64,000 bases of DNA, taken from Phoronis australis (Eukaryota; Animalia; Phoronida). Below, one piece after another: positions 1 to 64,000 of this stretch. Within the stretch, counting starts at the first letter, position 1; the number at the start of each line of letters is the position of its first letter. Position numbers and translations under genes: made by a program. Location: contig NMRA01000514.1 in NCBI GenBank assembly GCA_002633005.1, positions 1-64,000 of the forward strand, in the 5' to 3' direction. The notes under the pieces were generated by a model. The model had not been told where the DNA came from. It saw nothing but the letters and a program-made list of their open reading frames with translations, and ran no database searches.

Positions 1-84
1 AGTATTCAGTTCAAGGGAACCGCGGGTATGTAAAAATACTTGTGGGCAATACTTTATAGCACAGGGGTTGAAGGTAAGTACACT

Positions 85-745
85 ACACGGGTTAACGTAC
101 ACTACACTTCAATGACTTGTCAGGTTAATAACAATTCCTTGGAATATACTGAGAGTTAGGTCATTTACCAAATGTATTCAGAGAGAACAAATAAAAAGTA
201 CAGCATACACGTGCATTTCTGTCTGTCATTCTTTGAACACAGGCACTTGTTAAAATATAGGGGTAGTTGCACTACATAAATGCTAATATTGCACTCAAAA
301 CAAATGTATTTGTAAGTAACACCCTTTAACCTAGCTTTTTAATTGAGGAACCTGTCTGTGACAAGTGTTGCTTACCAACCGTGTAATGTTTTTGCTTCAT
401 GTTATTTGTTCACGTCGGGGTACGTACAATACATGTCAATGACATGTCAGGTTTGTAACGAAATACTGAGAATCTATGGAGAGATAGCTGATTTACTATG
501 TCAATTCAAAGAGGAAAAATAAAAAGCACACATACATGTATCTGCCATACTTTGAAAATTAAAATAATGGGGTATTTACCTTACGCAAATGCAAAAAATT
601 CACTCAAAACAAATGTATTCGCAACAAACACCCATTCAACCTAACATTTGAAGGAAGGACACTGTCTTTGACCAATGCTGCTCACTTACCAACTGATATT
701 TTAATTTCATGGCATTTGTAAACATTGGGGTACGTACACTACATC
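85..745. repeat. Degenerate tandem duplication, period about 310 bp
   Basis: CACTCAAAACAAATGTATT at about 292 and 601; GGGGTACGTAC at about 417 and 727. Confidence 0.7.
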
Positions 746-1689
746 ACTTTTTCTGCATCACATGGTAACACAATGCTGTATGGATCATGAAACGGGTAGC
801 ATAGAATCGGTAAGAAATCAATATTGGCACTAATTTCCGACAATTTCTAATACCATAAAACATGTTTGCGTTATTTTTGAGATGGATTGTTTGATTAACC
901 ATAATTGGTGTTTTTAAGCCGAATATCCGATAAAATGACCACTGATAGTGAATGCTTACACACCCTTACACTGAAAAATAACTGTCAGATAGTCACGTAT
1001 GCCGCATCCAGCCACACGGCAACTAATATGGCCTTACCGAGACAAATGTCGAACGTTTTAGCACGAGACCGGCAAGTGCTGAATGAAACACGCTCTGGCT
1101 TACTCCTACTGCTTGCGCAAATTTCTTTAGACACAATGCACATCTAGCTCGTTAGATTGTGTGGCTTTGACAAATGAACTCTGGTGACACGCACGCGCTC
1201 CTTACTCACAAACGCAGACAAACTTCAAAACAAACGTAACGTGACAACAACATGTGTGTTCGTCCAGACATTTTTCTCGCCGTTTTGCCGATCATACATG
1301 TAGATGGCACGATGTTGCACAGATTTGTACTTAAACCTGCCGCTAATCCAGACTCCACGGTTACTTAAAAAAAATCTTAGGGACGCTACTTAGAAAACTG
1401 AATAAAGATTTCAGGTAATTAGCTTGAGTCGAAACTATTTTTATTCAAGCTTTGAAGTCGCCATATCGAAGATGGCAATTTCGAGGCAGTTAGTCGGCGA
1501 GTTTACAGACTGGGATTTCAGCACAATTTTCTGTAAAATGATTGTAATTTAGCTGCAAAGTTTAATAGCAATGCACCACAGTTTTGTTGAAAGTCTTTCA
1601 TAGATTACAGATTCGTCACAGGGCATAAATTTGATGAATCTTAGCTTCCGATTTTATCCGTTTCGGAGACCGGGTTACAACCGCCTTGG

Positions 1690-1759
1690 GGTATAATAAG
1701 CACCCCCCTGAACCGAACTTTTCTAAGCGCCCTGGGCGGTTATTACGGCGAATACGGTA
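1690..1759. mobile_element. Terminal inverted repeat of a Tc1/mariner-pogo-type DNA element
   Basis: Ends GGGCGGTTATTACGGCGAATACGGTA (reverse complement TACCGTATTCGCCGTAATAACCGCCC); partner TIR not located. Confidence 0.45.
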
Positions 1760-2308
1760 TACATGTATGTGTTTTGCTGAGCCAATCGTCTCCTCGTAGC
1801 GTTCAACGCACTCCCTGTCGCTGCCGGCTGCAGGCCTAGCGTAAAATCTGCTTTTTAGGATACAGTCCTTACCTCAAGTTCTGCAAATCAGCACAATTTC
1901 CACATTTATTATCCAATGCTGTAGTCAACACGGGGAAATGTATCTATTACCATTTACAGTCCAGACGCTGAGACACTAAAATGGACCAAGAAAACTAAGG
2001 AATTCATCGAAGCTAAAACCGTACGACACGAGTGCAGATCACAACTCGGTTGAGGAAATGTTTCAATTTCTATATTCCCGGATGGATTGTTTCTAAGTTT
2101 CCGACAAACGTTATTAAATGGTTGAGTGCTTTAACTTGTATATTTCACAAACTAAAAATTCTGATCAATTTATAATTAAATAAAACTTTACTGCTTATTC
2201 AACAATTTCACAGATTTTCTTGTCGCTTAATCAGCTTGGGTACCATACTTGACATACATATATGGTGTCAACATCCCGGATCACACGGCAACGATGATGG
2301 CAATAAGT

Positions 2309-2309
<1 letters not shown>

Positions 2310-2355
<46 letters not shown>

Positions 2356-2368
2356 CACACACACACAT
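2310..2368. repeat. (CA)n microsatellite
   Basis: Direct reading. Confidence 0.95.
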
Positions 2369-4404
2369 ATTCATTTCATCTGATCAAATGAATTCGCGAT
2401 AGGATATGACGGTATCGTACGGTATGTAGGATAACCTATATTTATCTCATCCTCGTGGTTTGTTTCGCTGTAAACTAGCTTAGGTATCGTTTCACATTTA
2501 GCGTACACAAATATCATTTAAGTATTAAATCATTTTCTGTAAGCTTTACTGCGTCGTCTTCATTATAATAATGTTTTGATTCTCGGGTCATTGACCCTTT
2601 TGGTCGCCTAGTATTGGTTATTTGTAACATGTGATTTATTTGTCTCGTCGCAACACTGTGCCATCATCTATATCTTCTCGTTAACTCAGTACTTTTCATT
2701 AATTTGTCTATATAACCCTCCAGCACTCAATCCATTTATTACTATTTGTTCTCAATTTTCTCATGTCAGTGTCATGCTGTTGCATTGGCATACTGTGACC
2801 CACCTTTATAGGTCAACATCTATATATCAAAACGCTTATTTCGGACCCTGATGTTGACATTCGACTCCGTCGGACAAAAACAAGTCGAGGGCGGCCGCGA
2901 GGTCACCCGCCCCAGCCCGACGCCTTCGTCCCATTCGCTCCTGTGGTGAGAAAGCGCCAGTTTCTGCGGCCTTAAAACCTCGGCGTGATTTTTTCTTTGT
3001 CTTACCATGGCGTGGCTTCAATCGATCCGATGAAGGTGTTTCTTTCTCGAAGCCAAATTACTATTCAGAGTAGGCCTATTCTACCGCAGTCGGCATTTCA
3101 GTTTCCGCCTCATTACGGCGTTCTCCCGTTCAGTGACTTTAGAAGACGTTGAGGGTTGTGAGTGTTTGATAAATTCCAGTTTCTTTGTCAACTGCCAAGC
3201 ACGGTATTTCGTCTGGTAAGACAACAGGCAAGCCAATTATCTACCATGCTTATTACAGTCTCGTGTGAACGGACTAAATCTCAGAGCGATCGGTACAATC
3301 GGAAACAATAGATTGTCGTAACTTCGGTTGTAGTTGTGCGATTTTGGCGATTCAAAAACTAACATGATTAGTATTTGACGCTGAATTTATAAATTCTATT
3401 GGTATATGTTCAAATATGTTATAATTTATCTTTTATTTTAACAGCACAGACCATTCAGGCCGGCTATATGATCTTCAGTATTGGAGATTAGAGCAAAATC
3501 GAACAAAAGAGAGCCAGTCCTCCAACCATAACTGTATCGTTTTTCATCACAGAATAAAATGAACACATGTATTTTTTTGGTTTAGCTGCGTTTATTTCAT
3601 GATATGAACAGTGCCAGGAACAACTGAAACAAAAGCGAAGTGTGTAATGTCAGAACTCGTCATACGGTGCGCAGTGCAATCTTGAACTGGCTCTGAAAAT
3701 GAAGGGAATATGTAGAAATTAAGTTTAACTCTCGAAAATCTTTCAAATTTGGTAAACACCTCAGAAATGGCCGTATACATTAAGCGTTATACCCCAATTG
3801 CTGTCGGGATCACAATATGTCAAAAGTGGCTATCACAAGTTGCCACATCTATAACATTTATGAAAAATTCAAAAGTTCCAGTAACGATTTCATCTTCGAT
3901 TTTTTGAAAATAAAAATGAAATGTGCGGAGTTAAAATAAAATTGAACAAATGTATTCATCACAAAATCAAATGAACAAATGCCATGTTTTTCATCAGTTA
4001 GGTTTACTACATACTATAAAGAGTTGAAAGAACAGCTCATATCAAATTAAACAAATGTAGAAACTGGTAAAATATTTTAAAATCCCTTGAAGTGCATACT
4101 ATAAAAGGAACCAGTCTTTGAATCTTAATTATATATGAAGACAGGCGTGCTTTGGCAATAGACTTCTAAAATGTGCAGCTAAATCACGTCTGCAGACTGC
4201 AAACGGCAAGAACCATGAGATTCTCGGATGATCAAACGAGACTAGATAAGCAACCCATGTAGCCGTGCCTTAAACTGATTCCTCATGGACACGGATACGT
4301 ACTATCGCTGGAGCAATGGACGTCTAGGAAAAGACTGATTAGAGCATACTACGATACATGCCTTATCTATTTGTCTCTTTCTCGCCAAAGCCACGTTCAT
4401 TTAG

Positions 4405-7400
4405 TTAATCGAGGTAATCGTGTTGGAATCCCCATCCTGCAATAACATAAATTATTCAAAACGACTCTAAACATTGAATTCAACTTAAACATGACATAGT
4501 TATTTAGGATATTAATTTTCAAATGACTGAAACATTTTAACAATTCATTAACCAACGGCGTTTTAGATTTTAAGTCACAAGCCATGATTTCTTTGCAACG
4601 CCTCCAGGAACCAAGCTTTGGCGTTTCTTTTCGTGGAAACTTTATTCAAATGGATGGAATTTATGAAACGGCAGTGTAATATATAGACACCGTCATTGAA
4701 TGGCGTCCACCTCAATCACAGCATTCCAGGTAACAATCCAGTTTTCTGTACATTTTGACAGGAGAAATGTAGAAGGAAAACTGTTCAAAATTTGACAATG
4801 TGCACAGAGGTACAAATTGAAATAATAGACGACATGATGACGTTGTTTGATGATCAATTGACGATTGTGACGGTCAAGATGACAATAATGGTGATGATGT
4901 CGATAATGGTGATGGTGTCGATGATGTCGATAATGGTCGCAGTTGTAGTGATGGGCACGACGGTGATATTGATGACTACGACGCTTTTAATGATTGCGGG
5001 TGGTGATGGTGGAAGTGGTGACTATGATGGTGATGGTGATTGTGATGGAGATGATAAAAGTTCAGTGTTTATGGCAAAGAGTACCAAAGTTTAACTCAGA
5101 AACATCAAGTCACAAGTCTTCCCTCAGTGCATTCAACAATTCAAAGCGATTTTCATGTACTATGCCAACAAATCCTACAGACAACGATCTCTCAAAAATC
5201 GATGATTTCTGCGGTTAAAAATTTGCAAATACTAGTTTCATCAAAATGTATATTATAATTTTACAACGTTCGTTACAGTAACACCATCGGTCCTGGACAA
5301 CAACAATTAATAAAATAACGACAGGAGTCTATCAACCTTGCTACAAAAATGTGTTGAGTCGCTTTGTTAAAGCCAGAGCGAAGCGGCCCTTTTGCCTTAG
5401 ACGACAATTTTTCATCACAGAATAAAGTTTTTGCTATTGCTGTGCGAAGCTTAAATATCTCCGAAAACAGAGCTCTAATCGTAATTTATGTTCTGCTGTG
5501 AGTTAGACTAAATTTTCGTGAAACTGACTGTTTGGGTTACCAAAAAGTGTCATGATGGAAAACGTCATTTGAAAACCAGTTTAGGCTTTTTGCATCATTA
5601 ATTTATCAAAAGCAATAGAACGGGGACACAATATCGTAAATTTCCACCCACCAAGAGATTTCACCTCCTGTGACGTATCTGTATCTGTGTCATCTTCTAG
5701 AACACTCTTTATGAACTCCGCAAGGAGAGGAAACTCAATCTAGAATGATTTTAAAACAAAACACTTAAAATGTAATTGTCAGCCCTTATGGAAACTCAAA
5801 TTTACCTTTACTTTGTGAGCCTGTCAAAGAGTTCATGTCTGGCACTTCCCCAGCTTAGCATCGAACGAGAAATATGATAGCGTGGAATCACGTTAAGGCA
5901 ACATTTTCGAAAATTGTTGATTCTGTTTGCAGTTTTGAGAAGCATTTTACACCGCGTACACTGTAAGCACGTATATTTGCTGGTGTTCATTCTTTTTGAG
6001 ACAGACTGGTTGCAGGTAATGTTCACTATAATTCATCGATGGCAAAAGAACAGCTGAGATCACGCAATGGGAGTTCAAAGCTGCCAGTGCTACTTACTGG
6101 TCTGTCATCTTTTTTCAATGCTGTTTTGCAGTTTTCGCACCCTTCGTGTCCGTCATCACACATTGATTGACAGGCCATGAGACTGCAAAGAACAATAATT
6201 GATCAATGGTCTATAAGACACATCTCTAATAGGGAAAAATCGAGTGTCTTCATGATTATTTTTTTCAATAAATTTTCGGAACAAATGTTTGGGTTCGAGA
6301 AAAATCTCAAAAATGCTGACCCTGTGTCTTAAATTGCATTTTTACGTTTTACAGCGTTTTTGGACTTTTTCATTAAATCAAATCGTAATTTTGGTACCAC
6401 ACCATGTAAAATTGAAACATTCCAAAACCATTCTCAAAGAGTTTTGGAGGACGGTACCTAACTCCTTGTTTAATAATTCCAATGGAAGTCGACCAACCCT
6501 TTAACATACGTGATGATACTAAGATAGCCAAATTTTCATTATCTAGATTTGTCCATAACGTTACTGAATGGAAATTGTTCTGCGTACTCTGCGGGTAGAC
6601 GACATATTGGGCGAATGGTAGTTAGGGTTGTTACATTGGCGACATTCTGTTGACGTTTAAAAGGTCCCTGAAGTACAAAAAACATGCATTTCTAACACAA
6701 TTTAGTTGATGACTAAAGTCTGTAGCAGAAATTACATCTTTGTAATTGTTTCACATTTTTGTACAAAAATTGTTTTTCCAATGTTAGTTTTCATCACTGA
6801 GGCTGTACCGTGGGTGAGGACAATGAGATAACTTAAGCTTATTATGTATATACCTCATTAGACATTGCCTCTCGGCTACAGAACTGCGCTTAATGTGTAC
6901 AAATGTAACTCGTCTGCGATCTCGGCTCATAATACAAGTTTACTACCGTGTAGTATTAACTATTAGTGGAACGATGCAGGGGCCCCGACTGCGTAGCCTT
7001 GCCTTGGTGTGCCCACGTGGGTAAAAACTGATCACATAAAATCTGACACAAAATTAAAAGCTAAACACATAATCAACAAGGGCGTGAAGTAGTGAGAAGC
7101 AGTCTTGCACAGATCTCTTCCAGAATGTGCTTTATAAATTGTTTAAAATTGTTCAACTGGTGATAAATACTGGGCAGAGATTCATCATTAAAGCTAGGGA
7201 ACACTCAGAAACCAAAGAGTTAGTTTTGGAGATTCTGTCATATGGTTATATTACACCTGGAATTTCTAAAGGACTGATTTGGTCAAACTGATTCTGATCC
7301 GTGACTACCTGCTTACACTGGGTCACCCCCTGATGTGTGTTTTGCGGTGGCACATCAATAGCACCAAGACCACCATGTTTTAAGTTTGAAAGGACTGTTT

Positions 7401-10400
7401 TCAACACTTGAATACTAAATAGACCGCGCTATAGAGATTTAAAGCTCTGAAAATGGATGCAAAACAAATGGAAGAATGTCTAAAGTGAACGGAAGAAAAA
7501 TTCATCAAGTCTTTTCAGAAAATAATTATACAAGAAATGCTGGAGATCAACACTGAATTTGCAGAGAAGTTCTCACGGAAGAGATTGTTAAACTAAAACA
7601 TTATTCACGGAGAAACAGCAATAGAACATGTAGATTGAAAGAAGAAGATTGACACAGAGAACAGCTTGGAAGTGGTTACAAGCTTTGTGGAGACATCACT
7701 GAGCATCAGGATTGAGCCATCGCTGATTGATAGAGCCCACCGCATTGTAAGACCCCACCTAGAACCAGAAGACTGTCATCCAAAATGGGAAATGATAAAA
7801 ATGAAAATCAGGGAACACACCAAATTTTTTCAAAACGAAACAGGACAACTAATAATGATAGAGAAGTGGAACTCAATTATTTGGTAAACAATTTTGTTGT
7901 CGAATTAAAAAAGGACTACTCCAATAATGAAGCCATAGAAGGCTTGGACAGAGCCAAAGTAAAATTATAATTATTATTAAACATACAAAAAGTAAAAGGA
8001 GAGGTATGATCAGAAGTGGAGCTCATTGGATAGAAAATGGAGAAGGTAACTTCAAATATTTTGGCAACTTGGAAATTCAATGGAATAAACTTTTTAGACG
8101 GAAAAAAATAAAGAATGGGATATATTCCCTGAATATGTTTATAGAAAGTATGGATGTTGTTTATTTTAAAATCTAATTATTCCTATAAAAATTTGCATAG
8201 AGAAAATCTGAGCCTATTGTACACTGATATGTTATGGTCTTGGGAGCAAATAATAGACTACGTTCATAAGAATATTGGCTTGAAATAACAAAAATATTTT
8301 GATTAATGGAAAACTGTGTTCTACATCAGCTATTACAATACTGGAATTGCTTTTGTTCAAGACTTATTAGATTTCGAAAATAAATTATTATCCTGGGAGG
8401 TTTTAAAGCAATTGGACAAAGTACAAGGCAATGAAAATTTCAGATATTCCGATTAATGAAAGAGCTAGCAGCATGCACGACATTGCACCAGATCAGATTG
8501 ATACGCGATAGACAAAATATGTACTACTTTCCAGAGAGACACCAGGTCCTGAATTAGAACACATTTTATTAAAATTATTTGCTGACCAGCAAATTAAACA
8601 GATTCATAGTATGCCTTTTAGAATGTTGCTCTAACCTAATTTGAAAGTTTTTATGTAATATCTCATTCATCAAAAAGTTTACACAAAATGTTTCTTAAAG
8701 AAAACGAAAATAGTCCAAATCGGCATATGCTCATTTTGTGGACTCGTAGAAACTTTTAATCACTTGTTTTTTGGAATGTGAGTATGTACTTTCTTTTTGG
8801 AATAACTTACAAGCTTGGATTTTAAACGTCGTTGGAAATAACCTGTTACTGGGTGAAAAGTGTGTCCTACTATTTGCATACTTTGGAGGGCATGGCTACG
8901 AAATAAATCACATATTAACGTTATCTCGGTGCTTTATATATACTTGTTTGAAGTTTTCATGTATTCCTGTACTTCAGAGATTTCACCCAATTGTATTTGA
9001 CACCATCAAGACAAGGAAAAGTATGAAATCTACAGAATTACCCTGGACTTCCTGTAAATTTTTAAACTCTTATACGTTCAGTGAAAGTGAGAGTGAATGT
9101 GTTCTTGTTTGTTTTCTTTTCTACTGTATTCCATTGTTAGTTTCAGTTTTTTGCAAATAAACTTATTAAAAATAAAAAACACACACTTCCTTGAGTAAAC
9201 AAAATTATTTACCGGTGTTGAAAAAAATGGCGTTCTGCCATTAACTCTGTTGCTGAAATTGGGGTGCGCGGCTTTCGGCGCCGTCACCTGTTGCCTTATA
9301 CAGGTTATTCACGTAGCGGACATTAAAATCCAAAGCGAGGCTCACTGCGAAGAACAAACCGGAAGTTCACACTGCGTGTGTTAAATGGCTGGTCTTTCGA
9401 GTCGAACCAAAGAAATATAGAAAAATACATCAATGCACCAACCAGTTGTCTTACGAAAGGTATAAGTTTTTTCGGAAAACTACGTTCGAAACATGAAAAG
9501 TAAATATGATCAAATTGCGGCGATTGTCAGTGTTACGGATTAGGTATATGCTGAGTGCGATGTTACACTCTTCTTGTAAATTGTTGATAAAAATGCTTTC
9601 TACACGAACCAGGTCATCAGCTCGTATTTTTGGCGAGGTGAAGATATATTTCACAGGGACGGCTTGTTGCATTTTGCTCTCGTATGCAATTCACATCTTG
9701 TTTAATTACATGATCTAGAATATTAAAATCAAGCATAGTCTAGCTCCTGGTAGTGAATTAGGGACAACCTGAGGACTAACAGTTGATCTGTCATTGATCT
9801 TCAAGAAGGATTGGTGTTGTTAAAATTCTCTTTTTATTAAAATATAAAACCAGGCTGGTATTTGAAGCTAAACACTATTTGAACATCAATTCTGTTTTCT
9901 TGTCTTTATTATTCTTCCAACTATTTCATGAGCTAGGTTTCAAATACTGATCTAGACAAGACGAATTTTAAAACTAAAACACCCAGGCTAGTTCGTTCGT
10001 TCAAAGCATAACCTGAAGAAATAAAGCATCCTGATGTATACCTTAATTTCAGCTTAATTTCAATTAACTGGACAGAGCAAGCATAATATACTTTCAGGGG
10101 CCTCGTTTTAAATGTTTATAATGAAATATTCAGTACAATAAATGACGATAGTTTTCATACAGCTAGCTCAGTGGTTGGCTAGGCCACGTGAAGAAAAAAA
10201 GGTTGTGAGTAAGCACAGGTTGATCCGTCGACTGGAATGAGTACTCACACGACCAATGACGTATATCTCTTTGTGTACAGCCTCAGTGACGTCACGAAAA
10301 ACAGAGCTCGTGGTGGGACTTAAGGTTAGTAATAGTTTTTTTTTGTCAAAGTTAAAGTGAAGTACTGTGCTCTATTTAAGATGATGTGAATGCCAGTAAA

Positions 10401-10943
10401 CAACCTTTATACTTTCAAAATTCATATCAAAATGCTGAAATATGTAGTTCATGCCTCTTTAAAAAAGGAAGACTAAAGTCACTGAGCATACCAGAAAATC
10501 AGTGGATGGTGCCGTGACTTAAAACACACACTAAATCATTTGTTTTTACCACTTCAAGAATAGATTGATCAACATGAGCTTTTTGCTCATTTTTGCTTGA
10601 GTTTAAGTATCGTGTTGCTATCATTTTTAGACAGTTAAATCGGTCCTTCAACTTTGAAAGAAATTTGTGTTGCAGAACCAGAAATGCAAACTTGAACTTA
10701 AAATTTCTTTCAATTTGCTCTGCACGTTTTGGAAGAATTAATGTCTGGAACACCGTTGGCCCGTTAAACAGGCTTTAAGGCTCTTCTTTGAACTTACAGC
10801 AATTTGTAGACTTTGCGCCTTATGATGTTCAACGTCAGCTTTGCTCTTATAGGACGTTTCGTCTTAGACAACGATGCTTCGCTTTCCATGGCGAGAGTGC
10901 AGAAAATGACGACCAAGCAGAAAATGGCGACGATCTTCCCCAT
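4405..10943 (-). CDS. Secreted Cys-containing cationic prepropeptide, paralog A (121 aa, spliced; putative host-defence peptide, possibly decaying)
   Basis: Hand-built exons with GT-AG sites and matching phases: 10798-10943, 6098-6182, 5806-5820, 5652-5739, 4405-4436 (366 nt). Translation MGKIVAIFCLVVIFCTLAMESEA|SLSKTKRPIRAKLTLNIIRRKVYKLLLMACQSMCDDGHEGCENCKTALKK|DDRPAHKVKIEFPLLAEFIKSVLEDDTDTDTSQEVKSLGWGFQHDYLD*. Each exon has a counterpart in paralog B. Confidence 0.72.
4828..5056. repeat. Degenerate (GAT/GGT)n low-complexity tract
   Basis: Trinucleotide-rich tract; equivalent tract at 28390-28592 at the corresponding position in paralog B. Confidence 0.8.
7440..9180 (+). mobile_element. Decayed L1/Tx1-clade LINE with internal deletions, in intron 2 of paralog A
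   Basis: ORF1-like IDRAHRI; ORF2-like WEMIKMKIRE and RSGAHWIENGE..FKYF; zinc-finger region CSFCG..ETFNHLF.EC..V.SFW; A-rich 3' end near 9157-9180; many stops and frameshifts. Confidence 0.75.
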
Positions 10944-11759
10944 TGTTGTTTACCTGATACGACATGATAAACAGGAAATGGGTTATGTAATAATAGATCT
11001 AAAGTAAATAGATATAAAGCAGGCAAAAAAAAAACAATTGGACATGTGGGTTCGGACCCACTGCAGCGTGTTGAAACCCTTCAGGTAGAAACGTTCCACT
11101 ACTTGTAGCTGCAATGTGCCTTTCCATCAGGTCTCTCTGTCCTCTGGTATACAACCCTGACACCTGCGGTCAGTTGCATGAAACAGTAGCGGTAGGGAAT
11201 CCAACTATGTTCCCTTAATTTGAAGTGCAATAGTAGACATTGCTTACTCACTAAAATTCAACGTATATTTTAGTGTTGTTATGAATTAATTAGTTTAAAC
11301 GTGACGTACACTGTTACAATGAATATAGAATAGCAAGAGCAGTCAGTGTTCGAAAATGAAAAGATCCACAGATGCGTTGAAATTTATGTAGTTGAGCCCC
11401 AAGTGGAATTGTTTCATTAGTTCCACCGGGAACTCCCTTGACCCAGTATCTCGCTGTCGTATGAATATAAGCTTACGCAGGGGGATTTTCCGCGCAAAGA
11501 CTTCAATTAATTCCACAAATATGGCTTAATAGTATATTTATATCTACTATTGTAAACCTTGGCGTCATCGAGAAGTTGACTAGCATTGGGTTGAACCTGC
11601 ATCCGAACTCACACTTGACTCGTTTACAGCCTCGACATTTAAACAATCACGCTGCATGATTCGAGGTGATACGAGCGCAAATTTGCAAGCTGGCTCGAAG
11701 ACAGTGACACGCAATGAGGCTATTCGACGCGGTATCGCTGCTGTACTAGTTGTGATTGA

Positions 11760-14490
11760 ATTGCGGATGCGTCACTTTCCCGCGTGCAAATCTTCTACAG
11801 GTGGTTACAAATTCTCGAAAGACCTGAGGTTACTGCAGGCGTGGAGAATTGCGGTCAAAATGGTCGAGCGAATGACAAAAAGTGTGTCGATGCCGAAGCC
11901 TCACGCCCCGTGTGTGTGGTCTATGCATTTCCATTAAGAGACAATTTTATGACGTACTTGGTAAGTTTTTAGCAATTAAGTTTCTATCGACATCGCTCAA
12001 TGATGCTATCCCCACCAGTTACCCCAACTGAATGACCGAGTTTCCTTATTTTATAGCGGACCCCACGCCCGGGAGTACTAGATTAGTTACCGAATTAACA
12101 TGAATGAGCTATTCAGTGAATTTGTAACATTGCATTGGAATAAATATTGACACCTAGAATGAATTTTATTTGTTGAGATCATAAACACATTTTAGGTGTC
12201 ATGAAGCATGCACATTGTTAAATCACTTTTAGCCTGTTTCACATATTTTAATTCAGATCTTAAGTAAGACTTGGGTACAAAGATTATTAGTTTCTACATA
12301 TAAACATGAAGATGAAATGTCAAGTATGCTCTGCCTTACAAAAGTATTTTTGTCTGATGTTTTCTTTTGTAATTTGCTAATATTTCTCTGTTACAGGTGA
12401 GAGAAAACGATTGAAACCAGTCGCCTTACCGTCTATTTTACCTTTCGACAAAGTGAATAGCAGTCTTTCAGCAATAACCTGAGATAATTGAACCTCTCAA
12501 TTCAGAAAGTCAGCCCTTGATATCACTGATTATGGACTCTTTCACATTGTTAATATTGCAATTGCTTTTAACAAATAATGTTGTTCCGTTGTATAAATGT
12601 GGTTGCTCAGTTCGTCATTTTGTTTTTAAATACACTGATTATTGTTTATTTTTTCTAATCTGGTGCGTAGCAAATTCTTATCCAGCTACAGTGTAGCTAC
12701 GCTTGAAAACACACTTTGCTTGCATGTGGAACTTTTGTTACAGACAAGTTAACACGAAACTTAAAACTGTTCAAAGGCCTTCTTAAGAAAGCTCTAAAAA
12801 TAGTTTCAAACAGAAACAAATCAAATGCAATCAAAGGGAATACTTCGTTTTGATCGCTGGACATTTCTATAGGTCAACTGAAAAATGACAATTCGCAAGC
12901 GTAATCGGTGATTACTTCAGCTTTATAAAGAGGCAGCGCAACTGTACTGTACGGGGTTTAAAACTGAAGAAATATTATGGTTGTGATTAATTAGGGACAA
13001 ACTTGCCTGTTGATGAAAAATTTATTCGATCATCAAAGTGTAACATTAACGGGCTTTTTACTGACAATGAAGCAATCGATGCAGTCCCTGAATGTCATTT
13101 CCACATGATGCGTACCAAGTTGAGAAGCTTTTATCATTAGTATAAAGCCTTTCTTAAGGAAAACTTACAGCCTAATTTCAACGGAATTTCGTTACTTTAG
13201 ATGTATTAGGCTAACCAGATTGTCCCAGCGCAGCCTTAGTAAAATAAGAAAACGCGAGTTCAATCACGCAAGTGTAAGCCCGTCAAAAGATAAGTGAAGC
13301 TGCCTTTTTTCGTGCCATGCTGCGTCACCGCGAGATCCCACCACAAACAACAAAAGGTTGTATTGAATAGGCAAGGTACCAAAACTACACGGAACGGACT
13401 CATAAACACGGTCACGGACGCACGACTCACGCACCTGCAAACACCGTTCACTGACTCACAAACATGGGAACGGATTCACAAAACACGACCCGTTCACCCA
13501 AATACACGGGACACCGACTAACATTCACGAAAAATAGACGGTTAACATGTCCTGTGTATTTTTGGTTGAATGGATCATGTTTTGCGAGTCCGTTCCCGTG
13601 TTTGTGAGTCAGTGAACGGTGTGGTGTTTCGAGGTACGTGAGTCGTGTTCATGCGTCCGTGACCGTGTTTATTCGAGTCCGTTAACTTTGTAGTTTAGGT
13701 ACCTTGATAGGGATCTGAATAGAACACCATTGCGTGCGGGTGTTATTCGCAGCTGTTTGAATTAAAGGTGATTCTCGCGATGACGTAGACAAAATTGAGC
13801 CACTGCGCCCAACAGTTCGTTACATTAGGCAATTAATGGCACTAGTGGGTTCAGAGCGATGCTCTTAACATGCTGTAGGCTACTGTAGGAACCAAATTTA
13901 CACGTGTTACCGTTGAAGATAGGCTTTAATGTCACTCAGTGAGAAAGGACAGGTATTCATACCAGATGCCTTTGGTTTTCGTTTCACTGGGATCGAGTTT
14001 CAATGGCCTACAGAAGCGCTTGTAAAAAAGGTCCAGTTGGGGCACGTCGCTTTCCTACATGTGACCTCATGCAGCCTCAGTAAAGTCCACAATTAGATCC
14101 TTGAAGGTAAACACAACATCATATCACTTGACTCGCTTTGGGCCCAAAATCTGATCCTGAACTAGACAACAGCGTTACCAGTTCTTCTTTAGCTTCAGTC
14201 CCTCATGCGTCTTCCAGGAAAGGCAATAAACCATTGTTGTCCACACATGACTCATTGCCTATGAAATGGCGTCATCACCAATGAGGCTGGGTGGTGAAGC
14301 AGTCAGATATAGTTCCTCTTCACACACAAACAATCCACTGGCACACTTTCTTATGGTAACTTAGTACTGCGGCCACTTTTTCATGCAGCACTGCCGGCTG
14401 CTGTGTGAACGCCATGTTCAGGAAAGAGAAAGGATTAACAAAGCTTGTCTGTGTTGAGGCTTGACGTGGAATCAAAGATGTCACTGAACC
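11760..14490. mobile_element. Decayed ISL2EU/Harbinger-type DNA transposon (THAP-transposase relic on +, YqaJ nuclease relic on -)
   Basis: Plus: THAP-like PACK..YKFSKD.RLLQAWRIAV...P.PH..CVWSMHF, intron (gtaagt near 11961, ttacag near 12397), then RKRLKPVALPSILP and a CTGFK motif near 12950. Minus about 14100-14350: GLFV...LYLTASP.SLIGDD and LKLKKN....LVQDQI, a YqaJ-like pattern. Boundaries approximate. Confidence 0.6.
13372..13706. mobile_element. MITE (near-complete inverted repeat, TIR CAAGGTACC, 5-bp TSD ATAGG)
   Basis: Left arm (about 13372-13513) is the imperfect reverse complement of the right arm (about 13548-13706); ATAGG at 13367-13371 and 13707-13711. Confidence 0.85.
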
Positions 14491-15407
14491 TGGAACAAAT
14501 ATTGAAACATGAATAATTAAGTACGTGAGGTTGGGTCAAATATGTTGCCCTTGTTTTTCAAAAATGTGATATGGTTACTGCTTTACAATTTCACACAAAA
14601 TTAAATAATTATTATTTCCAGAAAGCTAGGGTGTATATAATATAAGCGTCTTTAGTTTTCATTCCTAGCCATAACATTGATCTAAACGCATCACTTGTCT
14701 GCAAATTATGCAAGTTATTTGAGACAATTTCAAACCTTTGTTACCATTTTCAAGCTTTTGAATTTTGATACTTTCAGCAATAATAAACAATGATTACAGA
14801 TTCATAGGTCTGTCAAGCACACTTCTGGTCTAAGGCTGAGGGAAATCTTTCTCAGACTTTTTATTTTAATTCTAATAAAACTTGGGTCACATAAAATGAT
14901 GGATAACCTTTCTGTTGTTTAAGAGTAATTAAACATCCTAAGGCACCAGTGTCTGCATATTGGCAGTAAGAATACATGTATGTTCAAATATGACTTCACT
15001 AGTATGTTCACATACATTAAAAATGCAATTTTCACAAAAATGGCAGTCATATGAATTTATAAACGATTTGCAACATTTCAAGGAATAAGACGGTTCAGTT
15101 GTTGAGAAGTCAGAGAATGTAATATATTTTTAGGAGATTACAATGCATAGCAAAACCGTTTCATAAAACGTAAAAGAACTTCAGGAAGTTTAACAATTAC
15201 CTCACCATGTTCTTTCCCCCGTACACTATTACATGTAATTTCCAGACATTCAGTTGCACCAAATTTTACAGCCTCAACCCCGTATGCCAACCTCCGCTAA
15301 GGACCTGCATATGTAAATTAAAAAGACAACTTCCATAGCTTTCTTTAAAAATAGCTGTCCCTTTTCAAAAGGTTTTGTTCTTTGTCTCCGATACAAAAAG
15401 TAGGCTT

Positions 15408-17945
15408 TGATACGCCGTAAAATGTAAGAATTTCGTAAAATGGAACCACTGTTACATTTTATGTAACAACTGTTACATTTTATGTCATTGTTACATTTTA
15501 CGTTGCTAGGCCTCTTTTAAAATGTAAAAATATGTTACATTTTTTGTAATTGTTACAATTTACGTCGAATGCACATGCCAGAAATGTACCATTGTTACGA
15601 AAGCGAAGTCATATTTCATGAGTTTGCAAGGTACTTGTCACACGGAAGAAAACCGTTCACACACCTAACGCCTTCTTTCTCGGATTGTGTGAACGAAATT
15701 CTATCAAATGTGCCAGGTTGACTTTAAAGATGTGTCCTTTGTACTTTCCATGGTTTTTTGAACATGAGTTATTTAACGGTGTAGTAAAAAATGTACAGCG
15801 CGCAGTTTCAACTCCACACGAAAGGAGTTTCCAGGATCAGGTAACAAGTTTTTTATCGTTAAAGCGTTCTTGCATTTTTGTTGACGCTTATAAACTAATT
15901 TTTATCCGACATTGTAGTAAACACATTTCCCTTAGTAAGAACAGCAATGACATCCTATTTGGCTTTTATTTATGGTACTTCTTCGGGAACGAAAGACAAT
16001 TACAAAATTTTTTATGGAGAATTCAACTTCGGAAGCCAATTTGATAGAAAATAAACACCAGTTTTAGTCCACGATAGTTTGCTTTATTTCGGCCAGTGTT
16101 TTATTGCCTTGGAGTCATCGCTAATGCAGTAATTGCTCTGCTTCAAACAAAAGGAGCAAAGCCAAAGTTTCTGTTGCCGACAGGTGATGTCTACCACCTT
16201 AGTTATGAATGAAAATTTCTTAAAGACAATGTGGTGGAAGGAAATAAAAGCACGCATTTATTTGCCGGCAGTTTGACACATTTTGCCAAAGCTACAATAA
16301 AATATTGCCGTTGAAAAGGGCGAGCCATTCAAAAAAGTGTCGTCCTAGTGACGAAAGAAATATCATTGTTCCTGCGATGTCAAACCTCTCTGAAATATTG
16401 GTGGTAACAAGAGATCAAACCGTGGCGTGTAAACGTAAAAATGGGATGCCTGGCACTCTGAAGGCACCTGATTATTTTGCTCCTGTCTAGATCTATAGTT
16501 TAAAGGGGCAATAGTTCAAAAAGCTGACTGTTGGGCTTTCGGACTATAAAAACATTCAATTTCTCTTTCTATTACCTTTTAAGATAAAATATGAATTAAA
16601 ACTGCTATTTGGCCAATGGTCGTTAGTTTGAAGTACATATAAATTAGGATAAAGATTGGACTTTCTACTATTAATTGACGTGAAGTCACGTGTCTCATGA
16701 GTCGCCATTTTTGTGTTGCAGCTCGGAGATAAGGGAATTTGGTATATTAATCCTTTTGATGCATTGCATTTTAATCTTTTTGATGCATTATATTAAAAGC
16801 TCATATTAAACATCGCTGACTTCGACATAGGCGGTTTTTGTTCCATACAATATTGGGGCCCATTCCACATAAAATTGTTGCGTGTCTTGTATGTTCGTTA
16901 CACCCTATTCTAATGAGCCGTTGACCGCAACTGAGTAGTCGTTAGTTCTCGAAGAATGTCTGTGTCCAGATTTCAACGTAACGCAATTTTGAACTTTCTT
17001 TGACCAGGAATGTTTTCAACAAGAGACAGTTTTGCGGTCTGAATTCAGTTCTTCGTGGCAAACTACAGATGGACATAGTTATATCTACAAATAATACAGT
17101 GCTTGCCGATAGTTCAGAAATAATCAATTTTTGAATTTGGTGCTCGTCTAAACAAGTTTTTAAATCTTAATCTCCTCGTTTCCAAAACGTAGGCGTGCTC
17201 TGCATCCACAACTGTCAAGACGTTCCTCACAATATCGTTAAAGCTGAACTTAAGAGCCCCTTTAAAATCCTATTGGGACAGCACTTGCTGTCCACTATGG
17301 AAAGCCTGATGACAACATTGAACAATAAATGAGATGATTTTAAAATCTTTGATGTCCATGATATTTTAGCACTTTGTTAAACTGGTATTGTGTCCTCGTA
17401 AATAAATTACTAATAAAAACGATAATAGGTAGCCAAATTCATGTCGTGTCAGCCCGGAGTGCATTCCTATAGTAGATGTATACGAAAAGTGCCGCTCAAA
17501 AGACTGTTTTTTCACAGAAAAAATACTCTGCAAAATTGTGTCATTTTTGACGAAACTAAAAGGTGTCTTTCCTGAATTTCTGGAACAGACGTGTGCGAAA
17601 ATGTGAGGTTTTACACAATTTAGTCTCTAAGTGGGTAATTTTTGTACGAGCCCACTCTCTAAATGGGTTGGCATTCAAATATTTCGGGCGCCACTCCTCG
17701 TCTAAAAATACTCCAGTACACCCGGCTGTGTCAGATACCACTTGTTCGTGATTTTGGTCATTTTCTTTGCAATATGATGTGGGTTTCGTAAAATGTAACA
17801 ATGGTACATTTCTCGCATATGCGTCCGACGTAAAGTGTAACAACTATGTAAAATGTAACAACTTGTTACATTTTAGGAGAGGCTTAGCAACGTAAAATGT
17901 AACAATGACGTAACATGTAGCAGTTGTTACATTTACGGCGTATCA
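15408..17945. mobile_element. 2.5-kb non-autonomous DNA transposon with long TIRs carrying TGTTACATTTTA subterminal repeats
   Basis: TGATACGCCGTAAAATGTAA ... TTACATTTACGGCGTATCA; imperfect inverted arms of about 170-190 bp; direct repeat AGGCTT at 15402-15407 and 17946-17951. Confidence 0.8.
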
Positions 17946-19501
17946 AGGCTTTGGATAGGAAGTTCTTGCTGGTTAGCTGCCTGCAGTCAACTGCTTAAAT
18001 CCAATTTTCAGGTGAAAACAGACATGATATATTTCCATGTCAACATGTAATAGATTTCCGGACGACATAGGATAAGGAATAAACAAATAGTCTAATGGAT
18101 GTTTGTGATGTACCCTTTGGGCTTGGGCTGTAAGCTTACCTCACTGTTGTATTACTGTCATTCAGCATTAATTGATGCAACTGTCACTGATAAACTGTTA
18201 GAAATCATTCCAAACATTAATGATACTGCTTTGGTGTACAAAAACACCCCGAGTGCTATGTCAAGTATCGTAACACACATCAGTCATCACAACAAACAAT
18301 GATTAACCGATTTGCAACTGCCGCGAAGTCAACATCGGCCAGTACCTAAATTAACAGGTATCAGTTTTTTAAACATAGAATAATCGTTAAAAATAAGCAC
18401 AGACCTTACCTTTGTATAAGGTAACGCTTACTTCTTCTCATAGAAGCACCCTTTTCCCGCAATCTCAGCTTCTGTTGGCACGGATGCAAGTCATTTCATC
18501 ATGTATTTAAAGGGCTCGCGAAATCGAGGCTGCTTAATCCATCACCACTAGTACAGGTGTGCCCTCTTTTAGTGTAAAGATTGTCGAATAGATAAAAAAT
18601 TCAGTCCAATTTCGAGTTCAGAGATTTGACGCGGGTCATGGCAATGAAAAGAGTGGACTCTCTAAAAAGAGATATTGGCTGTAGACGCACTAAAGTTTGA
18701 AGTAAAAAAGACTTGTTGTTCTGATTAGCTCGGTTCTATAAAACGGAGTAATAATATTTAGATTGTTCTCGAATTTCCCGACTTGTATCAACTTTTGACA
18801 AACGTTTACCATCCTCAAGAAAATAACTAAAAGATAGTTGTCATTAAGACAACATTTCCTTTGTTTTCACCCGTAATAAGCACAAAACAGTTTCACCGAA
18901 CAAAAATGATGATTTACAACTCATTAGAAAAAATTCGTTTTTACCAACAAATGTTCTCGGTTTGAACATGGAACTCTAAAGCTGGAATGCCAGCTCCCAC
19001 ACGAGGCCTGTTGCATGTTTTTGTATTCTATTATTGCGATCCCGAGACTAGCTGAGAACGTTTGCACTTAGAATTTCCAGCTGCCAGCTCGACTGTGTTT
19101 TGATCGAGAGTAGTAGTTATCATATCAAGCAAAATTTCATTGCTTCACTTTCATTTTGTTATTGTTGTTCATCAAGAGAGACTCCTGAGGTACAACTCCA
19201 TACAATCAGCGATTTCTCGGCAAAATTAGTCAGCAAACCCAACAATTGTACTGGTCATTCTTTGTAAGCACCGACCTGTGTGCCCATGGTGGATACCGGG
19301 AGTAGTTTGGCCTCTGATTTCTTTTCAGCTCCAGTTGTAGAACCACTTTCAACAACCGGGCACACTACATGCCAGGAGTTTTTCAAGAAGGACTTTTGGG
19401 TGTTAAAATCATGTTACAGTATTTTCGGAAGTAAGTTACATTTGGCCATAAGGCAGGTGCGGTAGCGTAATTGTCGAAATATTACTCATGTTTAGCTATT
19501 A

Positions 19502-19580
19502 GTGTGTTTGAGTGTGTGTGTGTGTGTGCGCGTGCGAGTGTGTGTGCGCGCACGCGAGCGGTTTGTGTGCTCGTGTGTGT
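19502..19580. repeat. (TG)n/(CG)-interrupted microsatellite
   Basis: Direct reading. Confidence 0.8.
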
Positions 19581-21161
19581 AATGTATTCATTTGGTTCTA
19601 TGATAATCTATTTGTGCAATGGTAATTCGATATCTGAGACATACTTGAAGATCTACCCTTATCGGTGGTCTTTACCTATACAGCGAAATAAAATTTTACA
19701 TTGTAAAAATCTATTCCAGTACTACGTGTTGCTGATGGTGTAAAGTGTTTTTGCTAGTTGCACCGCTCTTGGCACACTGTCCCACTTTCTTTATTGTTTT
19801 CTCCCGTTCCCCCACACGATCTAAATTTACCGATTTTTGACACACGGCCAAATTGCTATGTTGTAATACTTGGATATCATTGAAATTTCCCACGCGACAT
19901 GGCCATATTTTCTTGCTCAACTAAACAGAAGGAAATGGTACGATTTATGGGCTTTGCATCACCCTCAATTTCCCATTCAACTATAAAACCAACAAAAACG
20001 CTGTCGGGCATTTTCGTGTGTTACATCTCCGTTCAACAAAAAAAGAAAACGCTGACGGTATGTCTGTCGTGTTGTAGCAAATATTTCACCCATGCGTTTT
20101 GCCTTAGACCCAGATGTCACGCATTTTATCCTGAAGTCCTGCTTTTCAATCAACTTGTTCCGTTTTTTCGTTCTTGAATGTTGACCGTGATTACTATGCA
20201 ACAGTTGTTCAAAATAACGTTGTACAAAATAGATCAGGATCACTAACTTTTACTTTTTGCAAATTCTTACCTGCAACCAATGCTTCACAGCCCACTTCAT
20301 TGCTACGTGACAGAAGATTACCCATTTGTTATCGATCAGAAAACATTTATCTACAAATTTCGGATACATATTTGGAATAGCTTTTCGTATTTTTCGAAAA
20401 TGTCACTGCATTCTGATTTTTTACTGAAGAATGTGATTACATGAAACAGCACCATTTCCAAATAATGATAACACATAAAGATGACTGCAATGATGGACGA
20501 ATTCCTGACTTCATTATCCACAGCAAATGTGAGGTATTCATGTACCAAAAGCTTTGTCTTTAAAGCGTAGAAATTTTTTGACTCTTTAAAATTACTCCGC
20601 TAATGGCTTAACTAGTCGTTTATACAGTGTATAACATCTCTTGTTCACTTCCTTATTACTTTACTACTACACGCCGTTAATTTTGCATTTTGGTCGATAA
20701 CACTCTTGGTTTTTCAATTAAAAAACATTTTAAACCTGTCAGGTATGCTAATTACTTATGATTTGAATTAATCTTTTGCTTCCGGTAGAATCATCGCAAA
20801 CTGACAAAGGGCTTTTTGGTGACGTGGATTTTATGCAATTCGGTTGACAAACGGCAGAGTTCCGAAAAGTTTTAATGACAGCAAATAACATAGCAAGTAC
20901 ATATACTGGAACAAACGAATGTAAACAACTCACACGTATGCGCGGCTCAACCTCAGCGGCCGCGAGATTAGAGTTGTCAGTCCAGGGCTAGAGTTTTGCG
21001 ATTCCAACCAATAAAAGTTTGATAGCGGGACTAGGAATATGCAAAGTGCGCCCTCCTGCCTTCACCCTGTGCCCAATGTTCAACGACTCGGCAGTAAAGA
21101 TACATGTACATGTACACGTCCTGAAAACACGTAAACTTTAAATCGTATTTGCCTAACTTAC

Positions 21162-21280
21162 CTCGGTGTTCGATGAACTTCCTAGTGCGATGGCCACAGT
21201 CAGGATCATTTTTATAAAGTCAACCAGCAGAGCTTGATCGGTATTGAGCCAATTAGCTTCAAGTATTACTCTGCACTTCA
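21162..21280 (-). promoter_or_regulatory. Core promoter (CCAAT + TATA) and short non-coding first exon of paralog A
   Basis: TTTATAAA at 21211-21218, AGCCAAT at 21247-21253, donor GTAAGT starting at 21161 (minus); the block is homologous to 33562-33668. Confidence 0.7.
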
Positions 21281-21885
21281 CATGACTCTTTGGCATGTCG
21301 CCCTAGATGTTTGTGCCATGCTTTCAGTTCTGATATCTTTTTCTTGCTAAAAAGTCTCCGACACATTAACCTCGTCTTAAGTCACACGTTAAATATCTCT
21401 TTTATCAAGCAACTTTTTCCGTATGTTCATACACTCTACTGTCTAAAATAGCTAAACATGCATATACAGAAAACAGAGATGTTGATATATGATTTGCCAC
21501 ATACACGTGAGCAACACCTATGCACTTATTTCGTGACCATGGCAAACTTGAGAATAACAAGTGAAGCTGAACAGCATTGTCTTCTGTATTCACAGTGCTT
21601 CCAATAATCTTTCGTAATCAAAATTTTTAGTTTGTCTACATGTAATAGTTCGTTTGAAAATATCAGGACACCTCTCCGATGGTAAGGGAAGGCTTTGTGC
21701 GACTGGTAACGTGAAACTGTCGTTTTTTCATATCCGTTAAGCGTGAGATTCACCGTGATTGCGTATTTGTATTTTTAGGCTAGCGTAAACCATGCATATA
21801 CATGTACCCTACTATGGTGAACGAAAAATGGGATTGGTGAGTCCCGTGGAGGTCCAGCGTCCGTGGAAAGAGAATTAGTGGCTAA

Positions 21886-21969
21886 AATCCTTAGGATCCG
21901 CCAATCCTTAGGATCCGCCAATCCTTAGGATCCGCCAATCCTTAGGATCCGCCAATCCTTAGGATCCGC
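21886..21969. repeat. 17-bp minisatellite AATCCTTAGGATCCGCC x5
   Basis: Perfect tandem copies. Confidence 0.95.
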
Positions 21970-23129
21970 AGAATTATCGCCAATCAGCCTGAGAATTGGT
22001 GGCATTCGGTGTTGATAATTGAAGTCCGACTACAGGAGGAAACAGAATCAGTTGTTATCTGCGAAACATTAAAAAACGAGGTCGTCTTGAAACGTAAAAT
22101 CGATAATTTTGCAAGGATGAACCGTCACACCACCACTTCGTCCCATTTTCTTTTTCCAGTGATCAGGAGGAGGAATGGCTAATATTTCTAAGTGTATTTC
22201 ATAACTATACATGTATCAGTACAATTTATACTAAATAACTAGATAAATTATACAGTACCCTAACACTAAGCACTAGTTTCTAATGAAGTCAGTCTTTCAA
22301 GCAACATTGACGTCACAGTATCGATTGTTAGGCACGACAACTTTTTGTGCTCAGTCTGGACGAGACAGTTTAAGCAGACTCATTTGACCTTTCGGGAATG
22401 TTATCTGTTCTGAAAGCTTTTTGTCACCCTATCGCGTGTAATGATTAAAGAAACCGCGATTCTGTTCTGTTGTTTTTTAATAAAATGGATTTAATTAACG
22501 AGAATAACAGCTACAGTTCCTGAAACCGGGACTAGTGACGCACCGAGCAAGTTACAAAAACATCAACCTATCCGGGAAAAGACGGGCTCCCTCAGTTTTC
22601 ATTCCTCGGGCTTTACGGGTATAGTTCCGATAACTTAGCGTCGTGGTCGAGGTGTCCGCAGATTTTCAGTCCCAGTGTCTTTAGAACCAGGGACTTGATC
22701 CTATTAACTGAATAAAGGTATTGATGTTATTGCAACACTATTGCACCGAATTTTATATTTAAACCTTTTGTGTAAAATGTTTATGTTGTGATTTCAGATA
22801 CCATGACCATGGTATCAGCCTGGGATTTTATTTTGCTCGAAGAACAAGCCTCATTTCGTTGTCCATTGCCCCTCTTTGAGCACACGATGTTTTCCTGAGC
22901 TTATCGGGGTCCTCATGATAATCGAAAGCATTTAGGTCAAACCTGTTGTCAGTTTTTTCGTCCTTAAGCTTTTCTACGGGTGAAAAAAAGTTGAGTAACA
23001 TTGACACTAGCATCTGTCTTTCAACTCACAAATGGACGATAAAACAGTTATTGTATGGTGACGACGATCTATTATTCTTATATTAGAACCATTAAATTAT
23101 CCTTGAACAACCGAAATGTGTATAGTTCA

Positions 23130-23640
23130 GTGAAAAGTTTGGAGTCAATATTCAGCAATATAATGGGTCATCAAAAATCAAATGTGGTGTGGTCTGCAGT
23201 CTCACATCTGGTTGGGATCCTGATCAATAGGGAGACAGTGAGGCTAGTTAGTGGTTTGAGCCCTGAACTCGAATCCTGTCTTTACTGGCAGACAATCGAG
23301 CATTGTAGAAAACTCTGACTCCTTCTCGTCTGAGTTCAGTCTTACTTGTGATTGAATGAATGTATGTAATGGAATTAACATGAACCACTTCGGAATATTC
23401 GACTTTGAGTGTGAAGTGTAAAGAAGAGAGAGAAAATATACATGCATGACCTTTGAGCAAAGACAACTCCTCTGTTATGTTCGGAACCATGAGATACAAA
23501 CGTGTGACCATCCCATCTTAACTGCCATTCAGGCAAGGCCATTTGCGAACTACGGCTTTCCTGGAGAAAAACTACATCGACGTTGTTAAAGGAATTAAAA
23601 AGGACACATGATTGTTTCATTGTACGTTCCCTTGCAATTG
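23130..23640 (-). mobile_element. L1/Tx1 LINE fragment (APE endonuclease domain)
   Basis: DVVFLQES...W...WDG..F.SHG....RGV motif in ORF 23375-23620, followed by a frameshifted downstream segment ending in a DH motif. Confidence 0.75.
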
Positions 23641-24599
23641 AAAGTAGTTCAATTTAATTTGCTCACGAGTCATGGTCTTTTATTTTGAGGCTGTGAGACT
23701 TGCTGATCTAAACCTAATTAACAAGAAAAGCTCACCAGTGTGTCACGAGATTAAAATGCTAATTTAGTAAAAATATCTCGTGACTGCGACACGAGATTCA
23801 TCAGATGTTTAGTGAAGGCGCACATGCAAGTAATGTTATGGGAATTGAACCCAATAAGAATATAAAGCCAAGTCGTACCAAAGTTTCAGTTGTTTTACGG
23901 GAATTTAACGTTTTCAGGTAACAAGAGTGGCAATTTACATCTGGATTTTAATTGATGTGCTCTGGCAGCGGTTAAACCTATTGTAGGCCTACGCACCCGA
24001 AGAGTTCAGTACCCGGTTGCATGAAACAGCCCCAGATACACTGTAGGACTCAACTATTTTACATAATCTACTGCGTATTTCTAGACGTGTCAAAAACACT
24101 GCTCGTCCTTTCTTGTGCTGTTTGAGTCTCATTACTAAGTCAGCTTTTTACTTTGATACAAGTCGAGAGTTAACTCCATGTTGAGTTATCCTTATTATTG
24201 AAAGTAAGTAGGGATCTCTTAGTGCAACGTTATAATAACATGACTAAGTGGAAATGTAAATGAGTTTAATTATTCTTTAGTCGAACTATGCTTCGCACGG
24301 GTACCTGCTAGTGTAATGGAATCACCTTTAGCTTAATTGTATTTGGATGGGTCCCAATGACTCGTTATAAGGTGGCGTTAGGTGCGTTCTGCACTGAAAC
24401 GCCTCTACACTCTTTCCCAGTGCAACATGTACGAAAGGTACATGTAACACTGTGGAATGTTGTTTAACATGGCTTCTCATTGGTTAAAGTAACGAAACCG
24501 AAGTCTTAACATTCAGTCATTCCCATTGGTTGAAATCTGGGAAACGCCTTGCTCAGTGTTGCGTGGGCGACCACCTTTGACTTGAATAGTTGCAATTTA

Positions 24600-24730
24600 T
24601 TAAAACGGCAGTGGTGGAAGTAAACCAAATTAAGGAAACCCCGATCCAGCGGCTTAAGCCCAACCAAGTACAGTGCATTAAACGGTGTGCAAGAGGTGGC
24701 GATGTGATCGGTATACTTCCGACCAAGGCA
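24600..24730 (+). mobile_element. RecQ-type helicase N-terminal relic (Academ-like transposon fragment)
   Basis: LKPNQVQCIKRCARGGDVIGILPT matches the RecQ segment before Walker A; truncated before GxGKS. Confidence 0.45.
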
Positions 24731-26853
24731 TGCGCATTGATGCCCACTCATGGAATTCCGTGTCGACGGTGTCGTTCGTCATTTTTCCACAAGGCCACTT
24801 TTGGAAATAGGTGGCGCTGTGTTAGAGGGCAAAACGCCTCTAGCGTGTGTACTCGAGCATGCTGCCAATGGAATTCGGCATTATCAAAATGAAACAGGTG
24901 CTATTTCCATTGTCTCATTTCCTCGTCGCAGAAAAAAACGAACAAGTGGAATGTTTTAATTATTTATTGATTTTATACAACAATGCGGCAAGAATGGCTC
25001 GAGCAAAGGCGAATTGAAGCAAAGTGACTAATAACCGATTTCGTCATGGCGGCGTGTGGCGCAATCTTGAACTGTCTCTGAAAATGAAGAGAATACGTTA
25101 AGGTTACGTTTAACCCTCGAAAATCTTTCAATTTTGGTTAATATCTGAGAAATTGCCGATCAGATTGAAAGAAACCTACACTTTATGCATTGTAGGCCTA
25201 CCCAAATTAATGTTTGATCACAGTGTGGTATGAGTGGTTATCAAAACTTGAGATTTTTCTAAACTTTATGAAAAATCCAAAGCGATTCCATCAGTGTTTT
25301 GGAGATTTCATCTTGGATTTTTATGTGAAGCAAAATTTGCGCATCTTATTGACAACGTTGTTTTGCACTAACTGTGTCTTTCTTGTTTGCTAAATTTTAA
25401 TAAAAAGACAAAGTCGAGTTACAATAAATGGAACATTACTGCATAGTGAAAATAAAATTGCACAGGCTTTCTATTCTCAGAAAATATATACGTTCACAGG
25501 AATAAATTCTGCAGTTTTATAAATATTTGCAGATACACATATCTCTCGATAAGTCCCCACATGCATGTAACCTTAAGTATATAAATGTGAATTGTAAGAA
25601 ATTTTAGCAAACACAGCCTGACATTTCGGACAGTGGTTGTTTTTCAATGGTGGTTTGAGACATGGTAGTTTGGAATATACAGTAGACAGACATTGGTTCG
25701 TGTCATGATGTCACGATAGATCTGCACGCTTGTGTATGTGATTCACTTTCTTACGTAACACCACTGAAAAACGACCTCTGTCGGGAACGTCCGACTAGCT
25801 GTTTCATTCTCCTTAACTAATCTTGGCTGGACTGCACCAACGTTTAGTACACATAGACTAAATAAAGTCTCCCCTGACATTCTTCGTCTATTATTTTGTA
25901 CGTCGTTGTTAAGTATCACCGCTGCCCGAGGACCTCGAGTCTTTCGGACTAACTCATCTGCTTAGAATCTCTCCATTCCCTACTCCCTCTCTCTACATGT
26001 AGCCCGGAACATACACCAGTATGGACGCGTATTTGGTTAAAATACTCTGGAGACACCTTCGTCACACCTTTATACGTCAGGCTGTGTTGTGCATTTGTCA
26101 GTATAAAAAACTTCGAGAAAGTAAAGTCCTCACAGCCGGGTAACATAAGGCGCCTCTTTTTCGACTATGCGTAATTCGTTACATGTTTTTTCAGTTCTGT
26201 CAGCCGTAGTAATGAGGCATCCACCCTGGTTTTCTACGGGTTCTCAGAAAAGTCACGTGAATATACACGTAATTACACGTAACTACGAATAACAATATAG
26301 GAACATCGATCGATGCAAATGTTAGAGAATCATTGCTGCAGAAAAACGACATAGTTTGTTGAATGATGCGCCATATTTAGAATTGAAAATCAGTTAGCTA
26401 GCCATTCATACCTCCATGATCGTCAGTGCCCGTGTCCGCTTACGACGCGGTCGAAATGACTACCCAACGTGAGTGCATGCGTGAAGTTGACTTTCTCCAC
26501 GGCGACAAGATAAGTAGCATTTTGTTACTTGAGCGTGGCCACTTCGTACGTGCGACATATTTTGTAAACCAAAACCGTATAAATTGTGCACTTGGCACTA
26601 TATTTCGAAATATTGCTGTTTAGTCATTTTGGAAGCCTTCAAAAGACTGGCAATGGGTTTCCTCGAACGGTCAAACGAGAGGAGATCAGCATTTCACGCA
26701 CCCGCATGCCCGTGGAAAACCGATTTGTCATGGACGAAGACACGGGTAAATGGGTTGCTCTCTGGGTGAGCCGACACGGGCATGTACGATCACTGGAGCT
26801 GTGAATGGCTTGGTAAACATTTTCTAGAGCCTACAGATACATGCCTTAATTCC

Positions 26854-29800
26854 TTAATTCTCCACATCTTGCTCGTCTAAAAACGCTCTCAGGTCACGTC
26901 CAGTCAGTTCATCGACGTCATCGTCTTCATAGATATTCTCTGGAATAACAAATCAATGCCTCCATAAACATGTAATCAAACTTAAGTACGTTCATTGCAC
27001 GATATTCACTACTTGCACACTTTGGTGGCGCTGCAAAATTGATAGTTGTTATATTGTTATTGATGTCATTAATACCTGAATGACTGAATGACTTTCATAG
27101 GTCTTACACACGGCGTAGTTCAGAACTTGAGCCACAATGTACAATCCAAGTCCTTCTGCAACGCCCAATAAAACCAAACTTGCTTTCAATGGTTATAAGC
27201 ACTGACGTAGTAGCAAACAAGTCGTCCCTCGTTCGAAATTCGACAGATCTCGTTCATGGTAAAGTGCTCCGAAGCAACCACTCATTCCTACACCCCTAAC
27301 CCCCCCCCAACCCCGGTCGAAAACAATTTCGTGTAACGATTTGGCTGCAGATCATAAACCAGGGGTACCATAGAATCATACGCACGAGCATCGCACCTTG
27401 TGTACGAACCATCCATGAATCTTGCAAACGAACCTAAAACGCATAACCATGCGCACGAACAACAAAAATCACACATACGAAAACAAAACCATACACGCGA
27501 GCATCTGATCGTGCTTGTGACACTATGCTCGTGCGCATGATTTTTGTTCGTATGCGGGACTTTTGGGTTCGTACATGTATGCATGATTCATAGGTTCGTA
27601 GGTAGTCTGTGCGTAAGATGCGATGCTCGTGCGTACATGTATATGATTCTATGGTACCCCCAGAAACACACCACATGCATATTTCCTGTCAGCAGGTGGT
27701 AAAAAATTTCGCGCTCACAGGTTTCTCAAAGACTGAGGTGAATTTCATTAAATGACCCCACTTAAATTCCAGTTGAGTTCATCAAATCCCACGAAAACGG
27801 ACCAGCAAACATCGAGACCCCGTACTCGACATCGTAAACTCTACACATTCGCCGAAACTACTCCGGGCAAAAATTGGTGACCAAACTCTATTCTGCCCAG
27901 GGCCAAGATTCCCTCCCCGGATCCAGCTCCGAGTTGGATGATCAAGAATGGAGGACAGATTCCTGGGTCCTGGTTTGGAGTGTGGTCACCGAGTATTTTC
28001 GGCGCGTGTATGAGGCATTGGGGACGGATAAGGAACTGATCTACATCGCGTCCTTAGTGTTTATTTGTCTGCGAGGGCTAGAAACGTAGTCATGAAATCG
28101 TTCCCACTCTAGCATTCCAGTTAACGAGTCAGGTTTCCGCGCACCTTCCAAAAAGAAAGGTCTTTTCAAAAGTGTTCCAGTTGGTGTTTTCACAGCAATA
28201 TCAAGTCAAAACTTGACGAAGTGCACTCAGGTCAAAATTGAAGCTTGCGTCTTACCTTTGATGGCCCTTTCCACCATCTGATCGTCAGCGTCCATCTGGT
28301 TTGAGTCGTAGAAACCTTCGTCTATAAACTCATCTGTATCAAAACAGATAATGGTTTAAATGCTAAGAAACAACGACTGGGATAAAGAGCGATATGAATA
28401 ACGACAATGAAGGCTGTAATGAAGATGATAATAGTGGTGATGGCAATTGTGACGGTGACGGTGATGATGTTGGCGATGGTAATGGCTTCGTGGTGGTGGT
28501 GATGGTGATATTAATGATGATGACAACGATAGTAGTGCTGATAATGGAGATGGTAGTTGTGAAGGCGTTAGTATTGTGATGACGGTGATATTGGTCCGTC
28601 GGTGTGTTCAGCGAGGCGTATGCTCAAATAGAAACAGTGCACTCGTATTATTAGACGACTGGTCGTATGATATAAGGTTGCTCACTCACACAGAAACAAA
28701 GACAACGTCCAGAGTTCCGAATCCTCTTAAATGTTTGGAGTCTTTTGAGAACGTGCTCGGTCTCAGGGTTTCCCTCAGAGCATTCAACAAAAGGATTCCA
28801 AGTAAGTGCACTTTGAGAATGTTCACATACTACGTCATCCAAAACTTGCCAATTTTTACCAATCCCTCTGCCCACACCTCTTCCCAGCCTGTTATTACCT
28901 CATCGGTGATAAAGTGGGTCTGTCGCTTGTCTGGTACATGTCAGGCGGATCCAGAGGGTCAATGGGGTTCGGACCCCCTTTTGTCCCGGATTTTAGTGAT
29001 ATCAAATCTAGAATTTTCAAATTGATGAACTGGACCCCCCTTTTAAAAAATCCTTGATCCGGCCCCCTTTTTAAAAAATCCTAGATCCACTACTGCATGT
29101 TTAAACATGTAGGTAAGCCTAGTAAAATATGACCGACTCTAGGAAGGGTGAAACGGCGAGTCACGGTTTTGGAATTGGTCAATTCCACTAAATGTCTAGC
29201 CAGTCCCCAACAACATACTGAGATGGAGATATTTCAGTAAACCACATCGTTACGTCACCATGAGTCTAACCCCATCCCCTGCCATAAATCGTCATCCTTT
29301 CCAAATCCCCTCCCCCGCGTATTATGACGTAATTAATAAACTCTCCCTAACGACAAGAGTACATCAAACGAACCACCAAAATGCTGTTAGTCACTTTAGT
29401 CATACATGACCCAGGGGACTGCTTGTTCGTGGCCCCCACTTTTTTTACTGTATAAAGTTTTTGTTATGGTTGTGCGAAGTGCAAAGATGACGGAAAATAA
29501 GCTCTGCCTCGTCATTTAAGTTCGCCGTGTCTTTTAAAAGCAATTTACATGAAACTAATCCTGCGGATTATATCATAAAACAGATGTCGTGGTGGAAATA
29601 TCATTTGAAAACAAGTTTGTGCTTTTTGCGTTAACGTCGGCGTTTTTATTTTTTAGATTTTACATGTATATCAAGGGAACAAAATATCTTGAGTTTACAG
29701 AACTCATAAATTATTATCACTAACCATAAGATCCCGGTTCCTTCAAACTTCTCAGTGATATTTCTTTGTCTTCCAGTGGAACAAACTTCATGATCTCCTG

Positions 29801-31444
29801 GTGATGAGCATCCGTCATCTACAAAACAGCGTTGCTATGAAGTTATTGTCAGCTTTCGTGGGAACCGCTTTTTTACCTTCACGTTGTCAACGTACTATAG
29901 TGTACATTTTAGCACTAGCACTAGGTGGCGCTTGCTACAAATTTAAATATTCACGGTTTTAGTAAGACATGGCATCTTTAATGCTCGAATGTTCGTCGTG
30001 GCGATGTTAAAACCGATGGTTGCTTCGCCATAAAAAAGTAGTAAAGCGTTGAATTTTGTGTTCTCCGAAGCCCCAAGCCAGTCAACAATCTGCATGCGAC
30101 AGACTGTCATGTTGTTTCCTGAGCACAAAAATGATTTCCAACTTTTATCGTCTTCTAATTTCAAAATACAAGCTGAGGATATTTCATTGTAAGAGCGCTA
30201 AAATTTTTAACTTTAAATAATATTATAATTCAACAAGGGCGAAATCACGGGACTGTTAGCGGACTGAAGCCGTTACTCACTTCTCGTTTGCCATTTCTGC
30301 CGTATTTCCTACAGAGTGTGCACGCTCTTGAGTTGTAGTTGCTATATCGACATATGTAGCGACATGCTACGGGACTGTAAGGAATAATAGTTGATTAATG
30401 ACAGAAAAGTCGCGCGTCTTCCATGTTTTATCAGTAAGATTTTGCTAGAAATGCTTGCGCTATCAATAGCGTGTTCCAGATAGAATCTGAAAACCCGCGT
30501 CCCGTTCAGTAACGCTAGGACCTCGCTAAAAAGCAAGACTTCGCGAGATTACGTGAGATATTGCCGTGTATTTTAAATGAGAACACGTGACTTTGACTAG
30601 GTTTTAGCTAGGTCCTAGCGTAGGTCCTAGAGTCTACTGAAAGCACGCCCGGTCTCAGTTTCCCGACTGAAATATCTTTTCCTTTTTTATTTTATTCAGC
30701 TTTGGAGAATTTTTCATATTACCACATTACGCAAAAACGTCATTTAAGAAACATGTTGTTAAAAAGTAAGCCAGGCTTGTTCATGATGACTTTAAAGAAT
30801 GGAAATCGTTCTGCGTGCTCTGAGTGCAGACAAGTGCGGCAACGGTTACACATGTCGCTACAGACAATGACATTTTCCTGGCGATTCAAATGAAATACTG
30901 GAGCCATTACTGCTCAAAATAAGAAAATAGTTGGTGACGCCATGGCCACGAAGGAACACACATACATACAATTTGTTTTGAAAATTCATAGCATAGAATG
31001 AGATCTATAAATATGAGCCTTTGTCTCGTTTCAACCTAGAGTGTATTTTCGTTTGAGTTTAACTATCGATTCTAAATTGTTTTAAAAACAACGACATTTT
31101 TATTCAGCTTTGGCGGTCATTTTGGAGTGCAGAATCAGAAATCCAAATTAAACTAAAAAATTTTACTATTCTGTTCGTTTTGAAAAAAAATTGATCTCAA
31201 ATCCGTCATTTGGGTATACATGTATACACTAAAATTGACTTTAGCAACTTTTCGAACGTAAAAGGTCTTTTTGTACTCACATGGCCTTCTTCAGTCTGTC
31301 CCAGTTCCTCCGGAGCCAACTCCATCCGTTAGATATAGCTCGTCTCACACGACGCCAGGCGCGACGGAACCAGCCAGCCTCGTTTTCGACGACGAGACTG
31401 CAGAAAATGGCGAGTACGAGAAATATGGCGACTGCCTTTCCCAT
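26854..31444 (-). CDS. Putative antimicrobial peptide precursor, paralog B (177 aa, spliced): signal + Trp/Arg-rich 4-Cys mature peptide + GKR + acidic pro-region
   Basis: Exons 31281-31444, 30281-30374, 29877-29894, 29725-29818, 28256-28333, 26854-26939 (534 nt), all GT-AG with consistent phases and no internal stop. Translation MGKAVAIFLVLAIFCSLVVENEA|GWFRRAWRRVRRAISNGWSWLRRNWDRLKKAIPVACRYICRYSNYNSRACTLCRKYGRN|GKR|EYVDNVKMTDAHHQEIMKFVPLEDKEISLRSLKEPGSYDEFIDEGFYDSNQMDADDQMVERAIKENIYEDDDVDELTGRDLRAFLDEQDVEN*. The 18-nt micro-exon is the least certain; skipping it keeps the frame. Confidence 0.85.
27363..27659. mobile_element. MITE, PIF/Harbinger-like, in the last intron of paralog B
   Basis: TIR GGGTACCATAGAATCATA / TATGATTCTATGGTACCC with further internal inverted homology; flanking direct repeat CCAG (or CAG). 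Confidence 0.8.
28390..28592. repeat. Degenerate (GAT/GGT)n low-complexity tract
   Basis: Direct reading; paralogous to 4828-5056. Confidence 0.8.
28940..29095. mobile_element. Short non-autonomous element (CAGGCGGATCC...GATCC..CTG type)
   Basis: Imperfect terminal inverted repeats and internal GGACCCCC / AAAAAATCC duplications. Confidence 0.5.
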
Positions 31445-32504
31445 CGTTATTTACCTGATACAAAAAGAAAAACAGGAAGGGGTTATACGATGATAGATGT
31501 ATGAGAAAGGTGACAAGCCTTCCAGTATTTTTAGAACTAACAGAGTAACCGAATGATCTTAGCGCTGAGCTAAAACTGCCAACGAGGGGGAATTTTGTTT
31601 ACTTTCAAATGTTCCATGACATTGTACTACAAAAGCTAATAAGATACTTGTTAATTCTTTAAAAAGATACAATGAGTGTAACGTTTTTAAATCAATTCTG
31701 AAAACGGGATCAAAAACTGTTATAAAAATAGATCAGTCCCAGGATATAATCTCTGTACACAAAAGTCGACAAAAATTGGACAGTTGCAAGGCACGCTTAA
31801 AGTATACTTCTAAATATGTAGGCATTAGTCACTCAATTGTCCCGCACAAGACCCCCGGGCTGCTTTTGCCTATTATCAAATAACTGTTGAAAATCTAATT
31901 AAATACAAAAATAATTAAACAATATTTATATGAAACACATATAATATAATATAATATAATATAGTATAATACAATGTAATGTAATACAACATAACATAGT
32001 TAAAACAGCTGGACACGTCGGCCCGGTCCCTCAACAGCGATTTGAAACTTTCAGGTAGAAACGTTCCATTAGCTACAATGCATGTTGAAAGACTGTTCCA
32101 ACAGGTGTCACTGTCCTCTGGTCTACAACCCTGACATATGCTATCATGTGTTAAAAATGAGCCGACATTTCAATGTAAATTAATACATGGACTTCGATTG
32201 CCTCCTGCTTATATTCAACAGTAGTAAAAATTCAATATTTATTTTACTCTCCGAATGAATTTACAATTTAACCTATCACGATGCTTGATTCCAGCACAAA
32301 TTGTAAATTTACTCTAACCGTGCGAGGAAATTGGTCAAACTTTGAATCGAGTTTCGAGTACAGAGATTAGGCACGGCCCCTGGTATTAAGAGGATTGAAT
32401 CCCTCATCTGATTAGTACATTGGATGTTGGCGCATTGATACATGTTAATGTAGTATGTTTTTCACGAAAGTGTGGACAGATGTCTTGGACGTCAAAATAA
32501 AGAC

Positions 32505-32694
32505 GACTCGTGTGGTTGAGTAACCTGATTTATAGTTGAACATGACTCGTGTGGCTGGGTAACCTGATTTATAGTTGAACATAACTCATGTGGTTGGGGA
32601 GCCTGATTTATAGTTGAACATAACTCATGTGGTTGGGGAGCCTGATTTATAGTTGAACATAACTCATGTGGTTGGGGAGCCTGATTTATAGTTA
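32505..32694. repeat. 39-bp minisatellite, about 5 copies, in intron 1 of paralog B
   Basis: Unit ACTCATGTGGTTGGGGAGCCTGATTTATAGTTGAACATA with minor variants. Confidence 0.9.
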
Positions 32695-33561
32695 CTGGGA
32701 AGTGAACAAGACGTATGTAAACCTGTTTAATAATTTTGAGTAAATATTTTTGCAAAACCATTTTGCGTGATAACTTTTAAATAATTCAAAACTAACATTC
32801 ATATTCTTACGACTTCAGTTTTAATACAGTCATAAACCTTATTGTAGCATCAACCCAATGATATTTAAGTTTTATTTATTATGAATATTCAAGTTCGAAT
32901 TTAAATTTGAATTTCATGTTGCTGAAGACTATGCACGCAGCGGTCAGGGTTGAATAGTAAAAGAACATAAATAGATTTAGATATCTTAGAAGTTACAAAA
33001 TGTCTTTAAAATTTTGCTATTTTCTCAGTCAAAGAATTAAGAAAAAGTAAAGATCTAGAAAAGGCAGTAATAGTTAAGCTTGTTTACTAATTTCCCGTGG
33101 TTTATCGACTTTCCAGAAATGCTTACCATCCTTAATGAAATGAATTAAACGACCCTTGTCATTTAAACAACATTTTCTTTGTTTTCTCCAATAAAAAACA
33201 GGATCAGCTTTATCAAACCAGATTAAATATAACTACGATGATAAATGGCAACTCAGTATAAAATTGCACTTTTCGCCATCAAATTTTCTTGGTTTGAAAT
33301 AGTAAGGTTTGGTATCGGCCACTTCGACGGCCCTTTTGCCTGCTAGTATACTTCTAAAACGGAGCGGTAAGAACTCTGATGGTACGACTTGGAAAGCGAT
33401 AACTGCTCCCTCCTTCTTTCACTATGTACCTACTCTCTTGAACAGATCAGAAGTGGCAAACGTTTTGTGATATGATGTTACAATAAAACATGACTCGGTA
33501 GCAAAAATATAAGATCTGAAACACTTGCAAACTTATTTACAATATTTTTAGTCTAACTTAC

Positions 33562-33668
33562 CCGGGTATTTCACGAACTTCTTACTACGATGGCGAAACA
33601 GGCTCGTTTATAAAGGTACCAGTCAGCAGGGCTTCAGCCAATCAGCTTCAAGTATTCCCTGCACTTCA
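33562..33668 (-). promoter_or_regulatory. Core promoter (CCAAT + TATA) and short non-coding first exon of paralog B
   Basis: TTTATAAA at 33607-33614, AGCCAATCAG at 33636-33645, donor GTAAGT starting at 33561 (minus); matching acceptor ttgtatcag before 31454. Confidence 0.72.
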
Positions 33669-36600
33669 ACGACACCTTAGCATGTTGCTCTATTAAAGTG
33701 TTTGTGAAAAATAGCCTTGTTTATGTCACGACTCATACCATTTGCCTAAAGCTCTAGTCTTTTTCCTGTCTTTCAACTCTCCGACGGACCATCTGGACAT
33801 TCTTGACAAAACGTCGTCTTAAAGAGGCATGGAACGCGAAAACTCCTAAAAAATACCTTTTGAAGAGATTGTGGCGAATCTGCTATTTGGGGATGCTCAC
33901 GTGAGCTTTCACCCTTGAATATTGAAATAATTTCTAGAAAATATCGTCAGATTAACAATTTTTAAATTCTTTCATCGCAATACAGTTTTCAAATTCTAAG
34001 CCCGTGATAATCTATACATGTATGCACTCAAGGGCTTTGGACTGGCTGCTGATTGAAATCGTCATTGTTTTGTTTACAACAACAGTCAAAGGTCACGTTT
34101 TCCATGTAAGGGAAATGTGCTACGTCTACGTCTTGTCATACCAAATAAGGAGGCGCGCTTTGCCTGGTGGGAGAAAAATCTAAAACTAAAGGAAAATGCA
34201 ACATCAACAGAAATTCAAAATATCTTGATTTCTGTTTCAGCGGTAAATAACCACTTTGAATTATGCAATTTAGTCTTTTTTCACGTCCTATGTCACTTTA
34301 AGTCACCCGCTTACGTAATTCTTCTCAAATAATTTTGTTTCTTATTTTCATATACCTTGTTGGCGTTGAACCCAAGTATACACTTGTTACAGTTATACAT
34401 ATATATGTAGATACAAAAACAGGTACATGGATAAATAATTTGACACTTTCACGCAACACGCAAACACCCACGCCCCCTCACGCTCGTGCATGTAATACCC
34501 TCACATTAATTTCGTAACCGCGACAAATTTGAGACCAACAACAGCTGAAGAGGATAGACTACAGTACATCTGTTGTGTTGTCCACGGTGCTTCTATTAAT
34601 GGCTCATGGTCAAAACTTGATAAACTTGTCCACTTTTGACGGCAAATATTAATACGCCTTTCTGAGGATAGTGAAAGGCATTATTGTGACCTTTGAAACT
34701 AGTTCCTTGCCATGGGTGAACGCGCGTTTTTCACGAAGCATGAAAAGTTCGGTCGTAAATCGATAGATCGAAAATTTTACATGTGCATTTGTAAGAACCG
34801 TCACACGGCCCCTTTAAACCCCATCCTCTTTTTGAGGTGTTCAAAAGGAGGAGTAGACAATCTCTAAGTGTATTTCCCAAAAAATAAGAAATTTCAGTAC
34901 TAGATAACTTGACAAATTTTACCTCGACACAAAGCAAAAAAACACCACTGCTTACAATAAAATCACCGTCTTTAAAGCCACAATGACGTCACATCACAGA
35001 TCACTTCGCAGGATATTAACATGACGACAACTCTTTCGAGGCTATGCAGCAATAAATCAATCCCAGTGCATAAAGTTCGAGGTGCTAAGCAACCCTTCTC
35101 CTGTCTCCCTCTGCATTCGGTCAAATGCATGTATAATTGAATCTAAATCGAGAGCTTTAATATTTTTGTTACAATTCGAGGCACACCTAAGAGTACAGGC
35201 AATTTTTGCAGGCCTATCGAATACCTCATTGATTATCCAAAGTTTACGTCAAATCATATGTTTGTTCTTTTGACTTGAAACTGTTCCACCTGTGCCAGCG
35301 AAAAAAGGATTTTACAAATTGGACACTAGCATCGATCTATATTCATTTCTTGAATGGGCGATGAAACAATTCGTTTATTTATAGCTTAGTGACGACGATC
35401 ACTCTTTCTTGAGTTGTTCTAGATCTGTGGTAAGCAGCCGATTTTTCATGATCACATCTTTTTCTTTCCTTGGCCAACTTTTGGTGTCTTGACTCGGGAA
35501 CTATTTAGTTGTCATCCACGGACAACCCCCCCCCCCAAGAAATTATACCGCTGACTATCAAAAAGCGTAATGTCTACCTTTGGCAAAGTGCCAAAGCACA
35601 ACCAGTGGTGTATTATAAACGCTGCTTACTCTGCACCAATTTTGTAACAAGAAAAATGTCGCGTCGTGCAACAAAAAAGTTTCAGTGCAAGTCGTGATTG
35701 CAAGTTAGCCTTGGGCGGGTAAGGAGTGTACCTCATCAAACGTATGAATGAAGGTGCTATTGTTGAGCTCAGCTTCAAAAGGTATATTTAACTAGTATTT
35801 GAACATTTGTGATAACAAAATCGCTAATAAAAAACAATTTATTTATCATGATGCGTAGGAAAAGACGTGTGGGACATTTTTTTAAATTTACCAGTGAGAT
35901 TTCTTATCTCACACCCAGCATAAACTCAAGCATGTCGTTAATTTCTAAAAGTAGGTCTAGATGGCGCTAGTTTGTGTGTTTATGACGCAATGGGTGGATT
36001 GCAGAGTGATTGCGTGAATGAGCGTGTTAATTTTTCTACAACTTTTATTTAATCGTGTTACACTGTGTTTGAAAAGCAAGCTTAGTTGAACAAGAAGTAG
36101 TCTGTGAAATCATGCTGTAACTTAAGATTTCAAACACTCAAGGCGACGAGTGAGCGATGAAGTAGGCCTACAGCAGTCCGGATGATGATTTGGCGCACTT
36201 GATTTGACAAATAAAAACTTACATCTTGGTTTCCAAACGGCAATTTAGTAACAAACGGAAAAGATTTGATTGTGCTCGTTCAGTGTTAAAGCTGATCCCC
36301 GTTCCAAGAAAACTGACTTAGCTAAGACAGATCTTTTCAGTCAATTTTAAGATAAGACTTGAATCTGTCTCAAGATCATTTCAAAAAAGAGATCTAAGTT
36401 CGACTTAAGTTTTTGATTTAAGTGTTGTCTTAATTTTGATTATCTCATCATCTGTAGAAGTTTTAAAGTTCGGAATTTGAGACAAATATTATACTTCTCT
36501 ACAGACTAGTGTGATTAGATTGGTGTTAACCATTGTCAAATTTATTCGAAAGTACCATGGAATTATTTCAGCTGATCTTAAATAATTACGTCAACTAGAA

Positions 36601-38944
36601 AATAAAAACGTGCTTTCCGTGAATCGGAAATGATAGATTTTTTGTATCTCCTTGTTAGTTTTCTACATGATAGTGTGCAAATATTTTACAGAATCTCAAC
36701 AGTAGTTTATGCGTAGTCCCGTATTCAACGAAAAGATCAAAGTAAGGAAAAATATCACGAGAAATTTAACTAACTTAAACAGTTCGCCGCAGGCTTCACT
36801 TTATACTGACGTCAATGTGAAGACCACGCAGTCTAAGTCACGAAATGCATGGATGAACGAATAAAAAACTAAAAAAACGGGGGTACAGATCTTAGCTATG
36901 GTTGCCCATTGCAAACTGCGGCCGATCCGAGAGGGTACTGTGTGGGGGTGGTAGGGGCACACTATTGTGCCCCCAGCGTCCATTACGTGTTCGGGTGTAC
37001 AGATTAAAACCGGTAGTTCAATTATAAAACACCAATCCTTTCTCCAGTATCGAATTATGCATTGAGAAAACTAAGCTAACGCCAGATACCCTCCTAGCCC
37101 TGCATTAGGGAACCCTCCTTGTAAAACGTGGTGACCATGGGAAGTCGAACATTCTGGAGCCCGCGGGAAAGTTCGAATAATTTAGGCGACGGCGAGGGCT
37201 AAACATTGTGGTGATCGGAGACGGCTCAAATAACCAGGGTGTCAGACTTTTTATTGTTTTAAGTAAGAACTCCGAGAAACATCAATCCAGTGGTGTCTAA
37301 AGCTCTGGTAACTTCTGTGGCGCATGTTTCGAATCTAATAGTTATTAAATCTTTTGGCCATTCAATACACTGTAAAACACCAAAACCAATCCACGAAGTT
37401 GTAAAATTGTCCTTGAATCGATTTTTTAAAAATCAAATTATTGGGATGTGGCCAGCTTTTACCTTTGGGAAATTATTAGTTATTATAAAAATAGTTATCA
37501 CCGTCATCATTACTCCGTTACAATTGGTTTTGTATGGTGTTGGCCGCGTTGATGTTGTCAAATTCTACTTGCTTGCAGTATTTATTTGTTTGTCTTTTCT
37601 AAATTGCAGACCAAGTAAACTGTTACTCCGGATCGCAGTACAGCTCACGTTAATATCACGTGAATGTTTTATTTTACGAGAACTTGAATAGTGAAGAAAT
37701 CGATACAGACGCTTCCCATTTCGTGAACACATCAGATCAAAGGGAAATAACCCAAGAGAATTGTTATGCAAGAATTTAGCGATCTTCAGAAGAAATGCTT
37801 TTTAGTTGGAACCCTGACCGAATGTGTGTAAGGCAAGCTGCCGTCTATCCAACATAATTCTCAGTCTTTGGTCAGTCAATTCAAAAACCTGATACGTAAC
37901 AATAATGAATTTTTAAGAAATTAATTTTAATTAGAAATGTTATACCAAACATGACAGCTTTCAACTGCCAACCATCGTGAGTGTTTAGTATCTAACACAT
38001 CAGTCTATGTCATCAAAATCTACGACAAAGTAAATTCATACAGGGTGTCTCAAAATTACGACGAAATTGAAATCAGAATACCTCGAAATATGAGATCTAA
38101 ACTCTGTTTGCTTCACTTGGCTTATAGCCCAGACTCTGTCGCCGTTTAGGTGTACCCACACAAAGAAATACGAGTCAAGCCTGGCGAGCGATAGAGGGCG
38201 CAGAACGTGTTCACGATTGTGAAACGGCCTCCAAGACGACTGAGTTATCCAGATGTAACTGGAGCTAGTGGAATCGGTCGCCGGTGTACCGGAGCTGCCC
38301 GGGTTGCCATGCTGGTTGTCAGTGGCCGGGGTGTCGAGTAGTACGACGCATTGCCAGGTGAAGGCTGCTTTAGTTTGCGTTGTGCCGCGTGTGTGTATAC
38401 ATGCAAAACGACTATTACCTATTTGACGAAATTAATCGGGCTTTCCCGAAATAAATTACAATCCTCTTGATCAATGGTAACTCACGAATTGTTTAGATTG
38501 GTTTTTAAATTGGATTATCTAACGGAAAAGTCATGACAAATCCTTTTCGCCGTGAGCATCTAGTAGGTGACTGGGGCTCAAACAAATTGAGCGGAACCTT
38601 AGTAAAATGGTCCGACGATAATGGGTCCACTAGTTTAACTTCCTTTACTAACATGCAAAACATATCCACCTTGAGGAAAAATGACAAAAATCCAATATCA
38701 GTACAAGGGGAACCCAGGAAATACAAAACGTGGTCATATTTCCATCTCTTTAGCAGACAGTATTCAATTCTCGCTGCATAATCTCCAAAACTTGAACCCT
38801 CGTTCTTTTAATGGATTTCCATAAAATCAATGCCTTTGGATACTGAGGCACAAAAATAAAAGTCACAACTTATATTTATACGAAATTTTATTAATACCAA
38901 CTAAAGGAAACAGACTAAGCACTTCACCAAACACACACTAAAAG

Positions 38945-39090
38945 GATATCACTGAATGATAACTGATGCTGATACAACTGGTATATTGCCGATATCACTG
39001 ATTGTGATATTACTGATGCTGATATCCCTGATTGTGATATTACAGGCGCTGATATCACTGATTATGATATTACAGGCGCTGATATCAATG
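38945..39090. repeat. Degenerate 30-bp (15-bp sub-unit) tandem repeat
   Basis: GATATCACTGATTGTGATATTACAGGCGCT-like units. Confidence 0.8.
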
Positions 39091-39189
39091 AAAAAAACTT
39101 TCCATACTAGTTTTAAATAGTCAAGTCCTTTTTAACACTGAAGCAGCTTTTAACAAATGAGACAATAGTTGGATATAAGTGCCAATATC

Positions 39190-39238
39190 TTGAGAACCAG
39201 TTTGATGCCTGTTATTCAGTGGAGAAAACTGGTTCTCA
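39190..39238. repeat. Small hairpin-type dispersed repeat (second copy at about 47050-47100)
   Basis: TGAGAACCAGTTT...AAACTGGTTCTCA inverted arms around a similar spacer in both copies. Confidence 0.65.
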
Positions 39239-40421
39239 TAATTTGGGCACACTACATCCGACCATTACACTTAATGTGGTACATTATGCTGAAGGTAGAC
39301 TGACAATAATGATCAGCTTGTTAGCTTGAATAGTTTCAAATATCAAAATTGTTCTAATTCTTTCACTGCCAAGTTTTTAACACAACATTTCTTAATGCCA
39401 GATACATTTTGAAGATACCTGATATAGGCTGCAATCACTAAAACCCTTTGAAATCGTTATTTGAAGTGGATTGTTGTGAAACTTTCAAGGTAAGATGCAC
39501 ATTGTTATGACATTGTACATCGACATAAAAATTCGGCAGTTAGAGTATTCAAGATTTATGGTGAAAAAACATTATCATCAGTTAGTGAAGGTGTTTTGAT
39601 TTGAAATTCATACCCCGCCAGTCCAGGCACACATCTCAAACTGTGATCCTGGTTGAATCAGTATCACGTTGAATTTCGGTCAGTTAAACCTTGATGATGG
39701 ACAGCAAAGAGGCCATTGTATCAAATGTAACTTATAGGTAAGTCATGAAACGAAATTTCTTAAAAACATGGAAAAATAAAAAAATTGACTTTCCATAGGA
39801 ATTTGGAAAAATTTGTCCTATTGTTTGTCAATGTCATTAAATGGTGGTTATCTCCCATGTAAATAAGGATTAACTAGGCTAAGAAAAAGACATTACCTAA
39901 TATTTGCCAATAGCCACATTTGTCAGATTCGGATATTCGACTAAGTCTGTGACTCTAACACACCGATTATGAAGCCACTTGTCGAGATTCCAAAACAATG
40001 GCAAAAAATCATCGAGGAGTTCCAAAAAATAACCCGCAACAATTTCACAGAAAAAAAAAACAATGCACAAGTTAGGTGACACAAATGAAAAGTTTGCTAT
40101 AGGTGGACACGGGAAAAAAGCCATAAATAATTGTGACGTCAACTTCCAGATTCGGGAATGCTTCACATGTGTCTGCATATTTACAAAAATGGTACCTACT
40201 AAAATAATGGGTCACTAAACTTTGGCTATTCCTTGAAAAATCCCAAGGTCAAACGTTCTACTGCGGATTCAACAACGTTCTGTAGAAGAAATCAAAACCA
40301 CTTATCGCTACGAAATAAGTCTCACCTTGTTCTTTACTTAAACGAGAAGTGACTATTGTCCTGCGATGGACCGATGGTTCATATTCCTTGAGATCATGCT
40401 CAGCAAATAAAATGATACACA

Positions 40422-40580
40422 ATGACATGTCAACTTGTAAAGCTACATCATGACAAGTCAACTTGTAAAGCGACACCATGACAAGTCAACTTGTAAAGCG
40501 ACACCATGACAAGTCAACTTGTAAAGCGACACCATGACAAGTCAACTTGTAAAGCGACACCATGACAAGTCAACCTGTAG
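40422..40580. repeat. 28-bp minisatellite ATGACAAGTCAACTTGTAAAGCGACACC, about 5.5 copies
   Basis: Direct reading. Confidence 0.92.
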
Positions 40581-40967
40581 AGCCAAGTCTCCAGCAAAAA
40601 CAGAGTTTAAGTTCATACTAAGTCCACAAATCACATTCATTTTGACAAGTGAACAATTTGCGACAAATTTCACAACAGAAAGTGGTCCAAATCAAACATT
40701 GGCTGTTTGTAACGGAAGGCGATTTATAGACGACCAGTGCACAATTATGACAATGATCCACTTTTGACCCTCCCTATCTTTGCTTGACTGCAGCAATCAG
40801 TGCATCAAAGACAAATGTGGGTGTAAATATCCTTATTAAGAAATAAAGCTGCTCATTTGAGTGACAAAGTACACATCAGGACACAACAGTCCTTATATGG
40901 GCGTCACAATCCCTATACGGGCGTCACATAACTTTTATGGGTGTCACAGTCCTTATACGAGCAGCAC

Positions 40968-43900
40968 TCACGCCCTAGCTGCAGCCTTCACCTGAGCCTG
41001 CTGTAGCTGGTGTTGAACCTTGGCCAAGCTTTCCCGTAGTGTTTCCTGCTTCTTTTCCAGCTCCTTGATATTGTTGTCATGACGTTTACTGCAAAGTAAG
41101 ATTGTAAGCCAGATCATTACCACCAAGCTAAGTGAAAGAGTAATCCAGTGTCATATGGGACCCAGAACTATGAATGCCTCTACGCTGCCAAGCAGCTTTT
41201 GGCTTGCAGTTTGCACAGATAAAAACCAGGATCATTCTTCCTTAGCGACATCTGTTGTTAAAATATAAAGTCTTCCCTTAGCGTGGTCACTTATTGTAAA
41301 GATTCAAAAACTTGCGTATTAATACGCAACACTGGTTACACTCACATTTCTCCCGTGATGTAGTCAATTCGCTTCTGTACAGTCTGTTGTGCCTCTATCA
41401 AGTCTTGCTTCACCAGTACTGGGCCCATCATTTTGTAAACACTCGCATCTCCCTCCAGCAAGTCAAGCTCCTGGGAAAAACAATTATGAGCGTTTACAAG
41501 TCATAGTTATAGGCGCGCATATTGTGACAGCACTCATATCGGTGAATCTGGCAGAAAACTGAGGACTTGCCTATCAGCACATAAGAAAGATATGCAGTCA
41601 AAGAAACATCGTCACCACACTCGCAATCAGAAAGCGCATCTCAGGCCATTTATCACAATTGATCACATGATGCAGTTCAATCAAGTAATTGACTGGCACA
41701 ATTGTAAAATCTGTCACACTATTGTAAAATCTGTCACACTATTGTAAAATCTGTCACACAATTGCAACAAAAGTACAAGTTGCATTTGGGAAGCTTATCA
41801 CATTAGAAATCAAGGTGCCTCCTGCATGAATAGAGTCGTTGGTCAGCATGACTAGCCAGATATCAACGGCATTGAGTATTACAAGCAGATCAGACAACCA
41901 ACAGATGTCCCATACTCATAGCCTGATGTCACAAGTCCAACTCACTCACAACATCATTAGTTTGACAAAGGCTGTAGAACCCAAAACTGAAAACGTTAAC
42001 TGTTAAGTAGTAGTTCATTGCCTGTGTATGAAGAACTTATCAATATTAACAATTATCACAGTTAACAAAACATCGTCGTCATGAGGTTAACAGACTGCAA
42101 TGTCAAAAAATGGAAAAATTTGAGAACAAAATCAGAAATCAAAACTCGCAGCTTGAACAATGCTGCAAATCTAGCCAAGTTTGGACAAAATAATTGACAA
42201 ATTGGACATTTTCATTTTTTCAGATTTCTTATGTTGTTGTGAATGTCCACAATTTTTCAGAAATATTACCTTAAGATAGCAATGCTAGGTTATTGTTTAC
42301 AATCCGACTCCATTAACGTACATACTTGATAATACTATTTTCTGAATCCTCTAGTCAAGGTGATTCCAAAAATGTATTACTTGTGCTGATTGGTCGATTA
42401 TTAATCACAATTTCCAAGTTTTTCCAAAGCATTCATTTGCAACGCGGATTTAGTGAGGCAGCCATTTTTGAAAGTGCGCTACCTGTCGGCAGGATTGATA
42501 ACTAACGGCTAACCGCGAGATGTAAAGTGTTTTCGAGGACAACATTTGTCCGCGAGAACACACTGTCGTGTTTTTTCTAATGAAGTTTTGAAGAAGGAAT
42601 CCTTTATAAATGACTATTACTGTTTTTTACTCAGAGTTTCCCTAACATGCCACGCTGTATCTTCAATGTACTAGCCAATTTTGGGGTCTTTTTGACACAC
42701 GCGTGATCGTGGTAGTTATCAATCCTGCCGACAGGTGTTGCAGTTTTATAATGGCGGTCACTCGAGATCGGCTGCCGCAAATGAAGACCTCGTAAAAATG
42801 GTGAATGCATGAATAAAAAGAGCCTAATCGGTATGAGTAATACATTTTTGGAACCACCATGATCACCCTGACGAGAGGATTCAGAAAATATTAATGTCAA
42901 GTATGTACGTTAATGGAGTCGGATTGTAAACAATAACCCAATGCTATAAACCTTTAATATGGTATGTCATTTATTTACTTACCTTTTATAAAAAATGAAG
43001 GATAAATTTCACTTGTCAGTCATAATTAGTTCTTAACTGATGAAATTTACTGTACCCAACAAGTCAGGAGAACGATATGAAAAAATTGCATGGATCTTTC
43101 AACTTTGATCAAAAGTTAAGTATTGAAAACTTAAAGTCTTTAATCTCAGTGAGTGAAAGGACCAAACCTTTTTAACAAGCTTGTTCTCATTAAGTTGACT
43201 GTCTAGCTGCTGCCGTGTAGAGACAAACTTTTGATACTCTGGAAATAAAACGTAATGGTTAAGACACAGGCCTTGTCAATTATTGAATAAGCCAAAAAGT
43301 TTAAAAAAATGCTTTGAAGTACACTTTAAGACAAGTTACAATGAAAGCTGGCCAATGAAACGTTACAATTTACCAGATGTACAAGGTGAAACATCATTCT
43401 AAACCTGACAGTTGCATGCACTGTGATGCAAACACCTCGCAAGCAGCAACCACAGCTTCTCATTGGGGGAATCTTCACTCTACATGTGCTTCGACAATGT
43501 GGCATCTTTCAAGAAAGCCAAATGTGATTCAACAGAATTTCCATCACAGGCCCAAGATGCCAAAGGTAGCCAGCCAGCTAAATATGTAACCGAATATCCA
43601 AACACAGCTGTGAATAACCACAAAGTATTTCAACTGAGTCACCTGAGTTAGGTAAAGGCTAGCGCGACACTGAGCGAAGCGCGTGATGCTGGTGCGTGAC
43701 ACTTGCAAAATAGAGTGGGAAGGTATAGGGTGAAATTTGTAAGATTTGTGTCCCTTGGACTTTTTATTTACCAACATGCGTGATTTCATGTAACTTCCTC
43801 AAAGTGTTACCCGGTAAGAGAAACTCGAGCAAATCGCGACAGATTTTCATCGATTTGTTAAAATATCTTGACTGACTCATCTCCAGAGTTATGGTATGAG

Positions 43901-44569
43901 TTAATCATAACTCCATGTGCATATATGCATGTTTCATTTGATTTTATTTCCTGTACTTTGAAATTCGTAACTTTTTGTGGGGATGTATTATTGCCATGTA
44001 TGCCTGCGACATCCAGGGCGATGTACTTGCCTAGGTTGGTGGCAGTGTCCATCTCATCACTCAGCTGCCTGCCATTATACCAGCAGCTGATTAAAAATAC
44101 CAATGTCAGAAATTTGTAAAATATCGTTTTTAACCAAACTTCACCATTGACCAAATCAACTTTTCTGGGAATAGCAAACATTAATTTTCATTTTCGAATT
44201 TCGTGAAAGGAATTTGTCCAGTTCGGCTGTAAGACAGTGTTGTAGATGTGCTTCCGGTGTATTATATGAGCCTCTGTTAGCTACTCGCTAACGGGCAATT
44301 GCCTATTAGCTGAATGGTTAGCACGCTTGCCGGTTTTATGGGGGTCGCGGGTTCGATCCCCGAGTCGGGTGATCTCGGATATTACTACAACAGTACGGTG
44401 AAATTCTCTAGATACAGTGACACTCTTTGAAAGGGAGAAACTGCTTTTGCTGTTTACCCTTTAAATCTGGAAATAATACACTAATACCACACCAAGGTGT
44501 CGTACCTTTCTGTACAGATTTAAATTTCTCTAACTCTGTCTGCAATCGCTTCTGAATGCCCTCCGCCAT
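40968..44569 (-). CDS. PFDN6: Prefoldin subunit 6 (126 aa, 4 exons)
   Basis: Exons 44506-44569, 43168-43238, 41346-41470, 40968-41088. Translation MAEGIQKRLQTELEKFKSVQKEYQKFVSTRQQLDSQLNENKLVKKELDLLEGDASVYKMMGPVLVKQDLIEAQQTVQKRIDYITGEIKRHDNNIKELEKKQETLRESLAKVQHQLQQAQVKAAARA*, with the recognisable PFDN6 motif VYK..GPVLVKQ..RIDYI..EIKR. Confidence 0.95.
41520..42050 (+). mobile_element. Penelope-like element 3' relic (GIY-YIG endonuclease) in PFDN6 intron 2
   Basis: IGESGRKLRTCLSAHKKD...DHMMQFNQVIDW...WEAYHIR....MNR..G pattern, interrupted by a 20-bp tandem repeat. Confidence 0.65.
41701..41764. repeat. 20-bp tandem repeat ATTGTAAAATCTGTCACACT x3
   Basis: Direct reading. Confidence 0.9.
42288..42938. 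mobile_element. Non-autonomous DNA transposon, Merlin-like (GG termini, 8-bp TSD)
   Basis: Perfect TIR GGTTATTGTTTACAATCCGACTCCATTAACGTACATACTTGA and its reverse complement; TSD CAATGCTA at 42280-42287 and 42939-42946. Confidence 0.85.
44238..44389 (+). mobile_element. 152-bp solo LTR containing a tRNA-like Pol III promoter (Helenus-type TRIM candidate)
   Basis: TGT...ACA termini; TSD ACAG at 44234-44237 and 44390-44393; A box TAGCTGAATGG at 44307-44317; B box GGTTCGATCCC at 44350-44360. Confidence 0.65.
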
Positions 44570-44808
44570 TTTGACTCAATTTTTCTACCTCCTAAGATTG
44601 GAGATTACACACCGTATCCGCTAGGATCGCTGCTGTTGTCAAACTCCACTTTCTTCTTTTTTCGCAAGACGTCGCTTTGCACCAAAGCGACGTCTTGCGA
44701 GAAAATGGTCAAACCACAGTAGGGTAGGAACGTGAACATGTGGTGAAAAGTCGCCAGTGTGTCATTGAGGTTGGATATTAATGAAAAACATTCACAGATC
44801 ATCTCACC
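44570..44808. promoter_or_regulatory. Bidirectional promoter / 5'UTR region shared by PFDN6 and the C11orf98 homolog
   Basis: Divergent ATGs at 44569 (-) and 44809 (+); YY1-type CCGCCATTTT over the PFDN6 start; perfect 18-bp inverted repeat at 44662-44700. Confidence 0.75.
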
Positions 44809-47800
44809 ATGGGTATTCACAGCATCAGCAGCAACAGGAAAACAACAGTAAGGCGAAATCTGTGTTATTTTCCAAGTTAAAAGAGTGAACTTGAGCGATT
44901 AGTAGGCCTACTTTTTCGAAGGCATGTGTGCTAGTAAACTGGTAATAGTCGGATAACTTGGTCCCATTTCAAATTCTGTCAGGAATACTTAAAAAATAAA
45001 ATGAAGTGTCGCAATATGCAATTGCCCACTCTCATGGATCACGCGCGCCACTCCACTCACACTTTTTCGTGAAATCTACAACATTTGAGAAGATACGCGA
45101 CAAATTATATTCGCCTCCCGAGCGTTTTNCACAAAACAGGGGTTCAACAAACCATGAAGAATTGTTCTTTCTCCCAATACCATTCACGGTGTCCTGTTAC
45201 GGCGACTTCGTAAGACATTCGCAGTCAAAGAACAAAAATTTCACAAAAAGCCCCCCCCCCCACAGGTCAAGGACAGTACGGAATTACTCACCGGCAATTT
45301 CCGTACCGTCCTTGACCTCGACGGGCCCAGGGAGGACGTGTGCGCCTCGGATTCGCTTGAATCCTAAACCCCCTTTCACTGAAAATGTAGATCTGCCACT
45401 GAAGGATATACTGATCAAACATGTTTACTACAACTCCTCATGTTGCCGGTGTATTACATAACACTTAATTCTCTGAACTTTATTACTCCTACACATGCAC
45501 TCATCCTAAATCACTCAGATACTGATCACACTCTAACGTACACTATATGTAATATTACATGTAATATTACATGTAGTATTATGTAGAGTGTATTGGGGAC
45601 AATCAGAAGCTGAGGACGCCTGTGGATGTAGACAGTCGCCTTGACTGGCTGTAGCTAGAGGTACGGTGAAGCTCCTTAGACGCTTCATACGGAAGCTTTT
45701 CGGTGAATTATGCCTTACACTGATTTAATCATGGAAGTCACGTTAACTTGTTATAAGTACCTGGATTTGCGCATGTTATAGAGGGACACCTTAGGATATC
45801 TTTATTTCAATCCAACTTGATGAAATATTCCCGTAATCAAACTTTTCTGAGCAGTGTGTCGGTGCTTCGTTCAGTTGTCCAAATCGAAAACTGGCCATTT
45901 TTATCACTGCAGAGAGACTCCAGTACTAGACGCTCAAGTTCAACTTGTCCTCTTTGACCTATAGTGCACTAGCACTAGTGGTCTTGCTGATCCTGATTTC
46001 AGAGCAGTTACTCAGTGTCAGTCATCAGTGTCTCATGGTTCATTGTAGAATACACAGCGTAACCGAAACAAAATACGAAGAGCGAAACGTAGAGATGTGA
46101 AGAAACTGAAAGGAGTGACACAGGGTGACATACTTGACGCAGATATCATCACAGTACATCATCTAAAGAAAAGGAAGTGAGTGTAATTGCATTTGTTGCC
46201 ATGGACACCACTTATCATTGTGGGCAATGTGACCCGTCGATGTAAATGATCTAGTCTAAATAAAATATTGTTTTTATGAGCCACTTTATAAAACATCAGT
46301 ATTAACTGCTAAAATGCATGGCACAAACTAATTGAAGTTTCTTTAACAAATAATCCGGATGTTTTGGTATAAAATGGACACGCATGGAATTCATTCCAAT
46401 TCCAAAGACAAGAAAGAGATTGTGGGTAATTAGTTTTGACTTTAATGTTTGAATTCAATACTTCGATTACAATAACTGATGCTAAAACTGTACTGCATGG
46501 TCAGTGATATCAGTCATATCTAGGCACATGTGAGTTTCTCATGCAATAAGAATTTCCTCACTTTAATCAATGATCCATTGTAGGACATTATTGGGTCTTT
46601 AGTTATGAAATGTTACCCACAGATTCAAACACAGAACTCTGAGTGCACTTACCACTCTAGTGTATGTCCTCATTTCTTGGCTCCATTGAGGAAACACCAA
46701 CGGATCTTTTTGCACAAGCAAAACGTTATCTTGTCTAGGTTAGATGTGTGTGACCCAAGTCTTGAAAGGTACTTAGTTTTTGATTTTAAAGTTGATATTA
46801 TTGTACTCACCTAATTAAAATACTTGTCTGAAGATTGGTTTATTGCTCTTTTACTTTACGACTAAATGCTCCAAACTTTAATTGTAGGTCAGACCCAAAG
46901 TGCAATATCACACTGTCAAAGAAGAAAAGGAGAAAAATCATGAAGCAGATTGAATACGCCAAAAAAGACAAGGCAAAAATGGATGGTAAACACAGAGTGG
47001 CTAAAAACTTTACGTGGCAATAGTCGCTTACATTGGTCACTAGCGAATTTTGAGAACCAGTTTTGATTCCTTTTATTCAGTGTAGGAAACTGGTTCTCAA
47101 AATGCAGGACCCCTGTACTGACTATTATCTAGCTAAGCCATTTTAGTTCAAGGGTGGCTTTATTTAAAGTAGGTGATGAGATACCTGAAGTGAAAAGCTG
47201 CCGAACTCAGCAAATGTCCATCTACCCGATGGGATTTTCGGATTGTCTTGAGTATTCGGTGACACCCCGATGTCCAATTTCCTCCTCACAGGCCCAATAT
47301 TCCCTGTAGAGGGTCACCTCTTGAGGTACACAACCACAATCAGCACAAGCTACCTCTCCTTCACTTGTAAACGAACTCATTCCAGTTATTTCGAAATGAT
47401 TCCGACTTCCGTAAGTTCACTTTGTATAGTATTTCGAGTGTGTGCTTGGATGTGTGTGTAGGGACTTCGTCGTGTCGACCTGGAATTTTTACCAAGGCGC
47501 CAAACAAAGTCATGGCTCAACAAGTCATGAGCTAACTGTAGCAGCAGTTTTCCATGCACGTTTGCTTTATTTGCTGTATATAGTTGTGCATAGCTCCCCG
47601 TAACGTTTCTTGATATTCTGGTGAATATGGTGCTATGCGCAGTACTAGTTGTGCAGTCTGAACAGTTTCACATCTTTGTATTCGTATTGTTTTTGACCAC
47701 CTGTTGCATCTTATCTTTTCTGTATACTTTCAACATTTTCACATCCAGGACACTCAATCCCTCAATTTTGGGGCCAAGTATCAGCCCCATTCTCTTCTGA

Positions 47801-48497
47801 ATTATAATGGAAAAATCACACGCCGTTCCCCTCATGAGGCCCAAACATTTCCCTCGAGTGATCGAAAAATTACCCTCAAGGCTCAAATCAGTTTTAGCGC
47901 TTGCAGGTGAATGAGCACAAAAAGTTAGTTTTGGATACTTAGGCTTCCTACAGGGGTGTGGGTGCTATCGATGGTGATGGGGGGGGGGGGGNNNGGATTT
48001 TCTTCTCACCCTTAAAAAATCCCTTTCAGAAGGCACAGGTACCTTTCCCCTATTTTCCCTTGGGTGATCAAAGGCCCCGACATCTCACCTACGCTTTATG
48101 TTCGGAAGCATTCCTTGGCTTTGAAAAAGTGTGGGGATGGTGTCCCCTGTGTCCCTTCTCGGCTATGACCCTGCTTGTGTAGTGCAGCTCATCCTCGTGT
48201 GTTTTTAATTGGTATTTTGGACTTCCTCTCCCCTTCTCTATTGTGTTTTGAATATTTTGGATTTCCTTGTGCATTCGACATGTTCCAACTTATTGCAAAA
48301 CAATCTGTCTCTAGTTGTATCAGATGCTTTGTTATTGATCTTTTAGACTTAGTTTAGTCGTGTCATACTGATCCCCTTGGGTTTTCTAGCCGCTCTTTGT
48401 TTGTGTTTCAGTGGACTTGCAGGCGGCAGTGCCGACATCCAGCAAGACGAAGAAGTCAGGCACAGTATCTGTAGAAGATGTGGAGATGAAGGAATAG
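44809..48497 (+). CDS. C11orf98: C11orf98-like small basic protein (116 aa, 4 coding exons)
   Basis: Exons 44809-44847, 46049-46176, 46888-46985, 48412-48497. Translation MGIHSISSNRKTT-NTQRNRNKIRRAKRRDVKKLKGVTQGDILDADIITVHHLKKRK-SDPKCNITLSKKKRRKIMKQIEYAKKDKAKMDV-DLQAAVPTSSKTKKSGTVSVEDVEMKE*. Motifs IT.HHLKKR, NITLS.KKRRK and DVEMK match recalled C11orf98. Confidence 0.9.
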
Positions 48498-51020
48498 TGC
48501 GTGGTGTTGTCTTTGAGCTGCTGTATAGGACTGTCTGTAATTACTTGGACCCATGCTATTGTTGGGACAACAGGATTCTGAAAATTACCTCACAAAAGGA
48601 ACTGCATTCAGACGCACCCTCTTTTGTAATAAAAATGTTCAGAAAGTGTTTTATATTTTAGATTGTGTTGTCCATTTTTTGAAATTGAGCTGAAGTAAGG
48701 TTGCTTTTTTACTGCAGTCTTGTGCTGTTCTTCCTTCCCTGAAGTTGCAGCCATGTCCACGTTTTTAAACAAGTGAGAAAATTTTGGTAAAAAACGAGAG
48801 AAATTATTTACTAGGAGACATTTAGTTAGTTGTAACTTCCTCCTGTTAATTCCTGTTCCACAATGCCAGGAAGAACAGTTAAATGTATGTGACCAAGAGT
48901 GTGAGCTGTGGGCTGGAAACGCTATGCTCGACTCTCCTAGCAAGTAACTTCTCTCGTTTTTTACCATTATCACAGGAGACAACGATGAACACTTTTAACC
49001 ATGAGAAAATATCCTAAAATTAATCTGTTACAAACAGGATTATGATCTTGGTACATTTTTTTATTTTCTGATTTGTGATGACACCAAGTTCACTTACTGT
49101 TACATTTGACTCAAACGCTCGGTCGTGAGGTCAATTTCCAGTAGTCCAAATCTGAATAAGAAAACTAATCTCCAGTTCACAAACTGACCCAAAATTTTAC
49201 ATGTACCTGAATTAAAGAATCCTTTTTGCCATAAGTCTCGAGTTTTAGGGATGTTTCTATTTGAAGTCTAACCTTGTCTTCTGACGTGAATGGCAAATGT
49301 AAATATAATATAAAAGTGATGGTGCAAGGCTGTATATTCTCTACGTTATTGTCAATTCAGGAAAACTCCGTGAAGGAGCATTTTTACGATGATGCAGAAA
49401 GTTGAAGTAAACAATGGGATTTCACATTTAATAATAAATAAATGTAACATTACGTTTATGGATAGACAGACAAATGAAGAAATGGAACACGTCTGGTTGT
49501 TTGGCATAAGTTTAATTATCACAGCACAAGTTGACATTCAGTTTCAGATCCCTTCACACACAACGACACACCCACATTTAAAACATTATCATAGCACCAT
49601 GGCAACCACAAGCCCAGCATGAAAATTAAAATTAAAAAGACATTAGATATATAATTGTATAAATAAAAACTCAAGAGCTATCTACGTAATAAACTGAATT
49701 GTTTCAATGCAAGTTTAGTAGTCAAATACTTAAACAAGAAGCCCATTTGTAAATTGGAATGAAATTCACGAAACCCAACAACTCCAATATTGACCAAAGA
49801 CATCTGAGATCATGGAACAAAATCAAGCACTTGATAGGATAAAAAACATTAACCAAGGCACCTTCCCAAATCTGACAATCACAAATATCGGATAATAATA
49901 AATATGAAAAAGAAAACTGGACGCAGCGTCTTGTAATTCACTTTCAAAATTGAGTCAAATAAGACTTCCAACGACCCAAATGCTTCTAAATGGAGTTGAC
50001 TTTAAAAATAAGCTTCGAAATTTAGGTCTGACATTTATTCAAGCATGTATTGCCAATTACTGGTGTGGCATGGATATGATTGTCTTGTTGCAGAGTCTCG
50101 TAGACGCAGATCTCCAGCAGAGTACAAGGGTTTAACTACTCTGAAAGGACAAAAAAAATTTCTGACCACCATTTCAGTGGATCCTAAATTCGCAGATTCA
50201 CTCTTGGCAAAGCAATGACATGCTTCAATGCATACATCCATTGGCTTCACGGGTATATTGCACACTATATGATTGATGAAACTCGTAATCATATTATCTG
50301 AATAGTTCATGATTGAGTCGCAATGTCCCACGTCTTTCAATCCAGTATTGCTGTTACAGTATGACTATCCTACCCTAAATCAGTCTCTAAGTCGTGTGGA
50401 ACTTTGCAAATGCTGTCCTATCGGTTGTGTTAAGATTAGTGACAACGTATAAATTCAGAGGAGAGTTGGCGACAGTCCTTATGAATTGAGATGCCATGCA
50501 GTGTGCAGCGGGCTTTAATTTTCAAGCTAAATCAGTGAAGTTGTTGAATTTGGTGCAGACTTTTTCCTTACTTGAATGAAATGAAATTATGTATTGCTCT
50601 AGACAAGGCTCGACAAGTAGAACTTTCATGGCTGTGCCATTTTATGTACCGAGTGTTGTCTCCAGCAACTTACTATTTACCAGGAAACTGTACCCTTCAT
50701 GTAAATCTGCTTTCCAAGGGTGTTATGATTTTAAAGGAGGTTTTTTGTGTTTTCAAAGACCGCATTTCAGTCCTTAAAGGTACAGTATTTCGTGAAATTG
50801 ACACCATCATGTGGTCTTATTTGATGTCTGAGTAGATGACCGAGTAAGTGGAACAAGTCAAGTTTGTTTCATTGACAGAATGGTTTCATAGCACCTTTAA
50901 AGCATTTTCTCTCAGAATAGTCCTAATATTAACACTATTTACTGATACTCATTTCGCCATCACAACTCCCTGAGCTCAAATTCTGTTGAGACAGCAACTC
51001 AACAGTTAAATATAACTTGT

Positions 51021-54000
51021 TTAAGCAATGAGAACATTTTCTACTCCGTGCTTGCGTATACATTCCTCCACTGAGCTAACAATGTGCGACAGCCTGCGAT
51101 CCATGGCAGTGTAATGAGCTGAGGTCAACACGGGGTCAAGGACATCCTGACTCAACAGTTTACGCAACACTTGGCTCAAGACTCCGCGCTGAAGTTGGAG
51201 CAGGCGGTCCCAGGTGCTGCGACGTAGTCTGTGAATGTCAACAAATGAGAGCTGTGAGTTTGAATAAACAATAAAGAAATGTAAACAGGTATTCAAGGAA
51301 ATCACCACGGTAGTGCAGATACCAAAACATTGCAAGCAATACAGAATTAGTGAATGGTCCTTAGGTGTTTGCTGCGTTGATAAAAACAACCATTGATTTA
51401 AATTGGCTTGACACATTTCAGTGCTGTGTTCCTAGAATAATAAAACCGAAAGCCAGGTCAGTACATTCTCAGGCTTATTGATTACAATAGACCAATAATG
51501 AAATAAATTAGTTGGCTCTGGTCTGTGTTTTTCTGTACGTCGATTTGGCAGTGGGGTACGCTTTCAAAAAATGAAAACTCACCCCATACAAACATGTATG
51601 ATGGAGGGTCTTTTAGTCTATCGCAAGGCCTTGCTTACGTTTGCGTAGTTGGGGAGCCTCGGTCTCGAAATGAGACTGGATAGCGACGAAAACTAACTAC
51701 ACTTTTTTTGCCTAACATGGCATTTGTCAACTGAAATACAACAACCAACTGTGAGTATATTAGGTGCTGCATCATGCATTCCTACAAAGACGGTCTAAAA
51801 TATTCAATGAAATTGCGACATTGCTAACAAAATTATTAAAAATAACACCCAGGTACTAATGGAGTTCATCATCTTCATAAAGGAAGACTGTTTTTGACTA
51901 CTCACAGCTGTGATTCATCAGTACAGTAGGTGTCTACCTCTACTGACAAAGAAGAAAACACGAAGACTTCTCTTGAAGAGGTCCAACACAAGAACACGCG
52001 GCAGGAAAATATAATCACAGCTGGGCAACTTAAGCGGTTCTGACACTTAAATATAATTTGTCCTGTTAATTTACAAATTAACTGAACACAGATGCCATAA
52101 TCATAGCCACGGATAAACATTCACTACAGACTGACAGTTGCAAGGTCACATGCAGCGCCATCTTTTGATTTGTTTTGGGTTTTAATACACTTTGGGCCAA
52201 GTGGTGTTTATTATTTGTTACAGCACTAAGATTCACCATAAACACAGATGCTCATGAGAGTGAAATCTGAAATGTGGGGCTGGTTTATCTCGGTGATTAT
52301 CCTACGGAATCCATCATGACCAAAATTGCTCTCGGACTAATCGCCCATGCATTCATTGTGCCATAAACAAAATAATAATGAGTTGAAGTGGCATATTCAA
52401 ATTACGAACACGACAATTAAACAAAAGTTATCATAAATGCTCTCAATTGTCTTAATTTTTGTTCATATTGGCTCGACCGAGATGAACATGTAGCACGCTT
52501 TCTGCATAGCAACACGAGATTGGCCTACATGAATAGCCGAGGTAATGCTGAACTCATCATTGTAAGAAAAATACTAATTGCAGGTGGATATATTCATTAA
52601 AAGACCGTTTTAACCTCATTTTAATCCTAGGAGTGGGTCCGGAAATATGTTCCAACACAAAGTGATTACATTGTTTACCAGCAACGTTAGCAGGCAGGCT
52701 AGTTATCTAGTCAATATTGTGGTTCATAAGCCACAGTGCATTTGGCCTGATTGCCCAAGAAAGTCATGCATCAATATTCCTACATAGAGCCTTAGCAACA
52801 CCTTCTAGTTGACCTCAGTTATGTTGTAGGCCACTCATGGAGGTTTGTTGATAGTGACTGCAGCTAGCGCAATATAATCCACTGGGATTGAAGCTTCAAC
52901 CACTTAACCATGCATGGCGCTTTAACTCCACTTCAGCTGATATTGGGGCTACGTTACCATGACTTATGGTCCAGAATCTCATTGGACTTGAAAGGGGCCA
53001 TTATTCTTACCTGCAACACTGTATAATTGGTGCCAAAATACTTTTTTCATCCCAGTAAGGGTTACCAAAACTGAAAGTTGACAAAACACAGTACTATAGT
53101 CTTACATCATAAACAGGGCCATAAATTCCATGTACTAATTTAGATAAACACAACAGTCGAACACTCCAGCAATACATGACGGTAGTCACGTTCAATACCA
53201 TCTTACAATAGTCTTCCATGAACAGACTCTTGCACCACGTTGTTTATGGTTCATTACATGCTAGAAAGTCATAAATATTGCTATGCTGTGCTCAGCTTAT
53301 CTGAATAATTCATTTTCTCCTGAGCTGAATATTGCGACTACTTCCTGTTACAGTAACAGCAGTCAGGACTGTTTGTTCAAACTAATTCCCAAGGGGGGTT
53401 GCAGCTGAAAAGTTCAGATGCTCACTCATTTAGAGGGGTGTGATTGAAAAAGGGAAATCAATCCATTTGTATAATTTGCATGAGAAACTCGCTCCTTTAT
53501 AGGAATTGGTTTCAGAAAACCACCCTTTTGTAGGAATTCTTGTATAGCTGCCCAAAACAAGTCATGAAGAAATGTCGTGATGCGATGAATGAGTAATGGA
53601 TTTGCAACTAAAGTTTTTAAAATATAGAAAACATTGAAAACCCTTAAGTAGATTTGTGTAGTTGAAAAGGTAACCAAAACTCAAAAAGTGAACCCATTTG
53701 TGAGGAATTAAATCGATTAAAGCAGCCGTTTGGAAGGTAACTGTCAGAAAAGCCCCCCCCTTGATAGGAAAACTTGTGAAAAGTCACCCCCCACAAGTGT
53801 CACGTACTGCATAGCTCGTCTATGGTAGTACCCCCGGAATGAGGAGGAAGCAGAATACACATCAATGTGTTATGACTATTTTTATGACTTATTCAACAAA
53901 GTCTTGTAAAACTGCTGAAACAGATCACATCAAGATTGAAGAAGGTAGACGTGAAGGTGAGTCACCAGCAACTACCATGTTAATAGCAGACGTTTCATAT

Positions 54001-57000
54001 TGGCGCTCTCTAGAGAAATGAGAGCGAGAAAGCGCCTTACGCGTGATCCCGACTGAGATCGATTGGTGGACAAAAATTCAAAACTACATTGTGGTTCATT
54101 AATTTAGAAACGGAGGAATAAATCACACCGTCAACACTCCCGTTGGTTAGGTTAAGTTCACTAAGTTTAAACCTATTTTAGCTTTTTGACATCGGCTGAA
54201 ATTCGACAGCATTAAGAGTCTGCCTCTGATTGTGCAGCTGCAGATTTCCTCCTGACATTGGGAAATGTATGGGCCATAATGGGCAGCCATGATTTCAAGA
54301 CAATTGTTTTTACTGTTAGGCATTAGTACATTCCACCTCGCAGCAGTGGAAATTTGCCTCCATTATGACAGCGTCCGCATTACATGGGATCTGTAGGTGG
54401 AGCTGATCACCATATGGAAGGATAGTGAATTTCAATATGGCTTGGATACTTCGCAAATCAGCTATTTAACAAAGGCCAAACCTGTTTTAAATTTTCTGCT
54501 AAAGCAGTTTGATATTTTACATAGTATTACCTTCTATTTATATGAAACAATGCAGTTTTTTGCAAGTGGGGACCATCTTAGGTATCATCAGAACTAACGA
54601 GACCCAAAAAAAATCAGTGAGTGGAAATAAAATTTGTAACCATCACAACAATTTTTCCATTGCGTAGAAAACGTCCAAAATCAAAAGTCACAAGGGCAAG
54701 GTATCGTTTGTATTTTTTTCTGCGTAAACTGAAAAACAAACTAGACGAAAATAACCTCAAATTTCAAAATAAAATAAAGTTTTGTCTCATCTATGACAGC
54801 AGTTGGTGTAATTAGTTTTATGACCGGGAAGTCAGCAGAATACACAAACTCTCTTACCAAGCCAGTTAAGTTCATGGATATTGCCCTTGAACACCTACCT
54901 AGTCCATTCAGTGAGGCCCGTCATGACAGTGAAACAGTTGCCATGCACCGTACCTTGGCAGCGCAGAGTTAAAAAAAGAACAACTTTGGTAAAGTCTCTT
55001 CTAGAATTGACCTATCGCAAGCTCCGCCCCTTGTGAAAAGTCAACAAATAAACAATAAGTTTTACATGGCAAAGTGCTGTTTGTCCTGTAAAATGGTGGC
55101 TTGGAAATGAAGGTGTGTCAGGAATGCTGCATTCTGATTGGTCAGTTAAGCAGTCAATCCTAGTTATAGGTCAGTTATGGTCAATTGATCCTCACCTCTT
55201 GGCACTATCCAACATGACTATCATGCTGTCCTCCACACCTTTGAACGTCTCGTAGTGGTGACGATCAGCATTGCCCATCAAGTAATCAAATACAGAAGCA
55301 TCCAGTATATCCAAGAGGCGGGTCCCTCTATCGTAAGGCGGGCTCTCCACAACTGACTGGCAGTAAGTGTCATGGGTTTCCCACCTGCAAAAAAAGTAAA
55401 TAAAGAATGTATCCAGCATATCTAGAAGGTGGCTTGCTCTACCGCAAGATGGGCTCTACACAAGTGACGCACTGAAAGTGTCATCTGTTTCACGCCTGGA
55501 AACAGAATGCATCCGGACATGTATCTAGGAGGTGGGTCCCTCTATCAGAAGGTGGGGCTTTGTACAATGTATTGACAATAAGAGTCATCTGTCATTACAG
55601 GATATATATATATATGTGTAGACCAATCTGGAAGGTGATATCAGATCATATGAATCAAGGCAACATTGTAAACGTGAGGTACATACGACATGATACACCA
55701 AAAGGATAGGTCTATCTCAATTATAATTTGTTTACATGTTTCCTCCCCCTGTTTTTTGCCTCGTATTATGTAATCTTACTTTTACATACTAGGTTTTTAC
55801 AGTGTCTGATTGGTTTGATTACAAATACATGTAACAACGCAAGTCTGGGAGGCATTACCTCATAACACTGATGTTATCCTACCACATTTCAGAGGAGAGA
55901 AGTAGCAGCGATCGTGTAATATTCTGATATCATCAGGCCTGTCTCGAGCCTGTTTACTGAGTTAAGTAAACCAAGGATTACTACACTGAGGTTCCACAAG
56001 AAGGATACAAAATGCTCTGTAATGATTATCAGAATACAGGCCCATGAATATGCCTTCTAGGTGATGTGTGTAGGCAGTGCTGTTCAGCACTTGGGCTGCA
56101 GTGTACAAGGCAATAGTCATTTACAAATTTTGACTAGTTTGTTGCCTATTATTCTGTGTAAAAAGCTGTTTCTCAAAATATATAACCCTTGTAAGTGACT
56201 ATAAACTTGTCATCCTACATAAATATTATTATTTAATATGTCTTAAAGAAATCAATAGATGCTTTTAAAAATGAGGAATATGGAAATTCTTTGAAAAAAT
56301 CGTAAACGGGTTACTCGCCAAAGTCGTATTTCCATATAACAGGGCAAACTCACTAAACCTTGTTTACAAACCCACGATGCTCCGTGGAATATACCAGATA
56401 CAAACAAAGCCAATTTAAAATTCTGAAGATGAACACGATGTAACTGAATTTGCATAGGACTGATGAGGAAAACAGGATTTTTGCTAAAGTTGTATTTTTA
56501 CCAGTATTTCTTAATACTGATATGTACTGTTGCTGGAATACTGGTACGCAGCCCTACATTGACCACACCTGGCTAATTTGTTGTTCCTGTACGTCCGTCT
56601 CCAGGGGTGAGGGGACACCTCCAGTGTCCACTTGGAAGGTAACCACAGACTGACAATTCCTTCCAGCAGGTCACCCTCTGCACAGACACCATCCTTTGGT
56701 CCTCTACAGTATCGACACTGACCGAAGAAGCATGTGTTGTTCTCTGGAAGCAGAAGATACATCATTATTTATGATTCGTTTCTTGTTTGTTAAATTAATT
56801 CATTTCTTCTCAAATGATCCTTGCCTTGACTAAGGACTCTTCGAAGAGGTGCAGCCATTTTTGTTTGGAGACACGTGACTATATATTGTGATTTGATTAC
56901 AGTTCGATTAATCAGCGTACACTTACTACTCACCGTGTTTGAAGAATGTGTTTTTCAGAAGCTGGGACGCCACAGGTAATATTTCTGAGTTGAGATGAAC

Positions 57001-60000
57001 ATAGCGACCGGCGACCAGTGGTGAGCGTCTAAACTCAAGAAGTCTGAACAGAGAAACACATTCAATTGAAATAATTATAATGTCAACTGTGCGAATACAA
57101 GTTATGACGTTCAAAATTTAGCAAAAGTTGGAGCAAGGCAAGCAATTAGTGCATAACCAAAAATTTACGACTCGTAAAGACTGCCAATCTATTACTACTA
57201 CAACTAATAACTACAGCAATGTTATGTGGCACAACTGAAACATCAATAAGACAATCCGTTTAATCTCAGGATTTTAGTCAAATACAAAATATTAATAAAC
57301 CACAAACTATTCATTATCAGTCTGTTTTAAAACGATTCTTTTGAGGCTACATTTTTAACGTAAACGTCAGCAAGGAGCGAAGTTGATGCCCTCAATAAGA
57401 CTGAGTGAATCGATGAAACAAACTCTCAATTAACTCTGAGCAGAAAAACAAAATATGAGTGACTTGAAATATGCAAATGAAAATGTCACGTAAAAGTTGT
57501 TAATTTTTTGAAACTTCATATTCCATCCGTTGTTCGGACTCTTGTCGAAAATCGGAAAAAATGCCGCTAGTAGAACAGTACAAGGCAAAATAAATCACAC
57601 CTATTTCCCACTTATAAGGCTAATTTTGTGAAAAACAGAAAACGACCGAGTGTCACAGTGACAATTGAGTGTTACTCTGATAAAATACTTCTCATTTATA
57701 CACATTCAAAGCCTTAGCCACCTTGACAATGCACCAGTTAATTCCCATTAATTCTTGGTCATGAGAGAAGGTTACACTGGTGATGAAGTCAACTTCCATC
57801 CAGCTATTGCTATGGGGAATTCCAGTGCATTTTGTCATGTGCTACAGTAGGTCTATGAGAGGAGGCAATGTGGCCTAGCGCAATAATTATCCGTTTCCTT
57901 TACTCAAATTGTGGGCTGAGTCCGACTGGAGCACACTGTTAGGCTCTTCAGTCACTCGGTCTTATCTATATATTTGATAAAGCGTAAAAATGATTCCAGA
58001 TGATCTGTGCAATGGCCCCATTGCACACCTCTAGTACAATGTACAGCAGACTGCCTGCAATTATTTTTTAGGCCTTTGGATAACTTCTCAATTTCTTACT
58101 TCCTAGTTTTACCATTCTATTATTAAGAACTAACAATAAAACTGTCTCACCTATTGTACCAGACCGACTGCAATCATTTTTAGGCCTTTGGACAACTTGT
58201 CAATTTTTTGCTTCCCAGTTTAATCATTTTATTAAGAACTAAATTAATTCACAATAAAATTATCTCACCTGCTCAGGTGAAAGGCCGCCACCTCCGCATT
58301 ATGCCGGTCAGCGCCATCGTAAGGTTTACCAATGATGACAAAGTCACGGTCATACCTGAAAAAAAAACGCCGAAAATTTGTCGAAGTCTGGAGACACCAA
58401 ATGGGCTCACATCAATGATACACCAGGCTGATGACAGAAACGGATAGCGTATTTACTTAATGATTACATCATTGATGGAAAAAAGTGTCATAGTTCTAGT
58501 TAATCATTATTTCACTTTAGAAGTGCACAGGTATCTCACTAAAGATTTACTTTTCATGCAAATCAAGTAGGACCCCAATTCCTCACCTACCATGCATACA
58601 ATACGACAGGCGAAACTTTATTTTATCAAATTTTGCATCAAAATAACCATTAAGGAAATCTTGCAATTTAAGCTTGGTTTGTAGGGTGCAGATGTCTGAA
58701 AACTACGGAGGAGCATTAGGGCCAGAAAACAACATTTTGCAAAGTTTATAATAACTGCACCGAGGTAAATGGATTTTGAAAAAAGTAATTTTGCCAATAA
58801 CTTATGTGCGAAATGAATGAACAGTTACCCTACAGTGAAACTTTCATATGTCGGACTTATATGAGTTTCATGTTAATTACCATTTTGGTTTGAACACAGC
58901 CCTCTGTCCACCCTCTAGAGTCAGGGTGAGTTTGAGCTGTGTCCCACCGTGACCTACATCTGCATACAAGATCTTCGACGTGGTCATCTCCTTCAATATG
59001 GCACCTAAAACATGGCAGCTGATGAGTGTACTGGGCCCGTTTCAGGAAAAGTGACTTAAGATTTAAGATATTTGGTCTTACGATCCACTCAACTATTTCT
59101 GAAACTAAATCTCACTTCAGCAAAAGTGCAAGGTCTCTGTGTATATCATATACATAACTGTTAGTCACTGTAATTTGCTCATAAATACCTGACTGCAGGC
59201 CTTTATCCAGGATTTCGAAAATAGGGTGTCCAAAATGGGGTTCCCAATATTCCAGGGCCTCCATGATTATGACGCGGAACCCTCACCCCCAGCAATCCCC
59301 CCAAACACACAGATTTTTTTACAAAAAGTGCATAGGCCAAGACTTTTACAATGCTATCAACCAAGTGTGAGCATAGCAACATTGTATATACTTTGTATAT
59401 ACATTGTATATTTCTCCCTGCTTTGAAAAAAGAGCCACCACTGTAAGTCTTCATGGGCTTCCTCTAATCATTACAATGTGTCCAAACTTGAAAGGTTCCT
59501 ATTGATAGTGGGGTCCAAATGATACATTGGGCGTCCTTGCCAGGGCGTCCATATTAGTGCTAGGACATCCATTTGGACGCCCAGGACGTACGCTGCATAA
59601 AGGCCTGCCTGACTGTCTAAATCTTTATTCAACAATATTGTAAAGCAGGAGCATAATACCAAATTTAAGTCTTAAAACACTTTTCATAAAACGGAGCTCC
59701 GGATAAAAGCTCAATTATCAACTTCAACACTTTAAGAGATTTAGAAATATGTGAAAGCTCTCATGACAAGCAGTGTCATATCTAGGAGGTCGCTTGTTAC
59801 AGTAAATAAATCAGAAAACTGAAAAAATTTAATCAAAGATAGTCCTAAGAAGAAAATTATCTTTGAGAATTTTGCAACCTACAATTGTCTGTAAAGATCA
59901 TTTATGAAGTACGTCAAACTAGGATTTATACACGCAAACAAAAGTGTCAGAAAATTATTAATTTAAAGTGGAGTTTTGCTTTGTTAATTAATTTACAAAC

Positions 60001-60401
60001 AATTGAACTGGGGAATTATATGTACTCAAACTGCTTTCAAAATATTGTTAAAAGGTAGAATGGTTCTAATCACCAAGTCCAGGAGCACCATCTGGTACAA
60101 TTTCACGGTGAGACACCCAACGAGCAGCAGTGTCCCAAGGCGATAGATGGGTTGTTGCGTCCATATTCAAACTATACTTCTTGACAAACTCATTGACAAG
60201 ATTAACATTCAGCTTGATGTCTTGCTTGGATTCAATGATGTTTAGCTGCTCATGCTTGACATTTTGTGCATGGAGGTCCTTGGCGATATGCCTTTTTTGG
60301 CGATGTCCTTGTATTTCCAACCCAGGCCAAAGAGTCTTGTAAGAGAGCACCACCACAAACACCAAAGTCAACACAAAGACGAGACGAGTCACATGCCTCA
60401 T
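51021..60401 (-). CDS. FAM20B: Glycosaminoglycan xylosylkinase FAM20B (426 aa, 8 coding exons)
   Basis: Exons 60074-60401, 58881-59004, 58269-58355, 56934-57043, 56569-56743, 55196-55384, 53011-53070, 51021-51228 (1281 nt, phases consistent). N-terminal TM anchor; motifs [80 protein letters not shown]. Confidence 0.95.
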
Positions 60402-60550
60402 GGCTCAAGTTCATTTAAAGGTCACTTCTGAAAACGAGAACAGGCATGTAATAAAAATAATTACGTAATTGACAAATCAATATATTTCAGTAGCAACCCT
60501 TCATTGACACACACTTGGTTGAAGACACGAACGCACCTTTTTTTAGATAA

Positions 60551-60709
60551 TTTAATATAATACTTATTTAATATAATACTTATTTAATATAATACTTATT
60601 TAATATAATACTTATTTAATATAATACTTATTTAATATAATACTTATTTAATATAATACTTATTTAATATAATACTTATTTAATATAATACTTATTTAAT
60701 ATAATACTT
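60551..60709. repeat. 16-bp AT-rich minisatellite TTTAATATAATACTTA, about 10 copies
   Basis: Direct reading. Confidence 0.95.
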
Positions 60710-62011
60710 GCTCGCAGTCTCTATACAATCTACAATCTTCAGGCCAGCAGTTAGGAAGCAAAAAAAACAAGAGAGGATGGTCACTGACTATCATCCAGGT
60801 AGCTTTTATTCACTTTTGGGGCCTTGAAGACTCGATGAATAGAGAGACAAGTTTCGTCAAAACTGGATATGACCACCCCCGGTTCGTTGTAATTGACACC
60901 TTGGTAATTATATAGAAAATAACAAACATTTCCTTACATCAACCCAGGTATGGTCAGCAATTTTGTGAGGAGGGTATAAAACGTTTTCAACATTCACACT
61001 CTCCGCATAAATTGCTGAATATAATGACACTATTTCATAGCTTTGGTACAGTCAGTATTTATCACAAGACAGTAGTCATCAATAGACAATACTCGATCAG
61101 CTGTTTAAGAGTCAGTGAGTGATAACTGCAGATGGATGACCTCCCCACCGTGTAAGTATAAGTTTGAAGTCAATCACACTGACTGCAACGACGTTCAATG
61201 ACAACGTTCAATATGATGGAATGAAGGGCTACTTGAAAAATGTTGATTTACTGTGGTGTTTGTGGAAAATTATCTGTGTCCCTCTATTCTCACAATGTAC
61301 TTATAGTAGTATGACTTCGATGGTTTAGTCAGCATGGCCCATAATTTACCATAAAGCTTCCAGTGTAAGGCGAATACCGTTTTTGCCCACTGGGCTGGAG
61401 AGGCCAGTTACATTGTCAACTAAATGTCTACCGCGATTGCCAAACTCAGACAAATTCCATCTCAGTCACGATCAAGTGTATCACCAAGCTTTTGCAATAA
61501 TTTTACCACGTTTTCTAGTCATAAACCAATCGTGACTCTCAAAAGATTTGGATACAGATCTGATGACTTTACCATCTCTCGTTACCGATTTTCACACGAC
61601 ACTCGACAGCTACCATTCTTTTTTACTTCCTCTTTTGGAAAGCTGTGACAACGTGACTGACCCCTTGTGGTCAGAAGAGTGTATCACTGAACAGCTGGAT
61701 AAGTAAACAATTGTTAGCGGTAAGTAGGCAACAATAGTAGAACTCAACCAAACATTAAATATTGTTTGATCCGTTTGATTGGTCTGTAACCCACGTGCCG
61801 TGCATAAAGGCTTATAGAACACGTATCAAATTGATTGATGTGAATATGCTCTGTGCCTAATGCCAAGTAATGGTAAGTAACACGACTCGAGTTTTCCTGC
61901 CGATTGTTTATCCTGCCTAAGTGCCCTAAGTCTAGGGACGTGACATAATCTTATGTAATCGCTGATTGGTTCTCCGATAATGGCGGTCACCGCTTTTTAA
62001 CCATTGTTTGA

Positions 62012-62204
62012 ACCTACCCCTCGAAAATCCACTTGCTCTCCGTAAAAACTGTAGGAACAAAGCACGGAAGGTTTGGATGACGTAAAACACACATTCCTGA
62101 ATGCATACGTCATGAATTAAGTTGTTTTCACGTTTTCATTCCCATGCTGTTCGTGCAGGAAAGTTGTTGTTAATCTTCAAGTCGTCGCATTTCTTCAGGT
62201 AAGT
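62012..62204. promoter_or_regulatory. Probable bidirectional promoter: FAM20B non-coding first exon (minus) and first exon of an unidentified plus-strand gene
   Basis: Minus-strand donor GTAGGT at 62017-62012, plus-strand donor CAG|GTAAGT at 62199, with CGGAAG and TGACGTAA motifs between them. The first FAM20B coding exon has an acceptor at 60428-60430, implying an upstream UTR exon. Confidence 0.45.
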
Positions 62205-64000
62205 TACGTAATTGTATGAATATATGATATAACATAAATTTAACCCTATATGAATCTACATGCCGATTTTTGCGAAGATCTATTGATGCCCTCATAGTTT
62301 TTTCAATCCGCAACTATGGTACTCGGATTTGTAGTGTTACTACTGTTACGGCCATGTTGGAATGGCCTAAGTCAACAATTGCGCAACCAATTCAAATAGC
62401 TTGCTAGCTGGCTGTCTCTTCTCTAGCTGAGACCAATCTGGGTGTCTAGTGAGTACCCCTGTCCTGCTGAACACTCCTGATCGGCTGTGATTCAAACTTA
62501 AGTTTTAGACTTTGAGTGTTGCCTTTGTCACACAGGTATGTATGAGGCATAACTTATAAAGCTCTGGGCAGTGAAGGAGATTCAGCCAGAACCACTGATT
62601 AAGCAACAATGCCTGTTATCAGGTTATACTAGTCAGCGTTTCAGTGGAAGTAGGTTCTCAAATCACAGTCTGACTAATATATTTAAACCAACCACTTCCC
62701 TTTCATCACAACTTGAGGAATTTCCTAAGCCGCAGTCTGGTCACATATATACTCTCGAGTTCCGAATAGTCGTATCTATACGATTATTTTTTTCAGACTC
62801 ATTTTCCAGTCTATACGGCGCTTATTCGGGTCTCTACGTTTATTAATTTTCTAACTTTTATCCACTCTCCACGATTATTTGTTTCAGCAAGTTCTCAATT
62901 TTTGTTTTATTCATTACAAATTTGTTACTCCAAAACTTAGCTCGAGACACCGGGTATCGTACCTTGGCCGTAAAATGTGGTGTCTTCGCTATAAACCTCT
63001 AGACCACGAGACACTAGGTTCTGATTTCGTAATTTAGAAGAGCTATATACGACTGCGCGTTAAACACGGAAGTCACATATCATACACATTAAAAGATTTT
63101 ATTCGCCAAAATATACAACTATACGTTTCAAAGCGTAAAATAATCGGACTCCCAAGCAACGGTTTACGCAACGGCTTTCTGTTGGACGGCCAGAATGTTA
63201 TTTTGGACGGGTTCGGTCAGAATTAAGAAAGTGTTGGCAAAATTTAAAAAGCATGAAATGATTACCACTTCTCTTAATATTAACGTCTGACTGCTCAAAG
63301 AAATAGGCCATCAGTAATTTCAGAAATGATGAATTTAATGCACAAAAAATGCATTTTTCAATATTCCGCGCGCCCCGTGACACAGACCGGTGTTACCGGC
63401 AGCTCAACGTAAATATGAAAAAAAACGCTTTCGACGATTTTCTTTGGGTGATCCAATATTTATGATTGCACCCTGTGAAAAACTGGCAAGCCGTACCAAG
63501 TCTTCACTGTGTCTGTCCCCGAAGTTTGGGTTTCCGGGGGAGTAATTCCGGGATTTTGCACAGCCAGTGTCATCTGCGGTTTTCGTCATTATTGACATGC
63601 GCATTCTACATACTTAATCATGTCGTCTGCCGCGCAAAGACCTAAAGAATTCGAGGATTATTTTACAAACCGAGAGATGTTCCAGAGACAGACATTGATT
63701 CAGATGCTGGTACGACAAATAATCCGGCTATAGATACGGACTGTGGTGATAACGCGGCAAGTCGACGAAGCGCAAATACCCGTGCAGTTAATGAACAGTG
63801 CCGAACCTTTCAATCAATCTAGGAGCCAGGTTCCTAGAATCAACAAGTCAAAGACAAAGTACCAACAAGTTGCCGACAACATCGGACATCAGCATTTTTA
63901 CAATTCGCTCCAAACTTGAGAATAGATTGTTTTTATGAACAGGAAGAATGGACCTGTGACAATCTTGAAAATGACATAGTTGCTAACGTTCGACAATCCA

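Follow-up and report, generated by a model that had tools for sequence, protein, structure and literature searches.

Precursors in which a conserved leader is combined with a hypervariable mature peptide and a charge-matched propiece are already known among ascidian, mussel, sea-urchin and vertebrate defence peptides. The ascidian helical antimicrobial peptides described in PMC7387483 (Ci-MAM, Ci-PAP, styelins and clavanins) are made with a signal, a cationic part and an anionic C-terminal proregion, the signal being conserved and the mature part variable; in styelins and clavanins the cut precedes D or DD. Mussel myticins, as portrayed in PMC7356231, have a non-coding first exon, a signal, a Cys-containing mature part and a C-terminal extension, and come in many variants, with duplication and low-charge members. 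Centrocins have conserved pre-pro regions and chains that vary (PMC4805251), and in four-Cys hairpins with a helix-loop-helix the disulfides described run C1-C4 and C2-C3 (PMC7191063).

Two tandem genes in the 64-kb window (the whole stretch of DNA that was analysed) share features with these systems: gene B (~21190 to 3580) and gene A (~33615 to 25000), both on the minus strand. Both resemble the ascidian precursors in their layout and in pairing a conserved signal with a variable mature part, and gene B has a KK-DD where such a cut would be expected. However, the mature linear helical peptides of ascidians, including those of Ciona, are described as lacking Cys (PMC7387483), whereas the products of genes A and B carry four, and the arm of gene B, unlike the ascidian helices, is not amphipathic. 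The myticin organization recurs here, yet myticins are described with eight Cys, a CS-alpha-beta fold and four exons (PMC7356231), as opposed to four Cys, a predicted helical hairpin and six (gene B) or seven (gene A) exons; no sequence similarity between genes A and B and the myticins was found. The mature start of gene A (Gly-Trp in a basic amphipathic helix) resembles those given for hagfish HFIAP-3 (PMC11762488) and sea-urchin EeCentrocin 1 (PMC5856950), a resemblance lost in gene B. Conservation of the leader with variation downstream is a trait shared with the centrocins, but these are reported to have a 30-residue prosequence, heavy and light chains and one disulfide (PMC4805251), whereas the Gly-Trp of gene A directly follows the leader and its four Cys are clustered. 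In the models of both Cys modules two helices are separated by a loop and the first helix carries C-x3-C, a layout reminiscent of alpha-hairpinins and related four-Cys hairpin toxins, but the alpha-hairpinin motif given in PMC7191063 is C-x3-C-xn-C-x3-C and the second pair of genes A and B is C-x2-C. Turgencins have six Cys, of which the inner four in turgencin A (PMC7024374) do end in C-x2-C; homology to genes A and B is not established.

None of the four pieces searched against Pfam scored above the cut-off, and a RING identity for the Cys exon of gene B, suggested by a sub-threshold Pfam match, was rejected. HMMER searches over 1.84 billion representatives returned three matches, of which one was retained: an uncharacterised protein of Babylonia areolata (XP_076450360.1, here P0005; E 9.6e-4), aligned with the first 37 residues of gene A only. 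In P0005 the signal ends in E-A and the next ten residues are those of gene A (GWFRRAWRRV; 56% over 34 residues), but the protein lacks the C-x3-C...C-x2-C module and its C-terminal half is different; because the E value is only 9.6e-4, the likeness may be convergent. (The other two, P0003, whose repeats look tape-measure-like, and the repeat protein P0004, were discarded as chance matches to the Trp motif.) Comparison of gene A exon 1 with longer proteins yielded none among eight candidates, and a profile of P0005 and both first exons recovered P0005 alone among 463 candidates. The ESM Atlas gave no usable match and PDB sequence searches no credible one. A metagenome scan for gene B was negative in all 576 stretches, and the single hit in a partial scan for gene A (locus L001, one of 598 stretches) was dismissed as a GC-rich chance match without a corresponding gene. 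The family, which fits none of the named families tested and has no full-length relative in the databases searched, is apparently undescribed.

Similarity between the two genes extends well beyond the coding sequence. The promoter block of gene B (21153-21305) is 72% identical to that of gene A (33553-33692), several intron blocks can be aligned at 70-83% identity, and alignment z-scores reach 14.5 for the promoter and 5' exon, 12.4 for the 3'-UTR exon region and 11.2 for the signal. Similarity beyond chance in the promoter, 3' UTR, signal and intron blocks establishes a true tandem duplication; within the window, matches were confined to genes A and B.

Raw RNA reads confirm minus-strand transcription of gene B and its splicing into six exons, which encode 116 residues. 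A TATA box (21211..21216) lies inside the promoter block, and a short non-coding first exon (21162..21190, 5' end approximate) ends in a GTAAGT donor that opens a 10.2-kb intron. The joint between exons 1 and 2 is itself absent among 15 joints listed of 105, and the two exons are linked by 2150 and 1575 reads that run out of exon 2 into 9 unaligned nt, which match 21164-21172. Exon 2 (10798..10953) contains the start codon (10943), a likely signal peptide (10943-10875) and then the cationic segment. Exon 3 (6098..6182; joints with 2939 and 2204 first-mate-plus reads) encodes the four-Cys module followed by KK-DD, and exon 4 (5652..5739, bounded by read joints) encodes the first part of an acidic tail (net -6) and is homologous to 29818-29725 of gene A (z 5.9). 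Exon 5 (4362..4436) ends the tail with a stop at 4407-4405, 43 nt ahead of the last joint. It is followed by a GC-AG intron in the 3' UTR (3693..4361; 1678 and 1643 joint reads), whose GC donor also occurs in gene A (26844), and by a 3'-UTR exon (3580..3692) with an AATAAA at 3596-3591 and a pile-up of read ends at 3579-3586. The three coding introns (joints 6182/10798, 5739/6098 and 4436/5652) have phases 2,0,1, which corrects the initial annotation, where both genes had been assigned matching phases 2,0,0,1. Joint reads per million records amounted to 231, 195 and 1.4 in X1, X2 and X3 (runs without tissue labels), a gap of more than 130-fold between samples.

The model of gene A was predicted from sequence, splicing having been verified with reads for gene B alone, and its phases are 2,0,1,1. 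Homology to gene B places its TATA box and predicted non-coding first exon at 33562..33615. Coding exon 1 (31281..31444) specifies a likely signal and then a Trp/Arg-rich amphipathic helix starting GWFRRAW. The predicted Cys exon (30281..30374) ends in GKRE, and tail exon 1 (29725..29818) is predicted from its homology to the read-verified exon 4 of gene B. The remaining predicted exons are a second tail exon of 78 nt (28256..28333, phase 1-1, net -7), a last coding exon with the GC donor (26845..26939, net -10) and a 3'-UTR exon starting at 25077.

The putative signal of gene B is a hydrophobic 23-residue leader ending in E-A, the same boundary as in P0005, which would be the cleavage site. 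Recomputed from the sequence, the signal-like leaders of genes A and B are identical at 14 of 23 residues, as first proposed, and at 50 of 69 nt. The cationic segment directly follows this leader in both genes. In cathelicidins, to which the hagfish HFIAPs belong, a cathelin domain precedes the mature peptide, an arrangement that genes A and B do not have. Consistent with the initial annotation, the cationic segment of gene B (10874-10798; +9, no Trp) aligns with that of gene A no better than shuffled sequences do (z 1.2). The hydrophobic moment of the gene A helix was reached by only 5 of 2000 shuffles (it beats the other 1995), whereas that of the gene B segment was reached by 953 of 2000 and gives no indication of an amphipathic helix.

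The Cys module of gene B is indeed acidic and has a shorter loop (C-x3-C-x6-C-x2-C, net -2) compared with that of gene A (C-x3-C-x9-C-x2-C, net +7). Single-sequence models predict helical hairpins for both (pLDDT 76, pTM 0.34-0.39), with helices H3-10 and H15-23 in the gene B exon 3 model (pLDDT 76); Foldseek searches with the predicted models gave no match at E <= 0.001 and 0 and 2 weak matches in all. When both ends of the Cys exons were fixed in the alignment, which is consistent with a length difference (9 nt) equal to that of the loops, the GKR of gene A stood opposite DDR of gene B, and the LKK of gene B stood opposite GRN. It follows from this alignment that LKK is not the replacement of GKR that had been suggested; rather, gene B has lost the KR site and carries a KK three residues further upstream.

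Gene B also differs in its tail. The 78-nt tail exon of gene A (28333-28256) is missing from the DNA of gene B, where the corresponding site (4821..4876) lacks both the exon and either splice site, the flanking blocks being retained on both sides of a 105-nt alignment gap. (A degenerate remnant of the exon was rejected, as 57 of 200 shuffles scored equally.) Moreover, the stop codon of gene B stands opposite a sense codon of gene A, giving an earlier end. The predicted mature part carries +16 and five Trp in gene A and +6 in gene B, a drop of ten charges, and it is followed by an anionic region of -18 and -7, respectively. The pro-forms of these two genes, that of gene A resting on its predicted model, are thus near neutral (-2 for A and -1 for B), which matches the prediction of the charge-balance hypothesis (PMC4571063). 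It is likely that the acidic tail shrank in step with the rewritten mature part of gene B, the tail probably being shorter because there is less positive charge that needs masking.

Further members of the family, for which a search had been proposed, were found at the read level. In X1, 185 reads have a gene B-like leader followed by an unrelated cationic stretch (alternative splicing of gene B was rejected as their origin, there being no donor site at 10876), and contigs of X4 contain at least two other gene B-like variants. Because two X4 variants join directly the exons that flank the one missing from gene B, the exon loss is shared and is not a private lesion of gene B.

For the signal, comparison of genes A and B gave dN 0.27 and dS 0.78 (dN/dS ~0.35), and for the 19 non-Cys codons of the Cys exon dN 1.06 and dS 0.96 (ratio ~1.1); the cationic segment is saturated and unalignable. 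In the signal, 12 of 51 sites carry non-synonymous differences, and among non-Cys sites of the Cys exon 25 of 44 do (Fisher p 0.0014). A signal ratio below 1 with a mature ratio above 1 had been expected under diversification. The first part of this expectation holds; the values of 1.06 and 0.96 do not provide evidence for the second, and of the diversifying or relaxed selection put forward earlier, diversification is not borne out. With a mature dN/dS of about 1 and an unalignable cationic segment, two sequences do not distinguish positive from relaxed selection. (The alignable intron blocks, against which the mature region would look accelerated, were dropped as a neutral baseline because a synonymous divergence of dS 0.8-0.95 marks them as a conserved subset.) The three shared upstream coding exons differ in length by 18, 9 and 6 nt, all of which preserve the frame, and when change without selection was simulated (3000 runs per setting), frame and four Cys survived in 0.07-3.7% of the runs (0.0007-0.037 as a probability). 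Together with abundant, correctly spliced transcripts and the signal ratio, these findings support the earlier view that gene B is still functional; absence of transcription and a uniform dN/dS near 1, named beforehand as signs of the contrary, are contradicted by the spliced reads and by the signal. Judged from the sequence comparison, long neutral decay of gene B appears unlikely.

The observed picture (duplication, splicing, sample-restricted abundance, a kept leader and Cys, a rewritten segment, a lost tail exon, a stop that comes earlier and pro-forms close to neutral) is, in our judgement, probably that of an expressed tandem copy whose product likely belongs, as a secreted precursor, to a lineage-specific host-defence-peptide family, with a mature part likely shifted in target or mode. 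In such a precursor, cleavage behind residue 23 would take off the signal, the acidic tail would mask the cationic part during storage, and a protease would cut at or near KK-DD in gene B and at GKR in gene A, where amidation would also be possible. The peptide released from gene B would have ~48 residues and consist of a helical hairpin with two disulfides, preceded at the N terminus by a basic arm. The gene A product (+16, five Trp, amphipathic) may act as a classical membrane-disrupting peptide, and that of gene B (+6, no Trp, not amphipathic) as an immune modulator or as a binder of anionic microbial surfaces that is weaker or non-lytic.

A doubtful alternative is that gene B functions outside immunity, its secreted peptide having been co-opted through the strong promoter and leader of the family for signalling, mucus or cement, gamete surfaces, predator deterrence or channel binding by the hairpin. 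That gene B has lost Trp, its amphipathic character and the amide-donor site would fit such a change, as would the expression gap between samples; scorpion and cone-snail channel blockers are listed among four-Cys helical hairpins (PMC7191063), and non-killing roles are proposed for low-charge myticins (PMC7356231). Retention of the +9 arm with a charge-matched acidic tail is instead consistent with a masked cationic effector, and hypervariability across multiple variants fits a microbial arms race, although toxins and gamete proteins fit it too. It is quite improbable that selection on gene B was recently relaxed and that the copy, still transcribed through an intact promoter, is turning into a pseudogene, for although exon loss, the early stop, the lost KR and the non-Cys dN/dS of ~1 could be read as decay, and decaying myticin copies are described as marked by exon loss and nonsense changes, those copies are also described as lacking expression (PMC7356231) whereas gene B yields ~200 joint reads per million, each upstream coding exon that it shares with gene A is still in frame, the signal and the four Cys persist at dS ~0.8-0.95, and the exon loss is common to two X4 variants.

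The evolutionary pattern would be unsurprising to a specialist, being known from the defence-peptide groups introduced above. Tentatively, and with more doubt than for the host-defence reading itself, genes A and B may represent an undescribed invertebrate hybrid family in which a linear basic arm is joined to a C-x3-C-xn-C-x2-C hairpin, a shared leader serves unrelated mature starts, whole-exon deletion and an early stop retune the neutrality of an exon-modular acidic masking tail, and gene B would be a non-lytic member with a new function. The two peptides of the locus are easy to synthesise, that of gene A having a classical lytic profile and that of gene B being rewritten. For the charge-balance hypothesis the pair is a clean natural example of a tail altered by the loss of an exon and not by substitutions alone.

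Reads from three raw RNA runs (X1, X2 and X3, 18-19% of each sampled) and a contig set only presumed to derive from RNA (X4), all sharing one species label, were mapped to positions 3300-21600, the region of the paralog that we call gene B. First mates in the raw RNA runs lay on the plus strand and therefore, by the rule for most stranded libraries, gene B RNA comes from the minus strand. Minus-strand splice junctions were found at 6182/10798 (2939 reads in X1, 2204 in X2 and 16 in X3), 5739/6098 (2611, 2094 and 4), 4436/5652 (2671, 2398 and 4) and, as a GC-AG junction in the 3' UTR, 3692/4362 (1678, 1643 and 5); the first junction reached 231, 195 and 1.4 reads per million records. In 2150 and 1575 reads, a 9-nt loose end ties exon 2 to a short first exon whose end lies at 21162, with a TATA box upstream of it at 21216. 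Read ends cluster 5-12 nt beyond an AATAAA at 3596-3591. On these grounds gene B comprises six exons that give a transcript of about 550 nt and a 116-residue frame, with three coding introns in phases 2, 0 and 1, which replaces the four-intron model of the initial annotation. Its transcription, until then only proposed as a check, is evident from spliced reads in all three runs and is strong in X1 and X2. (No alternative letter at the stop codon was present among the 40 of 1081 read differences listed.)

The start codons of gene B and of its minus-strand neighbour, gene A, lie at 10943 and 31444, and six-frame translation recovered both leaders (likely signal peptides) and both four-cysteine modules where they had been reported. 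Self-comparison of the window revealed collinear, same-strand homology of 67-83% identity between 3633-22317 and 25017-34993, in blocks comprising the promoter and first exon, the leader, intron blocks and the 3'-UTR region. The arrangement is a tandem duplication with gene A upstream, and a search of the 64-kb window yielded no third copy. Note that the gene A model (171 residues, intron phases 2, 0, 1, 1) is predicted from splice signals and homology to the read-verified exons of gene B. Upstream of gene A, a multi-exon FAM20-family kinase gene occupies 51021-60404 on the minus strand; three of its exons match Pfam Fam20C (E 1e-16 to 1e-22), and a database search with its first exon returned no relative.

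The 3'-UTR GC-donor intron is used in gene B (3693-4361), and the GC donor and flanks are retained in gene A (25078-26844). Between the copies the last 81 nt of this intron are 83% identical, more than at synonymous sites, and may hold a conserved element for regulation or splicing. The 4.6-kb second intron of gene B holds broken plus-strand frames followed by an A-rich tail (7600-9180), resembling a retroelement remnant, which partly accounts for gene B's introns being longer than gene A's. Within the 10-kb first intron, inverted repeats at 15461-15598 and 17795-17932 (138 nt, 87% identity, 2.2 kb apart) resemble the termini of a DNA transposon; another inverted pair of this kind lies at 42276-42504 and 42713-42947 (76%). 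A repeat at 13076-14297 in the same intron attracts reads from both strands in X1-X3 as well as many contigs; the reads differ from the window and so derive from other copies. Other repeats include a head-to-tail pair of roughly 330-nt units at 95-744 (71% identity), a perfect 17-nt array upstream of gene B (21886-21969, 4.9 copies) and a 39-nt array in gene A's first intron (32506-32693, 4.8 copies). The commonest 8-mer of the window is the palindrome TACATGTA (42 counts over both strands), which, together with a best protein hit from a gastropod, might point to a marine invertebrate.

The conserved leader described in the initial annotation was confirmed (14/23 residues, 50/69 nt), as was a cationic segment so altered that its alignment is no better than with shuffles (z 1.2), with no Trp in gene B. 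The mature region of A contains five Trp, and the hydrophobic moment of its segment was matched by 5 of 2000 shuffles; that of the Trp-free B segment was equalled by 953 of 2000. The Cys module is indeed acidic with a shorter loop in B (charge -2 versus +7 in A, three loop codons fewer). GKR had, however, been read as replaced by LKK; when the Cys exons are anchored at both ends, A's GKR lies opposite DDR, and B's KK opposite RN. Gene B has thus lost the KR site and its Gly, with a candidate KK-DD site three residues upstream. In single-sequence AlphaFold2 modelling, the Cys exons of the two genes are each predicted to form a helix-loop-helix (pLDDT 76; pTM 0.39 and 0.34; the B input included two intron-coded residues), and Foldseek gave no match to these models at E <= 0.001. 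A's 78-nt tail exon (phase 1-1) and both its splice sites fall in a single 105-nt gap in B with flanks kept. In this two-gene comparison deletion in B is the simpler reading, and gain in A is less simple but possible. The B stop aligns with a sense codon in the last exon of A, and the frame beyond it is open for 13 further codons. In mammals, stops inside the 50-55 nt zone before the last junction escape nonsense-mediated decay; the B stop, 43 nt before it, is inside that zone. A role for gene B outside immunity, which the absence of A-like Trp and hydrophobic moment would favour and the retained cationic segment would not, is possible but rather doubtful.

Two-sequence Nei-Gojobori counts gave dN 0.27 and dS 0.78 for the leader (22 codons) and dN 1.06 and dS 0.96 for the non-Cys codons of the Cys exon (19 codons), the cationic segment being saturated. 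Non-synonymous differences affected 12/51 leader sites and 25/44 non-Cys sites (p 0.0014). The leader and cysteines are constrained, and the other sites have diverged about as much as synonymous sites. Of the anticipated signature of diversification, the signal below 1 was found, but the non-Cys sites of the Cys exon (1.06/0.96) give no clear excess over 1; relaxed and positive selection fit their divergence equally well. The three common upstream coding exons differ in length by 18, 9 and 6 nt, and an unconstrained copy kept the frame and four cysteines in only 3.7%, 0.9% and 0.07% of 3000 neutral simulations (branch lengths 0.10-0.18, below what dS suggests; A as stand-in ancestor; assumed indel rates), which disfavours a long decay. 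Early decay, with which relaxed selection might be compatible, is improbable. Leader and Cys constraint, the kept frame and abundant spliced reads uphold the claim that gene B is still functional, that is, constrained and strongly expressed.

Candidate further family members, for which a search had been suggested, are B-like variants in X1 reads and X4 contigs. In X1, 185 reads fit the B leader at at least 90% and then diverge (among the 24 of 1079 loose ends listed) into a stretch hand-translated as RILRNKRGS; it has K-R where B has K29-R30, a pair that in B is followed by Pro, and we take the K-R of the variant to resemble a furin-type site. X4 contains at least two variants, in which residues are altered where exons meet and exon 2 carries nine changes over 95 nt. 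Both splice the tail exon directly to the last coding exon, like B, and are 6 nt and 1 nt shorter; one such junction also occurs in 22 X1 and 17 X2 reads. All these sequences may be either paralogs or alleles.

Sequence searches with single exons, which limit sensitivity, found no full-length relative; the only lead was an uncharacterised Babylonia areolata protein (XP_076450360.1, E 9.6e-4) that agrees with A at the end of the leader and over the first ten residues of the mature part. HFIAP-3 and EeCentrocin 1 resemble A at the mature start (PMC11762488, PMC5856950), and Ciona helical AMPs (PMC7387483) and myticins (PMC7356231) have the same precursor order as A and B. A and B depart from the features that define the latter two families, and from those of centrocins (PMC4805251), turgencins (PMC7024374) and alpha-hairpinins (PMC7191063), as given there. 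Full-text searches of a literature mostly without subscription journals and with supplements (possible predicted-peptide lists) outside the search gave no description of the family, and A's start motif did not occur in the nine papers that one such search listed.

Predicted mature charge is +16 in A (residues 24-82) and +6 in B (residues 24-71), and that of the whole pro-form is -2 (A, from the predicted model) and -1 (B); the exon missing from B contributes -7 by itself. The pro-forms would match the charge-balance hypothesis, outlined for defensins and cathelicidins, that propiece charge follows mature charge (PMC4571063), although two genes, one of them predicted, are too few to establish a rule. 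The initial observation on gene B was right in large part, and gene B is probably a secreted defence-peptide precursor whose cationic part would be masked by charge and whose mature product would have shifted away from A's lytic profile. A conserved leader with a variable mature region is already a known pattern, whereas the A/B family and its arm-plus-hairpin hybrid build appear to be undescribed.
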